In this document: one piece after another, positions 1-64,000 of the stretch | How the letters are laid out: each line of letters starts with the position of its first letter | How positions within the stretch are numbered: the first letter of the stretch is position 1 | Assembly: GCF_003334305.1 (NCBI RefSeq) | Contig: NZ_QOWS01000009.1 | Length of the DNA: 64,000 nt | From: Escherichia coli | Lineage (GTDB): Bacteria; Pseudomonadota; Gammaproteobacteria; Enterobacterales; Enterobacteriaceae | Strand: one strand, 5' to 3' | Notes under the pieces: model-generated | The model's input: only the letters and a program-made list of their open reading frames with translations | Told to the model about the DNA's origin: nothing | The model's database searches: none | Made by a program: the position numbers and the translations under genes

Positions 1-1539
1 CAAATCCGCCATATTCTGGCCCGTCATGAACAGGGCGCGGGATTTATCGCTCAGGGGATGGCGCGCACCGACGGTAAACCGGCGGTCTGTATGGCCTGTA
101 GCGGACCGGGTGCGACTAACCTGGTGACCGCCATTGCCGATGCGCGGCTGGACTCCATCCCGCTGATTTGCATCACCGGTCAGGTTCCCGCCTCGATGAT
201 CGGCACCGACGCCTTCCAGGAAGTGGACACCTACGGCATCTCTATCCCCATCACCAAACACAACTATCTGGTCAGACATATCGAAGAACTCCCGCAGGTC
301 ATGAGCGATGCCTTCCGCATTGCGCAATCAGGCCGCCCAGGCCCGGTGTGGATAGACATTCCTAAGGATGTGCAAACGGCAGTTTTTGAGATTGAAACAC
401 AGCCCGCTATGGCAGAAAAAGCCGCCGCCCCCGCCTTTAGCGAAGAAAGCATTCGTGACGCAGCGGCGATGATTAACGCTGCCAAACGCCCGGTGCTTTA
501 TCTGGGCGGCGGTGTGATCAATGCGCCCGCACGGGTGCGTGAACTGGCGGAGAAAGCGCAACTGCCTACCACCATGACTTTAATGGCGCTGGGCATGTTG
601 CCAAAAGCGCATCCGTTGTCGCTGGGTATGCTGGGGATGCACGGCGTGCGCAGCACCAACTATATTTTGCAGGAGGCGGATTTGTTGATAGTGCTCGGTG
701 CGCGTTTTGATGACCGGGCGATTGGCAAAACCGAGCAGTTCTGTCCGAATGCCAAAATTATTCATGTCGATATCGATCGCGCAGAGCTGGGTAAAATCAA
801 GCAGCCGCATGTGGCGATTCAGGCGGATGTTGATGACGTGCTGGCGCAATTGATCCCGCAGGTGGAAGCGCAACCGCGTGCAGAGTGGCACCAGTTGGTA
901 GCGGATTTGCAGCGCGAATTCCCGTGTCCAATCCCGAAAGCGTGCGATCCATTAAGCCATTACGGCCTGATCAACGCCGTTGCCGCCTGTGTCGATGACA
1001 ATGCGATTATCACCACCGATGTGGGTCAGCATCAGATGTGGACCGCGCAAGCTTATCCGCTCAATCGCCCACGCCAGTGGCTGACCTCCGGTGGGCTGGG
1101 CACGATGGGTTTTGGCCTGCCTGCGGCGATTGGCGCGGCGCTGGCGAACCCGGATCGCAAAGTGTTGTGTTTCTCCGGCGACGGCAGCCTGATGATGAAT
1201 ATTCAGGAGATGGCGACCGCCAGTGAAAATCAGCTGGATGTCAAAATCATTCTGATGAACAACGAAGCGCTGGGGCTGGTGCATCAGCAACAGAGTCTGT
1301 TCTACGAGCAAGGCGTTTTTGCCGCCACCTATCCGGGCAAAATCAACTTTATGCAGATTGCCGCCGGATTCGGCCTCGAAACCTGTGATTTGAATAACGA
1401 AGCCGATCCGCAGGCTGCATTGCAGGAAATCATCAATCGCCCTGGCCCGGCGCTGATCCATGTGCGCATTGATGCCGAAGAAAAAGTTTACCCGATGGTG
1501 CCGCCAGGTGCGGCGAATACTGAAATGGTGGGGGAATAA
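1..1539 (+). CDS. ilvB: Acetolactate synthase I large subunit, 5'-truncated by window edge (C-terminal ~513 aa present)
   Basis: Open frame from position 1 in the frame of ORF 58..1539; TPP-enzyme motifs (GDGS..MNIQE); immediately followed by a 96-aa small subunit. Confidence 0.93.
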   Translation, partial: QIRHILARHEQGAGFIAQGMARTDGKPAVCMACSGPGATNLVTAIADARLDSIPLICITGQVPASMIGTDAFQEVDTYGISIPITKHNYLVRHIEELPQVMSDAFRIAQSGRPGPVWIDIPKDVQTAVFEIETQPAMAEKAAAPAFSEESIRDAAAMINAAKRPVLYLGGGVINAPARVRELAEKAQLPTTMTLMALGMLPKAHPLSLGMLGMHGVRSTNYILQEADLLIVLGARFDDRAIGKTEQFCPNAKIIHVDIDRAELGKIKQPHVAIQADVDDVLAQLIPQVEAQPRAEWHQLVADLQREFPCPIPKACDPLSHYGLINAVAACVDDNAIITTDVGQHQMWTAQAYPLNRPRQWLTSGGLGTMGFGLPAAIGAALANPDRKVLCFSGDGSLMMNIQEMATASENQLDVKIILMNNEALGLVHQQQSLFYEQGVFAATYPGKINFMQIAAGFGLETCDLNNEADPQAALQEIINRPGPALIHVRIDAEEKVYPMVPPGAANTEMVGE

Positions 1540-1542
1540 GCC

Positions 1543-1833
1543 ATGCAAAACACAACTCATAACAACGTAATTCTGGAGCTCACCGTTCGCAACCATCCGG
1601 GCGTAATGACCCACGTTTGTGGCCTTTTTGCCCGCCGCGCTTTTAACGTTGAAGGCATTCTTTGTCTGCCGATTCAGGACAGCGACAAAAGCCATATCTG
1701 GCTACTGGTCAATGACGACCAGCGTCTGGAGCAGATGATAAGCCAAATCGATAAGCTGGAAGATGTCGTGAAAGTGCAGCGTAATCAGTCCGATCCGACG
1801 ATGTTTAACAAGATCGCGGTGTTTTTTCAGTAA
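1543..1833 (+). CDS. ilvN: Acetolactate synthase I small (regulatory) subunit
   Basis: 96-aa ORF 4 nt after ilvB stop; sequence [40 protein letters not shown] matches IlvN. Confidence 0.95.
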
Positions 1834-1855
1834 CCGCTCAAGGCTTGAACAACAT

Positions 1856-1889
1856 CGCGCTTATCGTTAAGGTAAGCGCGTTTTTTTTT
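1856..1889 (+). terminator. Rho-independent terminator of ilvBN
   Basis: Inverted repeat CGCGCTTA-N9-TAAGCGCG followed by a T9 run, 23 nt after ilvN stop. Confidence 0.65.
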
Positions 1890-1907
1890 ACCCGCCAGGA
1901 CAAGACC

Positions 1908-2498
1908 ATGATCACCGTTGCCCTTATAGACGATCACCTCATCGTCCGCTCCGGCTTTGCGCAGCTGCTGGGGCTGGAACCTGATTTGCAGGTAGTTGCC
2001 GAGTTTGGTTCGGGGCGCGAGGCGCTGGCGGGGCTGCCGGGGCGCGGTGTGCAGGTGTGTATTTGCGATATCTCCATGCCCGATATCTCCGGTCTGGAAC
2101 TGCTAAGCCAGCTGCCGAAAGGTATGGCGACAATAATGCTCTCTGTTCATGACAGTCCGGCGCTGGTTGAGCAGGCGCTTAACGCGGGGGCGCGCGGCTT
2201 TCTCTCCAAACGCTGTAGCCCTGACGAACTGATTGCGGCGGTGCATACGGTTGCTACGGGCGGCTGTTATCTGACGCCGGATATTGCCATTAAACTGGCA
2301 TCCGGTCGTCAGGACCCGCTGACCAAACGTGAACGCCAGGTGGCGGAAAAACTGGCGCAAGGAATGGCGGTGAAAGAGATTGCCGCCGAACTGGGCTTGT
2401 CACCGAAAACGGTACACGTCCATCGCGCCAATCTGATGGAAAAACTGGGCGTCAGTAACGACGTAGAACTGGCGCGCCGCATGTTTGATGGCTGGTGA
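1908..2498 (+). CDS. uhpA: Response regulator UhpA (LuxR/NarL family)
   Basis: 196-aa frame from internal ATG ([17 protein letters not shown]...) of ORF 1845..2498; receiver plus HTH domains; AGGA SD upstream. Confidence 0.93.
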
Positions 2499-4000
2499 TG
2501 AAGACGTTGTTCTCCCGCTTAATTACCGTTATTGCCTGCTTTTTTATCTTCTCTGCCGCATGGTTTTGCCTGTGGAGTATCAGCCTGCACCTGGTTGAGC
2601 GCCCTGATATGGCGGTGCTGTTATTTCCGTTTGGTCTGCGGCTAGGGCTAATGCTGCAATGCCCGCGCGGATACTGGCCCGTATTGCTGGGTGCGGAATG
2701 GCTGCTAATTTACTGGCTAACGCAGGCGGTCGGTTTAACCCATTTTCCGTTATTGATGATCGGTAGTTTACTGACGTTACTGCCCGTAGCGCTGATCTCG
2801 CGCTATCGCCATCAGCGTGACTGGCGCACCTTGCTGTTACAGGGGGCGGCGTTAACGGCGGCGGCGTTGTTGCAGTCGCTGCCCTGGCTTTGGCACGGCA
2901 AAGAGTCGTGGAATGCGCTGTTGCTGACTTTAACTGGCGGCCTGACGCTGGCCCCGATATGTCTGGTGTTCTGGCACTATCTCGCCAATAACACCTGGCT
3001 GCCGCTCGGCCCGTCACTGGTTTCTCAACCGATCAACTGGCGCGGGCGGCATCTGGTCTGGTACTTGCTGTTGTTTGTTATTAGTCTCTGGCTCCAGTTG
3101 GGATTGCCGGACGAACTGTCGCGCTTTACGCCATTCTGCCTGGCGCTGCCGATTATCGCGCTGGCCTGGCACTACGGTTGGCAAGGGGCGCTGATCGCGA
3201 CGTTGATGAACGCCATCGCGCTGATCGCCAGTCAAACCTGGCGCGATCATCCGGTGGATTTATTGCTCTCGTTGCTGGTGCAAAGTCTGACAGGGTTGTT
3301 ACTGGGCGCTGGCATCCAGCGGTTGCGTGAACTTAACCAGTCGCTGCAAAAGGAACTGGCGCGCAATCAGCATCTGGCTGAACGGTTGCTGGAAACCGAA
3401 GAGAGCGTGCGTCGTGATGTGGCGCGTGAGCTGCATGATGATATCGGTCAGACCATCACTGCTATTCGTACTCAGGCGGGCATTGTTCAGCGGCTGGCGG
3501 CAGATAACGCCAGCGTGAAGCAGAGCGGGCAGCTCATCGAACAACTATCGCTGGGCGTTTACGACGCGGTGCGCCGTTTGTTGGGTCGGTTACGTCCGCG
3601 CCAGTTGGATGATCTCACCCTGGAGCAGGCCATCCGCTCACTGATGCGGGAAATGGAGCTGGAAGGGCGCGGTATTGTCAGCCATCTCGAATGGCGAATC
3701 GATGAATCAGCATTAAGTGAAAACCAGCGCGTGACGCTGTTTCGTGTCTGCCAGGAAGGGCTGAACAACATTGTGAAACATGCTGATGCCAGCGCGGTCA
3801 CGCTGCAAGGCTGGCAGCAGGATGAACGGTTGATGCTGGTTATTGAAGACGATGGCAGCGGTTTGCCGCCGGGTTCCGGGCAACAAGGTTTTGGCCTCAC
3901 CGGAATGCGCGAGCGCGTAACGGCGCTGGGTGGCACATTACACATTTCCTGTCTGCACGGCACGCGTGTCAGCGTTTCTCTACCTCAACGCTATGTCTAA
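2498..4000 (+). CDS. uhpB: Sensor histidine kinase UhpB
   Basis: 500 aa from ATG overlapping the uhpA stop (ATGA); polytopic N-terminus plus HisKA_3/HATPase C-terminus. Confidence 0.95.
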
Positions 4001-4009
4001 GGTTTGATG

Positions 4010-5329
4010 ATGTTGCCGTTTCTGAAAGCGCCTGCCGATGCGCCATTAATGACTGATAAATATGAAATTGATGCCCGCTATCGCTACTGGCGTCGGCATA
4101 TTCTGCTGACCATCTGGCTGGGTTATGCGCTGTTTTACTTCACGCGGAAAAGTTTTAACGCCGCCGTACCAGAAATCCTTGCTAACGGCGTGCTCAGCCG
4201 TAGCGATATCGGCCTGTTAGCGACCCTGTTTTACATTACCTATGGCGTGTCGAAGTTTGTCTCCGGCATTGTCAGCGATCGCTCAAATGCCCGTTATTTT
4301 ATGGGGATAGGGCTTATCGCCACGGGCATTATCAACATTCTGTTTGGCTTCTCGACGTCGCTATGGGCGTTTGCCGTGCTCTGGGTGCTGAACGCCTTTT
4401 TCCAGGGCTGGGGTTCACCGGTGTGTGCGCGTCTGTTAACGGCCTGGTATTCACGTACCGAGCGCGGCGGTTGGTGGGCATTATGGAACACGGCGCATAA
4501 CGTCGGCGGCGCACTCATTCCCATTGTGATGGCAGCGGCTGCACTACATTACGGCTGGCGTGCCGGGATGATGATTGCTGGTTGTATGGCGATCGTCGTG
4601 GGAATTTTTCTCTGCTGGCGGCTGCGCGATCGCCCGCAGGCGTTAGGTTTACCGGCGGTCGGTGAATGGCGACACGACGCGCTGGAGATAGCTCAACAAC
4701 AAGAAGGGGCAGGGCTGACGCGTAAAGAGATCCTCACCAAATATGTGTTGCTGAATCCGTATATCTGGCTGCTTTCGTTTTGCTATGTGCTGGTCTATGT
4801 GGTCCGGGCGGCAATCAACGACTGGGGCAATTTGTATATGTCCGAGACGCTGGGCGTCGATCTGGTCACGGCGAATACGGCAGTGACGATGTTTGAACTG
4901 GGCGGATTTATCGGTGCGCTGGTAGCCGGTTGGGGCTCGGACAAATTGTTTAACGGCAACCGTGGGCCGATGAATTTGATTTTCGCCGCCGGAATTTTGC
5001 TTTCAGTCGGCTCGCTGTGGCTGATGCCATTTGCCAGCTACGTGATGCAGGCAACCTGCTTCTTCACCATTGGTTTTTTTGTCTTTGGCCCGCAGATGTT
5101 AATCGGCATGGCGGCGGCAGAGTGTTCCCACAAAGAGGCGGCAGGGGCGGCGACGGGGTTTGTCGGCTTGTTTGCTTATCTGGGGGCGTCGCTTGCTGGT
5201 TGGCCGCTGGCGAAAGTACTCGATACCTGGCACTGGAGCGGATTTTTTGTGGTTATCTCTATCGCCGCCGGGATTTCCGCACTGCTGTTACTGCCCTTTT
5301 TGAACGCCCAGGCACCGCGCGAAGCGTGA
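4010..5329 (+). CDS. uhpC: MFS membrane sensor UhpC (glucose-6-phosphate receptor)
   Basis: 439 aa from second ATG (MLPFLKAPADAPL...); organophosphate:Pi antiporter family; ORF track gives 4004..5329 from an upstream TTG. Confidence 0.93.
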   Translation: MLPFLKAPADAPLMTDKYEIDARYRYWRRHILLTIWLGYALFYFTRKSFNAAVPEILANGVLSRSDIGLLATLFYITYGVSKFVSGIVSDRSNARYFMGIGLIATGIINILFGFSTSLWAFAVLWVLNAFFQGWGSPVCARLLTAWYSRTERGGWWALWNTAHNVGGALIPIVMAAAALHYGWRAGMMIAGCMAIVVGIFLCWRLRDRPQALGLPAVGEWRHDALEIAQQQEGAGLTRKEILTKYVLLNPYIWLLSFCYVLVYVVRAAINDWGNLYMSETLGVDLVTANTAVTMFELGGFIGALVAGWGSDKLFNGNRGPMNLIFAAGILLSVGSLWLMPFASYVMQATCFFTIGFFVFGPQMLIGMAAAECSHKEAAGAATGFVGLFAYLGASLAGWPLAKVLDTWHWSGFFVVISIAAGISALLLLPFLNAQAPREA

Positions 5330-5349
5330 TGCATCTCACCTTTTCACTT

Positions 5350-5440
5350 CATATCCGGCAAAACTAAGAAATTTTCCAGGTTTTGCCTGGACGCTATCTC
5401 AGGCCTGATTTGCTGCTGATTTTTACAATGCATGCCTCAC
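5350..5440 (+). promoter_or_regulatory. uhpT promoter region with candidate UhpA-binding dyad and -10 element
   Basis: Perfect dyad TCCAGG-N5-CCTGGA at 5375..5391 and TACAAT at 5424..5429, about 38 nt upstream of the uhpT ATG; assignment to UhpA binding is from known uhpT regulation, not proven here. Confidence 0.45.
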
Positions 5441-5466
5441 GCAGGTATTCATTTCAGGAGTAACCC

Positions 5467-6858
5467 ATGCTGGCTTTCTTAAACCAGGTTCGCAAGCCGA
5501 CCCTGGACCTTCCGCTCGAAGTGCGGCGCAAAATGTGGTTCAAACCGTTCATGCAATCCTACCTGGTGGTCTTTATCGGCTACCTGACGATGTACCTGAT
5601 TCGCAAGAACTTTAACATCGCGCAGAACGACATGATTTCGACCTACGGGTTGAGCATGACGCAACTGGGGATGATCGGCCTGGGTTTCTCCATCACTTAT
5701 GGCGTGGGTAAAACGCTGGTTTCCTACTACGCCGACGGCAAAAACACCAAACAATTCCTGCCGTTTATGCTTATCCTGTCTGCCATTTGTATGCTGGGCT
5801 TCAGTGCCAGTATGGGCAGCGGCTCGGTTAGCCTGTTCCTGATGATTGCCTTCTACGCCTTAAGCGGCTTTTTCCAGAGTACCGGCGGTTCGTGCAGTTA
5901 CTCCACCATCACCAAATGGACGCCGCGTCGTAAACGCGGGACATTCCTCGGTTTCTGGAATATTTCTCACAACCTTGGCGGTGCAGGCGCAGCAGGTGTG
6001 GCGCTGTTCGGGGCAAATTACCTGTTCGATGGCCATGTCATCGGCATGTTTATCTTCCCGTCGATTATCGCGCTGATTGTCGGTTTTATCGGCCTGCGTT
6101 ACGGTAGCGACTCCCCGGAATCTTATGGCCTCGGCAAAGCTGAAGAACTGTTCGGCGAGGAGATCAGCGAAGAGGACAAAGAGACAGAATCTACCGATAT
6201 GACCAAGTGGCAGATCTTTGTTGAGTATGTGCTGAAAAACAAAGTGATCTGGCTGCTGTGCTTCGCCAACATTTTCCTCTATGTGGTACGTATTGGTATC
6301 GACCAGTGGTCAACCGTATACGCGTTCCAGGAACTGAAACTCTCTAAAGCGGTGGCGATTCAGGGCTTTACGCTGTTTGAAGCTGGTGCGCTGGTCGGTA
6401 CGCTGCTGTGGGGCTGGCTCTCTGACCTGGCGAACGGTCGCCGTGGCCTGGTGGCCTGCATCGCGCTGGCGTTGATTATCGCCACGCTCGGTGTGTATCA
6501 ACATGCCAGCAACGAATATATCTATCTGGCTTCTCTCTTTGCGTTGGGTTTCCTGGTCTTTGGCCCGCAATTGTTGATTGGTGTGGCTGCTGTTGGCTTT
6601 GTACCTAAAAAAGCGATTGGCGCTGCCGATGGTATTAAAGGCACCTTTGCTTACCTGATTGGTGACAGCTTTGCCAAGTTAGGTCTGGGAATGATTGCCG
6701 ATGGGACGCCGGTATTCGGCCTTACCGGCTGGGCAGGCACATTCGCCGCACTTGATATCGCCGCGATTGGTTGTATCTGCCTGATGGCGATAGTGGCGGT
6801 GATGGAAGAACGCAAAATCCGCCGCGAGAAAAAAATTCAGCAGTTGACAGTGGCATAA
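5467..6858 (+). CDS. uhpT: Hexose-6-phosphate:phosphate antiporter UhpT
   Basis: 463-aa MFS protein, [33 protein letters not shown]...; SD AGGAG upstream. Confidence 0.97.
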
Positions 6859-6876
6859 ACGTAACTGGTGACTTTT

Positions 6877-6904
6877 GCCCGGCATGACGCCGGGCTTTTT
6901 TATT
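6877..6904. terminator. Bidirectional rho-independent terminator between convergent uhpT and ade
   Basis: GCCCGGC-atgac-GCCGGGC hairpin followed by TTTTTTATT; A-run on the other strand. Confidence 0.7.
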
Positions 6905-8669
6905 ATTCCGTGACTTCCAGCGTAGTGAAGGCAAACTTCTCGCCATCAAATAGCCCCTGACTGGTTAGTTTTAGCGCGGGGATCACTGGCAGAGAAAGAA
7001 ACGCCATCTGAATAAACGGCTCATCGGGTAACGGACCGCATTCACGGGCGGCGGCTTTCAAGGCGTCAATCTGTTCCGCCAGCGACTGCGCCGTGTCGGT
7101 GCTCATCAGGCCGGCAATGGGCAACGGCAGATGACTTTGGACCTGGCCGTTACGTACCACGCACAGCCCGCCGCCATCCTGAATCACCTGATTGACCGCC
7201 AGCGCCATCTCTTCGGCACTGCGACCGATCACCACAATATTATGGCTGTCATGGCTGACCGTCGCAGCCAGCGCACCTTCATTCAGTCCAAAGCCGCCAA
7301 GCAAACCACAAGCCGGAGCCAGCCGTTGCCCGTAACGCTCAAGTACGGCAATAAAGCTCACATCATCGCGATCAAAACCATTTTCGCTGTAGACGCTGGA
7401 GTGGGAGTGCGTAATCAATTCGTTATGGATGACGTCAATGACCCGATAGCGTTTTCCGGGCGTAAATTGCAGGGCAAAGTCGCTGGCGGAAACTGGCTGG
7501 CGGGCAATGGTGTTGCCATATGGCGGAGCGGATTGTGCCAGTCTCGCCGACTCTTCCGCCTGTAAGGTTTGCGCATCAATCGGCTCGCCTTTCACCAGTA
7601 CCTGCTGCACCGTGACCTTACGCGCATCGCTCAACAGGACGATATCGGCCTGCTTGCCGGGTGCCAGTAAGCCGAGGTGATTCAGACCAAAGTGGCGCGC
7701 CGTCGACCAGCTGGCGACGCGATATGCCACATGCAGCGGCACATTGTGTTGTTCGATCAGGCGGCGAATTAAGGCATCGATGTGTCCTTCATGGGCGATC
7801 TCCCACGGGTTACGGTCATCGGTACAGAGCATGCATTGCGGGCTGTTAAATTCGTTGATCAACGGTGCCAGCGCGTTGAGATTGCGGGCAGCGGACCCTT
7901 CGCGGATCATCAACGACATGCCGAGTTGTAATTTCCGGCGTCCTTCTTCCAGCTGATAACTTTCGTGGCAGTTTTCAATACCCGCAGTAATATAGGCGTT
8001 AAGTTCTTTACCACCCAAACCCGGGCAGTGACCGTCCAGCGTCAGGTGGCGAAATGCATCCAGTTTATCGAGCAGCGCATTCTGCCCGCTAATTACGCCA
8101 GGGTAGTCCATCATTTCTGCAAGGCCGGTAACCTGCGGATGGTCCCGCCAGGCGAGCATCTGTTCAAGGGTAAAACTGGCACCGTTAACATCGCAGCCTT
8201 CCAGGGCGGGTACGCAAGAGCTGACCTGTAAGTACTGGTTTTGCCTTGCCTGTTCGGCACAGCGGGCAAACCAGGCGAATCCGGCTTCTCCCATCACGTT
8301 GACGATTTCATGAGGGTCGCAAATAACGGTCGTCAGGCCGCGCGGCAGGGTAGCGGTTTCAAAAGTGACCGGCGTCATCATGCTGGATTCAATATGCAGG
8401 TGAGCATCAATAAACCCTGGCACCGCCGTTGCGCCGCGAGCATCAATCCGCTGCAAAGCCGGAGCATCAGCGTATTCTGCGCCAACACCGGCAATGTAAC
8501 GTCCTTTAATCACAATTGGGCCGGAAATTTCTCCGCCATTGATCAGGTCGAGAATAGAGACATTATCAATAATATAATCGGCAACAGCGTCGCCACGGGA
8601 AACGGCTAACAATTCCTGGTATTCAGCCCGGCTAATGTGATGAAATTTATGGTTAATAGAATTATTCAT
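6903..8669 (-). CDS. ade: Adenine deaminase
   Basis: 588-aa ORF, amidohydrolase metal-binding motifs ([10 protein letters not shown]), matches Ade/YicP. Confidence 0.95.
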
Positions 8670-8843
8670 ATTTTTCTCATTTTAATTTTATCAATTTGAT
8701 TATTATTTATCATAAAGAAACGTCGCGAGATTATTAAAGAATATCCATTAATGTGCAATTGAAATGTGATAATTATCACTGAACCGTTGTTGTCATTTGT
8801 TTTACAAAAGCAAGGGATTAAATCTCCTCCAATGGACAAAAAA

Positions 8844-10178
8844 ATGAATAATGACAATACCGATTACGTGAGTAATGAATCAGGGACGCTTTCGCGATTA
8901 TTTAAACTACCTCAGCATGGGACCACCGTCCGCACAGAATTGATTGCGGGGATGACCACTTTTTTAACCATGGTGTACATCGTTTTTGTGAACCCGCAAA
9001 TCCTCGGCGCGGCACAAATGGACCCGAAAGTGGTGTTTGTTACCACCTGTTTGATTGCCGGTATCGGCAGTATTGCGATGGGGATATTTGCTAACTTACC
9101 CGTGGCGCTGGCTCCGGCAATGGGGCTGAACGCCTTCTTTGCCTTCGTGGTCGTGGGGGCGATGGGCATCTCCTGGCAGACCGGGATGGGCGCAATATTC
9201 TGGGGCGCAGTTGGACTATTTTTGCTCACGCTGTTTCGTATCCGGTACTGGATGATCTCCAACATTCCCTTAAGTTTACGTATTGGTATCACCAGCGGAA
9301 TTGGATTATTTATCGCCTTAATGGGATTAAAAAATACTGGCGTTATTGTCGCCAATAAAGACACGCTGGTGATGATTGGCGATTTAAGTTCTCACGGCGT
9401 GTTGTTAGGTATTTTAGGGTTTTTTATTATAACCGTGTTGTCATCACGTCATTTTCATGCCGCGGTGCTGGTTTCTATTGTGGTGACGTCTTGCTGTGGA
9501 TTATTTTTCGGTGATGTTCATTTTAGCGGCGTCTATTCCATTCCGCCTGATATTAGCGGCGTCATTGGTGAAGTAGATTTGAGCGGCGCGTTAACACTTG
9601 AACTCGCCGGTATCATTTTCTCCTTTATGCTGATCAACCTATTTGATTCATCAGGAACATTAATTGGTGTAACTGATAAAGCGGGCTTAATAGATGGTAA
9701 CGGTAAATTCCCCAATATGAATAAGGCGCTGTATGTTGATAGCGTCAGTTCGGTGGCGGGTGCGTTTATCGGCACCTCGTCTGTTACTGCCTATATTGAA
9801 AGTACTTCTGGTGTGGCAGTCGGTGGCCGCACGGGGCTGACTGCGGTTGTGGTTGGCGTTATGTTCCTGTTGGTTATGTTCTTCTCACCGCTGGTGGCGA
9901 TGGTTCCTCCTTACGCAACCGCCGGAGCGTTAATCTTTGTTGGCGTGCTGATGACTTCGAGCCTGGCGCGCGTTAACTGGGATGATTTTACCGAATCGGT
10001 GCCTGCGTTTATTACCACGGTGATGATGCCCTTTACTTTCTCGATCACCGAAGGGATTGCACTCGGCTTTATGTCGTACTGCATCATGAAAGTGTGCACC
10101 GGGCGCTGGCGCGATCTGAACCTGTGTGTGGTGGTGGTCGCAGCTCTGTTTGCACTGAAGATTATTCTGGTGGATTAG
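8844..10178 (+). CDS. adeQ: Adenine permease (NCS2/AzgA family)
   Basis: 444 aa from internal ATG (MNNDNTDYVSNESGTL...) of ORF 8766..10178; polytopic transporter. Confidence 0.9.
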   Translation: MNNDNTDYVSNESGTLSRLFKLPQHGTTVRTELIAGMTTFLTMVYIVFVNPQILGAAQMDPKVVFVTTCLIAGIGSIAMGIFANLPVALAPAMGLNAFFAFVVVGAMGISWQTGMGAIFWGAVGLFLLTLFRIRYWMISNIPLSLRIGITSGIGLFIALMGLKNTGVIVANKDTLVMIGDLSSHGVLLGILGFFIITVLSSRHFHAAVLVSIVVTSCCGLFFGDVHFSGVYSIPPDISGVIGEVDLSGALTLELAGIIFSFMLINLFDSSGTLIGVTDKAGLIDGNGKFPNMNKALYVDSVSSVAGAFIGTSSVTAYIESTSGVAVGGRTGLTAVVVGVMFLLVMFFSPLVAMVPPYATAGALIFVGVLMTSSLARVNWDDFTESVPAFITTVMMPFTFSITEGIALGFMSYCIMKVCTGRWRDLNLCVVVVAALFALKIILVD

Positions 10179-10230
10179 TAACTGGCGAGGGTTTCCAGAT
10201 ATCATGAGTTCTGATTACGCAGGAGAACTC

Positions 10231-10683
10231 ATGATCTGGATAATGCTCGCCACGCTGGCAGTGGTGTTTGTGGTTGGTTTTCGGGTGCTGACATCCGGGG
10301 CCAGAAAAGCGATTCGCCGTCTCAGCGATCGGCTGAATATCGATGTCATACCCGTGGAGTCGATGGTCGATCAAATGGGAAAGTCAGCCGGTGACGAATT
10401 TTTACGTTATTTGCATCGTCCGGATGAGTCGCACCTGCAAAACGCCGCGCAGGTGTTGCTCATCTGGCAAATTGTCATTGTCGATGGTAGCGAACAGAAC
10501 CTGCTGCAATGGCATCGGATTTTACAAAAAGCCCGTCTTGCCGCGCCGATTACCGATGCTCAGGTCAGGCTGGCGCTGGGGTTTCTGCGCGAAACCGAAC
10601 CTGAAATGCAGGATATTAATGCTTTTCAGATGCGCTATAACGCGTTCTTTCAGCCTGCCGAGGGCGTTCACTGGCTGCATTAA
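10231..10683 (+). CDS. yicN: DUF1198 family small membrane-anchored protein YicN
   Basis: 150 aa from internal ATG (MIWIMLATLAVVFVV...) of ORF 10204..10683; N-terminal TM helix. Confidence 0.8.
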   Translation: MIWIMLATLAVVFVVGFRVLTSGARKAIRRLSDRLNIDVIPVESMVDQMGKSAGDEFLRYLHRPDESHLQNAAQVLLIWQIVIVDGSEQNLLQWHRILQKARLAAPITDAQVRLALGFLRETEPEMQDINAFQMRYNAFFQPAEGVHWLH

Positions 10684-10689
10684 AACCGC

Positions 10690-10757
10690 TTCGTCTTATC
10701 AGCCTACAGACCGCGCCTGACCTGTCGGGTGGATAAGACGTTCACGCCGCATCCGGT
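10690..10757. repeat. REP/BIME-like extragenic palindromic repeat units
   Basis: cgtcttatcagcctacag and ggataagacgttcacgccgcatccgg resemble the REP consensus (GCCGGATGCGGCGTGAACGCCTTATCC) in opposite orientations. Confidence 0.55.
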
Positions 10758-10893
10758 AATCTTTGCCCTGTTCCGTTTCGATCTTAACTCCAGCTCAAGC
10801 AACACCGTAAAAGTTGCAAAAACGTTAAATGCGTCACACATTTCAATGTTAAAGTGGTCGGCTTTTCCCCTGAAACATGCGACGGGTAACACC

Positions 10894-12084
10894 ATGAGTG
10901 AATTTATTGCCGAAAACCGCGGCGCGGATGCCATCACCCGACCGAACTGGTCAGCCGTTTTCTCGGTGGCGTTTTGTGTCGCCTGTCTGATTATCGTTGA
11001 GTTTTTGCCCGTCAGTTTGTTGACGCCAATGGCCCAGGATTTAGGCATTTCGGAAGGGGTTGCCGGGCAATCGGTGACCGTGACCGCCTTTGTGGCAATG
11101 TTTGCCAGTTTGTTTATTACCCAGACAATTCAGGCCACTGACCGCCGCTACGTTGTTATTTTGTTTGCCGTTTTGCTGACGCTCTCCTGCTTGCTGGTTT
11201 CCTTTGCTAACTCATTCAGTTTGCTTTTAATCGGTCGTGCCTGTCTGGGGCTGGCGCTGGGCGGGTTCTGGGCGATGTCGGCGTCGCTGACCATGCGTCT
11301 GGTACCGCCGCGTACGGTGCCGAAGGCGCTGTCGGTGATCTTCGGCGCGGTTTCTATTGCGCTGGTGATTGCCGCGCCGTTGGGCAGTTTTTTAGGCGAG
11401 CTTATCGGTTGGCGCAATGTCTTTAATGCGGCGGCGGTGATGGGCGTGCTGTGTATTTTCTGGATTATCAAATCATTGCCTTCACTGCCAGGCGAACCCT
11501 CGCATCAGAAACAAAATACTTTCCGCTTATTACAACGTCCGGGTGTGATGGCAGGGATGATCGCCATCTTCATGTCTTTCGCCGGGCAGTTTGCTTTCTT
11601 CACGTATATTCGCCCGGTGTATATGAACCTGGCGGGATTCGGCGTGGATGGCTTAACGCTGGTGCTGTTGAGTTTTGGTATCGCCAGCTTTATTGGTACG
11701 TCGCTTTCGTCGTTCATTCTTAAACGTTCGGTAAAACTGGCCTTAGCAGGCGCGCCGTTAATACTGGCTGTGAGTGCGTTGGTACTGACGTTGTGGGGAA
11801 GCGATAAAATCGTTGCTACCGGCGTGGCGATTATCTGGGGGCTAACTTTTGCATTGGTTCCCGTCGGCTGGTCAACGTGGATCACCCGCTCGCTGGCCGA
11901 TCAGGCAGAAAAAGCCGGGTCTATTCAGGTGGCGGTTATTCAGCTTGCTAATACCTGTGGCGCGGCAATCGGCGGTTATGCGCTGGATAATATTGGTCTG
12001 ACTTCGCCGTTGATGTTGTCCGGCACATTGATGTTGCTGACTGCATTGTTGGTTACTGCAAAGGTGAAAATGAAGAAATCCTGA
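10894..12084 (+). CDS. nepI: Purine ribonucleoside efflux pump NepI (MFS)
   Basis: 396 aa from internal ATG ([20 protein letters not shown]...) of ORF 10729..12084. Confidence 0.9.
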
Positions 12085-12124
12085 TATCAGGTAAAGAAGC
12101 GTTGGTCAGTAGTTGTTGCTGTTC

Positions 12125-12418
12125 TTACATATCCGGGCATTCTACCTTACCCAACGCTTCCCAATAATTGCTCTGATTATTACGTTCCATCGCCACGATG
12201 GCCTCGCGTATATGTTGTTTATTGTTTTCATCTGACAACATTAACTTTTCCCACGCTTCATCTGATAATGACGCCTGTGGCGTGCAAATTTTACGTAAAT
12301 CTTGTAATACCGTGGTTTTCTCTTTTGCGGACTGCAGTGAGCTAAAAGGCGACTCGGCGTATACGATGCCTGGCATAGCGAAAAAAGTGAAAATAAGCAG
12401 TAGTGTCGTTGGTTTCAT
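12125..12418 (-). CDS. yicS: Small periplasmic protein YicS
   Basis: 97 aa with cleavable signal peptide (MKPTTLLLIFTFFAMPGIVYA). Confidence 0.85.
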   Translation of the reverse strand: MKPTTLLLIFTFFAMPGIVYAESPFSSLQSAKEKTTVLQDLRKICTPQASLSDEAWEKLMLSDENNKQHIREAIVAMERNNQSNYWEALGKVECPDM

Positions 12419-12639
12419 GGATTCAACCTTTTACAAATGTGTATCGAATGAAGCATAAGTGTAGTTTGCTTTCATCGCTCTCATCATGCTGTACGAAACG
12501 CGCTTGCGTGGTCAGTAAGAAGTGCCAGACTTTATATTCCACTTTTATTCCTTTTTATTCTTATCGATAGCGTTTCGTTTTTTAAACCGCAGCGACCTTA
12601 CCGCTATAGTCAGGTAATCATTAATAAAAGGATAAAAAA

Positions 12640-13458
12640 ATGAAACTGACAACACATCATCTACGGACAGGGGCCGCATTATTGCTGGCCGGAATTCTGC
12701 TGGCAGGTTGCGACCAGAGTAGCAGCGATGCAAAACACATTAAAGTTGGCGTTATAAATGGCGCAGAACAAGATGTCGCGGAAGTCGCTAAAAAGGTGGC
12801 AAAAGAGAAATATGGCCTCGATGTTGAACTGGTAGGATTTAGCGGTTCGTTGCTACCGAACGATGCGACAAATCATGGCGAACTTGATGCGAATGTCTTC
12901 CAGCATCGACCCTTTCTTGAACAAGATAATCAGGCGCATGGTTATAAACTGGTAGCGGTGGGAAATACGTTTGTCTTCCCTATGGCGGGTTATTCCAAAA
13001 AAATCAAAACCGTGGCGCAAATAAAAGAAGGCGCGACAGTGGCGATCCCCAACGACCCGACCAACCTTGGTCGCGCACTTTTACTGTTGCAAAAAGAGAA
13101 GCTAATTACTCTGAAAGAGGGAAAAGGGTTATTACCTACCGCGCTGGATATAACCGATAATCCTCGTCATTTGCAGATTATGGAACTCGAGGGGGCGCAG
13201 CTTCCGCGCGTACTGGATGATCCCAAAGTTGATGTAGCGATTATCAGCACCACTTACATTCAGCAGACAGGGCTTTCTCCGGTGCACGACAGCGTATTTA
13301 TTGAAGATAAAAATTCGCCGTATGTGAATATTTTGGTGGCACGGGAAGATAATAAGAATGCAGAAAACGTGAAGGAATTTCTGCAATCTTATCAATCATC
13401 CGAAGTCGCTAAAGCGGCAGAAACCATCTTTAACGGTGGCGCGGTGCCTGGCTGGTAA
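12640..13458 (+). CDS. nlpA: Lipoprotein-28 NlpA (methionine-binding lipoprotein family)
   Basis: 272 aa, lipobox LLAGC after signal peptide. Confidence 0.95.
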   Translation: MKLTTHHLRTGAALLLAGILLAGCDQSSSDAKHIKVGVINGAEQDVAEVAKKVAKEKYGLDVELVGFSGSLLPNDATNHGELDANVFQHRPFLEQDNQAHGYKLVAVGNTFVFPMAGYSKKIKTVAQIKEGATVAIPNDPTNLGRALLLLQKEKLITLKEGKGLLPTALDITDNPRHLQIMELEGAQLPRVLDDPKVDVAIISTTYIQQTGLSPVHDSVFIEDKNSPYVNILVAREDNKNAENVKEFLQSYQSSEVAKAAETIFNGGAVPGW

Positions 13459-13461
13459 TTC

Positions 13462-14385
13462 TCACTCATCCCGCGCCGGACGATTTATTTTTCTGGCGCG
13501 GCGACGGGAATCCATTGAAATCAAAATTACCGATGACAGAATCAGCAGCGTTCCCAGCCAGTCCGGTAATGTGAACGTGATCCCCAGCAACAGCAAAGAG
13601 AGTAGCGCGCTACTTAATGGTTCTGCACAGCTCAAAATGCTGGCTTTTGGACCGCCAATTAATTGTGCTCCTTTCAGGTACAGACTAAATGTCAGGGACG
13701 TACCAATGACGATCAAATAAAAAAACGCCAAAATCAAACTGCCGTTAACGACAAAGTTTGTCCCTTGTCTGGCATAAAAAGGCAACAGAATCAGACCGCC
13801 GATCAGCATACTCCAGCCGACGACAGACAACGTGCCATAGCGGGCAATTAGCGTTGAGGGATAGGTGGTATAGAATGCAGCAGCAAATGCCGAGGCAATG
13901 CCCCAGAACAACGCGGCAGGAGAGATCGATAATGACGTCGGATTACCGTGTGTCACCAATAAAAAAGTCCCGACCAGCGATGTCAAAATAGCGCAGAAAA
14001 CCAGAATGCCCGGGCGCGATTTACGCACCAGTGAGAACCAGGCGACGATAATCGTCGGTGAGAGGAATTGCAGCACCGTTGCCGTGGCTGCGTTCGATTT
14101 TTCGATGGTTAGCAAAAAAGTGAGCTGTACAGTTAGCGCGCCAACCACGGAAAAAATCAGCAGGCTAATGGCATCTTTATGATTGTTAATAATAGAAAAG
14201 ATTTTATCGCCATGAACAAATGACAGCGTCAGTAGAATCAAACCGGCGAATATCAAACGCGTCATAGTCAAAAACTGCGACGACATCTGGCTTTGCTCCA
14301 TGATGTATTGCGCGCAGACCCCTGAACTTCCCCACAACACGGCGGCAATCAGAACGTTCAGCATCCCCTTTCTGGTGGAACCCAT
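13462..14385 (-). CDS. yicL: EamA/DMT family transporter YicL
   Basis: 307 aa, 10-TM DMT-type pattern; convergent with nlpA with a 3-nt gap. Confidence 0.9.
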
Positions 14386-14495
14386 TTTTCCCTCTGCATA
14401 CTGTTTTGTCGTTTATGTATGCAGGCATGATAGCAAAAATGGCGAGGATGGCTCTGTTTGCGCCACGCCGATTTTTCTTAGCCCAGACTGGTGAG

Positions 14496-15680
14496 CTAAA
14501 TATCTTTAATAAACAGCAGGCAAATCATCGCAATACCCAACATCCCTATCGCCAGCCAGAACAACGCATGGTAGCTCCAGATTTCAACCATAATTCCGTC
14601 AACAGAGCCGGCGATAATCCAGCCGACGCGTGAAGTATTTGCATATAACGTTGTCGCAGAGCCTATTTTTTCAGGCATCAAGTCCTGAAAATAAAGCATG
14701 CCGATACCACAGAGAATACCAAGGAAGATGGCATTAAGAATTTGCAATTCCAGCTCAACCGCCGGAGTCGTCGCCATGAGTACGCTGGCGTAAAAACACA
14801 TTCCACTCACGATAGCAATGAGCATTAATAGTCGCTTGCCAATATGTTTCATGTAATAGCCTGCGATTAACATCATCGGAATTTCCAGACCGGCAGCGAT
14901 ACCAATCATTTCTCCAGCCAGTTTATCGGTTAGATGCAGTTCATCAATAATAAATAGCGGCATATTTATCATGTAGAGATTATTCGCCGCCCACATCATT
15001 GAACAGACCACAAAAAGTAGCCGCGTATCCCGCTTCCTGTGGGTGGAGGGTAAAATTTCTACGGGTTGGGTAACGACAGGAATATTTCTTTGTATTGATG
15101 GCAAAAACAACCAGACTATCAGTCCGCAAACAACAAATGCGATGGCAGCGGTGAGATACATCACTTTAAAACTAAATCCCATTGCCAGTTCATAAGCGAG
15201 CGGTGGCCCGATAACCCAGGCAAGCGAGATCTGAGCACGTAAAAATGTACTGAACATGACCGTCTCACGGCCTGTTCTGTCGGCGTGTTCACGGGCGAGG
15301 GCGAACATTTGCGGGTTTGCGGTGGAAGCAAAACTACTCAGAAGTACGCCCGTTGAGAGGAGAATGAAGTAGTTGCGATTCCACGCAAAAAGCGTGCAGG
15401 CCAGCACTCCAAATAAGCAACATAGCAGAATCAGTAATTTACGGTCGCCTTGTTTATCGGAGTGCCTTGCCAGAAATTGACTGACCAGAATTCCCATAAT
15501 AGCGCTACCGGTGAAGAAAAAACCTACCATTATAGGACGGGCTTTCAGTTCATCTGCGAGGAATATACTTAGGGTAGGAGTCTGAAGAGCGCCCGCAATA
15601 CCCGTCAGAAAGGCGACAAGTAAAAATGCCGCGGCAGTGAGATCAAGTATTTTTGATGGAGTGGTAGCCGTTTTTTGCAT
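14496..15680 (-). CDS. setC: Sugar efflux transporter SetC (MFS)
   Basis: 394-aa MFS protein; SetA/SetB-like. Confidence 0.88.
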   Translation of the reverse strand: MQKTATTPSKILDLTAAAFLLVAFLTGIAGALQTPTLSIFLADELKARPIMVGFFFTGSAIMGILVSQFLARHSDKQGDRKLLILLCCLFGVLACTLFAWNRNYFILLSTGVLLSSFASTANPQMFALAREHADRTGRETVMFSTFLRAQISLAWVIGPPLAYELAMGFSFKVMYLTAAIAFVVCGLIVWLFLPSIQRNIPVVTQPVEILPSTHRKRDTRLLFVVCSMMWAANNLYMINMPLFIIDELHLTDKLAGEMIGIAAGLEIPMMLIAGYYMKHIGKRLLMLIAIVSGMCFYASVLMATTPAVELELQILNAIFLGILCGIGMLYFQDLMPEKIGSATTLYANTSRVGWIIAGSVDGIMVEIWSYHALFWLAIGMLGIAMICLLFIKDI

Positions 15681-16316
15681 TCTTCTGAATCACCGGGCGA
15701 AAAAATATAACTGAGTTACAAATAAGTACCAGTCGAATGAGTATTGTATTAAGAATTTTTGAGTATCGCTGATACAACCAGAAAGCAATGCTAGCGCAAT
15801 ATTATAGGGCCAGCAATTGAGATTATTAGCAAAAGCATGTTAAGAATTAATTACCGAATTTATATATTAATTATAGTAAGGCAATGAGCTATTTTTGATA
15901 GTAAAAATAAAACAAGTTGATTTGATATATTAAATGAACAAATTAATCTTGATGGCAGTCTGATTATTGGTGAAGTTTATAGTCAGTTTTTTTCGCCAGC
16001 GGTTAAAGAAATAGAATAGTCGTATAAAAAAGGGTGTTCTGGGGCGAGTAAAACAACATCTTCACCTTAATGGCGATACAGTTGGCTGAGAGTCAGCAGG
16101 GGGGCAAATCACCTGCAAATAAACACGGCGCATACTGGCGTGAATATCGCGGATGCGTTCGAGGACAGAAGAACCGACAGGCGGATTCTTCAGCCGCTCA
16201 TCGTCCATCACAAAACCTTAGACCAGGTATTCCTGAAGCCGATTGAATATTGAGCAGTAGAAAATATCTGGATTGACAGTATTACAAGGGGTTGGAGAAC
16301 GTCAGGAGAGGCATTT

Positions 16317-16411
16317 TGGCGGAAGATCACAGGAGTCGAACCTGCCCGGGACCGCTGGCGGCCCCAACTGGATTTGAAGTCCAGCCGCCTCACCGGAGAC
16401 GACGATCTTCC
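16317..16411 (-). tRNA. selC: tRNA-Sec (selenocysteine tRNA, UCA anticodon)
   Basis: Reverse complement reads GGAAGATCGTCGTCTCCGGTGAGGCGGCTGGACTTCAAATCCAGTTGGGGCCGCCAGCGGTCCCGGGCAGGTTCGACTCCTGTGATCTTCCGCCA, a 95-nt match to E. coli selC with encoded CCA. Confidence 0.97.
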
Positions 16412-16703
16412 GCGCCTCGATTGCTACATGGAGGCGGGGCGCATTATAGCTACTTCCTTGAGTTTCTACATCCCCCAGATCAGTTTTTTCCGCCTAATAC
16501 ACGCAGCGTATTATCACGAAAGCATTATAGTTCATATAAAACCCATATTTTACAATGATATATGAGCGGAATTAACGCTACCACGATCACATAAAACAAG
16601 AATCATAAATTAATAACCAGATATCGGAATATTCGCTCTCACAGGGATGGTTTACAAAATGCGTTATCGGTCTCAGCACCCCTATAGCATCAAGGAAAAG
16701 CAG

Positions 16704-18086
16704 ATGAAGAGTGAAGTGTTGTCCGTTAAAGAGAAAATTGGTTATGGCATGGGAGACGCCGCCAGCCACATTATTTTCGATAACGTAATGTTATATATGA
16801 TGTTCTTTTATACCGATATTTTTGGCATTCCTGCCGGTTTTGTCGGAACCATGTTTTTGGTCGCTCGTGCACTGGATGCGATTTCCGATCCTTGCATGGG
16901 GTTGTTGGCCGATCGAACGCGCTCTCGCTGGGGTAAATTTCGTCCGTGGGTACTGTTTGGCGCACTGCCATTCGGGATCGTCTGTGTACTGGCCTATAGC
17001 ACGCCAGATCTCAGTATGAACGGCAAAATGATCTATGCAGCAATTACTTACACCCTACTTACCTTACTTTATACCGTCGTCAATATCCCTTACTGCGCAT
17101 TGGGTGGTGTAATCACCAATGACCCGACTCAGCGTATCTCGCTGCAATCCTGGCGTTTTGTGCTGGCGACCGCGGGAGGCATGCTTTCTACTGTTCTGAT
17201 GATGCCACTGGTTAATTTAATTGGCGGTGATAATAAACCACTCGGTTTCCAGGGCGGTATCGCGGTCCTTTCCGTGGTGGCATTCATGATGCTGGCATTT
17301 TGTTTCTTCACCACTAAAGAACGCGTTGAAGCACCACCTACAACAACGTCTATGCGGGAAGATTTACGTGATATCTGGCAAAACGACCAGTGGCGGATTG
17401 TCGGTTTACTAACCATTTTCAATATCCTGGCGGTGTGCGTACGCGGTGGGGCGATGATGTATTACGTCACATGGATTTTGGGCACGCCGGAAGTGTTTGT
17501 CGCTTTTCTCACCACTTATTGCGTGGGTAACCTGATTGGTTCCGCACTGGCAAAACCTCTGACCGACTGGAAATGTAAAGTCACTATCTTCTGGTGGACG
17601 AACGCCCTGCTGGCAGTGATTAGCCTCGCGATGTTCTTTGTTCCCATGCAGGCCAGCATCACTATGTTTGTCTTCATCTTCGTGATTGGTGTGTTGCATC
17701 AACTGGTGACACCTATCCAGTGGGTAATGATGTCCGATACCGTCGACTACGGCGAGTGGTGCAATGGTAAACGCCTGACCGGGATCAGTTTTGCTGGCAC
17801 GCTGTTTGTGCTCAAACTGGGGTTGGCCTTCGGCGGCGCTCTTATCGGCTGGATGCTGGCTTATGGCGGATATGATGCGGCAGAAAAAGCGCAGAACAGC
17901 GCCACGATTAGCATCATTATTGCGCTATTCACGATTGTTCCGGCGATCTGTTATTTGCTGAGCGCGATTATCGCTAAACGCTACTACTCACTCACGACGC
18001 ACAATCTGAAAACCGTTATGGAACAGCTGGCTCAGGGTAAACGCCGTTGCCAGCAACAATTCACCTCTCAAGAAGTGCAGAACTAA
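16704..18086 (+). CDS. yicJ: GPH-family glycoside/pentoside:cation symporter YicJ
   Basis: 460 aa from internal ATG (MKSEVLSVKEKIGYGMGDAASH...) of ORF 16647..18086. Confidence 0.9.
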   Translation: MKSEVLSVKEKIGYGMGDAASHIIFDNVMLYMMFFYTDIFGIPAGFVGTMFLVARALDAISDPCMGLLADRTRSRWGKFRPWVLFGALPFGIVCVLAYSTPDLSMNGKMIYAAITYTLLTLLYTVVNIPYCALGGVITNDPTQRISLQSWRFVLATAGGMLSTVLMMPLVNLIGGDNKPLGFQGGIAVLSVVAFMMLAFCFFTTKERVEAPPTTTSMREDLRDIWQNDQWRIVGLLTIFNILAVCVRGGAMMYYVTWILGTPEVFVAFLTTYCVGNLIGSALAKPLTDWKCKVTIFWWTNALLAVISLAMFFVPMQASITMFVFIFVIGVLHQLVTPIQWVMMSDTVDYGEWCNGKRLTGISFAGTLFVLKLGLAFGGALIGWMLAYGGYDAAEKAQNSATISIIIALFTIVPAICYLLSAIIAKRYYSLTTHNLKTVMEQLAQGKRRCQQQFTSQEVQN

Positions 18087-18095
18087 GGAACGGCA

Positions 18096-20414
18096 ATGAA
18101 AATTAGCGATGGAAACTGGTTGATTCAACCTGGCCTCAATTTGATTCACCCGCTTCAGGTGTTCGAGGTTGAACAGCAGGATAATGAAATGGTGGTCTAT
18201 GCTGCCCCCCGTGATGTGCGTGAACGTACCTGGCAGCTTGATACGCCTTTATTTACGTTGCGCTTTTTCTCCCCACAGGAAGGTATTGTCGGTGTGCGGA
18301 TTGAGCATTTTCAGGGGGCGCTGAATAACGGTCCTCATTATCCGCTCAATATTTTGCAGGACGTGAAGGTCACAATCGAAAACACAGAACGTTATGCTGA
18401 GTTTAAAAGTGGCAACTTAAGCGCGCGTGTCAGCAAAGGTGAGTTCTGGTCACTGGATTTTCTGCGCAACGGCGAACGTATTACCGGTAGTCAGGTGAAA
18501 AATAATGGCTACGTGCAGGACACGAATAATCAACGCAATTATATGTTTGAGCGGCTTGATCTTGGCGTTGGCGAAACAGTTTACGGTCTGGGAGAGCGCT
18601 TTACTGCCCTGGTGCGCAATGGCCAGACGGTAGAGACCTGGAACCGGGACGGCGGCACAAGTACTGAACAGGCGTATAAAAATATCCCGTTCTACATGAC
18701 TAACCGTGGTTATGGGGTACTGGTCAATCATCCCCAGTGTGTCTCTTTTGAAGTGGGATCGGAGAAAGTCTCCAAAGTGCAGTTCAGCGTTGAGAGTGAA
18801 TATCTCGAATACTTTGTTATCGACGGCCCGACGCCGAAAGCGGTACTTGATCGTTATACCCGCTTTACTGGTCGTCCGGCGCTGCCGCCCGCGTGGTCCT
18901 TCGGCCTGTGGCTAACCACTTCATTTACCACCAACTACGACGAAGCGACGGTAAACAGCTTTATCGATGGTATGGCGGAACGCAATCTGCCGCTGCATGT
19001 TTTCCACTTTGACTGTTTCTGGATGAAAGCCTTCCAGTGGTGCGATTTTGAGTGGGACCCGCTGACTTTCCCTGACCCGGAAGGGATGATCCGCCGCCTG
19101 AAAGCGAAAGGGCTGAAAATCTGCGTCTGGATTAACCCCTATATCGGTCAAAAATCCCCCGTCTTTAAAGAGTTACAAGAGAAAGGCTATTTACTCAAAC
19201 GCCCCGACGGTTCGCTATGGCAGTGGGATAAATGGCAGCCAGGTCTGGCGATTTATGACTTTACCAATCCGGATGCCTGCAAATGGTACGCCGACAAACT
19301 GAAAGGTCTGGTCGCGATGGGCGTTGATTGCTTTAAGACCGACTTTGGCGAACGTATCCCAACTGATGTTCAGTGGTTTGACGGTTCCGATCCGCAGAAA
19401 ATGCATAACCATTATGCGTACATCTACAACGAACTGGTGTGGAACGTGCTCAAGGACACCGTTGGTGAGGAAGAAGCTGTCTTGTTTGCCCGCTCGGCCT
19501 CCGTCGGTGCGCAGAAATTCCCGGTACACTGGGGTGGCGATTGTTACGCTAACTACGAATCAATGGCGGAAAGCCTGCGCGGTGGTTTGTCTATTGGCCT
19601 TTCAGGTTTTGGCTTCTGGAGCCACGATATCGGCGGCTTTGAAAATACCGCTCCGGCGCACGTTTACAAACGCTGGTGCGCGTTTGGTTTGCTCTCCAGC
19701 CATAGCCGTTTACACGGTAGCAAATCTTATCGTGTGCCGTGGGCCTACGATGATGAGTCCTGTGATGTGGTGCGCTTCTTCACGCAACTGAAATGCCGCA
19801 TGATGCCGTATCTGTATCGTGAAGCTGCGCGTGCGAACGCGCGGGGTACGCCGATGATGCGGGCCATGATGATGGAGTTCCCGGACGATCCGGCTTGTGA
19901 TTACCTTGACCGTCAATACATGTTAGGCGACAACGTGATGGTTGCGCCGGTGTTCACTGAAGCGGGCGATGTGCAGTTCTACCTGCCGGAAGGTCGCTGG
20001 ACACACCTGTGGCACAACGATGAACTCGACGGTAGTCGCTGGCATAAACAGCAGCACGGCTTCCTGAGTCTGCCCGTTTATGTGCGTGATAACACTCTAC
20101 TGGCGCTGGGCAACAACGATCAACGTCCCGATTACGTGTGGCACGAAGGCACGGCATTCCACCTCTTTAATCTGCAAGACGGGCATGAAGCCGTCTGTGA
20201 AGTGCCCGCTACTGACGGATCGGTGATCTTTACTTTAAAAGCAGCACGTACTGGCAACACGATTACTGTGACTGGTGCGGGCGAGGCGAAGAACTGGACG
20301 CTGTGCCTGCGCAATGTTGTGAAAGTAAATGGTCTGCAAGACGGTTCGCAGGCTGAAAGTGAGCAGGGGCTGGTGGTGAAGCCTCAAGGGAATGCGCTGA
20401 CAATTACGTTGTAA
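18096..20414 (+). CDS. yicI: Alpha-xylosidase (GH31)
   Basis: 772 aa, 9 nt downstream of yicJ; GH31 catalytic region (WINPYIG.., GGDC). Confidence 0.95.
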
Positions 20415-20428
20415 TCTATTGATGGAAT

Positions 20429-20455
20429 GCCGGGTACGTCTGAGTCGTACCCGGC
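20429..20455. terminator. Hairpin terminator between convergent yicI and yicH
   Basis: GCCGGGTACG-tctgagt-CGTACCCGGC perfect 10-bp stem. Confidence 0.55.
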
Positions 20456-20466
20456 GAGATTGATGT

Positions 20467-22176
20467 TTACCGCACCGGCTCCGTCGATGTAACTTCACCG
20501 CTGGAAACGATGCCAGCATTCATGGTTTGAGTCACTTGCTGCTTTGCGGCGTTCACGGCATGCAATTGCCCGCTAACCGTAGGTTTCAACGGGACATTGG
20601 CCTGAATATCGCCACTGGCGGTAAGCTGAATATTGCCGTCGCCAGTCAACGGTAATTTAGGCCATCCCCACTGTTGCAAAATATTCACCGGCACACCGCG
20701 TCCATTCAGGCTGATATGTGTCTGACGTTGTGGCGTTTGTGAAACACTGGCGGTGGCTTCCAGAATGCCTTTTTCAGTAAATGCACTCAGTTCGCTGATA
20801 TTCACCGTGCTGCTGTTGGCGGTCAGCGCCAGCGACGGGCGACGAACATCAACACGATTGAATGTCGCGGCGGCGGCATTCAGATTCGCCGAGCCACTCC
20901 AGACGCCCCATTTATGATCGGTAACCAGCGTCAGGTTGGCACCGTAACCATCGAGCGTGGTGAGCTGCCACGGGAAGTCAGGGTCGATATCAATGATCAG
21001 ATTGCGGCTGGCGCTAAATCTCTTCAGTTGCAGGCTGTTTAACCAACCGGGTGTCGTTTCCATCCACAACTGTTGCCAGTTTTTCGGCAAGGTATATTCC
21101 AGCCCGGCAATTGCCGCATCATCAAGGATCAACGTTTTCCCGTCACGCAGCCAGTTCCCTGACGTTCTGACCATACCCCCTTCCCAGCGGCTGGTGAACT
21201 GGCGCAGCGCTACGCCCTGCGGGGAAAATTCCGCGTTTATAATCGGGTCAAATAAATGCAGCGAACCATAAATGAACTCTCTAGCGTTCATCGACAGTTT
21301 GCCTTCTTGTGTCTGCCAGTCATCTTTACTGAAGGTCATGTTGCGCAAGCTGAGATCGAGGTCGGTCACCGCCCAGTCCGGACCTTGCAAACGAGCATCG
21401 ATCACTTCCAGGCGACCAATCTGCAACGACGGGACAGAGCGTAATGGCGCAAAGAAGTCGGTTAGCGATTTTTCGCTTTGTAGACGTATATCCGCCATGC
21501 GCAGGTTTTCCACTTGCCAGCTGCCGTCGGCGTTACGCTGCGCGTTTCCGGTTAATGTCCCGCGGGCGATGTCGGCACCCAGGTTAGTCAGCGTAACGCG
21601 ATCATTATCAATACTGCCTTCAATCAGTACATTGGTGGCAGGAACATCATTGAGCGAAAGCGATCCGGCACTAAACTGAATCTGCGCCTTCGTACCCAGC
21701 ACTTTACCGGCTTCTGGTGACCACGGAACCACGCCGCCATTTACCCGCTGCGCGCTCAGTTTCCATTCGCTATTCGGGCTATTAAACGCCATATCACGCA
21801 GTTGCAGACGATCGGCTTTGAACGGTAGCGGCGCGGTCTGGTCGGTGAGATTCAGCGTCCCGTTTTCCAGCAGGATGGTATCGACATGGCGTGGTTCGGT
21901 CAGTTGCCGACTGCTTAGCGCAATGTCGACACTTTTTGCCACCAGGGTCGCGGGCTGACCATCACGACCAAACGTGACGTTCTCCAGCACGATATGAGAT
22001 GGCGCGGAAAAACGGTGATCCATCGCCCCGAAGGCCAGATGATAGTCGCTATTCTCGGAAACCCATGCGCTGATATGTTCTGCTCCCCAGCGGGTTTGCA
22101 GAAGAAAATAGAGGCCAGCGATCACCACTAACAGAGCGATGAGAATGTAGAGAAGCAGCTTCCCAATAAATTTCAT
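20467..22176 (-). CDS. yicH: AsmA-family outer-membrane biogenesis protein YicH
   Basis: 569 aa from internal ATG (MKFIGKLLLYILIALLVVIAG...) of ORF 20467..22200; N-terminal anchor. Confidence 0.9.
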   Translation of the reverse strand: MKFIGKLLLYILIALLVVIAGLYFLLQTRWGAEHISAWVSENSDYHLAFGAMDHRFSAPSHIVLENVTFGRDGQPATLVAKSVDIALSSRQLTEPRHVDTILLENGTLNLTDQTAPLPFKADRLQLRDMAFNSPNSEWKLSAQRVNGGVVPWSPEAGKVLGTKAQIQFSAGSLSLNDVPATNVLIEGSIDNDRVTLTNLGADIARGTLTGNAQRNADGSWQVENLRMADIRLQSEKSLTDFFAPLRSVPSLQIGRLEVIDARLQGPDWAVTDLDLSLRNMTFSKDDWQTQEGKLSMNAREFIYGSLHLFDPIINAEFSPQGVALRQFTSRWEGGMVRTSGNWLRDGKTLILDDAAIAGLEYTLPKNWQQLWMETTPGWLNSLQLKRFSASRNLIIDIDPDFPWQLTTLDGYGANLTLVTDHKWGVWSGSANLNAAAATFNRVDVRRPSLALTANSSTVNISELSAFTEKGILEATASVSQTPQRQTHISLNGRGVPVNILQQWGWPKLPLTGDGNIQLTASGDIQANVPLKPTVSGQLHAVNAAKQQVTQTMNAGIVSSGEVTSTEPVR

Positions 22177-22296
22177 GGTCTTCCATCCCGTGAAATGCAC
22201 ATAAGGGAGTTATGCACGATTTACGCGCAATCCTCAAGGCGGGAATGGTGAAAGAGGTGAGACTGCGGCGGTAATTATCTTACCGCCGCCAGTGAA

Positions 22297-23688
22297 TTAC
22301 TGTTTTTCTGGTGGGAAAATCAGATTCAGCACGATGGCAGTAATACCGCCCGCGGCGATCCCGGAGGAGAGCAGGTTTTTCAGCCATTCAGGGGCAAACT
22401 GCAAAATCAGCGGCTGCTGAGACACGCCCAGACCAACCGCCAGCGACAGCGCGATAATCAGAATCGCCCGACGGTTCAGCGGCTCACGAGAAACGATACG
22501 CACACCGGAGGCGGCGATGGTGCCAAACATTACAAGCGTTGCGCCGCCCAGAACCGGTTCTGGAATGTGTTGTACAAAACCGCTCACTGCCGGGAACAGA
22601 CCCAGCACGATCAACATCAGCGCGACGACAAAACCGACATAGCGGCTGGCAACACCAGTCAACTGGATCACTCCGTTGTTTTGCCCGAAGCAGGAGTTCG
22701 GGAAGGTGTTAAACACCGCCGAAACAAACGAGTTCAGGCCGTTTGCCAGCACGCCGCCTTTCAGGCGTTTCATGTACAGCGGACCGGACACTGGCTGTTC
22801 GGAAACGTCAGAGGTCGCCGTGATATCGCCAATGGTTTCCAGCGAAGTGATCATAAAGACCAGCATCAGCGGCAGCAGCAGACTCCATTCAATGCCAAGA
22901 CCGTAATAGAGCGGCGTTGGCACCATAATCAGTTCTTGCGTCATCGGTTCGTTGCTTTCTGGCAACATGCCCATAAACCACGCCAGCGCATATCCGGCCG
23001 CCATCGCAATCACCAGTGAGGCCACGCGTAAGTAAGGGTTACGTTGACGGTTAAGCAGGATAATTAAGGCTAAGACCACGCCTGCCAGCAGCAGATTTTT
23101 CGGTGCGCCGAAGGTGTTATCGCTCATGGCTGCGTAACCGCCGCCAATGGACGTTAACCCAACCTGAATTAGCGACAGGCCGATAATCATCACCACAACG
23201 CCAGAAACCAGCGGCGTAATAATGCGGCGCGCCAGATGCAGAACGCGGGAGAGCACCATCTCGGTGCAACTTGCCAGCATCAACGTGCCGAACAAAGCCG
23301 CCATCATGGTAGGAACATCAGCACCACCGGTTTTCAGCGCGGTACCGCCCATAATCAGCGGGGCAACAAAGTTGAAGCTGGTGCCCTGAATAGACAACAG
23401 CCCGGAGCCAACCGGACCCCAGGCCTTAATTTGAATAATCGATGCCACACCGGAGGCAAACAGCGACATACTAATAATGTGTTGCGTGTCTTGTGCCGGT
23501 AAACCCAGCGCCTGGCAGATTAATAGCGCTGGCGTGATCACCGCAACGAACATCGCCAGCAGATGCTGACAGGCGGCAAACAGGGTTTGAGGAAGCGGCG
23601 GACGATCTTCAAGACGGTAAATCAGTTCGCTGTTTTGAGTCTGCGCAACCGGTTGCGCATTTTCTGACTCGAGGGTGGAAACAGACAT
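22297..23688 (-). CDS. xanP: Xanthine permease XanP (NCS2)
   Basis: 463 aa from internal ATG ([18 protein letters not shown]...) of ORF 22297..23697. Confidence 0.93.
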
Positions 23689-23967
23689 CGAAAACAATCC
23701 CGTGGTAGCAAAGCGGGCATTTTAGCTGACCGAAAGAGAAAAGCAAACGTTTGCCACATCCTCATCTAAATATTTAAATGAGATAAATGCACTTTTTTAT
23801 ATAACTTTTGGTATTTTTCTGCTTAAAATCCATGCCATTTGTTCATTAACAGCTGAGAATTTGACCCAGGAAAGCATAACTCGATACCCGTCATAGTTCA
23901 TGAAGTTGCCACTGCGCGATGAAGTATGACGAGTATGAAAGAGTGATGCGGATACAAAGGAGTAACT

Positions 23968-25173
23968 ATGTTTCATCTCGATACTTTAGCAACGCTTGTT
24001 GCCGCAACGCTGACGTTGCTGCTCGGGCGTAAGTTGGTCCATTCCGTCTCCTTTTTGAAGAAATACACCATACCGGAACCTGTTGCGGGTGGTTTGTTGG
24101 TGGCGCTGGCGCTACTAGTACTGAAAAAAAGCATGGGCTGGGAAGTCAACTTTGATATGTCCCTGCGCGATCCGTTAATGCTGGCTTTCTTCGCCACCAT
24201 TGGCCTGAACGCCAACATTGCCAGTTTGCGTGCCGGTGGGCGTGTGGTTGGCATCTTCTTGATTGTGGTTGTTGGTCTGTTGGTGATGCAAAATGCCATT
24301 GGCATTGGTATGGCTAGCCTGTTAGGGCTTGATCCGCTGATGGGGCTGTTGGCCGGTTCTATTACGCTTTCCGGCGGTCACGGTACGGGCGCTGCGTGGA
24401 GTAAATTGTTCATTGAACGTTATGGCTTCACCAATGCGACGGAAGTGGCGATGGCCTGTGCAACGTTCGGTCTGGTGCTGGGCGGCTTGATTGGCGGTCC
24501 GGTGGCGCGCTATCTGGTGAAACACTCCACCACGCCGAACGGTATTCCGGATGACCAGGAAGTCCCGACGGCGTTTGAAAAGCCGGATGTGGGCCGCATG
24601 ATCACCTCGCTGGTGCTGATTGAAACTATCGCGCTGATTGCTATCTGCCTGACGGTGGGGAAAATTGTTGCGCAACTTTTGGCTGGCACTGCTTTTGAAC
24701 TGCCGACCTTCGTCTGTGTCCTGTTTGTTGGCGTGATTCTGAGCAACGGTCTGTCAATGATGGGCTTTTACCGCGTCTTTGAGCGTGCGGTATCCGTGCT
24801 GGGTAACGTAAGCCTGTCGTTGTTCCTGGCGATGGCGCTGATGGGGCTGAAACTGTGGGAGCTGGCTTCGCTGGCGCTGCCGATGCTGGCGATTCTGGTG
24901 GTACAGACCATCTTCATGGCGTTGTATGCCATCTTCGTTACCTGGCGCATGATGGGCAAAAACTACGATGCGGCAGTGCTGGCTGCGGGTCACTGTGGTT
25001 TTGGCCTCGGTGCAACGCCAACGGCAATCGCCAACATGCAGGCGATCACTGAACGCTTTGGCCCGTCGCACATGGCGTTTTTGGTGGTGCCGATGGTCGG
25101 TGCGTTCTTTATCGATATCGTCAATGCGCTGGTGATTAAGCTGTATTTAATGTTGCCGATTTTTGCCGGTTAA
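23968..25173 (+). CDS. gltS: Sodium/glutamate symporter GltS
   Basis: 401 aa, MFHLDTLATLVAATLTLLLGRKLV...; SD AGGAG upstream. Confidence 0.95.
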   Translation: MFHLDTLATLVAATLTLLLGRKLVHSVSFLKKYTIPEPVAGGLLVALALLVLKKSMGWEVNFDMSLRDPLMLAFFATIGLNANIASLRAGGRVVGIFLIVVVGLLVMQNAIGIGMASLLGLDPLMGLLAGSITLSGGHGTGAAWSKLFIERYGFTNATEVAMACATFGLVLGGLIGGPVARYLVKHSTTPNGIPDDQEVPTAFEKPDVGRMITSLVLIETIALIAICLTVGKIVAQLLAGTAFELPTFVCVLFVGVILSNGLSMMGFYRVFERAVSVLGNVSLSLFLAMALMGLKLWELASLALPMLAILVVQTIFMALYAIFVTWRMMGKNYDAAVLAAGHCGFGLGATPTAIANMQAITERFGPSHMAFLVVPMVGAFFIDIVNALVIKLYLMLPIFAG

Positions 25174-25175
25174 AA

Positions 25176-26042
25176 ATGAAAAAGCGTCGGAAGGAACCGG
25201 AAACGCTACGTGAACACTGTCGCCATATTTTTGGTGATGAGCCGCCAGTGCTCTGTGTATGGGAAACGGAATTTGATTACGCAGATGCCGAACTCAAGGC
25301 GCTGGCGGCTAAAGAGTGGCAGCAGATCAGCGTATGGGATTTGAGTGCTTACTATGTACTCAATCTCGTTTATAACGAACCGATGCAAATAGATTTGTTT
25401 CGCTATCTGTTTCCGCTCTGCCTGGCGCAATGGCATGAAACCGTTTTAGCTGGCGGTTATGGTGATCACTTCGAAGAATCCTTAATGAAGGCATTGTGTC
25501 GGCCCTATCTCTGGCAGGAGATGATGAATGCTTCCCAACGCCAGCAGGTACGGCAATTTTTACTGGACACCGCGTTGCAGCGTATGGATAACGAGCGTGG
25601 TTTCAATAACGTTCTTTGCTGGCTGGCGGTGTTCAATACTCTGGGTGGGGCCGCGCCGTTAATTCGTTCTCTCTGGTCGCGCTGGTGGGCGCTGGATACG
25701 CCAGGAAAAGCGGTGTGTGCTATTCAGTATGCCGCGCATCTAATTTATCCCATAGAAGCCAATCCGTTATGGTCGCAAGAATGGATAGGCTGGGGGCATC
25801 CATTAGGCCATAAAGATGGCTGGTCCTCTGATAATCGCGCTTTTCTTCGCCAAATGTTAACACCTGAAATGATTGTGGCTGGCGTACAGGCAGCGGCTGA
25901 AATTCTGCGTGGTGAACCGGAAGGCGCAATGGCGGCGCGAATTGCACAGGATGCGTATGAGGCAATGGATATCCTCACTATCCAGATTGAAGATTTACTG
26001 CGTGACTTGTCTTGTGATGAGTCTGGTCATGCGTTGGAGTAA
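25176..26042 (+). CDS. Uncharacterised Trp-rich cytoplasmic protein (hypothetical)
   Basis: 288-aa ORF with ATG 3 nt after gltS stop; no TM helix or signal peptide; 13 Trp; host-like codon usage; 3' end overlaps recG 3' end by 16 nt; no recognisable family. Confidence 0.6.
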   Translation: MKKRRKEPETLREHCRHIFGDEPPVLCVWETEFDYADAELKALAAKEWQQISVWDLSAYYVLNLVYNEPMQIDLFRYLFPLCLAQWHETVLAGGYGDHFEESLMKALCRPYLWQEMMNASQRQQVRQFLLDTALQRMDNERGFNNVLCWLAVFNTLGGAAPLIRSLWSRWWALDTPGKAVCAIQYAAHLIYPIEANPLWSQEWIGWGHPLGHKDGWSSDNRAFLRQMLTPEMIVAGVQAAAEILRGEPEGAMAARIAQDAYEAMDILTIQIEDLLRDLSCDESGHALE

Positions 26043-28108
26043 CGTTCCGTCTCCGGCATCCAGCGTTCTATCAGGGCTTTTGCTTGTTGTGGGTAACGTT
26101 CGTGAATATGTCGCGCCAGGCGCTGAACTTCCGGGATCATCGCCTGATCGCGCAGTAAATCCGCCACTTTAAATTCAGCATTACCCGTCTGACGCGTGCC
26201 TAACAATTCGCCAGGGCCGCGAATCTCCAGATCTTTTTGCGCAATCACAAAACCGTCGTTACTGTCGCGCAGCACTTGCAGGCGAATTTGCGCCGTTTTG
26301 GAGAGCGGCGTTTTGTAGAGCAGCACGCAGTGAGAAGCCACCGCGCCACGACCTACGCGCCCGCGCAGCTGGTGTAACTGCGCTAGACCCAGACGCTCAG
26401 GGTTTTCGATAATCATCAGACTGGCGTTAGGCACATCAACGCCGACTTCAATAACGGTAGTGGCAACCAGCAGTTGTAGCTCACCTTGTTTAAACGACGC
26501 CATCACCGCCTGTTTCTCGGCTGGTTTCATCCGCCCGTGTACCAGGCCAACATTCAATTCTGGTAGCGCCAGTTTCAACTCTTCCCAGGTAGCTTCCGCC
26601 GCCTGCGCTTCCAGTAACTCTGACTCTTCAATCAACGTACAAACCCAGTACGCCTGACGACCTTCAGTCATGCAGGCGTGGCGCACGCGGTCAATGATGT
26701 CGGTACGGCGGGTATCAGGAATAGCGACCGTAGTCACTGGCGTGCGGCCTGGCGGCAGCTCATCTATCACCGAGGTATCGAGATCGGCATACGCCGTCAT
26801 TGCCAGCGTGCGGGGGATCGGCGTGGCGGTCATGATCAACTGATGCGGATGGAAGCCCTGCTGCTGGCCTTTCTCCCACAATGCCAGACGCTGATGCACG
26901 CCAAAACGATGCTGTTCATCGATAATCACCAGCGCCAGACCGTTAAACTGCACCTGTTCCTGGAAGATGGCGTGTGTACCGACAATCATCTGCACCTGAC
27001 CGCTGGCGATGGCTTCCTGCTGTGCCAGTCGCGCTTTACCTTTCTGCTTACCGGCGAGCCAGCCCACTTCGATACCGAGCGGTGCAAACCAGTTGCGGAA
27101 GTTATTGGCGTGCTGCTCGGCGAGTAATTCGGTTGGTGCCATCAGGGCCACCTGTTTGCCGTGGGCAATCGCACGCAGCGCGGCGAGGGCGGCGACCAGT
27201 GTTTTACCGGAACCTACATCGCCCTGCACCAGGCGCATCATTGGAACATCCAGCGCCATATCATGCTCGATCTCCGCCACTACGCGTGCCTGTGCGCCCG
27301 TTGGCTTGAACGGTAAGGCGGCGAGGAGTTTATTTTTCAGCGCGTCATTGGCGCTCAGCGGCTGGGCATGAAAACGCTGTGCTCCGGCACGTAAGGCTAA
27401 CATGCTGAGGTTGTGCGCCAGCAGTTCTTCCAGAATCAGACGACGTTGCGCCGGATGCTGCCCGGTTTCCAGATCGCTAAGCTGTAGCGTCGGCGGCGGG
27501 CGGTGCAAAGTGCGCAACGCTTCCGGTAGCGTCATCATTCCTTGTGACAGTTCCGGCGGCAGGAGTTCTTCAATGGCGCAGGTGTCGAGCAGATCCAGCG
27601 CCTGGTCGGTTAATTTACGCAGCGTGGCCTGCTTTACGCCTTCCGTTGTTGGATAAACCGGCGTGAGCGTTTCCTGTAATTCTGGCGTGCTGAGATCGCC
27701 CTGCACGCGGTATTCCGGGTGGATCATCTCCGCACCATATTTACCGCGCTTTGCTTCGCCATAAGCCAGTACACGGCGGCCCGTCGCCAGGCTATTTTTC
27801 ATTGCCGCGCTGAAATTGAAAAAGCGCATGGTGAGGATGCCGGAACCGTCGCTGATCTGGCAGGTCATCATCCGCCGACCGCCGAAGGAGATATTGCAGT
27901 TCAGCACTTCGCCTTCCACCGTGGCATAAACGCCCGGCAGTAGTTCTCCGATGGGGTAGAGATGGGTGCGATCTTCGTAGCGCAGGGGAAGGTGTAAGAG
28001 TAGATCCTGCACGGTATGCAGGTTGATTTTCGCCAGTTTGTTACTAAGTGCTGCGCCAACGCCCGTTAGGGAACTGAGTGGGACAGCATCTAACAGGCGA
28101 CCTTTCAT
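26027..28108 (-). CDS. recG: ATP-dependent DNA helicase RecG
   Basis: 693 aa from internal ATG (MKGRLLDAVPLSSLTGVG...) of ORF 26027..28141; Walker A GDVGSGKT, DEQH box. Confidence 0.97.
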   Translation of the reverse strand: MKGRLLDAVPLSSLTGVGAALSNKLAKINLHTVQDLLLHLPLRYEDRTHLYPIGELLPGVYATVEGEVLNCNISFGGRRMMTCQISDGSGILTMRFFNFSAAMKNSLATGRRVLAYGEAKRGKYGAEMIHPEYRVQGDLSTPELQETLTPVYPTTEGVKQATLRKLTDQALDLLDTCAIEELLPPELSQGMMTLPEALRTLHRPPPTLQLSDLETGQHPAQRRLILEELLAHNLSMLALRAGAQRFHAQPLSANDALKNKLLAALPFKPTGAQARVVAEIEHDMALDVPMMRLVQGDVGSGKTLVAALAALRAIAHGKQVALMAPTELLAEQHANNFRNWFAPLGIEVGWLAGKQKGKARLAQQEAIASGQVQMIVGTHAIFQEQVQFNGLALVIIDEQHRFGVHQRLALWEKGQQQGFHPHQLIMTATPIPRTLAMTAYADLDTSVIDELPPGRTPVTTVAIPDTRRTDIIDRVRHACMTEGRQAYWVCTLIEESELLEAQAAEATWEELKLALPELNVGLVHGRMKPAEKQAVMASFKQGELQLLVATTVIEVGVDVPNASLMIIENPERLGLAQLHQLRGRVGRGAVASHCVLLYKTPLSKTAQIRLQVLRDSNDGFVIAQKDLEIRGPGELLGTRQTGNAEFKVADLLRDQAMIPEVQRLARHIHERYPQQAKALIERWMPETERYSNA

Positions 28109-28113
28109 GGCAC

Positions 28114-28803
28114 TTACCCTGCAGCCTGCATAGTAGCCCACCAGTCGGCATCAGCTTCGATCTCGCCTTGCTGATTGACGTGGGGATAAGGCAGGCCTTT
28201 GCGTTTTGCGACTTTCGCCAGCACCGGATAGCCGCCTTCAAACAACAGGCGTTGTTGCTCTGCTTCCGGCAACATGCTGTTTTCACGCAGGTACATGCCT
28301 GCATTTTGCCGCTGACGCTGGGCTTCGTAAAGAATGAGGGCTGAGGCAACGGAAACATTCAGCGACTGCACCATGCCGATCATCGGAATGATGATGTCCT
28401 GATCCGCCAGGGCCAATGCTTCCTGCGTGATGCCCGTTTTCTCCTGTCCCATCAAAATGCAGGTCGGGCGAGTGTAATCAATTTCGCGGAAATCGACAGC
28501 GTTATCAGAAAGATGGGTTGCCAGAATCTGCATGCCCTGGCCTTTGAGATGAGCGACGGCATCGCCAATGGTGCGGTGTGTTTTCACCTGTACCCAGCTG
28601 TTACTACCCGCCGCTGCCGAAGCCATGGTGCGCATGCGGCTACCAGGCCAGACGGCGTGAACTTCATGTACGCCAACGGCATCTGCGGTACGAATAATCG
28701 CAGAAACGTTATGAGGTTTGTGGACCTGCTCCATGCAGACGGTCAGATCAGGCTGCCGCCTGGCGAGCATTTCGCAGATGCGTGCATAACGTGTTGGGTT
28801 CAT
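28114..28803 (-). CDS. trmH: tRNA (guanosine18-2'-O)-methyltransferase TrmH (SpoU)
   Basis: 229 aa, SPOUT methyltransferase. Confidence 0.95.
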   Translation of the reverse strand: MNPTRYARICEMLARRQPDLTVCMEQVHKPHNVSAIIRTADAVGVHEVHAVWPGSRMRTMASAAAGSNSWVQVKTHRTIGDAVAHLKGQGMQILATHLSDNAVDFREIDYTRPTCILMGQEKTGITQEALALADQDIIIPMIGMVQSLNVSVASALILYEAQRQRQNAGMYLRENSMLPEAEQQRLLFEGGYPVLAKVAKRKGLPYPHVNQQGEIEADADWWATMQAAG

Positions 28804-28809
28804 AAAACA

Positions 28810-30918
28810 TTAATTTCGGTTTCGGGTGACTTTAATCACGTCTGGCATCACGCGGATTTTGCGCATGATATTCGCCAGATGCACACGGTCACGGGCGGTC
28901 AGACGAATAAAGGCGCTGTAGACGCGACCATCTTTCTCTTCCGTATTCAAACTTTGAATATTCGAAGTCGTGGTGTTAATTGCCGCCGTCAGGTTTGCCA
29001 GCGCGCCCTGATGATTGAACATCTCCACCTTGATTTCGGTGATGAACTCCTGCGCCGTCTCTTTATCCCATTCCACAGCCATAAACTTCTCTGGCTCTTT
29101 CTGGTAGCCACGGATATTACGGCAGGATTCATGGTGGATCACCAGACCTTTACCGGGGCTGACGTGGGCGATAATCGGGTCGCCAGGAATAGGGCGGCAG
29201 CATTTCGCAAAGGTGATCAGCACGCCATCGGCACCTTTAATGGGCAGATGTCCGTGGCTTTGGGTTGCCGGTGGAATGGAGGCGTCCCCATGTTGCAGAT
29301 TTTTCGCGACCACCACGCTCATTGCGTTACCAAGTCCGATTTCTGCCAGCAGATCGTCAAGCGTTGCCAGCTTCATGCGATCCAGCTCGCGCTGAATATT
29401 TTCCTGCGGGATTTCATTCAGCTTACGGCTACCACCCAAAGCATGGTTGAGCAGACGACGGCCCAGGCTTACAGAATCATCACGCTTGAGGTTTTTCAGC
29501 AACTGACGAATTTTGGCGCGCGCTTTTGAGCTAACGACAAAGTTCAGCCACGCGGCATTCGGGCGAGCGCCCGGTGCGGTAATGATTTCAACGGTTTGAC
29601 CGCTGGTAAGCGGCTGCGACAGCGGGTAAGGCTGGCGGTCAACGCGTGCGCCCACGCAGGCATGACCGATATCGGTATGCACTGCATAAGCGAAGTCGAC
29701 GGGCGTTGCACCGGCAGGCAGCTCGACAATTCGCCCTTCCGGTGTGAAAACGTAAATCTCATCCGGGAAGAGATCGGATTTAACGCTCTCGATAAATTCA
29801 AACGAACTACCGGCGCTCTGTTGCAGCTCCAGCAGGCTTTGCATCCAGCGCTGGGCGCGGATTTGCGCGGTGGTGCTGGTTTCGCCGTGCTCTTTATAAG
29901 CCCAGTGCGCGGCAACACCCATCTCCGCCATCTGATCCATATCTTCGGTACGGATCTGGACCTCAACCGGCACACCGTGCGGGCCGATCATCGAGGTGTG
30001 CAAAGACTGATAGCCGTTCGCTTTTGGAATGGCGATGTAGTCTTTCACGCGACCCGGACGCGGCTTGTACAGGCTATGCATTTGCCCGAGCACGCGATAA
30101 CAGGTGTCAGAATCATTGACGATCACGCGGAAAGCGTAGATGTCCATGATTGAGTGAAAACGCTGCTCTTTGAGCACCATTTTGCAGTAAATCGAATAAA
30201 GATGCTTTTCGCGACCACTGACGCGGCACGGTATTCCCGCTTCCTGCAAACGCCCTTCGATTTCAGAGAGGATTTTTTGGATCATCTCTTTACGGTTGCC
30301 GCGCGCGGCTTTCACCACTTCTTTAATTACGCGGTAACGATTGGGATACAGCGCCTCAAAACCCAGCTCTTCGAGTTCGGTTTTAATGTGGTGGATACCT
30401 AAACGGTGCGCCAGCGGGCTATAAATTTCGAGAGTTTCACGGGCGATGCGGCGACGTTTGTCCGGGCGAAGTGAGCCCAGCGTGCGCATGTTGTGGGTAC
30501 GGTCGGCAAGTTTGATGAGGATGACGCGGATATCCTGCACCATCGCCATAATCATCTTGCGAAAGTTTTCGGCCTGCGCCTCTTTCTTATCGCGGAACTT
30601 GAGTTTATCAAGTTTCGACACCCCCTCTACCAGCTCGGCGACGCTTTTACCAAAAAGCTGTTCCATATCCTGGTAGGTGGCGGGAGTATCTTCAATCACG
30701 TCATGCAGCAGCGCCGCCATCAGCGTTTCATAGTCGAGTTTCATCTCGGCCAGAATGCAGGCAACCGCTACCGGGTGCGTGATATAGGGTTCACCGCTTG
30801 AACGTGTTTGCCCCTCGTGAGCATCACGTGCAACGAGATACGCCTGCCGCAGACGCTTGATTTGGTCTTCCGGCAGGTAGGTTTGAATCAGTTGATTCAG
30901 GCTTTCAAACAGATACAA
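28810..30918 (-). CDS. spoT: Bifunctional (p)ppGpp synthetase/hydrolase SpoT
   Basis: 702 aa; HD, RelA/SpoT, TGS and ACT domains; first codon is TTG (plus-strand caa at 30916..30918). Confidence 0.97.
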   Translation of the reverse strand: MYLFESLNQLIQTYLPEDQIKRLRQAYLVARDAHEGQTRSSGEPYITHPVAVACILAEMKLDYETLMAALLHDVIEDTPATYQDMEQLFGKSVAELVEGVSKLDKLKFRDKKEAQAENFRKMIMAMVQDIRVILIKLADRTHNMRTLGSLRPDKRRRIARETLEIYSPLAHRLGIHHIKTELEELGFEALYPNRYRVIKEVVKAARGNRKEMIQKILSEIEGRLQEAGIPCRVSGREKHLYSIYCKMVLKEQRFHSIMDIYAFRVIVNDSDTCYRVLGQMHSLYKPRPGRVKDYIAIPKANGYQSLHTSMIGPHGVPVEVQIRTEDMDQMAEMGVAAHWAYKEHGETSTTAQIRAQRWMQSLLELQQSAGSSFEFIESVKSDLFPDEIYVFTPEGRIVELPAGATPVDFAYAVHTDIGHACVGARVDRQPYPLSQPLTSGQTVEIITAPGARPNAAWLNFVVSSKARAKIRQLLKNLKRDDSVSLGRRLLNHALGGSRKLNEIPQENIQRELDRMKLATLDDLLAEIGLGNAMSVVVAKNLQHGDASIPPATQSHGHLPIKGADGVLITFAKCCRPIPGDPIIAHVSPGKGLVIHHESCRNIRGYQKEPEKFMAVEWDKETAQEFITEIKVEMFNHQGALANLTAAINTTTSNIQSLNTEEKDGRVYSAFIRLTARDRVHLANIMRKIRVMPDVIKVTRNRN

Positions 30919-30936
30919 GGGCGACCCGCTTTGTGA

Positions 30937-31212
30937 TTAACGACGACCTTCAGCAATAGCGGTAACGGCTTGTAATTCAGCGGCTTCCTGCTCTTGCTGT
31001 TCCTGGCGTTCGCGAACGTCGAGGATCTGGTTGTTGATCAGACCTTCTTCGATTTCGCGCAGCGCGATTACAGTGGTTTTATCGTTTTCTTCCGGTACCA
31101 GCGGATCCTTTCCGCCTACCTGCATCTGACGAGCGCGACGCGCGGCGACCAGTACCAGGTCAAAACGGTTACCAATTTTCTCTACAGCGTCCTGAACAGT
31201 TACGCGTGCCAT
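30937..31212 (-). CDS. rpoZ: RNA polymerase omega subunit
   Basis: 91 aa, [29 protein letters not shown]... Confidence 0.97.
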
Positions 31213-31266
31213 ACTTAAAAAGCTCCACAGGTGAAGAAATGACTGGGCATGATACTGAAATCAGGT

Positions 31267-32014
<748 letters not shown>

Positions 32015-32033
32015 TTTCCGCATTTGCCTGTGA

Positions 32034-34444
<2,411 letters not shown>

Positions 34445-34735
34445 GGTTCTCTCCCTAAAAATCTGTCTGGCAGGGTAGCGATTTGTGCGTATTGTCACGA
34501 TTGAGATTTTTTAAGGTGAGAGGAAATTGATAACTTGTAGTTATGTGAAATCGCTATTTTCTGTAGCGTAGATGCATTCTTCTGACTTCTTGTCTGAGAA
34601 AATGCATAAGAAAAAATAGGTTAAAATTGAGGGGTGGAAAAGAAAGGTGCAATGTTTAGCCATTGTGTTCACCGCACCTGGACTTTGGCTTACGCATCGG
34701 GCATCTCAATCAACAAAAAGAGTTTTTAGTTTCTG

Positions 34736-35560
34736 CTATTTCTTCTCTGTAATTTTTACACTGTTTTCCAACTGCTTGATGCTGACCTGCGGGGTCGGCA
34801 ACTCCTCAGGCATGGTTCCGCCAAGTTCCTGAATGGTTTGCCTCACCTTGCTACCCACGTCAAAGTGTGTGGTATTAGCTTGCTGTTTTGAATTCACGCC
34901 ATCCCGCTTGAGTTTTTCTTCTGTTTGGGTAGCTCGAAAGAGATTAGCCGCCAGTTCTGTTGAACCCATATGATCCAGGATCTTCTGACTCTTTTTCAGC
35001 CCCTTCAGTTGGTGGATGGCTTTCTGATCTAATCCACCATACAGCCCCTGGTAACCATGATTCTGAAATATGGCGAAATCAGTAGCTGTCGCTACCCCAG
35101 CTTGCTGTGCTGCCTCAACCAATTGTTTGTTATGTTCTTTCAACTCATTTCTCAGAAACAGACGCTTTTCGTCTTCACGAAGTTGCTTAAATGCTTCATC
35201 GTCAGCAAGCTCCTGCCGTCGGGTCTGGATAGCAAAATAAGTCTGCCCTGCCGCAATGACCGGTTTCGCAGGGTCGCCGTTTTGTACTACCAGGTAACAG
35301 GCATAGCGGGAGAGATGAACATCTTCAAGTTCTCGTTGAGCCCCTGAACCTAATACAACCATTTTGGTGGTTTCAACGAAATGGTCAGATGCAGCTTGAT
35401 TGCTGGCTTCGCACGCTTGAGTCGCGCGGGCCAGTACCTTTTGAAAATTGCGCCAGTCCCGATAATCCAGTAACGGTGCCAATTCTCTAGCTGACCAAAA
35501 TTCTTGCCCTTCAGTGCCATAATGCCGTATTTCTTCAAAAGGTTGATGATGTTCGTTCAT
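34736..35560 (-). CDS. dinD: DNA damage-inducible protein DinD
   Basis: 274 aa from internal ATG (MNEHHQPFEEIRHYGTEGQEF...) of ORF 34736..35572; LexA box upstream. Confidence 0.9.
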   Translation of the reverse strand: MNEHHQPFEEIRHYGTEGQEFWSARELAPLLDYRDWRNFQKVLARATQACEASNQAASDHFVETTKMVVLGSGAQRELEDVHLSRYACYLVVQNGDPAKPVIAAGQTYFAIQTRRQELADDEAFKQLREDEKRLFLRNELKEHNKQLVEAAQQAGVATATDFAIFQNHGYQGLYGGLDQKAIHQLKGLKKSQKILDHMGSTELAANLFRATQTEEKLKRDGVNSKQQANTTHFDVGSKVRQTIQELGGTMPEELPTPQVSIKQLENSVKITEKK

Positions 35561-35605
35561 TGCCCACTCCATGTGATATCGATTGCAAAGAAAGTAAATC
35601 TGTAA

Positions 35606-35621
35606 CTGTATTTATATACAG
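35606..35621. promoter_or_regulatory. LexA (SOS) box in the dinD promoter
   Basis: CTGTATTTATATACAG matches the CTGT-N8-ACAG consensus, about 45 bp upstream of the dinD start. Confidence 0.75.
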
Positions 35622-35710
35622 TTGTGAGTATCTCACGTTCTCAGTGTGCTGGGCAAAAAAACATCGCAAAATCTGGAGCAGGCACGCAAAACAGAATTGA
35701 AGTTGCGGGG

Positions 35711-35746
35711 AAGAAAAATGCCGCTCTGTTTGAGTGGGCGGCATTT
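35711..35746 (-). terminator. Rho-independent terminator downstream of yicC
   Basis: On the minus strand, AAATGCCGCC..GCGGCATTT hairpin followed by a T-rich run. Confidence 0.5.
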
Positions 35747-35780
35747 GTGAAGGCTGAAAAGTAAGAATTAGTGTTACGAG

Positions 35781-36644
35781 TTACTCAATATTCTGAATCT
35801 GCTCGCGCATCTGCTCAATCAACACTTTCAGCTCGATGGCGGAGTTTGTCACTTCGGCATTGATAGATTTCGACGCAAGAGTGTTCGACTCGCGGTTGAA
35901 TTCCTGCATCATAAAGTCCAGACGACGACCAACGGCTTCTTTTTTCTTCAGAATGTTGTAGGTCTCTTTGACATGCGCTTCCAGGCGGTCCAGTTCTTCG
36001 GCAACGTCAATTCGTTGTGCCAGCAGAACCAGCTCCTGCTCCAGACGGTTGTTTTCCAACTGAACCTGAGCATCTTCCAGCTTCGCGACCAGACGCTCAC
36101 GCTGCCATTGCAGGATTTCCGGCATATGGGCGCGGACTTTGACCACTTCGGCGGTGACGCCTTCCAGACGCTGCTCGATCAATGCTTTCAGCGCCTGACC
36201 TTCGGTTTCGCGCGCGACGATAAAGTCGTCCAGCGTACCATCCAACGCCGCGAGAATTTCAGCGGCAATCGCGTCGAGATCCTGCTCCTGGGCTGCCATC
36301 ACGCCCGGCCAGCGTAGAATATCAACCGGGTTGATTTCCCCTTCGTCACTCTGCATTTTTACCCAGTTCGCGGCAGTTACCAGCTGTTTAGCCAGTTTTT
36401 CATTGAGGATCAGCTCACCTTGTGCGCTAACATCTGGCTCATAGCGCAGGGTACATTCCACTTTACCGCGCGTCAGGCGAGAACGAATACGCTCGCGAAC
36501 GACAGGTTCAAGGCTACGGAACTGCTCCGGCAGACGAAAGTAAGTTTCCAGATAACGCTGGTTTACCGAGCGCATTTCCCAGGTTGCGCTCCCCCATTCA
36601 CCCTTGATTTCACGCCGGGCGTAGGCGGTCATACTGCGGATCAT
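35781..36644 (-). CDS. yicC: YicC-family protein (stress-induced, RNase-associated)
   Basis: 287 aa, MIRSMTAYARREIKGEWGSATWEMRSVNQRYLETYFRLPEQ... Confidence 0.93.
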   Translation of the reverse strand: MIRSMTAYARREIKGEWGSATWEMRSVNQRYLETYFRLPEQFRSLEPVVRERIRSRLTRGKVECTLRYEPDVSAQGELILNEKLAKQLVTAANWVKMQSDEGEINPVDILRWPGVMAAQEQDLDAIAAEILAALDGTLDDFIVARETEGQALKALIEQRLEGVTAEVVKVRAHMPEILQWQRERLVAKLEDAQVQLENNRLEQELVLLAQRIDVAEELDRLEAHVKETYNILKKKEAVGRRLDFMMQEFNRESNTLASKSINAEVTNSAIELKVLIEQMREQIQNIE

Positions 36645-36770
36645 AGACGTTCCTGTTTATAAAAGGAGAGGTGGAAGGATTATAGCCATCGATGCCTTGT
36701 CAGGATAGGAATAACCGCCGGAAGTCCGTATAATGCGCAGCCACATTTGTTTCAAGCCGGAGATTTCAAT

Positions 36771-37487
36771 ATGCGTCCAGCAGGCCGTAGCAATAATCAG
36801 GTGCGTCCCGTTACCCTGACTCGTAACTATACAAAACATGCAGAAGGCTCGGTGCTGGTCGAATTTGGCGATACCAAAGTGTTGTGTACCGCCTCTATTG
36901 AAGAAGGCGTGCCGCGCTTCCTGAAAGGTCAGGGCCAGGGCTGGATCACCGCAGAGTACGGTATGCTGCCGCGTTCTACCCACACCCGTAACGCTCGTGA
37001 AGCGGCGAAAGGTAAGCAGGGTGGACGCACAATGGAAATCCAGCGTCTGATCGCCCGTGCTCTTCGCGCGGCAGTAGATTTGAAAGCGCTGGGTGAGTTC
37101 ACCATTACGCTGGACTGCGACGTGCTTCAGGCTGATGGTGGCACTCGTACCGCGTCGATTACGGGTGCCTGCGTGGCGCTGGCAGATGCGCTACAGAAGC
37201 TGGTGGAAAACGGCAAGCTGAAAACCAACCCGATGAAAGGGATGGTAGCCGCAGTTTCTGTCGGAATTGTGAACGGCGAAGCGGTTTGCGATCTGGAATA
37301 CGTTGAAGACTCTGCCGCAGAGACCGACATGAACGTAGTGATGACCGAAGACGGGCGCATCATTGAAGTGCAGGGGACGGCAGAAGGCGAACCGTTCACC
37401 CACGAAGAATTACTCACCTTGTTGGCTCTGGCCCGAGGGGGAATCGAATCCATTGTAGCGACGCAGAAGGCGGCGCTGGCAAACTGA
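36771..37487 (+). CDS. rph: Ribonuclease PH, apparently intact full length
   Basis: 238 aa from ATG preceded by GGAG ([26 protein letters not shown]...); runs without frameshift to the stop just before the pyrE attenuator. Confidence 0.95.
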
Positions 37488-37492
37488 TTTTT

Positions 37493-37520
37493 AAGGCGAC
37501 TGATGAGTCGCCTTTTTTTT
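37493..37520 (+). promoter_or_regulatory. pyrE attenuator (intrinsic terminator hairpin plus U-tract)
   Basis: AAGGCGAC-tgatga-GTCGCCTT followed by T8, 6 nt after rph stop and 33 nt before pyrE ATG. Confidence 0.8.
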
Positions 37521-37552
37521 GTCTGTAGAAAAGTAAGATGAGGAGCGAAGGC

Positions 37553-38194
37553 ATGAAACCATATCAGCGCCAGTTTATTGAATTTGCGCTTGGCAAGCAG
37601 GTGTTAAAGTTTGGCGAGTTTACGTTGAAGTCCGGGCGCAAAAGCCCCTATTTCTTCAACGCCGGGCTGTTTAATACCGGGCGCGATCTGGCACTGTTAG
37701 GCCGTTTTTACGCTGAAGCGTTGGTGGATTCCGGCCTTGAGTTCGATCTGCTGTTTGGCCCTGCTTACAAAGGGATCCCGATTGCCACCACTACCGCCGT
37801 GGCGCTGGCGGAGCATCATGACCTTGACCTGCCGTACTGCTTTAACCGCAAAGAGGCAAAAGACCACGGTGAAGGCGGCAATCTGGTTGGTAGCGCGTTA
37901 CAAGGACGCGTAATGCTGGTAGATGATGTGATCACCGCCGGAACGGCGATTCGCGAATCGATGGAGATTATTCAGGCTAATGGCGCGACGCTTGCTGGCG
38001 TGTTGATTTCGCTCGATCGTCAGGAACGGGGGCGCAGCGAGATTTCGGCGATTCAGGAAGTTGAGCGTGATTACAACTGCAAAGTGATCTCTATCATCAC
38101 CCTGAAAGACCTGATTGCTTACCTGGAAGAGAAGCCGGAAATGGCGGAACATCTGGCGGCGGTTAAGGCCTATCGCGAAGAGTTTGGCGTTTAA
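37553..38194 (+). CDS. pyrE: Orotate phosphoribosyltransferase
   Basis: 213 aa from internal ATG ([23 protein letters not shown]...) of ORF 37538..38194; PRPP motif [13 protein letters not shown]. Confidence 0.97.
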
Positions 38195-38201
38195 AGAAAC
38201 T

Positions 38202-38225
38202 CGCCGGATGAAAAGTCATCCGGCG
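38202..38225. terminator. Bidirectional hairpin between convergent pyrE and slmA
   Basis: CGCCGGATGA-aaag-TCATCCGGCG perfect palindrome. Confidence 0.6.
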
Positions 38226-38230
38226 TCATA

Positions 38231-38827
38231 TTACTGCAACTGCGCGGCAATTAGCGGCCAGCGGGCGTCAAAATCATCCGTCGGGCGGTATTTAAATTCG
38301 CTGCGGACAAAACGTGACAGCATACCTTCACAGAAGGCCAGGATCTGGCTTGCCAGCAGGGTTTCATCGGTGGTGTAACCTTCACCCTCACGCATTCTCT
38401 TTTCACGCAATACCTGGCGCAGCTGCGCTTCAATACGCTCGAACAGCTGGTTGATGCGCCCTTGCAGGCGATCCTGTTCAAACATTAGCGCATGACCAGT
38501 GAGGATGCGGGTCAGGCCAGGATTACGCTCACCAAAACCGAGAAGCAGCAACACAATCAGACGCAGGCGCGCTGTGGTGTCTTTCTCATCTTTCAGAATC
38601 AGGTTGATGCGAGTAATCAGGCTATCTTCGATAAACTCAATCAGGCTATCGAACATGCGGGTCTTACTGGGGAAGTGGCGATACAGTGCCGCTTCGGAAA
38701 CGCCGACAGAGGCGGCCAGTTTTGCCGTCGTGATACGTTGGCTTCCATCGCTGGATTCCAGCATCAGCGCCAGAGACTGAAGTATTTCCTCGCGACGGTT
38801 CCTTTTCGCAGTTTGTTTTTCTGCCAT
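38231..38827 (-). CDS. slmA: Nucleoid occlusion factor SlmA (TetR family)
   Basis: 198 aa from internal ATG ([24 protein letters not shown]...) of ORF 38231..38869. Confidence 0.93.
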
Positions 38828-38933
38828 GTTACAAAATACCCCTGAAAATAAGCACTTGCCAGGCGGCACCCACGCTATGACCGCAAACGAAATGTTTGCG
38901 GCTATGTTATGACGTTATTCGGATGCGTATGTG

Positions 38934-39392
38934 TTACTGACGACCAGAGTGACCAAAGCCGCCTTCACCGCGGTCGGTGGCGTCGAAATCTTCCACCAGA
39001 TTAAATTCAGCCTGTACTACCGGAACAAAAATCATCTGGGCGATGCGTTCGCCAGGTTGAATGGTGAAGCTGTCCTGACCACGGTTCCACACGGAAATCA
39101 TCAACTGGCCCTGATAGTCAGAATCGATCAATCCTACCAGGTTACCAAGCACGATACCGTGCTTATGTCCCAATCCGGAGCGCGGCAGCATCATTGCCGC
39201 CAGTGAAGGATCGGCAATATGAATCGCCAGCCCGGTCGGAACCAGCGTAGTGTCACCCGGAGCCAGTTCTACGGCGTCGTCGAGACAGGCACGCAGGTCA
39301 AGTCCGGCAGAGCCAGAGGTGGCATAAGTCGGGAGCGGAAATTCCTTCCCAACGCGCGGGTCCAGAATCTTAACGTCGATTTTTTTCATCAT
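38934..39392 (-). CDS. dut: dUTP diphosphatase
   Basis: 152-aa ORF ([21 protein letters not shown]...); true start may be the second ATG at 39389. Confidence 0.95.
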
Positions 39393-40590
39393 AACGGGTC
39401 ACGATCTCGTCGAGTAATAATTGGCCAAGGAGCTCTTTGCGCTCAAGCGGTAAGACTTTATCTCCGTCCTGCCAGAAAAGGTGTAATGCGTTGTTGTCGC
39501 TGTTAAATCCTTGAGTTGGCTGGGAAACATCGTTCGCGCAGATCAGATCAAGGTTTTTACGGATACGTTTTTGCCGGGCGTATTCTTCCACATTATTTGT
39601 TTCGGCGGCAAATCCAACGACGTAGGGTCGATGGTCTTTTAGTGCGGCAACGCCTGCGACGATATCGGGGTTTTTAACCATTTTTATTGTTAATTCATCA
39701 CCCTGCGTGGCCTGCTTTTTGATTTTCTCTGGGGCCACGGTAGCTGCGCGATAATCCGCCACGGCGGCGCAGCCGATAAAAATATTTTGCTGCTGTACAG
39801 AAGCATTCACGGCGGCTTCCATTTCCAGCGCGGTCATCACATCAACACGTTTAACAAACGGTGGCGTCGGTAGTGAAACCGGACCTGATACCAGCGTGAC
39901 GTTCGCGCCACGACGGGCAGCGGCGGCGGCGATAGCAAAACCCATCTTGCCGGAGCTGTGATTAGAGATATAACGCACGGGATCGAGCGGTTCACGCGTC
40001 GGGCCGGCGGTAATCATAATGTTCAGATGTTTCAGGTCGTTGACGGGCGAAAAATGCGCTACCGCCATATCCACAATGGTTAACGGATCGAGCATTCGCC
40101 CAGGACCGATATCACCACAAGCCTGACTGCCACTGTCTGGCCCCCAGATGAGCAAACCACGGGAAGCAAGCACCTCTAAATTATGCTGCGTGGCAGCGGC
40201 ACGGTACATCTGCTGGTTCATGGCGGGGAGCACGGCTACAGGCGCAGGTGTAGCCAGACAAATCGTCGATACCAGGTCATTCGCCATTCCGGCAGCAACA
40301 CGGGCAATCAAATCTGCCGTGGCAGGGGCGAGAATCACTAAATCAGCCCATTTACCCAGCTCAATATGGCCCATAGCGGCTTCGGCTGCCGGGTTCAGCA
40401 GACTGTCGGAAACGGGATAACCAGAAACCGCCTGCAAGCTAAGTGGGGTGATAAAGGCTTTTGCCGCTTCGGTCATGGCTACGCGGACGTCGGCCCCGCG
40501 ATCGCGCAAACGACGCACCAGTTCAGGGGTTTTATAGGCAGCAATACCGCCGCTAACGCCGAGAACGATTTTTTTACCGGCCAGGCTCAT
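39370..40590 (-). CDS. coaBC: Bifunctional phosphopantothenoylcysteine decarboxylase/synthetase
   Basis: 406 aa from internal ATG ([24 protein letters not shown]...) of ORF 39370..40662; 3' end overlaps dut start by 23 nt. Confidence 0.95.
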
Positions 40591-40755
40591 GATGATTTTT
40601 CCTGTTGGGTGACACCAGAAGTTGGCGATTTTATCACAATACTTTTGTTGTCGTGCCTTCACCTGAGAATCACTTTGCGAGGCGCTTTCCAGGATTGAAA
40701 ACTGGCCGTCGATTTAACGGAACGGCTATGACAGGATGCGAGCACCACAAAGGAG

Positions 40756-41430
40756 GTGAAGGTGAAAAACAATTCACAGCTGATGATGCCGCGCGAAAAA
40801 ATGCTGAAGTTTGGTATTAGCGCCTTAACGGATGTCGAGCTGCTGGCGCTATTTCTGCGTACCGGAACGCGCGGTAAAGATGTATTAACCCTGGCAAAAG
40901 AGATGCTGGAGAATTTCGGCTCTCTTTATGGCTTGTTAACCTCTGAATATGAACAATTTAGTGGCGTTCATGGAATTGGCGTGGCGAAATTTGCCCAGTT
41001 AAAGGGGATTGCTGAACTGGCGCGGCGTTACTACAACGTGCGGATGCGTGAAGAAAGCCCTTTACTCAGCCCGGAGATGACGAGGGAATTTTTACAAAGC
41101 CAGCTCACGGGTGAGGAGCGGGAGATCTTTATGGTGATCTTTCTCGACTCCCAACACCGGGTTATAACGCATAGCCGTCTTTTTTCCGGCACGCTAAACC
41201 ATGTTGAAGTCCATCCTCGGGAAATTATCCGCGAAGCGATAAAAATAAACGCCTCGGCGCTGATCCTTGCACATAATCACCCTTCGGGTTGTGCTGAACC
41301 CAGTAAAGCGGATAAACTCATTACTGAACGGATAATAAAGAGTTGTCAGTTCATGGATTTACGCGTGCTCGACCATATCGTGATTGGGCGTGGAGAGTAT
41401 GTTTCTTTTGCCGAACGCGGCTGGATTTAA
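40756..41430 (+). CDS. yicR: RadC-like JAB-domain protein (UPF0758) YicR
   Basis: 224-aa ORF; JAMM motif HNHPSG; start codon uncertain (GTG at 40756 or 40762, or ATG at 40783). Confidence 0.88.
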
Positions 41431-41625
41431 CCCGCTATGCGCGATCCTTCGGGATCTTTGTCTGTTCGGGACTTGAGCACATCGCTGAGTCAGCGTATAC
41501 TACGCCACCTTTGAGAATCTCGGGTTTGGCATTTGGGCCTGGCAATCGAGAGTTCACATAGAACTGCGATGACCGGGCTGTAAAGCCTGACGAGGCGCCA
41601 ATACCCCATACGAAGCTCGAGCTAA

Positions 41626-41883
<258 letters not shown>

Positions 41884-41900
41884 GTACTTAGAGGAAATAA

Positions 41901-42071
<171 letters not shown>

Positions 42072-42088
42072 TTCTCGCTTTGATGTAA

Positions 42089-42120
42089 CAAAAAACCTCG
42101 CTCCGGCGGGGTTTTTTGTT
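42089..42120 (+). terminator. Rho-independent terminator of rpmBG
   Basis: AAAAAACCTCGC-tccg-GCGGGGTTTTTT hairpin with U-tract. Confidence 0.7.
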
Positions 42121-42168
42121 ATCTGCTTGCCCCCATATTGACTGCATCTGTTCATTCCTGGAGATGCT

Positions 42169-42978
42169 ATGCCTGAATTACCCGAAGTTGAAACCAGCCG
42201 CCGCGGCATAGAACCGCATCTCGTTGGTGCAACCATTCTTCATGCAGTGGTGCGCAACGGACGCTTGCGCTGGCCGGTTTCAGAAGAGATCTACCGTTTA
42301 AGCGACCAACCAGTGCTTAGCGTGCAGCGGCGGGCTAAATATTTGCTGCTGGAGCTGCCTGAGGGCTGGATTATCATTCATTTGGGGATGTCTGGCAGCC
42401 TGCGCATCCTTCCAGAAGAACTTCCCCCTGAAAAGCATGACCATGTGGATTTGGTGATGAGCAACGGTAAAGTGCTGCGCTACACCGATCCGCGCCGCTT
42501 TGGTGCCTGGCTGTGGACCAAAGAGCTGGAAGGGCATAATGTGCTGGCCCATCTTGGACCGGAGCCGCTCAGCGACGATTTCAATGGTGAGTATCTGCAT
42601 CAGAAGTGCGCGAAGAAAAAAACGGCGATTAAACCGTGGCTGATGGATAACAAGCTGGTGGTAGGGGTAGGGAATATCTATGCCAGCGAATCACTGTTTG
42701 CGGCGGGGATCCATCCGGATCGGCTGGCGTCATCACTGTCGCTGGCAGAGTGTGAATTGTTAGCTCGGGTGATTAAAGCGGTGTTGCTGCGTTCGATTGA
42801 GCAGGGCGGTACAACGCTGAAAGATTTTCTGCAAAGTGATGGTAAACCGGGCTATTTCGCACAGGAATTGCAGGTTTACGGGCGAAAAGGCGAGCCGTGT
42901 CGGGTGTGCGGTACGCCGATTGTGGCGACTAAACATGCGCAGCGGGCAACGTTTTATTGTCGGCAGTGCCAGAAGTAA
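42169..42978 (+). CDS. mutM: Formamidopyrimidine-DNA glycosylase
   Basis: 269 aa, N-terminal PELPEVE and C-terminal zinc finger CxxC..CxxC. Confidence 0.97.
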
Positions 42979-42987
42979 TTCATGCGC

Positions 42988-43009
42988 GCCGGATGGCATA
43001 CCATCCGGC
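42988..43009. terminator. Bidirectional hairpin between convergent mutM and coaD
   Basis: GCCGGATGG-cata-CCATCCGGC perfect palindrome. Confidence 0.6.
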
Positions 43010-43016
43010 ATAAACG

Positions 43017-44781
<1,765 letters not shown>

Positions 44782-45094
44782 AGTAAATAGCTGACTTATG
44801 GATGTGCTGGGGATTCTATGTATTTAGCTGTGGCTTTACCATTACTTTTCCCGTTTTTGACTTAAATAGCAATTTACCCGCCAATTCTTGCTGAACATCT
44901 ATACTTTTTTTGTATTTTTATGCGATTCATTGATTTCTGCTGTACGTGCAGGAAGGAATCGCAGAGCAACAGTGAAAGAATATGGTTGCTAATGATTTTA
45001 TTTGATTGATTTCTTTATTGAAAATCAACAATGTGCTTAAAAATCATTCGGGTCGGATTGCCGCGAAAGAAGTGATACACTAGCGCGTCAATAT

Positions 45095-45144
45095 CAGTGC
45101 GGTATCAGTATTCAGGTAGCTGTTGAGCCTGGGGCGGTAGCGTG
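45095..45144 (+). promoter_or_regulatory. JUMPStart-like element containing the ops site (GGCGGTAGCGTG) in the waaQ leader
   Basis: TCAGGTAGCTGTTGAGCCTGGGGCGGTAGCGTG with ops at 45133..45144, about 50 nt upstream of the waaQ start. Confidence 0.75.
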
Positions 45145-45193
45145 CTTTTTCTGCTTCACCTTAATCGGATAATCTCAACAAAAAGAGTTACTT

Positions 45194-46252
45194 GTGGATA
45201 AGCCATTTCGAAGAATTTTGCTCATTAAGATGCGTTTTCATGGGGATATGTTATTAACTACTCCCGTCATTAGTTCGCTGAAAAAAAATTACCCTGACGC
45301 AAAAATCGATGTGCTGCTTTATCAGGACACCATCCCGATCCTGTCTGAAAATCCAGAGATTAACGCGCTCTACGGCATAAAAAATAAAAAAGCAAAAGCC
45401 TCAGAAAAAATTGCCAACTTTTTTCATCTCATCAAGGTATTACGTGCCAATAAGTATGACCTTATCGTCAATCTTACCGATCAATGGATGGTTGCTATAC
45501 TGGTTCGCTTATTAAATGCCCGTGTGAAAATTTCCCAGGATTATCATCATCGGCAGTCTGCTTTTTGGCGTAAAAGTTTCACCCATTTGGTGCCGTTGCA
45601 GGGTGGAAATGTGGTGGAAAGTAACTTATCCGTGCTGACACCATTGGGACTTGATTCGTTGGTGAAGCAGACAACCATGAGTTACCCGCCTGCAAGCTGG
45701 AAACGTATGCGTCGCGAACTTGATCACGCTGGTGTTGGACAAAATTATGTGGTTATCCAACCTACGGCGCGGCAAATCTTCAAATGCTGGGACAACGCCA
45801 AGTTTTCCGCTGTGATTGATGCCTTACATGCTCGTGGTTATGAAGTCGTTCTGACGTCCGGCCCAGATAAAGACGATCTGGCCTGCGTCAATGAAATTGC
45901 GCAGGGATGCCAGACGCCACCAGTAACGGCGCTGGCTGGAAAGGTGACCTTCCCGGAACTTGGTGCGTTAATCGATCATGCGCAGCTGTTTATTGGCGTT
46001 GATTCCGCACCGGCGCATATTGCCGCTGCAGTTAATACGCCGCTGATATCGCTGTTTGGTGCGACAGACCATATTTTCTGGCGTCCCTGGTCAAATAACA
46101 TGATTCAATTCTGGGCGGGAGATTACCGGGAAATGCCAACGCGCGATCAGCGTGACCGAAATGAGATGTATCTTTCGGTTATTCCGGCGGCAGATGTCAT
46201 TGCTGCTGTCGATAAATTACTGCCCTCCTCCACGACAGGTACGTCGTTATGA
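45194..46252 (+). CDS. waaQ: LPS heptosyltransferase III WaaQ
   Basis: 352 aa from GTG; GT9; conserved N-terminal RRILLIKMRFHGD requires a start upstream of the first ATG. Confidence 0.88.
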   Translation: MDKPFRRILLIKMRFHGDMLLTTPVISSLKKNYPDAKIDVLLYQDTIPILSENPEINALYGIKNKKAKASEKIANFFHLIKVLRANKYDLIVNLTDQWMVAILVRLLNARVKISQDYHHRQSAFWRKSFTHLVPLQGGNVVESNLSVLTPLGLDSLVKQTTMSYPPASWKRMRRELDHAGVGQNYVVIQPTARQIFKCWDNAKFSAVIDALHARGYEVVLTSGPDKDDLACVNEIAQGCQTPPVTALAGKVTFPELGALIDHAQLFIGVDSAPAHIAAAVNTPLISLFGATDHIFWRPWSNNMIQFWAGDYREMPTRDQRDRNEMYLSVIPAADVIAAVDKLLPSSTTGTSL

Positions 46253-47373
46253 TCGTTGCTTTTTGTTTATATAAATATTTTCCCTTTGGCGGTTTGCAGC
46301 GTGATTTTATGCGTATTGCTCAGACAGTCGCCGCCCGAGGTCATCATGTTCGGGTTTATACCCAGTCGTGGGAAGGCGAATGCCCTGATGTATTTGAACT
46401 GATCAAAGTGCCGGTTAAATCGCATACCAATCACGGGCGCAATGCGGAGTATTTTGCCTGGGTGCAAAAACATTTACGCGAACATCCCGTCGATAAAGTC
46501 GTTGGATTCAACAAAATGCCGGGGCTGGACGTTTATTATGCCGCTGATGTTTGTTATGCCGAGAAAGTAGCGCAGGAAAAAGGCTTTTTCTATCGCCTGA
46601 CGTCACGTTATCGCCATTATGCCGCCTTTGAGCGGGCAACCTTCGAACAGGGCAAGCCGACACAGCTGCTGATGCTGACAGATAAGCAAATCGCCGATTT
46701 CCAGAAACATTATCAGACTGAAGCGGAGCGTTTTCATATTCTGCCACCGGGGATTTATCCTGATCGTAAATATAGCCAGCAGCCAGCCAATAGCCGTGAA
46801 ATCTTCCGTAAGAAGAATGGAATAACCGAACAACAATATTTATTGTTGCAGGTCGGTTCAGACTTCACGCGTAAAGGTGTCGATCGTTCCATTGAAGCAC
46901 TTGCTTCGTTACCGGATTCGCTGCGCCACAACACATTGCTATATGTTGTTGGGCAGGATAAACCGCGAAAATTTGAGGCGCTGGCAGAAAAACGCGGTGT
47001 GCGCAGTAATGTTCACTTTTTCTCGGGGCGCAATGATGTCTCGGAATTAATGGCGGCGGCGGATTTATTACTGCATCCTGCCTACCAGGAAGCGGCGGGA
47101 ATTGTGCTGCTGGAAGCGATTACTGCAGGATTACCGGTACTAACAACTGCCGTTTGTGGCTATGCGCATTATATTGTCGACGCTAATTGCGGCGAGGCTA
47201 TTGCTGAGCCATTCCGCCAGGAAACATTGAATGAGATTTTACGCAAAGCGTTAACGCAATCTTCATTGCGCCAGGCCTGGGCGGAAAATGCGCGACATTA
47301 TGCTGATACACAAGATTTATACAGTCTGCCAGAGAAAGCGGCGGATATCATAACGGGTGGTCTGGATGGTTGA
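46249..47373 (+). CDS. waaG: LPS glucosyltransferase I WaaG (GT4)
   Basis: 374 aa; start overlaps waaQ stop by 4 nt. Confidence 0.95.
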
Positions 47374-48163
47374 ACTTAAAGAGCCGTTTGCCACGTTATG
47401 GCGCGGCAAAGATCCTTTTGAGGAAGTTAAAACCTTGCAGGGTGAGGTATTTCGTGAACTGGAAACTCGCCGTACTCTGCGCTTTGAAATGGCGGGCAAA
47501 AGCTATTTTCTCAAATGGCATCGCGGCACGACCCTGAAAGAGATAATCAAAAATTTACTCTCATTGCGGATGCCAGTATTAGGCGCTGACCGCGAATGGA
47601 ATGCGATTCATCGACTGCGGGATGTCGGCGTTGATACTATGTATGGGGTGGTATTTGGCGAAAAAGGCATGAATCCGCTGACCAGAACTTCATTTATTAT
47701 TACCGAAGATCTGACACCAACCATAAGTCTGGAAGATTACTGTGCTGACTGGGCGACTACCCCTCCAGATGTTCGCGTAAAGCGTATGCTTATTAAGCGT
47801 GTCGCGACGATGGTGCGCGATATGCATGCTGCGGGCATTAACCACCGTGACTGTTATATCTGTCATTTCCTGCTGCACTTGCCTTTTTCCGGTAAGGAAG
47901 AGGAGTTAAAAATTTCGGTAATTGACCTGCACCGGGCGCAGCTTCGCACGCGCGTTCCACGTCGTTGGCGGGATAAAGATCTTATTGGGCTTTATTTTTC
48001 TTCGATGAATATCGGCCTGACTCAGCGGGATATCTGGCGGTTTATGAAAGTGTATTTTGCCGCCCCGCTTAAAGACATTCTCAAGCAGGAACAAGGACTG
48101 CTGTCGCAAGCAGAAGCAAAAGCCACAAAAATCAGGGAAAGAACGATTCGAAAATCGTTGTAA
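47366..48163 (+). CDS. waaP: LPS core heptose I kinase WaaP
   Basis: 265 aa from ATG overlapping waaG 3' end by 8 nt ([21 protein letters not shown]...). Confidence 0.93.
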
Positions 48164-48178
48164 TTTCCGGAGAGAAAT

Positions 48179-49195
48179 ATGAGTGCCCACTATTTTAATC
48201 CACAAGAGATGATCAATAAGACAATCATCTTCGATGAAAGGCCAGCGGCGTCAGTGGCATCATCATTCCATGTTGCTTATGGCATTGATAAAAACTTTCT
48301 TTTTGGTTGTGGTGTTTCAATCACGTCAGTTTTGTTACATAACAACGACGTGAGTTTTGTTTTCCACGTTTTTATTGATGATATCCCTGAAGCCGATATC
48401 CAGCGTTTAGCCCAATTGGCGAAAAGCTATCGTACCTGTATCCAGATCCATCTAGTAAATTGTGAACGGCTTAAGGCATTACCGACGACCAAAAATTGGT
48501 CTATTGCCATGTATTTCCGTTTTGTAATTGCAGATTACTTTATTGATCAACAAGATAAGATCCTTTACCTGGATGCTGATATCGCCTGTCAGGGAAACTT
48601 AAAGCCGCTGATAACAATGGATCTTGCCAATAACGTTGCTGCTGTTGTTACTGAACGCGATGCTAACTGGTGGTCGTTACGGGGTCAAAGTCTGCAGTGT
48701 AATGAACTTGAAAAGGGTTACTTTAATTCAGGTGTCCTGTTAATTAATACACTAGCGTGGGCGCAGGAGTCCGTTTCTGCTAAAGCGATGTCGATGCTTG
48801 CTGATAAAGCCATCGTTTCCCGTTTAACCTATATGGATCAAGATATCCTTAATCTTATCCTGTTAGGGAAAGTTAAATTCATTGATGCTAAATACAATAC
48901 GCAATTTAGTTTAAATTATGAATTAAAAAAATCATTTGTTTGTCCAATTAATGATGAAACCGTATTAATTCATTATGTCGGCCCGACAAAACCCTGGCAT
49001 TACTGGGCCGGTTATCCAAGTGCGCAACCTTTTATCAAAGCCAAAGAAGCATCGCCCTGGAAAAATGAACCGTTAATGCGGCCAGTTAACTCAAACTATG
49101 CTCGTTATTGCGCCAAGCATAATTTTAAACAAAACAAACCAATTAACGGGATAATGAATTATATTTATTATTTTTATTTAAAGATAATAAAATGA
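48179..49195 (+). CDS. waaO: GT8 LPS alpha-1,3-glucosyltransferase (WaaO/WaaI type)
   Basis: 338 aa; DxD motif LYLDADIACQG and HYVGPTKPW motif; first gene after waaP; AT-rich. Confidence 0.8.
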   Translation: MSAHYFNPQEMINKTIIFDERPAASVASSFHVAYGIDKNFLFGCGVSITSVLLHNNDVSFVFHVFIDDIPEADIQRLAQLAKSYRTCIQIHLVNCERLKALPTTKNWSIAMYFRFVIADYFIDQQDKILYLDADIACQGNLKPLITMDLANNVAAVVTERDANWWSLRGQSLQCNELEKGYFNSGVLLINTLAWAQESVSAKAMSMLADKAIVSRLTYMDQDILNLILLGKVKFIDAKYNTQFSLNYELKKSFVCPINDETVLIHYVGPTKPWHYWAGYPSAQPFIKAKEASPWKNEPLMRPVNSNYARYCAKHNFKQNKPINGIMNYIYYFYLKIIK

Positions 49196-49211
49196 AATTG
49201 AGAAAAGTTAA

Positions 49212-50207
49212 ATGAATGAATTTATAAAAGAACGGTTTTCGTATTTAGCAGATAATAAAAAAGAAAACGCCCCAGAGCTAAATGTTTCCTACGGTATCGA
49301 TAAGAATTTTTTGTATGGTGCTGGCGTTTCAATTTCTTCCGTTTTGATTAATAATTCAGATATTAATTTTGTCTTTCATGTTTTCACTGATTATGTGGAT
49401 GATGATTATTTAAAGTCATTTAATGAAACAGCAAAACAATTTAATACCTCAATTATTGTATATTTAATTGACCCCAAATACTTTGCTGATCTGCCGACGT
49501 CACAGTTTTGGTCGTACGCGACATACTTCAGGGTATTGTCTTTTGAATATCTGAGTGAAAGTATTTCCACACTGCTGTATCTGGATGCCGATGTTGTTTG
49601 TAAAGGAAGCCTGAAACCTCTCACAGAAATTATATTTAAAGATGAGTTTGCTGCGGTCATTCCTGACAATGATAGTACTCAGGCGGCATGTGCAAAACGC
49701 CTCAACATTCCCGAAATGAATGGACGTTATTTCAATGCAGGCGTTATCTATGTCAATCTTAAAAAATGGCATGAAGCAAATTTGACACCGTATTTACTCA
49801 AACTTTTACGAGGGGAAACTAAATATGGCTCTCTTAAATATTTAGATCAGGATGCGTTGAATATCGCATTTAATATGAATAATATCTACCTTGCGAAGAA
49901 TTTTGATACTATTTATACCCTGAAAAACGAACTTTATGATCGTAGTCATCGAAAGTATCAGCAAACCATTACCGATAAAACAGTGTTGATTCACTATACA
50001 GGGATAACTAAACCATGGCATAGCTGGGCTGGATATCCGTCTGCATCATACTTTAATATCGCGCGTGAACAATCTCCCTGGAAGAAATATCCTCTTAAAG
50101 AGGCGCGGACTGTTGCAGAAATGCAGAAACAATATAAGCATCTGTTTGCCCATGGTGAGTATATAAAAGGCATAACTTCATTAATTAAGTACAAGCTTAA
50201 GAAATAA
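49212..50207 (+). CDS. waaT: GT8 LPS alpha-1,2-glycosyltransferase (WaaT-like, R1 outer core)
   Basis: 331 aa; LYLDADVVCKG and HYTGITKPW; name assigned from R1 gene order, not from a search. Confidence 0.65.
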   Translation: MNEFIKERFSYLADNKKENAPELNVSYGIDKNFLYGAGVSISSVLINNSDINFVFHVFTDYVDDDYLKSFNETAKQFNTSIIVYLIDPKYFADLPTSQFWSYATYFRVLSFEYLSESISTLLYLDADVVCKGSLKPLTEIIFKDEFAAVIPDNDSTQAACAKRLNIPEMNGRYFNAGVIYVNLKKWHEANLTPYLLKLLRGETKYGSLKYLDQDALNIAFNMNNIYLAKNFDTIYTLKNELYDRSHRKYQQTITDKTVLIHYTGITKPWHSWAGYPSASYFNIAREQSPWKKYPLKEARTVAEMQKQYKHLFAHGEYIKGITSLIKYKLKK

Positions 50208-50216
50208 ATTACTCTT

Positions 50217-50909
50217 ATGATTACAAGTATACGTTATCGCGGCTTCTCATTTTATTACAAAGATAATGATAATAAATATAAAGAAATCTTTGATGAAATA
50301 CTGGCCTATAATTTTAAAACAGTAAAAGTATTACGTAATATTGATGATACCAAAGTATCATTGATTGATACGAAATATGGTCGCTATGTTTTTAAAGTCT
50401 TTGCCCCGAAAACGAAAAGGAATGAACGTTTTTTAAAATCTTTTGTAAAAGGTGACTACTATCAGAATTTGATCGTTGAAACCGATCGTGTCAGAAGTGC
50501 AGGTCTTACTTTTCCTAATGATTTTTATTTTCTGGCTGAGCGTAAAATTTTCAACTATGCCAGTGTTTTTATTATGCTTATCGAGTATGTCGAGGGCGTA
50601 GAGCTCAATGATATGCCGATTATTCCAGAAAATGTTAAAGCAGAAATTAAGGCTTCAATGGAAAAATTGCATGCCTTAAATATGCTATCGGGCGACCCAC
50701 ACCGGGGTAATTTTATCGTTAGTAAAGATGGTGTCAGGATAATTGACCTATCCGGTAAAAGCTGTACGGCAGAGCGTAAAGCTCGTGATCGTCTGGCCAT
50801 GGAACGTCACCTGGGTATTGCCAACGAAATAAAAGATTATGGCTACTATTCAGTAATCTACAGAACCAAACTACGCAAATTTATTAAAAAATTAAAAGGC
50901 AAAGCGTAA
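50217..50909 (+). CDS. waaY: LPS core heptose II kinase WaaY
   Basis: 230-aa small kinase-like protein between GT8 genes; matches WaaY family. Confidence 0.82.
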   Translation: MITSIRYRGFSFYYKDNDNKYKEIFDEILAYNFKTVKVLRNIDDTKVSLIDTKYGRYVFKVFAPKTKRNERFLKSFVKGDYYQNLIVETDRVRSAGLTFPNDFYFLAERKIFNYASVFIMLIEYVEGVELNDMPIIPENVKAEIKASMEKLHALNMLSGDPHRGNFIVSKDGVRIIDLSGKSCTAERKARDRLAMERHLGIANEIKDYGYYSVIYRTKLRKFIKKLKGKA

Positions 50910-50934
50910 ACCACACAGTCAAAACGGAACCAAC

Positions 50935-51960
50935 ATGGATTTATTAGCTGAGAGTATTACTGAAGTCGCTGTCTCTGGGGAAATTGCTAACACCGATCGT
51001 GTGTTAAATATCGCTTACGGTATTGACCGTAACTTTTTATTTGGTGCGGCAGTATCTATGCAATCAGTTGTTATGCATAACCCGGACCTTGCGGTTAAGT
51101 TTCATCTCTTTACCGACTACATTGATGAAGATTATCTACAACGTGTTAATGCTTTTACCAGCAAAAATGCTAACGTTGAAGTAATAATTTATAAAGTCTC
51201 CAATGCCTTTATTGATATCTTCCCCAGCCTGAAACAGTGGTCTTATGCAACATTCTTCCGTTTAGTTGCGTTCCAGTATTTGAGTGAAACTATTGAAAAT
51301 CTGTTATATATCGATGCTGATGTCATCTGTAAAGGCTCATTAGCTGGATTGCTTGATATTAATTTTGATGAGGATAAGTTCGCAGCTGTTATTAAAGATG
51401 TGCCTTTTATGCAGGAAAAACCAGCGAAGCGTCTGGCTATAGAGGGACTTCCAGGGAATTATTTCAACGCCGGTGTAGTATATCTGCAGCTTGAAGCATG
51501 GGCGAAAAATGATTTTATGAATAAAGCCATTGCTATGCTGGCAAGTGACCCGCAGCACACGAAGTATAAATGCCTTGATCAGGATATTTTAAATATTCTG
51601 TTCTTTGGTCATTGTATTTTTATTAGCGGCGATTATGATTGCTTTTATGGCATTGACTATGAGTTAAAAAATAAAAGCGATGAAGATTATAAAAAGACCA
51701 TTACCGATGATACTAAGCTGATTCATTATGTTGGCGTAACGAAGCCCTGGAACGACTGGACGAATTATCCCTGCCAGAAGTATTTTAATGAGGCTTATCA
51801 GGCTTCTTGCTGGAATGATGTGGCGTTTATTCCAGCCACGAATGAAAAGCAGTATCAAGTGAAATATCAACATGCAAAGAAAAATGGTGATACGTTTAAC
51901 GCTTTTATTTACTTCATTAAATTTAAATTAAATAAGTATAAAAGAAAACTATTTGGATAA
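50935..51960 (+). CDS. waaW: GT8 LPS alpha-1,2-glycosyltransferase (WaaW-like, R1 outer core)
   Basis: 341 aa; LYIDADVICKG and HYVGVTKPW; position after waaY. Confidence 0.65.
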   Translation: MDLLAESITEVAVSGEIANTDRVLNIAYGIDRNFLFGAAVSMQSVVMHNPDLAVKFHLFTDYIDEDYLQRVNAFTSKNANVEVIIYKVSNAFIDIFPSLKQWSYATFFRLVAFQYLSETIENLLYIDADVICKGSLAGLLDINFDEDKFAAVIKDVPFMQEKPAKRLAIEGLPGNYFNAGVVYLQLEAWAKNDFMNKAIAMLASDPQHTKYKCLDQDILNILFFGHCIFISGDYDCFYGIDYELKNKSDEDYKKTITDDTKLIHYVGVTKPWNDWTNYPCQKYFNEAYQASCWNDVAFIPATNEKQYQVKYQHAKKNGDTFNAFIYFIKFKLNKYKRKLFG

Positions 51961-52044
51961 TAATAAAAATCATGGATGTCTGAGTTACAATAATAATTAA
52001 GGATGAGTACTATCATATTTTATTAGTTCAGGCAAGAGAACACG

Positions 52045-53028
52045 ATGAGCAATGATTACCCTTTAGTATCCATAATAATACCGACGTATAATTCATCTGA
52101 TTACATTACTGAAACTCTAACGAAATTAGAAAAACAAACTTACCCAAATTTTGAAATTGTTATTGTTAATGATGGTTCTAAAGATAACACATCAAACGTT
52201 TTGAGAGAGTATGGGTTAACCCACTCTCGATTAATTATTATCAATAAAGAAAATGGCGGTGTTTCGTCTGCCAGGAATACAGGTATCCGCAAGGCGCAAG
52301 GACAGTTTATATGTTTTATGGATGATGATGATGAGATAGATCCTAACTATCTGCTGAAGATGTATACCAGACAACATGAGACGGGAGGGGATGCGATTTA
52401 TTGTGGGCTTTATGGCCATTATATAAAAGATGGTGTTACTTACTCACCTATAAATACAGAGTTTAATGAAGGATCTTTACTTTTCGACTTTTTTTATAAA
52501 AAGGTTAGATTCCATATAGGGTGCTTGTTTATAAGAAAACAACTTCTGGAAGAGAATAATCTTTTTTTTGATGAAGATTTACGACTAGGAGAAGATCTTG
52601 ATTTTATCTATCGACTGCTAATTACATGCGATATGTATGCGGTTCCATATTATATGTATAAGCATAACTATAGAGAAAATTCCTTAATGAACTCATGTAG
52701 AACCATCACTCATTATCGACATGAGTCATTTGCGCACGAAAGAATCTACTCTTCTGTGATGCAGTTATACAAAGGTAACCGGAAAGAAGAAATTCATACA
52801 TTATTGAGTCAAAATAGAGCTTATCATAAAACTCGTTATTTATGGAATGTTCTACTTAATGGTGATTTTAAACTATTGAATCAATTAGTTGAAAACAATG
52901 ATAAAGAATTAAGAGATTGTAATCTTCCTGGCAAGAGAGATAAGAGACGAGCAAAAATATTAGCATCAAAAAATTATATTCTCTGGAGGATGGTAAGACT
53001 GGTAAATAGAAAAAAGAATAAACGTTAG
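52045..53028 (+). CDS. waaV: GT2 beta-glycosyltransferase (WaaV-like, R1 outer core)
   Basis: 327 aa; N-terminal GT2 signature VSIIIPTYNSSDYITETL..EIVIVNDGSKD; GT2 rather than GT25 argues R1 rather than R4. Confidence 0.65.
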   Translation: MSNDYPLVSIIIPTYNSSDYITETLTKLEKQTYPNFEIVIVNDGSKDNTSNVLREYGLTHSRLIIINKENGGVSSARNTGIRKAQGQFICFMDDDDEIDPNYLLKMYTRQHETGGDAIYCGLYGHYIKDGVTYSPINTEFNEGSLLFDFFYKKVRFHIGCLFIRKQLLEENNLFFDEDLRLGEDLDFIYRLLITCDMYAVPYYMYKHNYRENSLMNSCRTITHYRHESFAHERIYSSVMQLYKGNRKEEIHTLLSQNRAYHKTRYLWNVLLNGDFKLLNQLVENNDKELRDCNLPGKRDKRRAKILASKNYILWRMVRLVNRKKNKR

Positions 53029-53073
53029 ATCTTGCATTAAATAACCCATCCTCGTAGCATAGGTTGAAACTAT

Positions 53074-54327
53074 ATGTCGTTTTGTTGGAATGAAATTAAT
53101 TCTGGTATAAAGTCTTTAATTCTCATATTATGTATTTTTTCTTTAATGACTTTGTCTTTATGGGATGATGTTGCAACAAAGTTTCTTCATGCAGCTGGAA
53201 TTATATCTGCATTGTATTTTCTTGCGACACCAAAAAAAACAATAACTAATAATCCTACTTTGTTAATTTTCATCTCATTATGTCTTTTGGGTATCGTAAA
53301 TATCATCTGGTATTCACATTATAAAGTTTCAGGCTCTGTTTATACCAATGCATATCGTGGCCCAATGGAAACTGGAAAAATTGCCTTGTGTAGCGCTTTT
53401 ATTTTCTTAGTTCTTTTTGCTAAAAATGAGATGAGAACAAAAATAAAATTTGGGAAACTAATTCTGTTCGCATCCCTGGCAACGCAGTTACTTTTTTTTG
53501 CGCATGCCATGTGGCAACATTTCTATTTAAACGTCGACCGTGTTGCATTATCAGCTTCCCACGCTACAACAGCAGGCTACATCATCCTTTTTCCTTCTTT
53601 ACTGGCATCAATTCTCATTTTAAAATCCGACTTTAGACATAAAACAACATTATATACAATTAACTTCATGCTTAGCTTATGTGCTGTCATAGTAACTGAG
53701 ACGCGTGCAGCCATATTAGTGTTTCCATTCTTTGCGTTAATATTAATCGTAATGGATAGTTATATTAATAAGCGAATTAATTATAAGTTATATTGTTTTA
53801 TTACGATTGCATTATTAGCAGGTGTATTTTCTTTTAAAGATACATTGCTTATGAGAATGAATGACTTAAATAACGATTTAGTTAATTATTCGCATGATAA
53901 CACCAGAACTTCAGTCGGTGCCCGTCTGGCAATGTATGAAGTTGGCTTAAAAACATATTCTCCAATAGGACAATCACTGGAAAAACGTGCGGAAAAAATA
54001 CATGAACTAGAAGAAAAAGAGCCTAGATTGAGTGGCGCTTTACCCTATGTAGATTCTCATTTGCATAACGATCTCATAGATACGTTATCAACGCGTGGTA
54101 TTCCTGGAGTTGTATTAACAATTTTAGCATTTTCAGCAATACTCATATATGCCTTAAGAACTGCTAAAGAACCTTATATTTTAATCTTGCTTTTTTCACT
54201 ACTGGTAGTAGGACTAAGTGATGTAATACTCTTTTCTAAACCGGTTCCGACTGCTGTGTTTATCACCATAATATTGCTTTGTGCTTATTTTAAAGCACAA
54301 TCGGACCAATGTTTATTAGAGAAGTAA
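53074..54327 (+). CDS. waaL: O-antigen ligase WaaL
   Basis: 417-aa polytopic protein; Wzy_C-type motifs TETRAAILVFP and GARLAMYEVGL shared with K-12 WaaL; last gene of the plus-strand operon. Confidence 0.85.
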   Translation: MSFCWNEINSGIKSLILILCIFSLMTLSLWDDVATKFLHAAGIISALYFLATPKKTITNNPTLLIFISLCLLGIVNIIWYSHYKVSGSVYTNAYRGPMETGKIALCSAFIFLVLFAKNEMRTKIKFGKLILFASLATQLLFFAHAMWQHFYLNVDRVALSASHATTAGYIILFPSLLASILILKSDFRHKTTLYTINFMLSLCAVIVTETRAAILVFPFFALILIVMDSYINKRINYKLYCFITIALLAGVFSFKDTLLMRMNDLNNDLVNYSHDNTRTSVGARLAMYEVGLKTYSPIGQSLEKRAEKIHELEEKEPRLSGALPYVDSHLHNDLIDTLSTRGIPGVVLTILAFSAILIYALRTAKEPYILILLFSLLVVGLSDVILFSKPVPTAVFITIILLCAYFKAQSDQCLLEK

Positions 54328-54341
54328 TGAATATGTGAAAT

Positions 54342-54370
54342 AAAATCAGCAAGGAAGCTGATTTTATTTC
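54342..54370. terminator. Bidirectional hairpin between convergent waaL and waaC
   Basis: AAAATCAGC-aaggaa-GCTGATTTT followed by a T-rich run. Confidence 0.6.
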
Positions 54371-54396
54371 AAAATTATCTATTAAAGAGTTGTAAT

Positions 54397-55368
54397 TTAA
54401 ATCATGGCAGCGTTTTCTTCAATGAACCGCTTAACAGCATTTGCTGTCAATTGAGACAACTCATTCCCCGGAGCCCTACAAACCATCTGATTCTTCCCAT
54501 ACCCACCAATTAATCCCGGATCGGTTGGTCCATAAACCGTGATATTGGGTCTATCCAGTGCCGCCGTTAAATGGCTTAACCCCGTATCCACCGACACTAC
54601 AAATTTAGCCCCGGCCAGCACGCGGGCAACGCCTTCCAGACTCATCTTCGGCAATACTTCAACATAAGCAAATCCTTCCGCCAGTCGTTTCGCCCGTTCT
54701 TCCTCATGCGGCGCGCCCCACGGAAGTTTAATCCGTATTCCTGAATCAGCCAGTAAACCAATCAATTCTCGCCAGTGTTCTTCCGGCCAGTGTTTATCAT
54801 CACGGGTCGTCGCATGAAGAAATACGGCATATTCGCCAGCATCTGTAGGCAGGTTCGTCAGAAAATGCTGTGCGATAGCATAATCGCCCTGGGTTTGCGG
54901 TTTGCTATAGCCCAAACTTTTGGCAAACAGTTCGCGGGTGCGTTCTACGGCGTGCTGCTGTTTTGCAATATGATGCTTACGATTGTAAAACAGGCTGGCT
55001 AAAGGTTCGCGAGCGGTTTGCCAGTCCATGCCATGCTTTACGCCATGCGCCAGACGCGTCACCAGCGCCGCGCTTTTTACCAGCCCCTGAGCGTCGATAA
55101 CTGCGTCATAGTTCTCTGCTTGTAGCGCTTCACGAAACGCTTTGCGTTCAGCTTTTATAGGGGCCGAGAACCAGGCTTTACGCCAGCGACGTATTGCCAC
55201 AGGAATAACTCGCTCAACGGCAGCGTGCCAGGAAGGAATCTGTGCGAACCCTTCTTCCACCACCCAGTCAAACTTAATTTCTGGGATTGCCTGCTGGGCA
55301 TCAGTGAGTGCGGGCAACGTATGGAGAACATCGCCCATCGACGATGTTTTAACGATCAAAACCCGCAT
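54397..55368 (-). CDS. waaC: LPS heptosyltransferase I WaaC
   Basis: 323 aa, GT9, MRVLIVKTSSMGDVLHTLPALTDA... Confidence 0.95.
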   Translation of the reverse strand: MRVLIVKTSSMGDVLHTLPALTDAQQAIPEIKFDWVVEEGFAQIPSWHAAVERVIPVAIRRWRKAWFSAPIKAERKAFREALQAENYDAVIDAQGLVKSAALVTRLAHGVKHGMDWQTAREPLASLFYNRKHHIAKQQHAVERTRELFAKSLGYSKPQTQGDYAIAQHFLTNLPTDAGEYAVFLHATTRDDKHWPEEHWRELIGLLADSGIRIKLPWGAPHEEERAKRLAEGFAYVEVLPKMSLEGVARVLAGAKFVVSVDTGLSHLTAALDRPNITVYGPTDPGLIGGYGKNQMVCRAPGNELSQLTANAVKRFIEENAAMI

Positions 55369-55371
55369 CCG

Positions 55372-56418
55372 TCAGGCTTCCTCTTGTAACAATAGCGCGT
55401 TGAGTTCTTCCAGTACGCGCTGGGGAGTAATGTCGATCAAGCTCTGGTGATAACCCTCCGCAGCGTCACCTTTACGCACTTTGTGATAGCCGGTAATCAG
55501 GCGGATCACGCGCGCTTTATGGGATAGCGGCGGTGTGAAGTCCGGGCTACTCGGACCATACAGGGCAACCAGCGGACGATTGAGCGCCGCCGCAACGTGC
55601 ATCAGGCCAGAATCGTTAGTGACAATGGCTTTACAGGCTGCAATCAGGATAACCGCTTGATCAAGCTGTGTTTCCCCCGCCAGGTTCCGACACCATGCCT
55701 GCTGCTCGGTATTCAAAGCGGCAAGAATCTCATTGCCTGCTTCATGATCTTTCGCCGAGCCAAACAGAACCACCTGATAACCTTCATCAATCAGCTGCTT
55801 TGCCAGCTCCGCATAGTGGTAGTGTGGCCAGCGTTTTGCCGGACCAAACTCCGCACCCGGGCAAAAACCAATCATCGGACGTTCTGATGAAAGCGAAAAT
55901 TGATTACAGGTATATGATTTTTCACCTTCGCTCACCTGCAACTGCGGCCATAACAATGGCTGCGGCAGATCTTGTGCTGTGCGCATAATGCCTTTGTCAT
56001 AGGCCAGCGCGACATAGCGTTCCACCATTAGCGGCCAGGCTTCTTTATCGAGCACGCGTACATCGTTGAGTAAACCGTAGCGCATCTCGCCGCGCCAGCC
56101 GGTGCGATGAGGAATACCCGCGAAGAAAGGCACTAATGCGGATTTGAAGGAGTTGGGTAAGACGTAGGCGCGGTCGTAGCGCTTTTCACGCAGGCTATGA
56201 CCCAGTTTGCGGCGTTCGCCGATTTCCAGCGCTCCGTGACCGAGAGGCATAGGGATAGCTTCGTTAACTTCCGGCATCCGCGATAATAATGGACGGCACC
56301 ATGCCGGTGCCATCACATCGATTATCGCCTGGGGATAGCGCGCCTGGAGCGTGCGATAGAGACTTTGCGACATCATCATGTCGCCAACCCAAGACGGGCC
56401 GATCACCAGTATTTTCAT
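55372..56418 (-). CDS. waaF: LPS heptosyltransferase II WaaF
   Basis: 348 aa, GT9, MKILVIGPSWVGDMMMSQSLYRTL... Confidence 0.95.
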   Translation of the reverse strand: MKILVIGPSWVGDMMMSQSLYRTLQARYPQAIIDVMAPAWCRPLLSRMPEVNEAIPMPLGHGALEIGERRKLGHSLREKRYDRAYVLPNSFKSALVPFFAGIPHRTGWRGEMRYGLLNDVRVLDKEAWPLMVERYVALAYDKGIMRTAQDLPQPLLWPQLQVSEGEKSYTCNQFSLSSERPMIGFCPGAEFGPAKRWPHYHYAELAKQLIDEGYQVVLFGSAKDHEAGNEILAALNTEQQAWCRNLAGETQLDQAVILIAACKAIVTNDSGLMHVAAALNRPLVALYGPSSPDFTPPLSHKARVIRLITGYHKVRKGDAAEGYHQSLIDITPQRVLEELNALLLQEEA

Positions 56419-56427
56419 GCAGAGCTC

Positions 56428-57360
56428 TTATGCGTCGCGATTCAGCCAGGCCATGTATTCCGTTACACCTTCAGCAACGGTTTTGAACGGTTTGTCGTAA
56501 CCCGCCGCGCGCAGATTTGTCAGATCTGCCTGAGTGAACGCCTGGTAGCGGCCTTTCAGCTTATCCGGGAACGGAATGTATTCGATCTGGCCTTTCTTGT
56601 GATAAGCCAGCGTAGCATCTGCTACTGCCTGGAAGGATTCTGCACGACCGGTGCCGAGGTTGAAGATACCGGAAACGCCATTTTCCAGGAACCACAGGTT
56701 TACATCTGCCACGTCGCCCACATAGACGAAGTCGCGTTTGAAGTTCTCGCTACCTTCAAACAGCTTCGGTGATTCACCGTTGTTAAGCTGAGTGTTGAGA
56801 TGGAACGCGACGCTCGCCATGCTGCCTTTATGGCCTTCACGCGGTCCATAAACGTTGAAATAACGGAAGCCAACAATCTGCGAGTTCGCTTCAGGCAGGA
56901 TTTGGCGAACATATTCATCAAACAGGAATTTTGAGTAACCGTAGACGTTCAACGGTTTTTCGTACTCGCGGGATTCAATAAAGTCGGAGGTGCGTCCGCC
57001 GTAGGTGGCTGCGGAAGAAGCGTACAGGAACGGGATTTCGCGCTCCAGGCAGTAGTGCAGCAGCTCCTTGGAGTATTGATAGTTGTTATCCATCATATAC
57101 TTGCCGTCCCACTCGGTGGTGGAAGAGCATGCGCCTTCGTGGAAAATCGCTTCGACATCGCCGAACTCTTCGCCAGCCATAATCTGGATCAGGAAGTCTT
57201 CCTTATCCATATAGTCCGCGATATCCAGATCCACCAGGTTCACAAACTTGGTGCCGTCTTTCAGGTTGTCCACCACCAGAATATCGGTGATGCCTTTATC
57301 ATTCAGGGCCTTAACGATGTTGCTGCCGATAAAGCCCGCGCCGCCGGTAACGATGATCAT
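56428..57360 (-). CDS. hldD: ADP-L-glycero-D-manno-heptose 6-epimerase
   Basis: 310 aa, Rossmann [11 protein letters not shown]. Confidence 0.97.
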
Positions 57361-57573
57361 AACTGTAACCTTCGAATTATGGAGTCAGAGACAATCTCAG
57401 ACACGAATACTTCTATCATATCACTACACGGCGTTGGCTTCAGCCATTCGCCAAAAGTGAGATTGATGGACGTTATTTATCCTGAATTTTGCAGAAGTGT
57501 TAACGCGTCATCTCGTCGCGACCTATAAGTTTGGGTAATATGTGCTGGAATTTGCCCTGTCTGGAGAATCGCA

Positions 57574-58770
57574 ATGCGTGGAGAATTTTATCAGCAGTTA
57601 ACCAACGATCTGGAAACCGCACGGGCGGAAGGGTTGTTTAAAGAAGAGCGCATTATTACGTCTGCGCAGCAAGCAGATATCACTGTGGCTGATGGAAGCC
57701 ACGTCATTAACTTTTGTGCCAACAACTATCTCGGGCTGGCGAATCATCCGGATCTGATTGCGGCAGCAAAGGCGGGAATGGATTCTCACGGTTTCGGCAT
57801 GGCTTCGGTGCGTTTTATTTGCGGCACTCAGGACAGCCATAAAGAGCTTGAACAAAAACTGGCGGCATTCCTGGGGATGGAAGATGCGATTCTCTACTCT
57901 TCCTGCTTTGATGCTAACGGTGGACTGTTTGAAACGCTGCTGGGTGCGGAAGACGCCATTATCTCCGACGCACTGAACCACGCGTCTATTATTGATGGTG
58001 TGCGTCTGTGCAAAGCTAAACGCTATCGCTATGCCAACAACGATATGCAGGAGCTGGAAGCACGTCTGAAAGAAGCGCGTGAAGCCGGTGCGCGTCATGT
58101 GCTGATTGCCACCGATGGTGTGTTCTCAATGGACGGCGTGATTGCCAACCTGAAAGGCGTTTGCGATCTGGCAGATAAATACGATGCCCTGGTGATGGTG
58201 GATGACTCCCACGCGGTCGGTTTTGTCGGTGAAAATGGTCGTGGTTCCCATGAATACTGCGATGTGATGGGCCGGGTCGATATTATCACCGGTACGCTTG
58301 GTAAAGCGCTGGGCGGGGCTTCTGGTGGTTATACCGCGGCGCGCAAAGAGGTGGTTGAGTGGCTGCGCCAGCGTTCTCGTCCGTACCTGTTCTCCAACTC
58401 GCTGGCACCGGCCATTGTTGCCGCGTCCATCAAAGTACTGGAGATGGTCGAAGCGGGCAGCGAACTGCGTGACCGTCTGTGGGCGAACGCGCGCCAGTTC
58501 CGTGAGCAAATGTCGGCGGCGGGCTTTACCCTGGCGGGAGCCGATCATGCCATTATTCCGGTCATGCTTGGCGATGCAGTAGTGGCGCAGAAATTTGCCC
58601 GTGAGCTGCAAAAAGAGGGCATTTACGTCACCGGTTTCTTCTATCCGGTCGTTCCGAAAGGTCAGGCGCGTATTCGTACCCAGATGTCTGCGGCGCATAC
58701 CCCTGAGCAAATTACGCGTGCAGTAGAAGCATTCACGCGTATTGGTAAACAACTGGGCGTTATCGCCTGA
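57574..58770 (+). CDS. kbl: 2-amino-3-ketobutyrate CoA ligase
   Basis: 398 aa, PLP-dependent. Confidence 0.97.
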
Positions 58771-58779
58771 GGATGTGAG

Positions 58780-59805
58780 ATGAAAGCGTTATCCAAACTG
58801 AAAGCGGAAGAGGGCATCTGGATGACCGACGTTCCTGTACCGGAACTCGGGCATAACGATCTGCTGATTAAAATCCGTAAAACAGCCATCTGCGGGACTG
58901 ACGTTCACATCTATAACTGGGATGAGTGGTCGCAAAAAACCATCCCGGTGCCGATGGTCGTAGGCCATGAATATGTCGGTGAAGTGGTAGGTATTGGTCA
59001 GGAAGTGAAAGGCTTCAAAATCGGCGATCGCGTTTCTGGCGAAGGCCATATCACCTGCGGTCACTGTCGCAACTGTCGTGGCGGTCGTACCCATCTGTGC
59101 CGCAACACCATTGGTGTCGGTGTTAACCGTCCGGGCTGCTTCGCCGAATATCTGGTGATTCCGGCGTTCAACGCTTTCAAAATCCCCGACAATATCTCCG
59201 ACGACCTGGCTTCCATTTTTGATCCCTTCGGTAACGCCGTGCATACCGCGCTGTCGTTCGATCTGGTGGGCGAAGATGTGCTGGTTTCTGGTGCAGGTCC
59301 GATAGGTATTATGGCTGCGGCGGTGGCGAAACACGTTGGTGCACGCAATGTGGTGATCACCGATGTTAACGAATACCGCCTTGAGCTGGCGCGCAAAATG
59401 GGTATCACCCGTGCGGTCAACGTCGCTAAAGAAAACCTTAATGATGTGATGGCAGAACTGGGCATGACCGAAGGCTTTGATGTCGGTCTGGAAATGTCCG
59501 GTGCGCCGCCAGCGTTTCGTACCATGCTCGACACCATGAACCACGGCGGTCGCATTGCGATGCTGGGTATTCCACCGTCCGATATGTCTATCGACTGGAC
59601 CAAAGTAATCTTTAAAGGCTTGTTCATTAAAGGTATTTACGGTCGTGAGATGTTTGAAACCTGGTACAAGATGGCGGCGCTGATTCAGTCAGGTCTGGAT
59701 CTCTCGCCGATCATTACCCATCGTTTCTCTATCGATGATTTCCAGAAGGGCTTTGACGCTATGCGTTCGGGCCAGTCCGGGAAAGTAATTCTGAGTTGGG
59801 ATTAA
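58780..59805 (+). CDS. tdh: L-threonine 3-dehydrogenase
   Basis: 341 aa, zinc-dependent MDR ([15 protein letters not shown]). Confidence 0.97.
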
Positions 59806-59812
59806 CACGAAC

Positions 59813-59838
59813 AAGGGCTGGTATTCCAGCCCTTTTGC
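59813..59838 (+). terminator. Rho-independent terminator of kbl-tdh
   Basis: AAGGGCTGG-tattc-CAGCCCTT followed by TTG. Confidence 0.65.
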
Positions 59839-60043
59839 CTGAGGATAATCCGTTAAATATGTAAAATCCTGTCAGTGTAATAAAGATATCGTAATTGCGC
59901 TGATCTCTTATATAGCTGCTCTCATTATCTCTCTACCCTGAAGTGACTCTCTCACCTGTAAAAATAATATCTCACAGGCTTAATAGTTTCTTAATACAAA
60001 GCCTGTAAAACGTCAGGATAACTTCAGAGGTCGTCGGTAATTT

Positions 60044-61078
60044 ATGATGAACAGCACCAATAAACTTAGTGTTATTATTCCGTTATATAATGCGGGCGAT
60101 GATTTCCGCACTTGTATGGAATCTTTAATTACGCAAACCTGGACTGCTCTGGAAATCATTATTATTAACGATGGTTCAACGGATAATTCTGTTGAAATAG
60201 CAAAGCATTACGCAGAAAACTATCCGCACGTTCGTTTGTTGCATCAGGCGAATGCTGGCGCATCGGTAGCGCGTAATCGTGGGATCGAGGTGGCGACGGG
60301 CAAATATGTCGCTTTTGTCGATGCTGACGATGAGGTCTATCCCACCATGTACGAAACGCTGATGACCATGGCGTTAGAGGATGACCTCGACGTGGCGCAG
60401 TGCAACGCTGACTGGTGTTTTCGTGAAACGGGAGAAACCTGGCAATCCATCCCCAGCGATCGCCTTCGCTCAACCGGCGTATTAACCGGCCCGGACTGGC
60501 TGCGGATGGGGCTTTCTTCGCGCCGTTGGACTCACGTTGTCTGGATGGGGGTTTATCGCCGTGATGTTATTGTTAAAAATAACATTAAATTTATTGCCGG
60601 ATTACATCATCAGGATATTGTCTGGACAACAGAATTCATGTTTAACGCGCTGCGTGCGCGATATACCGAGCAATCATTATATAAATATTATCTGCATAAT
60701 ACGTCAGTGAGTCGGTTGCATAGACAAGGGAATAAAAACCTTAATTATCAACGTCACTATATTAAGATTACCCGCCTGCTGGAGAAATTAAATCGAAATT
60801 ATGCCGACAAAATTACGATTTATCCGGAATTTCATCAGCAAATAACTTACGAAGCATTGCGTGTTTGCCATGCGGTGCGCAAAGAGCCGGATATTCTTAC
60901 CCGCCAACGGATGATTGCCGAGATATTTACTTCCGGTATGTATAAGCGCCTGATTACCAATGTGCGCAGCGTGAAGGTCGGTTACCAGGCGTTACTGTGG
61001 TCTTTCCGCTTATGGCAATGGCGCGACAAAACGCGGTCGCACCATCGCATTACGCGTAGCGCCTTTAATTTGCGCTAG
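60044..61078 (+). CDS. waaH: GT2 glycosyltransferase WaaH (YibD)
   Basis: 344 aa, LSVIIPLYNAGDDF..IIIINDGSTDNS GT2 signature. Confidence 0.9.
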   Translation: MMNSTNKLSVIIPLYNAGDDFRTCMESLITQTWTALEIIIINDGSTDNSVEIAKHYAENYPHVRLLHQANAGASVARNRGIEVATGKYVAFVDADDEVYPTMYETLMTMALEDDLDVAQCNADWCFRETGETWQSIPSDRLRSTGVLTGPDWLRMGLSSRRWTHVVWMGVYRRDVIVKNNIKFIAGLHHQDIVWTTEFMFNALRARYTEQSLYKYYLHNTSVSRLHRQGNKNLNYQRHYIKITRLLEKLNRNYADKITIYPEFHQQITYEALRVCHAVRKEPDILTRQRMIAEIFTSGMYKRLITNVRSVKVGYQALLWSFRLWQWRDKTRSHHRITRSAFNLR

Positions 61079-62024
61079 CGTTAAACTTCGCCGCTTCGGG
61101 CTGTTTGCCCCAGCCTTGCCACTGATGCTGGAAGTAAACGATCAGCGTGCTCTGGCTGATGCTTTCGCTTAATACTTCAAAGAAGCGATTAGCATAAACA
61201 GGTTCTATCGGTTTCTTCGGTTTGCACAGCTTCACGCCACGGAACGGATTACGCGGTGCATCAGGCACAGCGTTTTTCGGCGGTGTAGAAGTATCAACCT
61301 GCGGTTCATTCAGCAAGCTGCTGGCTTTCACCAGCGTAATGTCTGGCGGCAGGTTATAAACCATCTGTTGTAGCACGCGTACCGTTGAAGGGTGAGGATG
61401 CCCAATGGCAATGGTTGAACCGTTGCGACGCGCCAGATCAATTGCGCGATTAAATTGCACACGGATGTCCGCTTCGTTCTGCGAATCGTCGAGGAACACC
61501 TTCCGTTTGATCACCTTCACGCCAGTACCTTGCGCGGCGCGCATCGCCTGGGTATTACCGATGGTTACGCTGTCGAGGAAGTAAAGATTGTAACGCTCCA
61601 GTGCCTGCATCACTTTCTGCATACCAAACAGGTTAGAGGTCATCTTGCTACCCATGTGGTTGTTGATCCCCACGGCATAGGGCACGTTATTGACCGCACT
61701 ACGAATAATGCGCTCAATTTCGTCGCTGCTCATCTCCGGGCGCAGCGTATTTTTCTCCAGCGGCTGTTTACTCAGTGGTGCCATCGGGAGATGAATCAAC
61801 ACTTCGTGCCCGCTGTTATGCGCTTTGGTCGCCATCTCTCTGGCGTGCGGTGAATCGGGTAATACAGCGACGGAGATAGCGGAGGGCATCGCCAGCACCT
61901 GGTTTTCGTTGTGCGGGCGATACCCAAAATCATCAATGACGATGGCAAGTTTGCCAGCAAGTACGGGGGAGGAGAGCGCCAACAGAGCGGCAAATGCAAG
62001 AACGTTACGACGAAATGGAAACAA
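61065..62024 (-). CDS. yibQ: Divergent polysaccharide deacetylase family protein YibQ
   Basis: 319 aa, signal peptide, TTG start; 3' end overlaps waaH 3' end by 14 nt. Confidence 0.88.
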   Translation of the reverse strand: MFPFRRNVLAFAALLALSSPVLAGKLAIVIDDFGYRPHNENQVLAMPSAISVAVLPDSPHAREMATKAHNSGHEVLIHLPMAPLSKQPLEKNTLRPEMSSDEIERIIRSAVNNVPYAVGINNHMGSKMTSNLFGMQKVMQALERYNLYFLDSVTIGNTQAMRAAQGTGVKVIKRKVFLDDSQNEADIRVQFNRAIDLARRNGSTIAIGHPHPSTVRVLQQMVYNLPPDITLVKASSLLNEPQVDTSTPPKNAVPDAPRNPFRGVKLCKPKKPIEPVYANRFFEVLSESISQSTLIVYFQHQWQGWGKQPEAAKFNASAN

Positions 62025-62027
62025 AAC

Positions 62028-63287
62028 TTATCTTCCCAACCACGGCTGTGGATTGACCGCCTGACCCTGGCGGCGAATTTCGAAATAGAGTGAAGGCCGA
62101 CCCTGACCGCCACTGCTGCCCACCAGTGCAATTGGCTGGCCCGCGCGAACCTGCGAACCAACGCTCACCAGTGCGCTCTGATTATAGCCGTAAAGACTCA
62201 TGTCGCCTTTACCGTGCTCAACCACCACCACCAGACCGTAACCTTGCAGCCAGTCAGCCAGAATCACCCGACCGTCGGCAATCGCTTTAACTTCAGTACC
62301 TTCAGAGGCACCGATAACCATTCCTTTCCAGCGTAGTTCGCCCTGTAGCTGTTCACCATAGCGATGCAGCGTCGGCCCGCGAACCGGCCAGAATGCCTGA
62401 CCACGCGGCGCACCCAGGCCACCAGTTCGGGACATCAGCGATTTTTCGCTTTCGGTCGGTTTATAGGTGGTGCCTTTGCGCGTCGCTTCTTTCTGGCGGT
62501 CGCGAACCGCCTGGGCCTCACGCGCTTCTCGTTCAGCACGCGCTTTCGCCGCGGCTTCCGCACGGGCAATGCTGTTACGCAGACGGGATTCGTTGGCACG
62601 CAGTTCACTTAGCTGCTGCTGACCTTGCTGGATGGAAGATTCCAGCCCCGCCAGCGTCTTTTTACGCTCGTTCAGAGCCTGAGTCAGTTTCGCCTGTTGG
62701 GCGCGCTGTTCATATAACAGCGTTTGTTGCTCGCTTTGTTTCTCTTCCAGTTCAGCACGCTGCATGGCGACTTCTTCACGCGTTTGCTTCAACTGGGCAA
62801 TGGTTTCTTGTCGCGCCTGGTTGAGATAGCCGAAATAAGCCTGTAAACGCTGTCCACGCTGGCTTTCTTCACCGCTGAGAATTAGCTGAATACCGGTATG
62901 CTCGCCCTGACGGAATGCGGCATCCAGTTGCGCGGCGAGGCTGCGCTCCTGGGCGGCTTTTTGCTGCTCCAGTTTGGCAATCGACGCGTTCATCTCATCA
63001 ATCTGTTTATTGAGTTGATTGAGCGTGTTTTGCGTTTCGCGCAGCTTACGGGTGGCTTCAGAGATCGCTTCTTCCTGCTTTTTCAATTGTGCGAGCAGGC
63101 TTGCGCGTTGTTGTTGCTTTTGGCGTACCGCGCGCTCTTTTGCGGCGATATCGGCCTGAATAGATTTGAGTTGGTCACGCTCATCCGCGTGGGCGGAAAA
63201 GGCGCACAACAATACGCCAGCGCTAAGAACGCTGGCGTAGATGATGGGCCTGATTGCAAACCTGCGCGGTTTCACGGCCCGTGTCAT
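62028..63287 (-). CDS. envC: Murein hydrolase activator EnvC
   Basis: 419 aa from internal ATG (MTRAVKPRRFAIRPIIYASVL...) of ORF 62028..63311; coiled coil plus LytM/M23 domain; coordinates taken from the ORF track. Confidence 0.92.
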   Translation of the reverse strand: MTRAVKPRRFAIRPIIYASVLSAGVLLCAFSAHADERDQLKSIQADIAAKERAVRQKQQQRASLLAQLKKQEEAISEATRKLRETQNTLNQLNKQIDEMNASIAKLEQQKAAQERSLAAQLDAAFRQGEHTGIQLILSGEESQRGQRLQAYFGYLNQARQETIAQLKQTREEVAMQRAELEEKQSEQQTLLYEQRAQQAKLTQALNERKKTLAGLESSIQQGQQQLSELRANESRLRNSIARAEAAAKARAEREAREAQAVRDRQKEATRKGTTYKPTESEKSLMSRTGGLGAPRGQAFWPVRGPTLHRYGEQLQGELRWKGMVIGASEGTEVKAIADGRVILADWLQGYGLVVVVEHGKGDMSLYGYNQSALVSVGSQVRAGQPIALVGSSGGQGRPSLYFEIRRQGQAVNPQPWLGR

Positions 63288-63320
63288 GGTATTAATCGCC
63301 TTTCCCCTCATGGGGAGGGA

Positions 63321-64000
63321 TTATTCCACGATGAACAGCGGCTTACCAGTCATCTCTTGCGGGATTTCCATACCCATCAGCGACAACATGGTCGGCGCGA
63401 TGTCAGAAAGTTTGCCGCCTTCAACCGCTTTCACGTTCTTATCACCAACATAAATCAGCGGAACTGGCAGGTTGGTGTGTGCCGTGTGTGCCTGACCCGT
63501 TGCCGGATCGCGCATCTGTTCAGCGTTACCGTGGTCAGCGGTGATCAGCAGTTGTCCACCCACGGACTCAACCGCTTTCGCGACTTCTTCCACGCAGTGA
63601 TCCAGTGCTTCAACCGCTTTAACCGCCGCTTCCATCACCCCGGTGTGACCTACCATGTCGCCGTTCGGATAGTTACAGATAATGGTGTCGTATTTGCCGC
63701 TCTTGATGGCCGCAACCAGTTTTTCGGTCAGCTCTGCGGAGCTCATTTCCGGTTGCAGATCGTAGGTAGCCACTTTCGGTGAGTTGATCAGAATGCGATC
63801 TTCGCCTTTGAACGACTCTTCTACGCCACCGTTGAAGAAGAAAGTAACGTGGGCATATTTTTCGGTTTCGGAAATACGCAACTGAGTTTTGTCGTTTTTC
63901 GCCATCCACTCGCCGAAGGTGTTAACCAGGGAAGCGGGTGGGTAAGCAACCGCAGTTTTGATGTCAGCGGCGTATTCGGTCAGCATCACGAAATCGACGT
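63321..64000 (-). CDS. gpmM: 2,3-bisphosphoglycerate-independent phosphoglycerate mutase, C-terminal part (5' end beyond window)
   Basis: Open frame to the window end; C-terminal ...[26 protein letters not shown] matches GpmI. Confidence 0.92.

What the first reader, a model, noticed from the sequence alone, without database searches (positions are those of the whole stretch)
5375..5391. Perfect dyad TCCAGG-N5-CCTGGA in the uhpT promoter
A 6-bp perfect inverted repeat is centred about 55 bp upstream of the predicted uhpT transcription start (-10 TACAAT at 5424..5429), in the region where UhpA is known to activate uhpT. It is a plausible UhpA recognition element.
Basis: partly seen in the sequence, partly recalled or inferred. 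Interest (0 to 1): 0.15.

Follow-up and report, generated by a model that had tools for sequence, protein, structure and literature searches.

The report
Junction of two UhpA binding sites
The perfect dyad is real and lies inside the long-studied UhpA activator region of the E. coli uhpT promoter, but it most likely marks the junction between two neighbouring UhpA dimer sites and is not a recognition element of its own, so it is ordinary and already known.

Summary
TCCAGG-TTTTG-CCTGGA is at 5375-5391 exactly as described. It sits in the uhpC-uhpT spacer of E. coli, and the promoter is base-for-base identical to K-12. As a bare dyad it is not beyond chance: about 0.36 perfect 6-bp dyads are expected in this spacer. 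What gives it meaning is conservation. In 78 unique orthologous promoters a block from -76 to -32 is conserved between near-neutral flanks, and both arms lie inside it.

Perfect symmetry occurs in only 10 of 78 promoters; most read TCCCGG…CCTGGA. The dominant symmetry axis is at -64 (11 of 12 pairs in Aeromonas).

This fits the published picture of a strong upstream and a weak downstream UhpA site. It also fits the related regulator BvgA, which binds as head-to-head dimers 22 bp apart.

Verdict: observation confirmed, interpretation partly supported, already known, low interest. The primary footprint papers could not be retrieved, so the S/W coordinates rest on my memory.

The parts
1908..2498 (+). 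uhpA, a NarL/FixJ-family response regulator and the activator that acts on the promoter
   Evidence: NCBIfam equivalog NF007685 UhpA, 441 bits against a cut-off of 258. Coordinates mapped from the K-12 annotation. Nearest solved structures are DesR, NarL, DevR, VraR and RcsB.
2498..4000 (+). uhpB sensor kinase
   Evidence: NF008649 UhpB, 899 bits; K-12 annotation.
4010..5329 (+). uhpC glucose-6-phosphate receptor. Its TGA stop codon (5327-5329) lies inside the CRP half-site.
   Evidence: NF008661 UhpC, 864 bits.
5325..5340 (.). CRP (CAP) site core CGTGA-N6-TCACC, centre 5332.5 = -103.5
   Evidence: 14/16 match to TGTGA-N6-TCACA. GTGA and TCAC are nearly invariant in orthologues. PMC5352689 places CRP at -103.
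5362..5382 (.). Inferred strong (S) UhpA dimer site AACTAAGAA-ATT-TTCCAGGTT, axis 5372 = -64. Half-site a is 5363-5369 and half-site b is 5375-5381. In E. coli the site is extended by the perfect 8-bp arms GGCAAAAC (5357-5364) and GTTTTGCC (5380-5387).
   Evidence: Strongest symmetry axis across 78 promoters: mean 7.7/12, with 11/12 in Aeromonas and 9/12 in Dickeya. Arm complementarity is 6/9 in E. coli and 9/9 in Aeromonas. The core resembles the BvgA optimal site.
5375..5391 (.). It consists of inner half-site b (end of the S site) plus inner half-site c (start of the W site), arranged tail-to-tail.
   Evidence: sequence; 6/6 in 10 of 78 promoters and 5/6 in 57 of 78; arm information content is 1.0-1.9 bits, and spacer positions 5383-5385 have 0.5-0.95 bits; these are half-sites b and c of the best + - + - arrangement.
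5385..5403 (.). Inferred weak (W) UhpA dimer site GCCTGGA-CGCTA-TCTCAGG, axis 5394 = -42. Half-site c is 5385-5391 and half-site d is 5397-5403. The site abuts the position where a -35 element would lie.
   Evidence: Conserved columns run from -51 to -32. Weak symmetry axis at -41.5/-42. Register search. There is no usable -35 hexamer, 0-2/6 matches.
5424..5429 (+). -10 hexamer TACAAT, preceded by the conserved GCTGATTTTT at 5416-5423
   Evidence: Invariant in 78/78 promoters.
5436..5436 (+). Inferred uhpT transcription start (+/-1 nt)
   Evidence: Inferred: 7 nt downstream of the -10, which also places the CRP site at -103.5 as in the literature. Not measured here.
5467..6858 (+). uhpT hexose-6-phosphate:phosphate antiporter
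   Evidence: NF007107 UhpT, 832 bits; annotated in E. coli genomes.

Best explanation
The dyad lies within the UhpA-dependent activator region of the classical E. coli uhpT promoter. The region holds four UhpA half-sites of the form N-C-Y-N-R-G-A, roughly one per helical turn, oriented -> <- -> <-. In E. coli they are ACTAAGA at -73..-67, TCCAGGT at -61..-55, GCCTGGA at -51..-45 and TCTCAGG at -39..-33.

The outer-plus-inner pairs form two head-to-head dimer sites. One is a strong site with its axis at -64. The other is a weak site with its axis at -42, 22 bp downstream and abutting the missing -35.

Phosphorylated UhpA fills the strong site first and then, cooperatively, the weak site. From there it recruits RNA polymerase to a promoter that has a good -10 but no -35. 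CRP at -103.5 adds stimulation.

Its axis at -53 is exactly midway between the two dimer axes. Its perfect symmetry in E. coli is incidental, because the central base of the left CCNGG is free to vary.

Shown here: the position, the conservation, the symmetry axes, the four-fold motif and the absence of a -35. Inferred: dimer occupancy, the order of filling and the contacts with polymerase. These come from literature summaries, the BvgA analogy and my memory of the Kadner-lab footprints.
For: 1. The locus is E. coli uhpABC-uhpT. The promoter is identical to K-12 from the CRP site to the ATG.
2. An ungapped alignment anchored on the -10, of 80 orthologous promoters from Escherichia to Aeromonas, keeps the CRP, activator-block and -10 spacing. 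Columns -76..-32 carry mostly 1.5-2.0 bits. Flanks at -31..-22 and -92..-77 carry about 0.3-0.9 bits.
3. Symmetry profile: the -64 axis averages 7.7/12 (Aeromonas 11, Dickeya 9), the -53 axis 6.5/12 (Aeromonas 5) and the -41.5 axis 5.2/12.
4. Unbiased search over registers and orientations: the best arrangement is + - + - at -73/-61/-51/-39, scoring 24.5 against a mean of 10.3 (sd 2.3). Dimer axes are at -64 and -42.
5. The perfect -53 dyad occurs in only 10/78 promoters. Column 5378 reads A9/C60/T9, 0.99 bit.
6. In the distant promoters the -64 dyad stays 9/9 in Aeromonas and 7/9 in Dickeya, while the -53 dyad is 4/6 in both. By my reading of the Brenneria sequence after a 1-bp shift, it is 7/9 against about 2/6 there.
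7. Literature that could be retrieved: UhpA binds an upstream strong site and an adjacent downstream weak site, and phosphorylation stimulates binding (PMC4790336). CRP is centred at -103, about 30 bp upstream of the UhpA site, and UhpA is essential (PMC5352689).
8. Family analogy: BvgA~P binds as head-to-head dimers 22 bp apart, one monomer per turn, with the last dimer abutting the -35. Its optimal site is TAAGAAATTTCCTA, compared with uhpT TAAGAAAtTTTCCAG (PMC7250471).
9. There is no -35 element.
Against: - In most enterics the -53 dyad is locally more symmetric (5-6 of 6) than the -64 dyad (6 of 9). Symmetry alone therefore does not favour the -64 pairing within Enterobacteriaceae.
- The orientation search separates patterns only modestly: + - + - scores 24.5, + + - - 23.5 and + - - - 23.1.
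- The evidence from deep divergence rests on three promoters.
- The primary footprint and affinity-cleavage papers (Dahl 1997; Olekhnovich & Kadner 2002) could not be retrieved. The S = -80..-50 and W = -50..-32 coordinates are from my memory.
- The transcription start is inferred, not measured.
Confidence: 0.78

Rival explanations
1. The dyad is itself a UhpA dimer operator centred at -53. A UhpA dimer would bind TCCAGG/CCTGGA directly, either as the main site or as a third central dimer overlapping the others.
For: Both arms are strongly conserved. The -53 axis is the second-strongest symmetry axis and reaches 8/12 in Dickeya. Most enteric promoters are 5/6 or 6/6 symmetric. The complementary middle pair is slightly more frequent than independence predicts, 14 observed against about 10.8 expected of 77, counted by hand from the table.
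Against: Perfect symmetry is not maintained (10/78). The spacer and the central base of the left arm are among the least conserved columns of the block. The arms have the reverse polarity to the -64 site and to the BvgA-type head-to-head arrangement. The reported strong site is the upstream one, whereas a -53 dimer would straddle the strong/weak boundary. The slight excess of complementary pairs is not corrected for phylogeny.
Confidence: 0.12
2. The dyad acts as a nucleic-acid hairpin. Either it is a 3' stem-loop or terminator for uhpABC read-through on the + strand, or it is a terminator for antisense transcription on the - strand.
For: The consensus scan calls a terminator-like hairpin on the - strand at 5391..5375 (6 pairs, tail AAATTTCTTA). 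The + strand RNA fold pairs CCGGCAAAAC with GUUUUGCCUGG around it.
Against: There is no U-tract after the stem on the + strand. The - strand call is antisense to both genes, and 0.3 such calls are expected by chance in this stretch. The fold z-score is -1.6, with 13/200 shuffles folding as well. Most genera carry a C-T mismatch in the middle of the 6-bp stem. No Rfam family was searched for or matched at this position.
Confidence: 0.03
3. The dyad is a chance symmetry with no role of its own. The arms would be conserved for a reason other than UhpA contact, for example alpha-CTD contacts, DNA bending or another factor such as FNR.
For: Generic 6-bp dyads are common, with 0.36 expected in the spacer. 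FNR shifts a uhpT upstream fragment in gel assays (PMC5352689).
Against: The same paper found no FNR footprint on uhpT. No FNR- or CRP-like sequence overlaps the dyad; the nearest FNR-like matches, with 3 mismatches, are at -103.5 and -81.5. The arms match the motif repeated in the flanking half-sites.
Confidence: 0.05

Closest known systems
UhpA-binding region of the E. coli K-12 uhpT promoter (Kadner laboratory: Merkel 1992/1995, Dahl 1997, Olekhnovich 1999, Chen & Kadner 2000, Olekhnovich & Kadner 2002)
   Same: It is the same DNA. The window is identical to K-12 MG1655 from the CRP site to the uhpT ATG. The layout is CRP at -103.5, then an upstream strong and an adjacent downstream weak UhpA site, a -10 and no -35.
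   Different: Nothing differs in sequence. It shares only the left arm with that repeat.
BvgA-activated promoters of Bordetella (Pfha, Pptx)
   Same: The activator is of the NarL/FixJ family and binds as head-to-head dimers. Dimer centres are 22 bp apart, with one monomer per helical turn. A strong upstream site nucleates weaker downstream ones, and the last dimer abuts the -35. The optimal site TAAGAAATTTCCTA is nearly the uhpT -64 core. That paper also reports that an inverted pair of heptads picked by eye was not the true binding unit (PMC7250471).
   Different: The regulator and organism are different. uhpT appears to have two dimers, not three to six. The uhpT heptads are separated by one extra base. 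UhpA occupancy was not measured here.
NarL 7-2-7 heptamer pairs (TACYYMT-N2-AKRRGTA)
   Same: Same protein family (NarL model hit at 7e-33; NarL structure hit). Recognition of inverted heptamers by a dimer is from established knowledge, not tested here.
   Different: No NarL-type 7-2-7 sequence occurs in the promoter. The only match with 5 or fewer mismatches is at +18.5. The UhpA half-site motif (N-C-Y-N-R-G-A) differs.

Membership tests
UhpA-bound activator region of the uhpT promoter | Lies immediately upstream of uhpT, in a locus that encodes uhpA, uhpB and uhpC | tested here: met
   NCBIfam equivalogs for all four genes, E. coli annotation. The dyad lies 46 bp after the uhpC stop and 76 bp before the uhpT ATG.
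UhpA-bound activator region of the uhpT promoter | Lies between the CRP site (-103.5) and the -10, within the stretch reported to bind UhpA | tested here: met
   The dyad spans -61..-45 relative to the inferred +1 at 5436. The CRP-like site is at -103.5. PMC5352689 puts the UhpA site about 30 bp downstream of CRP. The -80..-32 limits are from my memory of the primary papers.
UhpA-bound activator region of the uhpT promoter | Protected by, or cleaved by, UhpA in vitro | not testable with these tools
   Needs DNase I footprints or affinity cleavage. The primary papers were not retrievable.
UhpA-bound activator region of the uhpT promoter | Conserved in orthologous promoters relative to neutral flanks | tested here: met
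   Arm columns carry 0.99-1.90 bits, against 0.25-0.9 bits at -31..-22 (78 unique promoters).
Head-to-head dimer operator of a NarL/FixJ-family regulator (the dyad as a stand-alone recognition unit) | The two half-sites face each other in the polarity of the family's characterised sites (TAAGAAA|TTTCCTA type) | tested here: not met
The -64 pair CTAAGAA…TTCCAGG has the family polarity.
Head-to-head dimer operator of a NarL/FixJ-family regulator (the dyad as a stand-alone recognition unit) | Dyad symmetry maintained by selection across orthologues | tested here: not met
   6/6 in 10 of 78 promoters. The central pair (5378/5388) is non-complementary in 63 of 77. The dyad is 4/6 in Aeromonas and Dickeya, where the -64 dyad is 9/9 and 7/9.
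Head-to-head dimer operator of a NarL/FixJ-family regulator (the dyad as a stand-alone recognition unit) | Half-site spacing matches that of the regulator's established dimer site | tested here: inconclusive
   Centre-to-centre distances are 12, 10 and 12 bp for a-b, b-c and c-d. b-c differs from the other two, but the register of a 7-mer is uncertain by +/-1.
Rho-independent terminator | G+C-rich stem followed by a U-tract on the transcribed strand | tested here: not met
   No T-run follows the stem on the + strand. The only call is on the - strand, antisense to both genes, at near-chance frequency. The fold z-score is -1.6.

The most novel reading that the evidence does not exclude
The back-to-back inner pair (axis -53) might be a selected element in its own right, not a by-product. 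It could be the docking geometry that lets the proximal monomer of the strong dimer touch the distal monomer of the weak dimer, setting the cooperativity of glucose-6-phosphate induction. Alternatively it could be an alternative register for a single UhpA dimer at intermediate phosphorylation. A further speculative twist applies to E. coli only: both arms are CCWGG Dcm methylation sites, so cytosine methylation could modulate UhpA binding.
Probability: 0.08. Interest if true: 0.25.

Novelty: already known. Interest (0 to 1): 0.06.

Why it matters
uhpT expression controls hexose-phosphate uptake and fosfomycin entry, so its promoter has clinical relevance. Its architecture has been dissected experimentally since the 1990s, however. 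The only value added here is a cross-genus view. The whole -76..-32 block and its spacing to the CRP site and the -10 are rigidly conserved. The half-site motif recurs four times. The eye-catching perfect dyad in E. coli is a junction artefact, not the recognition unit. This is a useful caution for motif-spotting in promoters with arrays of response-regulator dimers.

Tried and rejected
- Retrieval of the primary papers failed by DOI, PMID and PMC id. These were Merkel 1992 and 1995, Dahl 1997, Chen & Kadner 2000, and Olekhnovich & Kadner 2002.
- Seven full-text searches and several secondary papers gave only qualitative statements, with no footprint coordinates.
- Terminator or hairpin reading: rejected.
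- FNR, CRP, NarL 7-2-7 or RcsB-box identity for the dyad: no match overlaps it. An RcsB-box-like match with 4 mismatches lies at the -64 core, not at the dyad.
- Covariation between the central bases of the two arms: 14 complementary against about 10.8 expected of 77. This was counted by hand from the table and is not corrected for phylogeny, so I do not treat it as evidence.
- Hairpin seen by eye at -92..-77 in other genera: RNAalifold predicts nothing, and pair counting shows no significant covariation.
- Rfam scan of two loci with a longer 5' leader: no hits.

Full report
**Observation.** The window is Escherichia coli. The 5200-5600 stretch is 100% identical to many E. coli chromosomes and is annotated uhpC/uhpT. 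The four ORFs upstream and downstream match the NCBIfam models for UhpA, UhpB, UhpC and UhpT far above their cut-offs. The dyad is exactly as described: TCCAGG 5375-5380, TTTTG 5381-5385, CCTGGA 5386-5391. No further complementary bases flank it. TACAAT is at 5424-5429.

**Chance.** The exact word with up to one mismatch occurs once in the window, against 0.06 expected. That test is post hoc. Perfect 6-bp dyads with spacers of 0-10 occur 250 times in the 64 kb, 19 of them with N5. About 0.36 are expected in the 137-bp uhpC-uhpT spacer. The dyad is not significant by itself.

**Numbering.** A CRP-like site CGTGA-N6-TCACC (14/16) is centred at 5332.5. PMC5352689 states that CRP binds an inverted repeat centred at -103, about 30 bp upstream of the UhpA site. 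With the -10 at 5424-5429 this puts +1 at 5436 (+/-1). The dyad centre is then at -53 and the dyad spans -61..-45. No -35 element exists: 0-2 of 6 matches at spacers of 16-18, and no sigma-70 consensus call in the region. This is as expected for an activator-dependent promoter. The promoter is identical to K-12 MG1655 from the CRP site to the ATG, so the published K-12 work applies to this sequence. Across E. coli, 5013 of 5417 genomes are at least 99% identical over 5350-5440.

**Comparative analysis.** Eighty orthologous uhpT loci were fetched. They come from Escherichia, Salmonella, Citrobacter, Klebsiella, Raoultella, Kluyvera, Enterobacter, Lelliottia, Leclercia, Cedecea, Buttiauxella, Pantoea, Rouxiella, Brenneria, Dickeya and one Aeromonas.

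When anchored on the -10, nearly all align without gaps from the CRP site to the -10, so spacing is tightly constrained. Among 78 unique promoters, columns -76..-32 carry mostly 1.5-2.0 bits. The flanks at -31..-22 and -92..-77 carry about 0.3-0.9 bits, which gives an internal neutral control.

Both arms of the dyad lie inside the conserved block:
- Left arm: 1.90, 1.90, 1.71, 0.99, 1.83, 1.56 bits.
- Right arm: 1.73, 1.83, 1.37, 1.90, 1.90, 1.61 bits.
- The middle base of the left CCNGG (5378) reads A9/C60/T9.
- Spacer positions 5383-5385 are among the least conserved columns of the block.

Perfect 6/6 symmetry is found in only 10 of 78 promoters: E. coli, E. albertii, Buttiauxella, and two with CCCGG/CCGGG. 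Fifty-seven are 5/6, typically TCCCGG…CCTGGA.

**Where the symmetry lies.** A symmetry profile counting complementary pairs within +/-12 bp of every possible axis, averaged over all promoters, shows three axes inside the block:
- -64: mean 7.7/12; E. coli 9, Aeromonas 11, Dickeya 9.
- -53: mean 6.5/12; E. coli 7, Aeromonas 5, Dickeya 8.
- -41.5/-42: mean about 5.

In Aeromonas the -64 element is a perfect palindrome, AGAACTAGGAA-AAA-TTCCTAGTTCT. In E. coli it is AACTAAGAA-ATT-TTCCAGGTT, extended by the perfect 8-bp arms GGCAAAAC (5357-5364) and GTTTTGCC (5380-5387).

An unbiased search over all registers and orientations for four similar 7-mers gives as its best solution + - + - at -73/-61/-51/-39. 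In E. coli these are ACTAAGA, ACCTGGA(rc), GCCTGGA and CCTGAGA(rc), giving the motif N-C-Y-N-R-G-A. The score is 24.5, against a mean of 10.3 (sd 2.3).

**Literature.** The primary footprinting and affinity-cleavage papers are not in the held library. Accessible summaries say the following:
- CRP lies upstream of them, and UhpA is essential for activation (PMC5352689).

From memory, not verified here: the strong region is -80..-50 and contains an inverted repeat centred at -64, and the weak region is -50..-32. Both agree with the conserved block and axes found here.

For the homologous regulator BvgA, PMC7250471 documents head-to-head dimers spaced 22 bp apart, one monomer per helical turn, with the last dimer abutting the -35. 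Its optimal site is TAAGAAATTTCCTA, nearly the uhpT -64 core TAAGAAAtTTTCCAG. That paper also notes that a pair of inverted heptads long cited at Pptx was a misassignment made by eye. UhpA itself has no solved structure. Its nearest solved relatives are DesR, NarL, DevR, VraR and RcsB.

**Mechanism (inferred).** UhpA~P dimers occupy the strong -64 site and then, cooperatively, the weak -42 site next to the absent -35. There they recruit RNA polymerase, and CRP at -103.5 enhances this. Each arm is very probably a UhpA contact, but the dyad is not the dimer recognition unit.

**Rivals.**
- A stand-alone UhpA operator at -53 cannot be excluded without the footprints. Within enterics this dyad is actually more symmetric than the -64 one. 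It is disfavoured by the unmaintained symmetry, the reversed half-site polarity, the decay of the dyad in distant promoters, and the reported strong-upstream/weak-downstream order.
- A hairpin or terminator role is rejected. There is no U-tract on the + strand, the only call is a near-chance antisense one, and the fold z-score is -1.6.
- No FNR, CRP or NarL-type site overlaps the dyad.

**Verdict.** The feature is part of a promoter whose architecture is already known, so interest is low.

Noticed in passing
window 5357-5364 and 5380-5387: A perfect 8-bp inverted repeat, GGCAAAAC…GTTTTGCC (15-bp spacer), is centred at 5372 = -64. The outer arms are fully present in Escherichia and Salmonella and only partly in other genera.
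   Followed up: partly
L005-L077, about 90-77 bp upstream of the inferred start (equivalent to window 5344-5359): Most non-Escherichia genera carry a GC hairpin flanked by T- and A-runs, for example TTTTTGCCCC-GAGT-GGGGCAAAA, between the CRP site and the UhpA block. E. coli lacks it. Pair counting showed 73% of cells paired against 70% in shuffles and no significant covariation. It may be a remnant uhpABC 3' stem-loop, or nothing.
   Followed up: yes
window 5327-5329 within 5325-5340: The uhpC stop codon TGA is part of the upstream CRP half-site (GCGTGA). The end of the coding sequence and the CRP site of the next promoter therefore overlap, and GAAGCGTGA is conserved across genera.
   Followed up: partly
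window 5376-5380 and 5386-5390: Both arms contain CCWGG (CCAGG and CCTGG), the Dcm cytosine-methylation motif. The right-arm CCTGG is conserved in most genera. The left arm is CCCGG in most genera and so is not a Dcm site there.
   Followed up: no
window 5416-5423: GCTGATTTTT immediately upstream of the -10 is almost as conserved as the -10 itself (1.1-2.0 bits), although there is no TG extended -10. Its function was not examined.
   Followed up: no
L001 2399-2500; also L002, L034, L035: Four loci (Escherichia sp. E1V33, E. whittamii, Raoultella terrigena, Enterobacter sp. 10-1) have 101-114 nt between the -10 and the uhpT ATG, compared with 31-64 nt elsewhere. The extra leader segment is similar in all four (…CATTC…TTTCCC-AAATAATTCA-GTTGCAGGAA…). 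No Rfam family matches.
   Followed up: partly
window about 6639-6904 (+ strand): K-12 annotation lists a small RNA, UhpU (b4829), derived from the 3' end of uhpT and running into the convergent adeD stop region (coordinates mapped by offset from K-12).
   Followed up: no
L052 (Brenneria) and L043 (Citrobacter amalonaticus): These are the only visible spacing changes in the promoter. In Brenneria the UhpA block is shifted by 1 bp relative to the -10 (its symmetry axis is at -65). In L043 there is a 1-bp shift between the CRP site and the UhpA block. Everywhere else the spacing is invariant.
   Followed up: no

What the first reader, a model, noticed from the sequence alone, without database searches (positions are those of the whole stretch)
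8670..8843. AT-rich divergent control region between ade and adeQ
The 174-bp ade/adeQ intergenic region and the first about 80 bp of the adeQ ORF-track frame are strongly AT-rich with long A/T tracts. This fits the reported H-NS silencing of the cryptic adenine deaminase gene in E. coli; the ORF-track start for adeQ (8766) is probably an artefact of this region and the real start is the ATG at 8844.
Basis: partly seen in the sequence, partly recalled or inferred. Interest (0 to 1): 0.2.

Follow-up and report, generated by a model that had tools for sequence, protein, structure and literature searches.

The report
Known adeD/adeQ divergent control region
This is the already-described AT-rich promoter region shared by the E. 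coli adenine deaminase and adenine permease genes, and the long upstream "start" of the permease is an ORF-calling artefact that sits inside a CRP binding site.

Summary
Window 8670-8843 is the 174-bp spacer between adeD (6903-8669, minus strand) and adeQ. It is 26.4% G+C in a 50% window, and it is the most AT-rich of 29 spacers in the homologous region of strain H15.

The start-codon claim also holds. RefSeq starts adeQ at 8844 (444 aa). ATG 8844 is kept in all 16 adeD-linked orthologous loci. The extension from GTG 8766 is cut by stop codons in Citrobacter, Kluyvera and Cedecea. A start at ATG 8832 is not fully excluded.

GTG 8766 lies inside TGTGA-N6-TCACT (8765-8780). The arms of this palindrome are invariant across genera and its spacer varies. 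This fits published evidence that CRP binds and activates both genes (PMC8085971).

H-NS silencing and activation by insertion elements are also published (Petersen 2002). I could reach that work only through papers that cite it. My supporting evidence is indirect: spacer segments that have diverged to neutral levels still hold 24-35% G+C, against 60-78% at four-fold sites of the flanking genes.

One part stays unexplained. About 75 bp spanning the adeD leader and first codons (8640-8714) is nearly invariant across genera.

Verdict: an ordinary, already-known locus of low interest.

The parts
6903..8669 (-). adeD (ade, yicP) adenine deaminase coding sequence, 588 aa.
   Evidence: RefSeq annotation of the identical H15 segment. 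The NCBIfam equivalog NF007457 matches residues 1-588 of 588 at 1266 bits.
8670..8843 (.). 174-bp AT-rich divergent spacer between adeD and adeQ, 26.4% G+C.
   Evidence: The spacer is 172-178 bp long and 26-30% G+C in Escherichia, Citrobacter, Kluyvera, Cedecea and Pluralibacter.
8640..8714 (-). Block A: a nearly invariant segment covering the adeD leader, ribosome-binding site and first 10 codons. In the consensus it contains TTGAT-TTT-ATCAA-T-TTGAT. Its function is unassigned.
   Evidence: Mean identity to E. coli in 8 non-Escherichia genomes is 0.88 for 8670-8714 and 0.83 for 8640-8669. Neutral identity at four-fold sites is 0.40-0.48. There is no Rfam match and no stable RNA fold.
8676..8678 (-). 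Weak Shine-Dalgarno element GAG for adeD, 6 nt before the ATG.
   Evidence: Invariant TTTCTC in alignment A1. Duplex energy with the 16S rRNA 3' end is -2.7 kcal/mol.
8685..8693 (-). Candidate extended -10 element (TGaTAAAAT) for adeD. The alternative candidate is TATGAT at 8709-8714 with TTAATA at 8732-8737. The transcription start was not determined here.
   Evidence: Promoter scan and conservation profile. Inference only.
8685..8694 (-). Best match (8 of 10) to the H-NS high-affinity motif TCGATAAATT. A 7-of-10 match lies at 8704-8713.
   Evidence: 2 matches of at least 8/10 in 8600-8860, where the window-wide rate of 1.3 per kb predicts 0.34.
8762..8783 (.). CRP-type site AAATGTGATAATTATCACTGAA. 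The core TGTGA-N6-TCACT is at 8765-8780, centred at 8772.5.
   Evidence: It is the best CRP-like 22-mer in the window and the only core match with at most 1 mismatch. Arm identity across genera is 1.00 and spacer identity is 0.60. Its distances to both start codons are conserved. CRP binding by EMSA and crp-dependent expression of adeD and adeQ are reported in PMC8085971.
8766..8843 (+). Spurious 26-codon N-terminal extension of the adeQ ORF-track frame. Its GTG is part of the TGTGA half-site.
   Evidence: The extension is not conserved and is interrupted by stops in other genera. It has no Shine-Dalgarno pairing and is not annotated.
8803..8808 (+). Candidate -10 element for adeQ: TACAAA here, TTTAAAA-type in other genera. 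It would place the start near 8814-8815 and CRP near -41.5 or -42.5 (class II).
   Evidence: A conserved T/A block lies at a fixed distance from the CRP centre in all genera. It matches only 4 of 6 positions and fell below the promoter-scan threshold. Inference only.
8834..8836 (+). Shine-Dalgarno-like GGA within the conserved AATGGA, 7 nt before ATG 8844.
   Evidence: It is nearly invariant in alignment A1 whatever the reading frame. The same GGA spacing occurs in Erwinia and Mangrovibacter orthologs. Duplex energy is -3.0 kcal/mol.
8844..10178 (+). adeQ (yicO) adenine permease coding sequence, 444 aa plus stop.
   Evidence: RefSeq and MG1655 annotation. The ATG is conserved in 16 of 16 adeD-linked loci.

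Best explanation
Window 8670-8843 is the shared divergent regulatory region of the E. coli adenine deaminase gene adeD (leftward) and the adenine permease gene adeQ (rightward).

A single CRP site centred at 8772.5 serves both promoters. For adeQ it lies about 42 bp upstream of the inferred transcription start, a class II arrangement with a weak -10 element near 8803-8808. For adeD it acts from further upstream, on a fixed helical face.

The whole zone of about 260 bp (roughly 8600-8860) is kept AT-rich. This is the kind of DNA that H-NS coats. Published genetics shows that adeD is silent in wild-type E. coli and is switched on by hns mutation or by insertion elements landing in this spacer.

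Both genes begin with near-identical weak initiation regions, GA(G/C)AAAAA(T/A)ATGAATAAT. adeQ translation starts at ATG 8844. The GTG at 8766 is only the GTG inside the TGTGA half-site of the CRP box, followed by a chance open frame.

Basis of each step:
- Shown here: composition, conservation pattern, geometry of the site, and non-conservation of the extension.
- Taken from papers: CRP binding and activation, and H-NS/insertion-element control.
- Inferred: promoter classes, transcription starts, and the interplay between CRP and H-NS.
For: Identity of the locus: 100% match to E. coli H15 adeD/adeQ; MG1655 adeQ is 444 aa; the adeD equivalog match is full-length.

Composition: 26.4% G+C, in the lowest 0.9% of 174-bp windows and the lowest of 29 spacers.

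Selection on composition: the non-conserved spacer segments hold 24-35% G+C in 12 genomes of 6 genera. Four-fold sites of adeD plus adeQ hold 60-78%. Those same segments are at neutral identity, 0.38-0.43 against 0.40-0.48.

CRP site:
- It matches 9 of 10 core positions and is the top-scoring site in the window. The next best site lies upstream of uhpT.
- Arms are invariant and the spacer is variable.
- The centre lies 103.5-104.5 bp from the adeD ATG and 69.5-73.5 bp from the adeQ ATG in 13 of the 14 loci outside Pluralibacter and Enterobacillus; the E. albertii type strain has TGTTA in place of TGTGA.
- Pluralibacter differs by exactly 10 bp on the adeD side.
- Enterobacillus has a 222-bp spacer and two sites, one at 102.5 bp from adeD and one at 70.5 bp from adeQ.
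- PMC8085971 lists adeD and adeQ as Crp-activated, EMSA-positive promoters.

H-NS and insertion elements: PMC2753651 and PMC13274399 cite Petersen 2002. PMC13274399 also reports insertion elements enriched in this spacer during adenine cross-feeding. Overproduction of TosR raises yicP about 2^4.4-fold, alongside many other genes including fimbrial operons; the authors predict that TosR antagonises H-NS silencing.

Start codon.
Against: No H-NS occupancy data and no transcription-start data could be obtained. Petersen 2002, the ChIP supplement and the TSS tables are not held or are truncated.

One CRP core match in 64 kb is no more than chance on its own (1 found, 1.78 expected). Its weight comes from location, conservation and the published EMSA.

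The proposed -10 elements are weak (4 of 6), and the scan found no plus-strand promoter.

Matches to the H-NS motif are only modestly enriched, and AA/TT phasing is absent.

The near-invariance of block A (8640-8714) is explained neither by CRP nor by a protein that reads composition.

Natural insertion-element insertions in the spacer are essentially absent: the spacer is intact in 5390 of 5426 genomes.
Confidence: 0.8

Rival explanations
1. AdeQ starts four codons earlier, at ATG 8832 (MDKK-MNND..., 448 aa), not at 8844.
For: An in-frame ATG lies 3 or 4 codons upstream of ATG(0) in 15 of 16 adeD-linked loci. AAGGGA upstream of 8832 gives a stronger calculated anti-SD duplex than the GGA before 8844 (-5.1 against -3.0 kcal/mol).
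Against: The upstream ATG is not conserved in position. A 1-nt indel puts the conserved AATGGA string out of frame in Citrobacter and Pluralibacter, where a different ATG is the in-frame one. This suggests that the string, which carries a GGA, is the conserved feature rather than a start codon. Enterobacillus has no upstream ATG. AAGGGA ends 14 nt before 8832, which is too far, and it is not conserved in other genera. Erwinia and Mangrovibacter orthologs also have GGA 7-8 nt before a start that corresponds to ATG(0) or lies later. RefSeq and MG1655 use 8844.
Confidence: 0.15
2. The long form is real: AdeQ is 470 aa and starts at GTG 8766.
For: The frame is open from 8763, and GTG is a legal start. 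The version suffix of NP_418120.2 shows that the record was revised at some point. From my own recollection, not checked here, the earlier K-12 annotation used a longer form.
Against: Stop codons lie inside the extension in 7 of 9 non-Escherichia loci, and the GTG is lost in E. albertii. There is no Shine-Dalgarno pairing (+0.9 kcal/mol). The 26 residues match no protein family. The GTG lies in a conserved CRP half-site upstream of the likely promoter. Distant orthologs all have short N-termini.
Confidence: 0.02
3. The AT-richness is generic promoter and leader composition (easy melting, unstructured initiation regions, UP-like DNA). H-NS plays no specific role.
For: Spacers in general are AT-rich (median 43.8%). 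The A/T tracts are no longer than composition predicts and are not phased. The most AT-rich parts are the sequence-conserved blocks (15-27% G+C). Matches to the H-NS motif are only modestly enriched.
Against: The spacer is the extreme of 29. Segments that have drifted to neutral identity still hold 24-35% G+C against 60-78% at neutral coding sites. Published genetics attributes the silence of ade to H-NS and its activation to insertion elements. yicP also rises when TosR, which its authors predict antagonises H-NS silencing, is overproduced.
Confidence: 0.08
4. Block A (8640-8714) is the operator or target of a specific, still unidentified regulator of adeD. This could be a DNA-binding protein that recognises the TTGAT/ATCAA pentamers, or an sRNA or protein acting on the leader. 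The gene would then be conditionally regulated rather than simply cryptic. This is compatible with the main explanation.
For: Identity is 0.83-0.88 over about 75 bp, against 0.40-0.48 at neutral sites. There are three alternating TTGAT/ATCAA pentamers. The motif is unique in the window, with 0.01 matches expected by chance. A PlaR gSELEX peak is reported in this spacer.
Against: No known motif was matched. No PlaR box was found with up to 3 mismatches. From my own reading, the 5-3-5 spacing does not fit FNR (5-4-5) or CRP (5-6-5). The RNA is unstructured. Overlapping ordinary constraints (-10 element, start site, ribosome-binding site, first codons, H-NS nucleation) might together explain the conservation.
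Confidence: 0.25

Closest known systems
The E. coli K-12 ade (yicP/adeD) cryptic promoter described by Petersen, Moller and Valentin-Hansen 2002 (J Biol Chem 277:31373). It is silenced by H-NS and activated by insertion elements.
   Same: It is the same locus. The window is 99.6-100% identical to E. coli genomes here, and the MG1655 equivalent is 3,843,790-3,843,963.
   Different: Nothing in kind. This strain carries one private base change at 8684 inside the most conserved block. I could not read the primary paper, so its mapped transcription start and silencer boundaries are not compared.
The Crp regulon assignment of adeD and adeQ by Li et al. 2021 (PMC8085971).
   Same: Both genes are reported as Crp-activated, with EMSA-positive promoter DNA and an in-silico TGTGA-N6-TCACA site. 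The site at 8765-8780 is the only candidate in the spacer.
   Different: Their predicted coordinates (Data S5) are not held, so identity of the site is inferred. The cross-genus conservation and the geometry argument were added here.
The bgl operon control region of E. coli, a CRP-dependent promoter silenced by H-NS and activated by IS1 or IS5 insertion.
   Same: The logic is the same. An AT-rich control region is kept silent by H-NS and relieved by insertion elements or hns mutation (PMC2753651). That the bgl promoter is CRP-dependent is from my own knowledge.
   Different: bgl is a single operon with antitermination control and defined upstream and downstream silencers. Here two divergent genes share one CRP site in a 174-bp spacer, and the silencer boundaries were not determined.
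Class I and class II CRP-dependent promoters (Busby and Ebright 1999, as cited in PMC8085971).
   Same: The site has a 22-bp symmetric form. The inferred spacing is -41.5 or -42.5 for adeQ, and a helical-phase-preserving distance for adeD (a 10-bp difference in Pluralibacter).
   Different: The transcription starts are not mapped here, so the class assignment is an inference.

Membership tests
H-NS-silenced control region (like bgl, proU, ade) | A tract with G+C far below the genome average. | tested here: met
   26.4% against 50%. It is in the lowest 0.9% of windows and is the lowest of 29 spacers.
H-NS-silenced control region (like bgl, proU, ade) | Composition, rather than sequence, is what is maintained. 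| tested here: met
   Segments at neutral identity (0.38-0.43) keep 24-35% G+C in 6 genera, against 60-78% at four-fold sites.
H-NS-silenced control region (like bgl, proU, ade) | High-affinity nucleation motif (TCGATAAATT-like). | tested here: inconclusive
   There are two matches of 8/10 in 261 bp, where the window rate predicts 0.34. This enrichment is what AT-richness alone would tend to give.
H-NS-silenced control region (like bgl, proU, ade) | H-NS occupancy in vivo, and derepression in an hns mutant. | not testable with these tools
   Reported by Petersen 2002 as cited. The primary paper and the ChIP tables are not held.
CRP-activated promoter | A 22-bp site with TGTGA-N6-TCACA. | tested here: met
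   TGTGATAATTATCACT matches 9 of 10 core positions and is the best site in the window.
CRP-activated promoter | Arms conserved and spacer free to vary in orthologous regions. | tested here: met
   Both arms have identity 1.00 and the spacer 0.60 in 8 non-Escherichia genomes.
CRP-activated promoter | Site centred at a permitted position (-41.5, -61.5, -71.5 and so on) relative to the transcription start. | tested here: inconclusive
   The starts are unknown. Distances to both ATGs and to the TTTAAAA block are conserved, and a 10-bp step and a duplicated site preserve the geometry.
CRP-activated promoter | CRP binding in vitro and crp-dependent expression. | not testable with these tools
   Reported for adeD and adeQ in PMC8085971.
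AdeQ, 444-aa form starting at ATG 8844 | Start codon conserved in orthologs. | tested here: met
   An ATG is present at the homologous position in 16 of 16 adeD-linked loci and in Mangrovibacter.
AdeQ, 470-aa form starting at GTG 8766 | Upstream extension open and conserved in orthologs. | tested here: not met
   Stop codons occur within 4-21 codons in 7 non-Escherichia loci. E. albertii lacks the GTG.
AdeQ, 444-aa form starting at ATG 8844 | A Shine-Dalgarno element at proper spacing that discriminates 8844 from 8832. | tested here: inconclusive
   A GGA lies 7 nt upstream (-3.0 kcal/mol). The random-position mean is -2.0 kcal/mol, so the signal is weak.
PlaR (YiaJ) regulatory target | PlaR box ATnTGAAACnnnGTTCAnTT. 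| tested here: not met
   There is no match with up to 3 mismatches in the spacer, although a gSELEX peak is reported there.
Known cis-regulatory RNA (riboswitch or leader) in either 5' UTR | Match to an Rfam covariance model, or a stable fold. | tested here: not met
   There are no matches near the gathering score. The leaders fold no better than shuffles, with z = +1.5 and +0.7.

The most novel reading that the evidence does not exclude
The roughly 75-bp block at 8640-8714 is the target of an unidentified specific regulator, either a protein or an sRNA. The block covers the adeD leader, ribosome-binding site and first codons, and contains alternating TTGAT/ATCAA pentamers. It is nearly invariant from Escherichia to Pluralibacter. 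Such a regulator would conditionally unlock the so-called cryptic adenine deaminase. E. coli ade would then be a regulated gene whose inducing condition has not been found, rather than a silent one.
Probability: 0.2. Interest if true: 0.4.

Novelty: already known. Interest (0 to 1): 0.15.

Why it matters
It matters little beyond annotation hygiene. The result confirms that the 470-aa AdeQ ORF is an artefact and explains where its GTG comes from, namely a CRP half-site. It also ties together two separately published facts about one spacer: H-NS silencing with insertion-element activation, and CRP activation of both genes. The one item with some research value is the deeply conserved adeD leader block. 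If it proved to be a specific operator, it could point to the natural condition under which enterobacteria use adenine deaminase.

Tried and rejected
Literature that could not be reached:
- Petersen 2002, by DOI and by PubMed id.
- Papakostas 2013.
- Supplements of the Kahramanoglou H-NS ChIP-seq paper and Data S5 of Li 2021.
- Transcription-start tables: Thomason 2015 is not held, and the Ettwiller Cappable-seq GTF is truncated before 3.84 Mb.

As a result, the transcription starts and H-NS occupancy remain untested here.

Known RNA element: there is no Rfam match and no fold better than shuffles. Rejected.

PlaR box: no match with up to 3 mismatches in the spacer.

Other copies of the block A motif in the window: none.

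Natural insertion-element insertions in 5,426 E. coli genomes: the spacer is intact in 5,390. The two interrupted cases I inspected are deletions, not activating insertions: an IS1-associated deletion in TBU0218_11-3CC, and one of about 110 bp in ET565.

Phased A-tracts or intrinsic curvature: no periodicity found.

By eye I considered PurR, FNR, Fur, IHF, CytR, RcsB and ARG-box readings of parts of the spacer. None fitted its consensus well, and no motif library was available to test them. None is claimed.

Full report
WHAT THE WINDOW IS

The segment is Escherichia coli chromosome. Window 8300-9300 matches 5,415 of 5,426 complete E. coli genomes and is 100% identical to strain H15. RefSeq annotation of that record gives the order uhpT, adeD (adenine deaminase, window 6903-8669, minus strand), adeQ (adenine permease, window 8844-10178, plus strand), yicN and nepI. 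The MG1655 equivalents are adeD 3,843,964-3,845,730 and adeQ 3,842,455-3,843,789 (NP_418120.2, 444 aa). The adeD product matches the NCBIfam adenine deaminase equivalog end to end.

CHECK OF THE OBSERVATION

The spacer 8670-8843 is 174 bp and 26.4% G+C, in a window of 50.1%. Only 0.86% of 174-bp windows are as low. Among the 29 annotated spacers of at least 50 bp in the homologous 64 kb of H15 it is the lowest; the median is 43.8%. The window is colinear with H15 only at 1-16337 and again from 16315 onward.

The AT-rich zone is wider than the finding states. It covers about 8600-8860, with a minimum of 23% at 8633-8806.

The 'long A/T tracts' are real: 26.8 per kb against 4.1 per kb in the window. 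They are exactly what this composition gives by chance (P about 0.56), and AA/TT dinucleotides are not helically phased.

START OF adeQ

The ORF list gives GTG 8766 (470 aa). RefSeq and MG1655 use ATG 8844.

I fetched 32 loci encoding AdeQ relatives from species-representative genomes. Sixteen loci, counting the window, have adeD divergently adjacent. They come from Escherichia species, Citrobacter, Kluyvera, Cedecea, Pluralibacter and Enterobacillus.
- All 16 have an ATG at the position of 8844.
- The upstream frame is closed after 4 codons in Citrobacter sp. R56 and both Kluyvera, after 12 in Cedecea, after 14 in Enterobacillus, and after 21 in Citrobacter MGH106 and Pluralibacter.
- E. albertii has lost the GTG.

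Erwinia, Pantoea and Mangrovibacter orthologs also begin only 10-24 residues before the conserved RxFKL motif. GTG 8766 has no anti-Shine-Dalgarno pairing (+0.9 kcal/mol). The long form is refuted.

A residual alternative is ATG 8832 (MDKK-M...). An in-frame ATG 3-4 codons upstream recurs in 15 of 16 loci. What is conserved, however, is the string AATGGA regardless of frame: a 1-nt indel shifts it in Citrobacter and Pluralibacter. Enterobacillus has no such ATG. The GGA sits 7 nt before ATG 8844, as it does in distant orthologs. I put 8844 at about 0.8 and 8832 at about 0.15.

The two genes have near-identical initiation regions, GA(G/C)AAAAA(T/A)ATGAATAAT, which appear as an 18-nt inverted repeat.

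WHAT THE SPACER CONTAINS

I aligned 12 spacers (alignment A1). I then scored identity to E. coli in 8 non-Escherichia genomes, using four-fold degenerate sites of adeD and adeQ as the neutral benchmark; these sites show identity of 0.40-0.48. Three kinds of DNA appear.

(i) Neutral segments. Positions 8715-8729, 8784-8799 and 8811-8829 have identity 0.38-0.43.

(ii) A palindrome. TGTGA-N6-TCACT lies at 8765-8780. Both arms are invariant (1.00) and the spacer varies (0.60).

(iii) Block A. Positions 8670-8714 have identity 0.88, and the conservation continues into the first ten adeD codons (8640-8669, 0.83).

THE PALINDROME AS A CRP SITE

It is the best CRP-like 22-mer in the 64 kb. The runner-up lies upstream of uhpT. 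It is also the only core match with at most one mismatch. One such match in 64 kb is not significant by itself, since 1.78 are expected.

Its geometry is conserved:
- The centre lies 103.5-104.5 bp from the adeD ATG and 69.5-73.5 bp from the adeQ ATG in 13 of the 14 loci outside Pluralibacter and Enterobacillus; the E. albertii type strain has TGTTA in place of TGTGA.
- Pluralibacter is exactly 10 bp shorter on the adeD side.
- Enterobacillus has a 222-bp spacer and two sites, one at 102.5 bp from adeD and one at 70.5 bp from adeQ.

This pattern is what one shared site serving two promoters at fixed distances would leave.

The result is not new. Li et al. 2021 list adeD and adeQ as Crp-activated genes whose promoter DNA binds Crp-cAMP in EMSA, with a site predicted in silico (PMC8085971). 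The GTG of the spurious start is the GTG of the TGTGA arm.

A conserved T/A block (TACAAA in E. coli, TTTAAAA elsewhere) lies 31-36 bp from the site centre. It would make adeQ a class II promoter starting near 8814-8815. This is inference: the element matches only 4 of 6 positions, and the scan found no plus-strand promoter.

For adeD there are two candidates:
- TATGAT at 8714-8709, which would place CRP near -70.5.
- The perfectly conserved TGaTAAAAT at 8693-8685, which would place CRP near -94.5.

I could not decide between them.

H-NS

The published claim is that ade is silenced by H-NS and activated by insertion elements (Petersen 2002). I could reach it only through citing papers (PMC2753651; PMC13274399). 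PMC13274399 also reports insertion elements enriched in this spacer when E. coli is fed adenine by a partner. In strain CFT073, overproduction of TosR, which the authors predict antagonises H-NS, raises yicP by log2 4.4, alongside many other genes including several fimbrial operons.

My own contribution is a compositional argument. The neutral-identity segments of the spacer hold 24-35% G+C in all 12 genomes, while four-fold sites of the flanking genes hold 60-78%. AT-richness as such is therefore being maintained. That is expected for DNA read by a protein that senses composition.

Matches to the H-NS motif are modestly enriched: two at 8/10 where 0.34 are expected. None of this proves occupancy.

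WHAT REMAINS UNEXPLAINED

Block A has the consensus TTTCTCATTTTGATTTTATCAATTTGATT on the plus strand. That is TTGAT-TTT-ATCAA-T-TTGAT next to the adeD ribosome-binding site.

It has no Rfam match, no RNA structure, no PlaR box despite a reported PlaR gSELEX peak in this spacer, and no second copy in the window.

Overlapping ordinary constraints may be enough to explain it. These are a promoter -10 element, the start site, the ribosome-binding site, the first codons and H-NS nucleation. A dedicated regulator is not excluded.

The window and strain H15 carry A at 8684, where MG1655, other E. coli and every other genus have G. At most about 90 of 5,391 genomes are identical to the window over 8620-8880.

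VERDICT

The locus and both of its regulatory inputs are already in the literature, so it is ordinary and of low interest. The added points are that the spurious GTG sits in the CRP box, that one CRP site serves both genes with conserved geometry, that AT-richness is selected as composition, and that a deeply conserved adeD leader block has no assigned function.

Noticed in passing
window 8684: The window and strain H15 have A (TTTTAATTTT) at this position. MG1655, four other E. coli or Escherichia genomes and all other genera have G (TTTTGATTTT). The change falls in the first TTGAT pentamer of the most conserved block. On the adeD strand it creates a second TAAAAT hexamer. At most about 90 of 5,391 E. 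coli genomes are identical to the window over 8620-8880.
   Followed up: partly
window 8661-8678 and 8835-8852: An 18-nt inverted repeat with 16 of 18 positions complementary. Both genes carry almost the same initiation region, GA(G/C)AAAAA(T/A)ATGAATAAT, and both proteins begin MNN.
   Followed up: partly
L022 (Enterobacillus tribolii), spacer 2779-3000: The spacer is 222 bp and holds two CRP-like sites (TGTGA-N6-TCAAT) 50 bp apart. One is 102.5 bp from the adeD ATG and the other 70.5 bp from the adeQ ATG. These are the same distances that the single E. coli site has to each gene.
   Followed up: partly
L020 (E. albertii NBRC 107761), about 2920-2935: The left arm of the CRP-like site reads TGTTA instead of TGTGA. 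The same change removes the GTG of the spurious adeQ start.
   Followed up: no
L002 (strain TBU0218_11-3CC) 4199-4977; L036 (strain ET565) about 3199-3203: These are rare natural disruptions. In TBU0218_11-3CC an IS1 element replaces the whole spacer and the 5' parts of adeD and adeQ. In ET565 a deletion of about 110 bp removes the adeQ start. The spacer is otherwise intact in 5,390 of 5,426 genomes.
   Followed up: partly
window 5322-5343: The second-best CRP-like 22-mer in the window (AAGCGTGATGCATCTCACCTTT) lies about 135 bp upstream of the uhpT start. From my own knowledge it is probably the known distal CRP site of the uhpT promoter. This was not checked.
   Followed up: no
window about 6638-6903, plus strand: The MG1655 record annotates a small RNA, UhpU (b4829), in the uhpT 3' region. 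It abuts and overlaps the adeD stop codon on the opposite strand.
   Followed up: no
window 10729-12084 and 10204-10683: The same kind of ORF-track over-extension occurs in two neighbouring genes. The nepI ORF starts at GTG 10729 (451 aa), but RefSeq starts it at 10894 (396 aa). The yicN ORF starts at 10204, but RefSeq starts it at 10231.
   Followed up: no
window about 16315-16337: Relative to strain H15, the window lacks an island of about 10.9 kb next to tRNA-Sec (selC). In H15 that island encodes an integrase, helicase, Psu-like polarity suppression protein, Ogr/Delta-like protein and primase, like a P4-type satellite prophage.
   Followed up: partly
window about 48768-54293: There is a run of several further very AT-rich stretches, down to 22% G+C over 174 bp. 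By homology with H15 these lie in the waa/rfa lipopolysaccharide core gene cluster.
   Followed up: no
L021 (C. amalonaticus AUH_CA_2023_1) and L025 (uncultured Cedecea): The tblastn matches to Ade and/or AdeQ are broken into partial segments. This suggests frameshifts or assembly errors in these copies.
   Followed up: no

Follow-up and report, generated by a model that had tools for sequence, protein, structure and literature searches.

The analyzed locus lies within a stretch of 64,000 nucleotides of Escherichia coli DNA, hereafter called the window (64 kb, taken at its full length), in which the chromosomal gene order of E. coli, adeQ (8766–10178), yicN, nepI, yicS, and nlpA, is present. 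The yicN coding sequence is located at 10231–10683 on the plus strand and encodes a DUF1198 protein of 150 amino acids, with the stop codon at 10681–10683, as indicated by the list of open reading frames and by the RefSeq annotation of a strain identical to the window over 401 nt around the REP pair. The nepI coding sequence is located at 10894–12084 on the plus strand and encodes a protein of 396 amino acids from an ATG start at 10894, in accordance with RefSeq annotations, a conserved MSE start, and an upstream frame that is not conserved. The spacer between the two genes is 213 nt long, and a pair of REP-derived units fills 67 bases of it shortly after the yicN stop codon. The original prediction from the letters of the DNA had placed two REP units of opposite orientation right after yicN, at 10690–10757; the pair was borne out as REP-derived units, and the coordinates proved correct to within 1–2 nt. 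When a 401-nt query around the REP pair was compared by megablast with 5426 complete E. coli genomes, the locus was matched in 5404 of them, with 100% identity to strain H15. K-12 MG1655 is also identical to the window over 10690–10758, and in its coordinates the unit proximal to yicN (unit 1) is at 3,841,926–3,841,941 and the distal one (unit 2) at 3,841,875–3,841,909. REPs and BIMEs have been described in E. coli since the 1980s. A full-text literature search on yicN returned nothing relevant, and the copy of NC_000913.3 that we used contained no REP or repeat_region features in the stretches examined, including 5565–5669, where the GenBank K-12 record presumably annotates RIP1.

REP families were defined de novo by counting 12-mers in 200 kb of K-12 MG1655 (four loci), in which the most repeated words assembled into the two classical REP families, Y, with the word GTAGGCCGGATAAGGCGTT(T/C)ACGCCGCATCCGGCA, and Z, with the word GTAGGCCTGATAAGACGCG..AGCGTCGCATCAGGCA. 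A profile HMM was then built from an alignment of the 61 REP instances (46 distinct) found in the same 200 kb and was run by nhmmer against the whole 64-kb window. As a result, unit 2, a degenerate Y-type REP on the plus strand at 10724–10758 (GTCGGGTGGATAAGACGTTCACGCCGCATCCGGTA), was found to be the sole significant match in the window, with 10731–10756 aligned at a score of 24.4 bits and an E-value of 1.8e-6, and the best score obtained in 50 shuffled windows, 14.4 bits, was below it. Against their own profile, the 61 K-12 REPs score 21–42 bits with a median of 37.6, so that unit 2, at 24.4 bits, is a real but degenerate REP. Searches by consensus strings were less informative; the REP tail consensus CTTATCMGGCCTAC had no match in the 64-kb window at up to two mismatches, and the REP head pattern was found 15 times against 8 expected, which is barely above chance. 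Such strings are too strict for a unit as decayed as unit 2, and a profile was therefore needed. At the density of K-12, with about 580–600 REPs in its 4.6 Mb, some eight would be expected per 64 kb, and the window, with one significant REP, is therefore REP-poor.

Unit 2 resembles the E. coli Y-type REP in its length of 35 nt, in the core GGATAAG(G/A)CGTTCACGCCGCATCCGG, in being extragenic and just downstream of a stop codon, and, as far as hand pairing shows, in the position of the AA/GC mismatch. It differs in that it begins with GTCG (10724–10727) instead of GTAG, that the lower stem GCC/GGC has become GGT/GGT by the changes CC to GT and C to T, that one G-to-A change has occurred in the upper stem, and that an additional mismatch (AAGACG) is present. 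Pairing unit 2 by hand left the upper stem recognizable, as well as the place of the AA/GC mismatch, whereas the lower stem was lost and an extra A–C mismatch was present. Its own minimum-energy fold is not the canonical REP hairpin and has an energy of −9.6 kcal/mol, less than half the stability of the canonical Y (−20.9 kcal/mol). Rfam holds a single curated family that is based on REPs, naRNA4 (RF02564, derived from REP325), which matches 10727–10767 at 20 bits (E = 0.3), below its gathering threshold of 59.5 bits, and this match reflects the shared REP unit only. Judged from its sequence, unit 2 is thus a mutated member of the Y type by descent, similar to the profile, extragenic, and belonging to a multicopy family (61 copies in the 200 kb of K-12), and, with GTAG lost, it is not a canonical one.

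Unit 1, on the minus strand at 10692–10707, corresponds to the head half of a Z2-type REP, GTAGG-CTGATAAGACG, and aligns by nhmmer to model positions 2–18 with a score of 5.1 bits. This corresponds to an E-value of 2.1 across the 64-kb window and of 0.03 within the 213-nt spacer, and shuffled windows contained a mean of 1.68 comparable matches each. Unit 1 alone is, therefore, at chance level window-wide, and its status rests on comparative evidence. The score of a REP model had been proposed as the check on the pair, and it was passed by unit 2 but not by unit 1 on its own. To the comparison were taken 57 loci from other species, which were gathered with YicN and among which four non-coli Escherichia lineages (L010, L011, L012, which is E. 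whittamii, and L013) were informative. In all four, a full Z2 REP, TGCCTGATGCGACGCTGGCGCGTCTTATCATGCCTAC, occupies the unit 1 site directly after AACCGCTT, which trails the yicN stop codon; this full copy is 37 nt long, scores 37.2 bits in L011 and L013, and is followed by a linker of 16–17 nt and then by a Y REP that starts with GTAG. Colinear alignment indicated that E. coli lacks 20 nt of the Z2 (TGCCTGATGCGACGCTGGCG, the tail arm) and 1 nt of the head. The undeleted Z2 allele was found in none of the 5426 complete E. coli genomes, and the matches at the yicN locus end exactly at the base where the deletion starts, indicating that the deletion is fixed in E. coli.

Thus, as read from the full copies at the same site, unit 1 is a true Z2 remnant, and the REP/BIME identity that had been proposed for the pair was upheld for this unit through the sister species. 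The remnant matches the E. coli Z2-type REP in the head half, GTAGG(C)CTGATAAGACG, and differs from it in that the 20-nt tail arm and one head base are absent and no palindrome is left; with a match restricted to model positions 2–18, it is not a complete palindromic Z2 unit. The ancestral full Z2, as preserved in the sister species, has the same sequence as the Z2 variant next to rayT in K-12, GTAGGCATGATAAGACGCGCCAGCGTCGCATCAGGCA (GTAGGCATGATAAG...). A derivation of the 3′-terminal codons of yicN, stop codon included (tggctgcattaa), from the missing Z2 tail arm was also considered; this was ruled out by the conservation of the YicN C-terminus, ...WLH*, which is kept in many genera that have no REP downstream.

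The two units are arranged head-to-head and are separated by a linker of 16 nt, AGACCGCGCCTGACCT, at 10708–10723, between CTAC (10704–10707) and GTCG (10724–10727). In the REP/iREP terms used by Ton-Hoang et al. (PMC3333891), unit 2, with GTCG, is a REP, and unit 1, with CTAC, is an iREP when read on the plus strand. Head-to-head REP linkers in K-12 range from 11 to 36 nt, and the linker of the BIME that flanks rayT there, AACTTGTGCCTGAACG, has the same length as that in the window and resembles it only loosely, with matches at 9 of 16 positions by hand count. The whole order of Z2, 16 nt, and Y is colinear with this REPtron-flanking BIME at rayT (yafM), and the two share the head-to-head arrangement and have a similar linker core (GCCTGA.C). 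They differ in that the pair in the window is single and not tandem, is truncated, and has no adjoining rayT gene. As for the class, an inverse pair of Y and Z2 with a short linker, the composition of a BIME-2, is present, intact only in the sister species and truncated in the window, whereas tandem copies with S and s/l/r linker motifs are absent, no further REP being found in the spacer or the window. Since there is a single pair and not a tandem array, the full definition of BIME-2 does not apply, and the most fitting name for the pair in the yicN–nepI spacer is that of an atypical or degenerate remnant of a BIME. The name BIME given in the original prediction holds insofar as a REP pair in inverse orientation is present, although the element is a decayed head-to-head one and not an intact BIME. 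Outside Escherichia, the Citrobacter freundii complex (four loci) carries a head-to-head pair at the equivalent position, in which a short Z1-like unit is combined with a Y-like one; the pair starts 6–8 nt after the yicN stop codon and abuts the conserved block upstream of nepI, and it may go back to the same ancient insertion or to a separate one into this site. In C. amalonaticus, Klebsiella indica, Cedecea, and others, the yicN–nepI spacer contained no REP.

The tail of unit 2 coincides with the boundary of a larger polymorphism. The megablast matches of about 1736 genomes split at query position 199, which is window position 10758, the last base of the Y REP, and this places the left breakpoint of a cassette that is present or absent at 10758–10759. 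The cassette allele, with both junctions, was found in 1717 of the 5426 genomes (32%), and the cassette-free allele, as in the window, in 3668 (68%). The cassette is about 800 bp long, follows the REP pair (for example, at L001 2690–3488, and in O157:H7 strains), and consists of two genes on the minus strand, one of which encodes a RelE-family toxin (Pfam PF06296, E = 6.5e-39) and the other an HTH antitoxin with sub-threshold matches of the NadS/MqsA type. It stands in place of 41 nt at 10759–10799, a segment specific to the cassette-free allele, which, on comparison of the window, L001, and L012, bears only a loose resemblance to what flanks the cassette on the right. Both alleles occur with the same junctions in other Escherichia, L011 and L013 having the cassette and E. 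whittamii being without it. A cassette of the same family, with 70–84% amino-acid identity, is also present in the same spacer without any REP in Klebsiella indica and in one genome of C. amalonaticus, whereas another C. amalonaticus genome has no cassette; the polymorphism, therefore, does not need a REP. In other Citrobacter genomes, the spacer carries other cargo as well, namely a different toxin–antitoxin pair on the plus strand, unrelated to the E. coli cassette (five loci), and an ORF of 175 amino acids (six loci), and it looks like a recurrent landing site for small cassettes across the Enterobacteriaceae. The simplest explanation for a breakpoint exactly at the REP tail is that the REP pair sits between yicN and the cassette. 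The toxin–antitoxin polymorphism is useful as a strain marker, and the recurrent landing of cassettes is a familiar pattern. A possible third REP remnant after the Y tail in the cassette allele (GTAGGTGAACGCATTATCTAC) was also considered and was rejected, as it gave no profile match even at E-values up to 10.

On the other side of the REP pair, a long open reading frame for nepI runs from a GTG at 10729 and does overlap unit 2, as had been pointed out in favor of the shorter nepI start at 10894. The shorter start is correct, and the overlap with a REP is a weaker argument for it than annotation and conservation. In RefSeq, K-12 and a strain without differences from the 401-nt query both have the nepI start at the equivalent of window position 10894 (396 amino acids), and the ATG with the N-terminus MSE... 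is conserved across genera from Escherichia to Citrobacter. Furthermore, the in-frame stretch upstream of it, 210 nt in the window, is closed by stop codons after 0–147 nt in the orthologues. The 55 codons by which the nepI frame extends upstream are, thus, not coding. Immediately upstream of nepI, a conserved block on the plus strand at 10800–10860 (…GTTGCAAAAACGTTAAATGCGTCACACATTTCAATGTTAAAGTGG) is kept in Escherichia, Citrobacter, and Klebsiella indica, and contains a direct repeat (D2), AACGTTAAA/AATGTTAAA, whose copies lie at a distance of 24 nt, together with a small inverted repeat, AAATG...CATTT. This block is probably the promoter/operator of nepI and is not part of the REP element. 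A simple sigma-70 scan found no promoter, and a PurR box was considered for its palindrome and was set aside by eye owing to a misfit in half-site spacing.

With regard to the transcript of yicN, the heads of both units are predicted by ViennaRNA to pair in an inter-unit hairpin at 10692–10740 on the plus strand, with an energy of −20.3 kcal/mol. In this structure, 10692–10700 pairs perfectly with 10732–10740, and 10702–10709 pairs with 10722–10730 with one mismatch. The hairpin could form on single-stranded DNA or on the transcript of yicN, and its first base pair lies 8 nt beyond the stop codon of this gene. It is followed by TTCACGCC, without a U-tract, and no terminator-like site was found in 10684–10890, so that it is not an intrinsic terminator. 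The folding energy of the 101-nt region gave a z-score of −1.14, with 26 of 200 shuffled sequences folding at least as well, so that the region is not unusually stable; moreover, two inverted REP heads pair automatically, and their pairing is therefore no sign of selection for a structure. REPs are known as 3′ structures that form a barrier to 3′–5′ exonucleases, and the hairpin could, by analogy, protect the 3′ end of the yicN mRNA. Because it lies within 15 nt of the yicN stop codon, it is also a possible brake on termination, and it could slow this step and lower YicN output in the manner summarized in PMC12306157, according to which a REP that lies closer to a stop codon than 16 nt lowers translation. 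The resemblance to REP-stabilized 3′ ends and to translational down-regulation by REPs consists in a predicted hairpin of −20 kcal/mol 8 nt past the yicN stop codon and in an intact Z2 at the same distance in the sister species; the difference is that the hairpin would form between two units and not within one REP.

Taken together, we consider, with a probability of roughly 0.8, that the pair is a decayed, vertically inherited remnant of a BIME of the form Z2–linker–Y, which would be an immobile relic in this genome, with the predicted fold as its residual capacity. The identity of both units, their homology to intact copies, and the deletion with its fixation are established by the comparisons described above. 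In the proposed course of events, a BIME pair would have been resident in the yicN–nepI spacer by the time of the last ancestor shared by the sampled Escherichia lineages, if not earlier; in E. coli, the Z2 tail arm has been lost by the 20-nt deletion, together with one further base, and the Y unit has gathered substitutions, including the change of GTAG to GTCG in the window and K-12. GTAG and the stem mismatch are required for the REP-associated transposase of E. coli (PMC3333891), and the enzyme tolerates no substitution in GTAG, any change abolishing its activity (PMC8266576). The Y unit of the window is, thus, probably no longer a substrate for TnpAREP/RayT, that is, it would not be bound, cut, or copied, and unit 1 keeps GTAG without a palindrome. 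The designation as an immobile relic is made because of GTCG, the lost lower stem, the extra mismatch, the weak fold of unit 2 itself (−9.6 kcal/mol), and the missing palindrome of unit 1. It is limited to the allele of the window and K-12, since GTAG is present in the cassette-bearing allele of E. coli, as it is in the sister species.

Other explanations of the pair were weighed against this reading. That it might be a chance similarity, with no REP at all but a G+C-rich spacer containing a small inverted repeat, would agree with the E-value of 2.1 for unit 1 alone across the window, with the absence of matches to the CTTATCMGGCCTAC tail consensus at two or fewer mismatches, and with the naRNA4 score of 20 against 59.5 bits; this explanation, which we regard as hardly credible, is refuted for unit 2 by its profile score (24.4 bits, E = 1.8e-6), which no shuffle reached, and for unit 1 by the full copy in orthologous position, since the sister lineages have at this place a Z2 that is intact and, with GTAG, a better Y. 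The uninterrupted frame of 451 amino acids from 10729 to 12084 raises the alternative that the stretch is coding, with nepI starting at the GTG at 10729 and the REP-like sequence forming an N-terminal extension of NepI. We assign practically no probability to it, as RefSeq and K-12 have 396 amino acids from an ATG equivalent to 10894, as the extension is closed by stop codons in the orthologues while the MSE start is conserved, as a cassette of about 800 bp on the opposite strand interrupts the supposed extension in 32% of E. coli genomes, and as the extension would begin inside a repeat element. It is also conceivable that the BIME still functions, as a DNA-level site for a protein (gyrase or IHF) that shapes supercoiling between yicN and nepI. 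Gyrase is known to bind BIME-2 and IHF to bind BIME-1/RIP, and the element, at a locus matched in 5404 of 5426 genomes, is retained in nearly all E. coli; its derivation from Z2 and Y units, moreover, corresponds to the composition of BIME-2 (PMC3333891). However, at the divergence of E. coli, a short neutral sequence would be expected to be retained in any case, only one and a half units are left with half of the Z2 deleted, the linker of 16 nt is too short for the long L linker that carries an IHF site, and the stem of the Y unit is weakened (−9.6 vs −20.9 kcal/mol). In addition, BIME-2 elements normally occur as tandem multiples with intact Y and Z2 (PMC3333891), whereas there is a single pair here. 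A functional BIME of this kind is, thus, very unlikely.

The cassette bears on a further alternative, in which the REP is an active recombination site and its tail is the point of insertion and excision of the cassette through breakage by RayT or gyrase. In E. coli as in other Escherichia species, the breakpoint falls precisely where the Y REP ends (10758/10759), REPs are documented as targets for insertion sequences (PMC1525189), and TnpAREP cleaves beside REPs (PMC3333891). On the other hand, the same cassette family occurs without a REP in Klebsiella indica and C. amalonaticus, the latter having both alleles, and the cassette junctions showed neither a target duplication nor terminal repeats. 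Furthermore, the alleles differ strongly over the adjoining 41–60 nt, which is less in keeping with recent site-specific events than with old alleles swapped by homologous recombination in the flanks, and the coincidence of the breakpoint with the REP end is also expected if the REP pair was inserted between yicN and a resident cassette. An active recombination site is therefore judged unlikely. The wider proposal that the Y REP tail is the site of gain and loss of the RelE-family cassette and that breakage by REP/RayT drives the polymorphism across Escherichia is judged slightly more unlikely still; if true, it would mean a REP-driven presence/absence polymorphism in a spacer acting as a hotspot for cargo across the Enterobacteriaceae.

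As a decayed BIME remnant, the pair is nothing new in kind and is an ordinary, familiar intergenic repeat. Its value for annotation is that K-12 3,841,875–3,841,941 can be marked as a REP remnant, and it provides a clean example of BIME decay in place, in which the deletion of an arm is fixed in a species and is followed by the loss of GTAG. Decay has taken a different course elsewhere in the genus. In E. albertii (L015), yicN is followed by a diverged Z2 tail arm only (TGCCTGATGCAATGCTGGCG, with three mismatches) and then by unrelated sequence, and nepI was not found downstream of yicN either there or in L014. The decay of the BIME differs between lineages, since E. albertii keeps a diverged copy of the arm that was lost in E. 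coli. Separately, strain GF130 (L002 2625–2660) has a deletion that extends from the BIME linker, after GCGCCTG, into nepI, equivalent to window positions of about 10719 to about 11240; it occurs at a short GCCTG microhomology and removes the Y unit and the N-terminus of NepI, and nepI is annotated as a pseudogene in this strain.

Follow-up and report, generated by a model that had tools for sequence, protein, structure and literature searches.

An unoccupied K-12-type selC site in Escherichia coli with a rhuM-family relic in its spacer

We observed that the selC locus of this E. coli strain has the layout of the K-12 reference, and we consider it very probable that it is an unoccupied selC attachment site (attB) whose 636-bp spacer towards setC was put together by earlier events. 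All positions refer to the window, the whole 64,000-nucleotide stretch of DNA that was analysed (Table 1). The tRNA gene is intact, the yicT-setC-yicL flank is contiguous, and neither a direct repeat of the selC end nor an integrase was found. Among the properties by which tRNA-linked islands and their remnants are recognized, flanking tRNA-derived direct repeats and an integrase or other mobility gene are absent from the window. Strain-variable, compositionally atypical DNA beside the tRNA gene is present, in a stretch that is swapped in other strains and species (14415-16301).

Table 1. Features of the yicL-selC interval, in window coordinates.
Feature	Position	Strand	Basis
Strain-variable cassette of setC, AT-rich DNA, rhuM relic and leader, bounded by the conserved yicL and the selC trailer	14415-16301		Homology breakpoints
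setC, sugar efflux transporter paralogue, 394 aa	14496-15680	minus	NCBIfam TIGR00899
AT-rich segment upstream of setC	15681-16076		31.8% GC; 15694-16024 corresponds to K-12 promoter island 3834632_331
rhuM-family internal fragment (K-12 pseudogene yicT, b4653)	16077-16238	minus	tblastn, nucleotide alignment, PF13310, PGAP and K-12 annotation
Escherichia-conserved leader	16239-16301	minus	Alignment with species loci L041, L018 and L034
selC trailer, 15 bp, AAATGCCTCTCCTGA on the selC strand	16302-16316	minus	Conserved across many Enterobacterales genera
attB core, the 3'-terminal 24 nt of selC	16317-16340	minus	Single-copy here; junctions in island-bearing E. coli and published repeats
selC, tRNA-Sec gene (anticodon UCA), intact	16317-16411	minus	ARAGORN, Rfam RF01852, K-12 comparison

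The selC gene and its attachment site

ARAGORN reports a single tRNA in the window, a tRNA-Sec with anticodon TCA, which reaches 83.8 bits with the Rfam tRNA-Sec model, whose gathering score is 47. The two programs agree, and with 0 differences from K-12 selC the gene is intact on the minus strand, as the first-pass annotation had stated. When compared to K-12 MG1655, window positions 12000-18000 are 99.68% identical with 0 gaps, and selC plus the spacer contains 1 mismatch in 731 bp, at 15830. The spacer (15681-16316) equals that of MG1655 in length, so the annotated extent of about 636 bp was correct, and the alignment to the K-12 setC-selC interval that had been proposed as a check is free of gaps. 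MG1655 shares the gene order selC-yicT-setC (b3658, b4653, b3659), with no indels and with yicT at the equivalent position.

We assign the attB core to the 3'-terminal 24 nt of selC because islands, on integrating, duplicate this segment as a direct repeat; selC repeats of 24 bp (PMC6174562) and 21 bp (PMC7058095) have been described as flanking islands. In occupied E. coli genomes an integrase adjoins selC, and the far end of the element consists of a selC 3'-end repeat followed by the same spacer. At this far junction the query is covered only up to window position 16340 or 16337, in agreement with the published 24-bp and 21-bp repeats. The same attachment site is used by LEE, PAI-I of strain 536, SHI-2, the selC-A island of EAEC 042 and P4-like satellites. 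Elements integrated at selC place an integrase and a 21-24 nt repeat before the yicT-setC flank, whereas both are absent from this window.

No second copy of the 24-nt selC 3' end was detected in the 64-kb window with up to 3 mismatches allowed. Looser scans of the window with a 16-mer, a 24-mer, the trailer and the junction 24-mer returned nothing meaningful, only one 3-mismatch match to the 16-mer, 17 kb off, and a repeat search over 14400-16700 found short AT-rich chance repeats and nothing else. Two integrases, one from the P4-like satellite at selC in S1-ESP-02-A and one from the O157:H7 selC element, were used as tblastn queries and gave 0 matches in the spacer and 0 in the whole 64-kb window. 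tRNA-Sec was the sole hit of an Rfam scan of 15300-16800 at E values up to 1, and the spacer matched no small RNA or riboswitch. Since neither integrase nor repeat is present, the site is unoccupied, and the earlier claims that selC carries no integrase, no duplicate of its 3' end and no island are all borne out. With the tRNA gene and the recombination core both intact and single-copy, we infer that elements which target selC, among them LEE, PAI-I, SHI-2 and P4-like satellites, could still insert here by means of their tyrosine integrases.

This layout is the commonest state of the locus in E. coli. Among 5426 complete E. coli genomes, 2490 (46%) have a K-12-type contiguous selC junction, counted as coverage of at least 80% of window positions 16150-16480. 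Coverage of at least 80% of 15600-16450 was found in 3604 genomes, the contiguous ones included, and about 1100 of these 3604 possess the yicT-setC flank with inserted DNA between it and selC. In 844 of the 5426 genomes (16%) an intact rhuM cassette is found at this position, on the same strand, and the remaining genomes, for example O157:H7, match selC and its 15-bp trailer and nothing more. The absence of a LEE-type or other element at selC is useful in pathotyping and unremarkable in itself, 46% of complete E. coli genomes being alike.

Composition of the spacer and the rhuM relic

The spacer is uneven in composition. Its setC-proximal part (15681-16076) has 31.8% GC, followed by 52.5% at 16077-16238 and 41% at 16239-16316, compared with 50.1% for the whole window. 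The first-pass annotation had described the spacer as AT-rich, non-coding DNA that presumably forms the setC promoter region. AT-richness applies to the setC-proximal segment and not to 16077-16238, and the description as non-coding overlooked a gene fragment at the latter position. The accompanying statement that the spacer has no ORF of 60 aa or more is correct for ORFs lying entirely within it, the largest of which measure 58 and 49 aa. A GTG-started ORF of 61 aa (16208-16393, minus) does exceed this limit; it shares the strand of selC, overlaps the 3' portion of that gene and is almost certainly spurious.

The fragment is 162 bp long and aligns by tblastn to residues ~121-185 of the intact 345-aa RhuM protein of E. 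coli DS566-2 (63% identity, E 2e-20). One stop codon and two deletions, all in frame, disrupt it, and the N- and C-terminal parts are absent, leaving about 54 codons and no complete ORF. Its translation matches Pfam PF13310 (Virulence_RhuM) with an E value of 4e-10 over model positions 52-98 of 252. Judged by its sequence, the relic is a pseudogene. These results agree with independent annotations: K-12 lists the pseudogene yicT here, and in matching E. coli genomes PGAP annotates the spacer with 'rhuM: RhuM family protein', a partial gene that lacks both ends and is interrupted by a stop. At the nucleotide level the relic is 75% identical overall, gaps counted, to the intact rhuM genes of DS566-2 and E. 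albertii, and a 75-bp core is 95-96% identical to both. The leader in front of these two intact genes differs from that of the window. In the window, leader and relic are fused at about 16238/16239, a junction that joins codon ~120 and has GCTT on both sides.

The yicT pseudogene was already annotated, and nothing here is new in kind; a search for 'yicT' found no relevant paper in the collection searched. In Salmonella, rhuM sits in the variable part of SPI-3, and Blanc-Potard and colleagues are said to have described it in 1999 as part of this island at selC. The relic belongs to the same family (PF13310) and is likewise found 3' of selC, a likeness at the family level. In contrast to SPI-3, the window has no other SPI-3 genes, and the relic is short and carries a stop codon. 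A selC repeat or an integrase fragment in the spacer had been named beforehand as the sign of a decayed or excised element. Neither was seen, but a decayed gene of a selC-adjacent family is present and, since this family lies beside selC in many genomes, it also points to an older element that decayed here.

On the other side of the relic, the setC ORF scores 643 bits against NCBIfam TIGR00899 (curated cut-off 522), has 46.1% GC and is annotated as setC in matching genomes. By coordinates (the spacer is 3834340-3834975 in K-12 U00096.2), the K-12 'promoter island' 3834632_331 at selC/setC falls within the AT-rich segment. This island, one of those listed by the Ozoline group, is AT-rich and lies upstream of setC, and the window's membership in this class is by sequence identity. 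In K-12 this island is bound by H-NS in all ChIP studies considered and is linked to a gene predicted to be foreign (PMC3661553), presumably setC. Genomic SELEX with K-12 DNA found in vitro peaks of the RpoS and RpoH holoenzymes at 3834856 and 3834954 (PMC5493296), which map to about window positions 15800 and 15702. A sigma-70 consensus scan of the spacer gave no site on the setC strand; its one promoter-like site lies on the opposite strand and, like the one weak terminator-like site (16076-16062) from a scan for intrinsic terminators, does not exceed shuffle expectation. By analogy with K-12, the setC promoter or promoters probably lie within 15681-16076, and this segment is probably coated by H-NS and largely silenced, as the binding data concern the near-identical K-12 sequence. 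The reading of the spacer as the setC promoter region is therefore supported for the AT-rich half, with its promoter island and RNA polymerase peaks, and does not extend to the selC-proximal part with the rhuM fragment.

rhuM and other genes beside selC in other genomes

The 15-bp trailer marks a boundary beyond which strains and species diverge. Homology to the loci of many species stops at +15 after selC, and the breakpoint 16301/16302 is common to the O157:H7-type matches and to the intact-rhuM strain DS566-2. In many of these loci the trailer is followed by a common CTGAACTCTCCCGAAGTCA-type motif, possibly a conserved arm belonging to elements that target selC or to the rhuM leader. Relative to DS566-2, homology of the cassette breaks at 14414/14415 and 16301/16302, and relative to Escherichia sp. 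E1V33 at 14450 and 16260.

DS566-2 (NZ_CP092532.1, locus L002) encodes its intact 345-aa RhuM at L002 5397-6434 (PF13310, E 6e-118). The gene, which has the orientation of selC and begins 52 bp away from it, takes the place of setC and the spacer together with a gene for a 165-aa hypothetical protein (L002 4330-4827). The rhuM segment of ~1.2 kb is flanked by the selC 3' end plus trailer and by a degenerate copy of it, CGACTCCTGTGAT----CGCCAAAATGCCTCT (L002 5258-5285 and 6472-6510; 13 + 15 nt with a 4-nt gap), so that from its sequence it looks like a one-gene, integrase-free islet. DS566-2 RhuM also matches the PADLOC candidate phage-defence family PDC-S05 (E 3e-173). NCBIfam holds no RhuM model, and the adjacent 165-aa ORF had no PADLOC or NCBIfam family.

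We also surveyed one genome per species with the 3' half of selC as query, which yielded 90 loci, many of them with a short downstream stretch. In 12 of the 90, a rhuM gene in the orientation of selC follows it immediately downstream, in full-length, frameshifted or fragmentary form. These loci include E. albertii, Morganella, Hafnia, Erwinia and Pantoea, and further Citrobacter koseri, another Citrobacter, Franconibacter and Kosakonia. In Morganella morganii, a 25-nt repeat composed of the last 5 nt of selC and 20 nt of trailer recurs 3.5 kb downstream of selC, with rhuM inside. This was the only species locus in which a repeat was detected downstream of rhuM, other repeats lying in loci devoid of rhuM and many flanks being short. 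SetC was matched in 0 of the 90 loci, many of which have only a short downstream stretch. Since rhuM is a candidate defence gene, its recurrent pairing with selC may interest research on defence-gene hotspots.

The leader of the window is conserved within Escherichia. E. whittamii, Escherichia sp. E1V33 and a divergent 'E. coli' species representative share the first 58-82 bp of the window after selC (16236-16316). In E. whittamii (L041) and E1V33 (L034) the leader runs on to a rhuM ATG and ~14 codons, followed by unrelated DNA; the ATG + MSDKRLTQSPTGEF at about +122 matches the RhuM N-terminus MSDKDLTQPPAGEF. In E1V33 the rhuM stub is followed by a fliB-like gene (flagellin lysine-N-methylase; L034 3200-4414) and then yicL, and setC is absent. 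The slot between selC and yicL in E. whittamii likewise holds a rhuM N-terminal stub and a fliB-like gene instead of setC. A cassette of the E1V33 type was found in 1 of the 5426 'E. coli' genomes, and a K-12-type leader in front of a longer or full-length rhuM was sought among the E. coli genomes and found in none. As the leader is shared with loci that carry rhuM stubs, these alignments suggest that the leader of the window once preceded rhuM and that lineages truncated the gene differently, the stubs of E. whittamii and E1V33 being, by this comparison, an independent truncation of the same rhuM gene. The setC slot thus holds other genes elsewhere, the gene for the 165-aa hypothetical protein in DS566-2 and fliB in E1V33.

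Proposed history of the site and observations elsewhere in the window

The rhuM relic, and the rhuM genes and leader beside selC in other genomes, together indicate that the 'empty' site is the stump of an older rhuM module linked to selC. We propose, with middling confidence, that rhuM is an old resident on the 3' side of selC that was truncated independently in different lineages, and that the slot was refilled by single-gene cassettes (setC, the gene for the 165-aa protein, or fliB). About equally well founded, in our judgement, is the part of this proposal by which K-12-type E. coli kept an internal fragment of rhuM and E. whittamii and the cryptic clades an N-terminal stub. In the ancestor, selC would have been followed by the leader and a complete rhuM gene. 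One deletion would have cut away the last part of the leader together with rhuM codons 1-119; a second event would have taken rhuM from codon ~186 onward, so that what was left of the gene came to adjoin the AT-rich DNA before setC. This DNA (~400 bp) may have come with setC or evolved in front of it, setC itself being a later replacement cassette. The order of events and the ancestral rhuM are what we infer from a few outgroup loci, some of them short-flanked. If the proposal is true, selC is a hotspot for the turnover of small integrase-free cassettes as well as for large integrase-borne islands. An old selC-linked rhuM, with independent truncations and alternative cassettes, would be a modest extension of the known picture.

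Alternatively, rhuM could be the last cargo gene of an integrase-borne island whose integrase and distal repeat were later deleted. We regard this account as plausible but rather doubtful. Consistent with it, the intact rhuM of DS566-2 lies between the 3' end of selC and a degenerate repeat ~1.2 kb away, and the M. morganii repeat encloses rhuM in a similar manner. Salmonella rhuM, as noted above, lies within a selC island. The match of RhuM to PDC-S05 assigns it to a kind of gene typical of mobile islands, and RhuM-family genes are enriched beside restriction-modification and BREX loci (PMC9881135). However, no trace of a repeat or an integrase is left in the window, the leader before the relic is kept in several Escherichia species, as expected of resident DNA, and most rhuM-bearing species loci lack a detectable repeat, though their flanks are short. 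Whether rhuM was island cargo or an old resident, the window holds a decayed remnant and not virgin DNA.

It is very improbable that the site is pristine, with a native non-coding spacer that serves only as the setC promoter and never held foreign DNA. The missing integrase, direct repeat and long ORF would fit such a site, as would the binding of RNA polymerase upstream of setC in K-12 (PMC5493296) and a layout that is the commonest state in E. coli (2490/5426). These points are outweighed by the rhuM-family fragment, which is recognized by both tblastn and Pfam (E 2e-20 and 4e-10), by the step in composition from 52.5% to 31.8% GC, and by the replacement of setC and the spacer by other genes elsewhere, with breakpoints 15 bp from selC. 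Least credible of all is that LEE, PAI-I or another large island was recently present, for although its precise integrase-mediated excision would restore a K-12-like attB without a trace and so fits every observation, nothing speaks positively for it, and vertical inheritance is simpler given the one-base difference from K-12 and a state found in 46% of E. coli.

The K-12 'empty' selC flank, which is in wide use as the baseline of island-screening PCRs and comparisons, thus contains decayed and probably acquired DNA, namely the yicT/rhuM relic and the AT-rich stretch before setC. For this reason, breakpoints 15 bp from the tRNA gene, or similarity to rhuM, should not be read as signs of a new island.

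Elsewhere in the window, the strain differs from K-12 in a non-K-12 waa core and in an additional ORF between gltS and recG. This ORF (25176-26042, plus) encodes a hypothetical protein of 288 aa, is absent from K-12 and occurs in 1911 of the 5426 E. coli genomes. The LPS core (waa) region at 48059-54470 comprises ~6.4 kb that has no megablast match to K-12, where the region measures 8.4 kb, and the LPS core type of the strain is probably non-K-12. The adjoining stretch 35528-48059 is 92.9% identical to K-12, compared with 98-99% elsewhere. Finally, ~1.28 kb of K-12 that includes htrL (3792656-3793938) corresponds to only ~61 bp here (57409-57469), and htrL appears to be absent or replaced in the strain.

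Follow-up and report, generated by a model that had tools for sequence, protein, structure and literature searches.

An intact rph gene upstream of the pyrE attenuator in an Escherichia coli genome from outside the MG1655/W3110 lineage

The window, a stretch of 64,000 nucleotides from Escherichia coli (assembly GCF_003334305.1, contig NZ_QOWS01000009.1), harbors an rph-pyrE pair flanked by yicC and dinD on one side and by slmA, dut, and coaBC on the other. The rph coding sequence (36771–37487) lies on the + strand, as do all features of the pair described below, and comprises 238 sense codons, from the ATG at 36771 to the TGA at 37485–37487. The list of open reading frames also contains a longer version of this frame that begins at a TTG (36747). 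The ATG is the annotated start in the 100%-identical records of strains E24377A and A7, and the match to TIGR01966 in an NCBIfam profile search begins at residue 2 of the resulting product.

The product is a full-length RNase PH. Its residues 2–236 cover positions 1–235 of the 236 positions of TIGR01966, an equivalog profile, with 380.8 bits against a curated cut-off of 141.5 bits. The initial annotation had described an rph frame unbroken for 238 codons, and the run from ATG to TGA together with the full profile coverage bears this out. Residues 2–237 align with residues 3–238 of the Pseudomonas RNase PH structure 1R6L (E = 3.7e-104); the alignment includes the last 15 residues, which are the ones altered or lost in the rph-1 allele, and the region of the C-terminal helix is intact. 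A 901-nt segment containing all of rph (36700–37600) is 100% identical to many complete E. coli genomes, including E24377A and A7, in which the rph coding sequence is recorded as WP_001247093.1. A consensus promoter scan upstream of rph found nothing; a TATAAT is present at 36729–36734, without a good −35 hexamer at 17 nt.

The pyrE attenuator follows the rph stop codon as a hairpin with a 9-bp stem and a 4-nt loop (37493–37514), located by terminator scan and by folding. Its core arms, GGCGAC (37495–37500) and GTCGCC (37507–37512), pair with each other, and flanking A-U pairs extend the stem to 9 bp. The adjoining T8 tract (37513–37520) completes the intrinsic terminator that the scan detects at the rph-pyrE junction, and the first two of its T residues also pair inside the extended stem. 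The hairpin folds at −14.7 kcal/mol compared with −3.5 ± 1.8 kcal/mol for shuffled sequences (z = −6.2), none of the 200 shuffles being as stable. The hairpin and T8 tract named in the initial annotation are thus both recovered, while the distance of 6 nt given there from the stop codon to the hairpin needs correction. The 7-nt sequence TTTTTAA (37488–37494) separates the TGA from the GGCGAC arm, and the gap between the TGA and the extended stem is 5 nt. The rph stop is therefore no further than one ribosome footprint from the hairpin's 5′ arm. The intervening U5 run (37488–37492) is a candidate UTP-sensitive slow-down site, a role suggested by the published mechanism.

The attenuator matches no Rfam family; the two Rfam matches in the window, tRNA-Sec and JUMPstart, are both located elsewhere. 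Folding of the segment 37440–37560 yields no structure that competes with the terminator. The sole other hairpin in this segment lies upstream, inside rph (~37453–37482), and does not compete, so an alternative antiterminator structure was rejected. The lack of a competing structure in this segment fits a model in which the ribosome itself serves as the antiterminator.

The pyrE coding sequence (37553–38194) comprises 213 codons and a stop and encodes orotate phosphoribosyltransferase, as identified by TIGR00336 (239.3 bits, cut-off 106.8) and by the identical records. A Shine-Dalgarno sequence, GAGGAG (37540–37545), is positioned 7 nt before the ATG, as it is in MG1655. The pyrE ATG follows the T tract after 32 nt, and a consensus scan of these 32 nt, which can miss weak or non-sigma-70 promoters, revealed no promoter-like site. 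Transcription of pyrE would therefore depend on read-through of the terminator. Beyond pyrE, a 10-bp GC-rich hairpin (CGCCGGATGA...TCATCCGGCG, 38202–38225) is located between the convergent pyrE and slmA genes and looks like a bidirectional terminator shared by the two.

Positions 36740–37560 of the window (821 nt) were aligned to the same stretch of MG1655 (NC_000913.3). The two sequences differ by 10 substitutions in rph and by one gap. The gap is a single G, such that the window carries GGGGG at 37437–37441 and MG1655 carries GGGG; the G5 run is the site of the one-base deletion that constitutes rph-1 in MG1655 and W3110, and it is intact here. Only two of the rph differences are non-synonymous (A138V and T216I). 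Five substitutions fall within the last 100 nt of the gene, between 37395 and 37420 (GAA/GAG, CAC/CAT, GAATTA/GAGCTA, and ACC/ATC). From 37442 to 37560, a segment that includes the end of rph, the stop codon, the hairpin, the T tract, and the ribosome binding site and start of pyrE, the alignment contains zero differences.

The consequences for the protein follow from the reading frame. The MG1655 product departs from the window sequence after ...LALARG, continues with ESNPL, and ends at 228 aa, spanning only positions 1–221 of TIGR01966, whereas the window product has 238 aa. By frame arithmetic, the premature stop of the rph-1 frame is the TAG at 37456–37458, which is out of frame and unused in the window and lies 29 nt upstream of the wild-type TGA. 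The truncated K-12 product is without RNase PH activity (PMC11148124). The initial annotation had stated that MG1655 carries the rph-1 frameshift truncating RNase PH and that the present strain appears to be rph+, and it proposed alignment with MG1655 rph as the check. The alignment locates the 1-bp difference near the 3′ end of the gene (G5 versus G4), confirms the frameshift and the 228-aa product in MG1655, and finds that the rph-1 frameshift, named beforehand as the outcome that would speak against the claim, is absent from the window. At the level of its sequence, the strain is rph+. A K-12 derivative with a repaired rph was considered and ruled out by the 10 substitutions within 821 nt; the idea of a K-12 revertant also fails because the window is 100% identical to non-K-12 strains over 25 kb.

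The arrangement of stop codon and hairpin was compared across species. A degenerate pattern for the pyrE N-terminus, applied in one scan of species-representative genomes, returned 120 Enterobacterales loci (L012–L131), of which all but one are named as Enterobacteriaceae or Budviciaceae; the exception (L085) is labelled Chryseobacterium sp. 18061. Together with the window, 117 of these loci provide 118 scorable sequences. In 106 of the 118 Enterobacterales species, the core arm, [GA]GCG[AG]C, follows the rph stop after 5–7 nt, the full range being 5 to 12 nt; when the gap is taken to the outermost pair of the stem, it is 4 or 5 nt in 99 of 117. Downstream, the pyrE ATG begins 25 to 166 nt past the last T of the run across the 118 species. 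A fixed geometry between stop codon and hairpin, combined with a free downstream spacer, is what a model of translational coupling would predict.

Pairs in the stem were tallied over 82 unique sequences by a script that took the invariant GCG[AG]C / G[TC][CT]GC core as its anchor; a MAFFT alignment of 57 attenuator sequences was set aside, as it misplaced the 3′ arm of short-loop variants. The five core pairs are nearly invariant, and the pairs that flank them covary. The first flanking pair, beside the core, is G-C in 71, A-U in 5, and G-U in 6 of the 82 sequences; the second, further outward, is A-U in 61, G-C in 18, G-U in 2, and a non-pairing A/C in 1. The loop-closing pair, counted in the same set, is U-A in 45, C-G in 4, and G-C in 4. 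The T tract contains 6–9 T in 78 of the 82 sequences, and a run of at least four T is present in the spacer between stop and hairpin in 52. In Budvicia diplopodorum, the rph-pyrE spacer is 167 nt long, its GGCGAC...GTCGCC repeat is interrupted, and no T tract follows; its attenuator seems to have been lost or rebuilt.

Transcription past the intercistronic attenuator requires tight coupling of transcription and translation (PMC11148124), and UTP-sensitive pausing and attenuation control both pyrBI and pyrE (PMC7818426). According to PMC2784333, which cites Jensen 1993 and Bonekamp 1984, proper regulation of pyrE is obtained with the rph stop close to the attenuator loop, and the 1-bp deletion of MG1655 lowers orotate phosphoribosyltransferase. 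The rph-1 frameshift uncouples translation from transcription before the attenuator and thereby lowers pyrE expression (PMC2784333, PMC11148124, PMC7818426).

Applied to the window, this scheme would operate as follows. At low UTP, RNA polymerase would move slowly through the U-rich end of rph, with the U5 run at 37488–37492 as a plausible slow-down site, and the ribosome would remain close behind. Upon reaching the rph stop, the ribosome would cover the 5′ arm such that the terminator hairpin does not form and pyrE is transcribed. At high UTP, the polymerase would outrun the ribosome, allowing the hairpin to form and transcription to end. In the rph-1 frame, the ribosome would stop 29 nt earlier, short of the hairpin, and pyrE expression would be low.

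The occlusion step was modeled by folding. Toeprints place the edge of the mRNA covered by a ribosome at ~+15 from the first base of the P site. With the stop codon in the A site and the mRNA blocked to +15, the wild-type stop removes 5 of the 9 stem pairs, and the best hairpin weakens from −14.7 to −4.1 kcal/mol. In contrast, a ribosome at the rph-1 stop leaves the hairpin unchanged at −14.7 kcal/mol. The modeled contrast between wild type and rph-1 depends on the footprint assumed. Blocking to +12 at the wild-type stop changes the hairpin from −14.7 to −12.7 kcal/mol, a loss of just 2 kcal/mol, and the occlusion step is therefore suggestive rather than decisive.

The preferred reading, to which we assign a probability of about 0.93, is that the locus represents the rph-pyrE operon in its wild-type form, from a non-K-12 E. 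coli, with an attenuator governed by the ribosome as it finishes rph. Nothing in the sequence argues against it. UTP-sensitive pausing and occlusion of the hairpin by the ribosome are likewise expected in this strain, as are normal translation-coupled attenuation and normal expression of pyrE.

A variant of this reading keeps rph intact and proposes that attenuation differs quantitatively from that of K-12 rph+ strains, with substitutions near the 3′ end of rph changing pausing or ribosome speed. The five differences at 37395–37420, one of which is an amino acid change (T216I), might conceivably affect pausing or the local speed of translation. However, K-12 has the same 121 nt between the G run and the pyrE start, the geometry from stop to hairpin that is conserved across species is unaltered, and the haplotype of the window is shared at 100% identity by many independent natural isolates. 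Such a quantitative difference has only a slim chance of being real.

The frequency of the two alleles bears on whether the G5 run has been read correctly. An exact 80-mer of the MG1655 allele (rph-1) is found in 167 of 5,425 complete E. coli genomes. Sixty of these were listed, and all are K-12 laboratory lineages of 4.5–4.7 Mb; their names include MG1655, W3110, BW25113, J53, HMS174, MFDpir, and evolved or engineered derivatives. The corresponding 81-mer of the window has exact matches in 1,464 genomes. Among full-length non-exact matches, an even sample of 57 non-K-12 genomes was taken down the match ranking, and all 57 span 81 nt in the subject and hence contain five G. Because all 57 sampled matches have this length and the rph-1 80-mer is confined to 167 of 5,425 genomes, rph+ is, as judged from sequenced genomes, the normal state of E. 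coli (~97%), and rph-1 is an oddity of one laboratory lineage. Two K-12 strains from other lines of descent, JM83 and NCM3722, are also rph+ (PMC11148124, PMC4470420).

It might be argued that the intact frame of the window is a sequencing or assembly error in a homopolymer whose true state is GGGG. Runs of this kind are error-prone, and two isolated genomes without K-12 ancestry show the opposite state, G4, possibly through such errors. Against this stand the five G in every one of the 57 sampled genomes, the exact 81-mer in the 1,464 genomes, and the 100% identity of the 901-nt region to more than 30 independent assemblies, which leave the error hypothesis a very slight probability. There is next to no likelihood that the hairpin is a plain constitutive rph terminator, with pyrE transcribed from its own promoter and uncoupled from rph translation: intrinsic terminators soon after stop codons are common and the spacing in one genome proves little, but the pyrE ATG comes only 32 nt after the T tract, and the consensus scan found no promoter-like site in that gap. 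In addition, 106 of 118 species keep 5–7 nt between stop and hairpin despite a more than six-fold range in the spacer beyond the terminator, and published K-12 work has shown that pyrE expression is controlled by where rph translation stops (PMC2784333, PMC11148124).

Other genomes display several forms of variation at this locus. The window contains both intact copies of a 10-bp direct repeat, GCAGAAGGCG, the first at 37380–37389, which is one end point of a suppressor deletion in rph-1 strains, and the second at 37463–37472. An 82-bp deletion between the repeats recurs in evolved MG1655 as a suppressor of rph-1 (PMC2784333). Exactly this deletion is found in E. coli NBRC 3301 (locus L003, NZ_CP048439.1, 1150–1315), whose genome of 4.66 Mb is K-12-sized; its rph frame crosses the hairpin and ends at a TAG just past it, corresponding to 37526–37528 of the window.

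The loss of one G is observed in E. coli 2015C-3101, a human stool isolate with a genome of 5.3 Mb (locus L004, ~238–241), where it lies on a non-K-12 SNP background and the gene is annotated as 'frameshifted'. No other genome among the 5,425 of E. coli combines G4 with this SNP background. Kluyvera genomosp. 3 YDC799 (L079, CP022114.1) also has GGGG, and in both genomes the rph product ends in RGESNPL*. The G4 runs of 2015C-3101 and YDC799 may represent recurrent mutation or homopolymer sequencing error. Because the same one-G loss occurs on these unrelated backgrounds, the G5 run could be viewed as a recurrent frameshift hotspot that turns RNase PH off and pyrE down in natural lineages too, although we consider this unlikely. 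The window carries the unswitched G5 state.

The attenuator also varies among E. coli strains. At the equivalent of 37507–37520, loci L005–L008 differ in length: the T tract of PRO_A-1422 is T7 and that of SCEC020026 is T9, and a single C is missing from the 3′ arm in strains 1000C-3 and M15. The shortened arm forms a G-U pair, and the fold energy is still −12.0 kcal/mol. In E. coli 23CRST050 (locus L010, NZ_AP045825.1, ~1722–2431), an IS200/IS605-family element (tnpA, 1863–2321) is inserted in the T tract of the attenuator; the hairpin is intact, and pyrE is located ~0.7 kb away from it.

The trp, his, and leu attenuators resemble that of pyrE in that formation of an intrinsic terminator hinges on where a ribosome stands on the leader. 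In these systems, stalling of the ribosome senses charged tRNA, and alternative antiterminator hairpins are employed. In contrast, the signal at pyrE is the speed of the polymerase as set by UTP, and no alternative hairpin is needed. The coupling ribosome of pyrBI translates a short dedicated leader peptide, whereas that of pyrE finishes a full-length enzyme gene, rph. The pyrBI leader attenuator otherwise acts by the same principle: UTP-sensitive pausing there lets a translating ribosome stop the intrinsic terminator from forming; pyrBI differs in being controlled by reiterative transcription as well (PMC7818426).

The K-12 rph-pyrE operon, whose UTP-modulated intercistronic attenuator was described by Poulsen, Bonekamp, and Jensen in 1984–1993 (as cited in PMC2784333 and PMC10087573), occupies the same locus with the same gene order, yicC / rph-pyrE / slmA-dut-coaBC. 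No base differs between the G run and the pyrE start, the attenuator included. MG1655 and W3110 differ in carrying G4 (rph-1), while the window has the ancestral G5 (rph+) and 10 rph substitutions. With respect to the rph-1 allele, gene and attenuator are shared, but the window is without the 1-bp deletion and its product has 238 rather than 228 aa; its stop codon is 29 nt further downstream, beside the hairpin.

Several features elsewhere in the window were observed in passing. The tRNA-Sec gene selC (16317–16411, − strand) appears to be unoccupied by a genomic island; selC is a classic site of genomic-island integration. Beside it (~16077–16238), a 162-nt RhuM-family pseudogene fragment is annotated in the identical strain A7. 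Strains TUM1887, H15, and TUM12355, otherwise identical, contain an extra 9.5–11 kb within the stretch corresponding to positions 1–25000, with primase-helicase, AIPR, and DEAD-box genes. A 288-aa open reading frame (25176–26042, + strand) is located between gltS and recG and overlaps the 3′ end of recG, which is on the opposite strand, by 16 nt. It has no NCBIfam match and is annotated as 'hypothetical protein'. It counts as an accessory gene, being present in just 1,918 of 5,426 complete E. coli genomes. A JUMPstart RNA (Rfam RF01707, 55.2 bits; 45106–45144, + strand) is found just upstream of rfaQ/waaQ (~45194–46252). The waa genes annotated in A7 encode or comprise an O-antigen ligase, GT2, an alpha-1,2-galactosyltransferase, rfaY, GT8, and waaO, a set other than that of the K-12 core type.

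Since 1984–1993, both the attenuator between rph and pyrE and the rph-1 lesion have been textbook matter. The observation made here is correct, well understood, and ordinary; the cross-species tally of stop-to-hairpin distances adds a modest point. For the organism, the finding means that the window does not derive from the MG1655/W3110 lineage. The strain should be free of the pyrimidine pseudo-auxotrophy and RNase PH deficiency of MG1655 and W3110, defects that complicate work on physiology and tRNA processing.

Follow-up and report, generated by a model that had tools for sequence, protein, structure and literature searches.

Control of the LPS-core operon by RfaH through the JUMPstart/ops element has been textbook knowledge since the 1990s. 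The question raised by the waaA/waaQ locus in the Escherichia coli DNA analysed here (a stretch of 64,000 nucleotides, referred to as the window) is whether the leader of waaQ carries such a site, serving the genes up to waaL, or whether the motif found there acts in another way or not at all. We conclude that it is very probably a JUMPstart/ops recruitment site for RfaH, in the leader of the R1-type LPS-core operon waaQGPOTYWVL (Table 1). This reading draws on the ops and JUMPstart sequences, their position and conservation, the K-12 rirA gene, the presence of rfaH, the AT-rich distal genes and ChIP data from strain CFT073; we found nothing that contradicts it.

Table 1. Features of the waaQ leader, the downstream operon and the additional ops cores (positions in the window)
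Feature	Position	Strand	Basis or remark
Extended -10, TGaTACACT, of the putative waaQ/RirA promoter	45073-45081	+	homology to K-12 and conservation
RirA homolog, 73 nt (K-12 b4760)	45088-45160	+	first base is the putative waaQ mRNA start
Candidate extended RNA hairpin	45096-45146	+	predicted; AGUGCG-UAUC (45096-45106) would pair with ops RNA
JUMPstart, 39 nt	45106-45144	+	Rfam RF01707, model 1-38 of 38 (full length)
JUMPstart hairpin, stem CAGGT/GCCTG, 9-nt loop	45113-45117 with 45127-45131	+	structure line of the Rfam alignment
ops element	45133-45144	+	exact GGCGGTAGCGTG, 12/12; non-template, i.e. sense, strand of waaQ
U-tract after ops	45146-45156	+	
Shine-Dalgarno-like AAGAG, weak	45183-45187	+	6 nt before GTG; read from the sequence
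waaQ (rfaQ), heptosyltransferase III, GTG start	45194-46252	+	NCBIfam NF007742, 714 bits (cut-off 467); RefSeq
waaG	46249-47373	+	RefSeq annotation
waaP	47366-48163	+	RefSeq; RfaP NF011703, 478 bits (cut-off 170)
waaO	48179-49195	+	RefSeq; above NCBIfam cut-off
GT8 paralog (waaT)	49212-50207	+	RefSeq/NCBIfam
waaY (rfaY)	50217-50909	+	RfaY above NCBIfam cut-off
alpha-1,2-galactosyltransferase (waaW)	50935-51960	+	RefSeq/NCBIfam
GT2 (waaV)	52045-53028	+	RefSeq/NCBIfam
waaL, O-antigen ligase, last gene of the unit	53074-54327	+	RefSeq 'O-antigen ligase family protein'
15-bp perfect palindromic hairpin	54336-54371		69-bp gap between convergent waaL and waaC
GGCGGTAG core	34232-34239	+	inside coding region
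GGCGGTAG core	37791-37798	-	inside coding region
GGCGGTAG core	40059-40066	-	inside coding region

Even with one mismatch allowed, GGCGGTAGCGTG has no other match in the window, where an exact 12-mer is expected in about 0.008 copies by chance (both strands of 64 kb, assuming uniform composition). A whole-window Rfam scan returned two matches above the curated thresholds, among them RF01707 (JUMPstart), whose 55.2 bits exceed the gathering score of 35 (E 6.4e-10). A permissive Rfam scan of the waaA/waaQ spacer yielded, besides JUMPstart, only a miRNA model whose E of 0.49 is not credible. An exact ops combined with a full-length JUMPstart match is far beyond chance, and the observation is therefore real. 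The element lies on the waaQ-sense strand in the untranslated leader, within the spacer upstream of an LPS operon, and the ops site is covered by no open reading frame. The preliminary description, which had reported an exact ops in a JUMPstart-like block about 50 nt before the waaQ GTG, in a 412-bp divergent intergenic region, was accurate on these points: there are 49 nt between the end of ops and the GTG, and the spacer (44782-45193) runs for 412 bp between the waaA start at 44781 on the - strand and the waaQ GTG at 45194 on the + strand. The block had been drawn as 45095-45144, which reads CAGTGCGGTATCAGTATTCAGGTAGCTGTTGAGCCTGGGGCGGTAGCGTG on the + strand. Its end coincides with that of ops, but its start needs amending, as the canonical JUMPstart begins at 45106; positions 45095-45105 (CAGTGCGGTAT) lie outside it, yet they are conserved in waaQ leaders.

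The JUMPstart hairpin could be assessed by covariation in 85 distinct elements from many genera, a set separate from the alignment of 19 waaQ leaders described below. Only the second pair of the stem was informative, since it alone is free on both sides while the remaining pairs are fixed by the search pattern. This pair is standard in 81 of the 85 elements and occurs as four pair types (U-A 59, A-U 12, G-U 7 and G-C 3, with 4 unpaired), in agreement with the Rfam structure. As single-stranded DNA, ops itself can form the small hairpin expected of it, although this fold is weak (-0.9 kcal/mol). We take the ops pause position to be T45143 (U11).

The element is conserved within the species and beyond it. 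When a 56-nt query covering it was searched against 5426 complete E. coli genomes, the JUMPstart block was found in 5425 of them, once in each and with an identity of at least 95%. A cross-species scan, in which one exact pattern was searched in contigs from one genome per species, returned at least 120 JUMPstart loci across Enterobacterales. Among the matches listed, at least 23 loci from other species or genera adjoin WaaQ, WaaA or both, with 39-66 nt between ops and the WaaQ start, and 97 of the 120 are not waaQ leaders. In the 19 waaQ leaders that were aligned, ops, the GGG that precedes it and the stem are invariant. In four loci of the scan (L021, L050, L108 and L113), a perfect enterobacterial-type JUMPstart sits on a short contig assigned to Arthrobacter, an Erysipelotrichia MAG, a Peptococcaceae MAG or Bacillus, where enterobacterial DNA was most likely introduced by contamination or mis-binning.

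The JUMPstarts of O-antigen (rfb), capsule, colanic acid and other polysaccharide clusters and of plasmids (RF01707) have the same 39-nt architecture as the waaQ element, that is, a 5' CAGYG block, a 5-bp stem and then GGGGCGGTAGCGTG; the plasmids bearing related copies are enterobacterial. The waaQ version is distinguished by an A-U at stem pair 2, where U-A is common, by its 9-nt loop, by an AGTGCG-TAT block upstream and by the U-tract that follows. Most other JUMPstart copies lack both this block and the U-tract.

The waaQ transcription start can be placed at about T45088 by homology, the position being transferred from the 5' end of K-12 rirA. The extended -10 precedes this position by 6 nt, and either TGnTACACT or TACAAT/TATAAT is kept at this place in the waaQ leaders of Escherichia, Citrobacter, Silvania, Pluralibacter, Cedecea, Shimwellia and Kosakonia. 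A generic sigma-70 -35/-10 scan of the spacer returned two 9/12 matches, not above shuffles, and did not report the extended -10; these matches were set aside as being at shuffle level and as missing the homology-supported extended -10. With a start at 45088, ops would occupy positions +46 to +57 of the transcript; its location in the leader, downstream of the promoter, is thus predicted by homology rather than by direct mapping.

The K-12 MG1655 leader keeps the -10 region, the start position, JUMPstart, ops and the U-tract, between the same divergent pair of genes, with 49 consecutive identical bases over JUMPstart. By contrast, part of the mid-spacer is a different, poorly alignable allele. 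The spacer is mosaic in this respect (44871-45031): the waaA-proximal 89 bp, an island at about 44895-44932 and the part running from about 45032 through JUMPstart are near-identical to K-12, and the stretches in between are almost unalignable to it. The K-12-like spacer allele is present in about 935 of the 5426 genomes, at 60-80% overall identity. As to its operon, K-12 has the K-12 core type, with another distal gene set and waaL in the opposite operon.

At the translation start, the weak AAGAG is conserved in the alignment of waaQ leaders. K-12 waaQ is annotated from an ATG located 12 codons downstream of the GTG (the 12 codons span 45194-45229 in the window). The GTG is favoured, because these codons vary mostly at their third positions across genera and the NCBIfam RfaQ model is aligned from residue 1. 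The waaQ and rfb operons have been described as devoid of a canonical ribosome-binding site (PMC6358824).

Downstream of the leader, nine + strand genes, waaQ-G-P-O-T-Y-W-V-L, occupy 9.1 kb (45194-54327) and either overlap or are separated by gaps of at most 84 nt. The names waaT, waaW and waaV and the core type, R1, are taken from the known R1 core locus. For waaL, no NCBIfam match was obtained at 1e-10. The order is that of an R1-type locus laid out as in CFT073, with waaL inside the waaQ unit and convergent on rfaC-rfaF-rfaD (waaC-waaF-hldD), which follow on the - strand. This 9.8-kb arrangement, counted at 80% coverage or more, is found in 1826 of the 5426 genomes. The G+C content is about 48-50% over waaQ-G-P, 31-39% from 48000 to 54500 (the outer-core genes and waaL) and about 50% in the flanking genes. 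The low values are compatible with horizontal acquisition of the type-specific core region, and the AT-rich distal operon is the usual kind of H-NS/Rho substrate.

The arms of the palindrome between waaL and waaC are TGAAATAAAATCAGC and GCTGATTTTATTTCA; each ends in TTTATTTCA, and the 3' arm is T-rich in both directions. It is likely a bidirectional terminator, an assignment made from its position since the region contains 9 terminator-like sites against 10.9 in shuffles. A scan for terminators inside the operon likewise revealed no excess over shuffles. Promoter-like matches within the 9-kb operon (33, with 30.2 expected) are at chance level, so that internal promoters may exist. The co-oriented, tightly packed genes behind a sense-strand ops nevertheless bear out the view that an RfaH-controlled unit of about 9 kb would run from waaQ through waaL, as the preliminary description had predicted.

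Direct data are available for a close relative of this locus. At rfaQ/waaQ, CFT073 (R1 core) matches the window in its nine genes and their order, with 98.0% identity over 9619 bp (about 9.6 kb) and no gaps. The coding part contains 193 substitutions and the 412-bp spacer 4 differences, all upstream of 45052; consequently, the -10, JUMPstart, ops and the rest of the leader up to the waaQ start are identical. The strain backgrounds differ: positions 1-58600 of the window are 100.000% identical to E. coli A7 (NZ_CP028767.1), a commensal isolate from an orangutan. The rfaH gene lies outside the window and is encoded at 103778-104266 in the identical genome A7.

In CFT073, ChIP-seq detected an RfaH signal across the rfa unit, downstream of a single leader ops, RfaH staying on RNA polymerase; sigma-70 ChIP peaks fall at the start sites predicted upstream of ops, and the unit is coated by H-NS/StpA (PMC9765446). 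The RfaH-dependent traveling ratio is in the range <=0.1-0.34, a joint figure for wzx, kps and rfa (PMC9765446). These data argue against a transcription start downstream of 45144, against unchanged distal levels in a delta-rfaH mutant and against dispensability of ops G5/T6 (45137-45138 here) (PMC9765446). The two checks proposed in the preliminary description, start-site mapping and polarity in an rfaH mutant, therefore have published counterparts, both favourable: the common 5' end of K-12 RirA and waaQ aligns to 45088, upstream of ops (PMC8745692, PMC5736990), and in CFT073 delta-rfaH the occupancy of RNA polymerase on the rfa operon drops to near background as the operon end is approached (PMC9765446). 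By analogy, we infer that the present strain behaves like CFT073, whose leader is identical.

The following sequence of events can be proposed. Transcription would start at about 45088 from the extended -10 promoter and, 45-56 nt on, RNA polymerase would transcribe ops and pause at its 11th base. The exposed non-template GGCGGTAGCGTG would fold into a small hairpin read by RfaH, a NusG paralog, which would then open, clamp the polymerase in place of NusG and stay bound through the whole unit. Bound RfaH would suppress pausing and Rho-dependent termination, as well as the roadblocks that H-NS/StpA form in the AT-rich distal genes, and its refolded C-terminal domain would recruit the ribosome, via S10, to the poorly signalled GTG 49 nt downstream; the weak AAGAG and GTG signals fit such a recruitment. 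The distal genes would thereby be expressed up to waaL, 9 kb away. The leader itself, in the form of a short free RNA (the RirA homolog), could bind RfaH and damp the system. The ops pause, non-template recognition, the RfaH fold switch, exclusion of NusG and Rho and S10-mediated ribosome recruitment have been reviewed (PMC6358824, PMC8745692). The preliminary description had correctly read the site as one for RfaH; it left unmentioned the RirA encoded by the same leader and the current view that RfaH counters H-NS/StpA at this site in addition to Rho-dependent polarity.

Could the leader act chiefly at the RNA level instead, as a 73-nt, ops-containing RirA that titrates or inactivates RfaH and so exerts negative feedback, rather than mainly as a loading site? 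In K-12 MG1655, rirA (b4760, ncRNA) is annotated at the homologous place, between waaQ and waaA. The corresponding segment of the window (45088-45160, against NC_000913.3 3808166-3808238) is about 92% identical, with about 5 mismatches and 1 indel in 73 nt; it contains ops, and its 5' end would be the waaQ start site. RefSeq does not annotate this homolog in the present genome. Reviews describe K-12 RirA as a 73-nt RNA that holds ops and JUMPstart and has its 5' end in common with the waaQ mRNA (PMC5736990, PMC8745692). A discrete, RfaH-binding transcript of about 73 nt is described in reviews for K-12 only (PMC5736990, PMC6358824), and the phenotypes they attribute to RirA come from its overexpression in K-12. 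However, a role for RirA is compatible with one at the DNA level, its phenotypes are those of overexpression, and both RfaH recruitment via non-template ops DNA and RfaH-dependent progression of the polymerase on rfa have been shown directly (PMC9765446). That the RNA is the main product of the site is thus conceivable but doubtful.

Another possibility is that the hairpin formed between the ops RNA and 45096-45106, together with the following UUUUUCUGCUU, constitutes an attenuator, at which an unmodified polymerase would stop, yielding RirA, and through which an RfaH-modified polymerase would read. This hairpin is the minimum-energy fold of 45088-45160, which consists of one long imperfect hairpin with the JUMPstart stem at its tip, followed by UUUUUCUGCUU (-19.3 kcal/mol). 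Across the 19 waaQ leaders, 91% of the cells pair, against 28-54% in slid controls, a count biased upward since the leaders are related to one another and one of them supplied the structure. Changes on one side only, G-U to A-U in 7 leaders and A-U to G-U in 4, leave the invariant ops paired. Among the matches listed, the mean number of ops bases paired with the 5' flank is 9.7 in waaQ leaders and 6.0 in other JUMPstarts, and 18 of 24 waaQ leaders, as opposed to 23 of 95 other JUMPstarts, have a U-tract after ops. On the other hand, the fold energy of 45088-45160 is no better than that of shuffles (z = -0.46), and that of the whole leader is likewise indistinguishable from them; a consensus terminator scan of the leader found none; the annotated 3' end of RirA (+73) is located about 14 nt past the stem, whereas intrinsic termination usually occurs nearer; and the Pectobacterium and Kosakonia leaders have no U-tract. 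As the fold energies are at shuffle level, the attenuator stays a minority reading, and an improbable one. In its full form, in which 45096-45106, the ops RNA and the U-tract would make up an RfaH-overridable attenuator and an unloaded polymerase would end a few bases later, releasing a RirA that titrates RfaH, we judge it equally unlikely. If true, it would amount to a self-contained feedback loop and would explain the 5' part of the waaQ-type JUMPstart by a function at the RNA level.

Finally, that the ops match is a chance or relic sequence, functionless in this strain, is almost certainly wrong: what speaks for it, three further 8-nt ops cores in coding regions of the window, concerns sites of a kind that do not bind RfaH (PMC9765446), and it is effectively refuted by the conservation of the element in all but one of the E. 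coli genomes surveyed and, at a constant distance from waaQ, in other genera, and by the published binding of RfaH to the identical CFT073 leader (PMC9765446), in addition to the 12/12 ops inside a 39-nt JUMPstart (E 6e-10).

The 8-nt core GGCGGTAG occurs 4 times in the window, with 1.3 expected. Of the three extra copies, one is antisense to yicG, one is antisense to pyrE, and one reads in the sense direction of coaBC (GGCGGTAGCGCA). They were rejected as RfaH sites, being in coding regions, two of them antisense, and none having the full 12-mer; they are probably inert, since ops cores in coding regions do not bind RfaH (PMC9765446).

Two other observations concern the neighbourhood. A 288-aa open reading frame (25176-26042, + strand) begins 2 bp downstream of gltS and overlaps, by its 3' end, the 3' end of the convergent recG. 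It corresponds to the RefSeq hypothetical protein WP_000747336.1, had no Pfam, NCBIfam or PADLOC match and is present in only 1911 of the 5426 complete E. coli genomes, which makes it an accessory gene. Elsewhere, according to the RefSeq annotation of the identical genome, a short fragment of a rhuM pseudogene (about 16077-16238) comes after selC (tRNA-Sec, 16321-16411, - strand; Rfam, 83.8 bits); it is probably what remains of an island that had inserted at the selC hot spot.

A JUMPstart/ops site recruiting RfaH to the waaQ leader is the best reading of this locus. The element itself is already known; what is added here is the annotation of a RirA homolog and of a start site in this genome. 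The value of the annotation is that it marks the putative beginning of the waaQ transcription unit and flags the RirA homolog. RfaH recruitment at this site would account for the expression of the AT-rich, H-NS-prone distal core genes and of the O-antigen ligase gene, and the RfaH-dependent completion of LPS bears on virulence, serum resistance and phage receptors.
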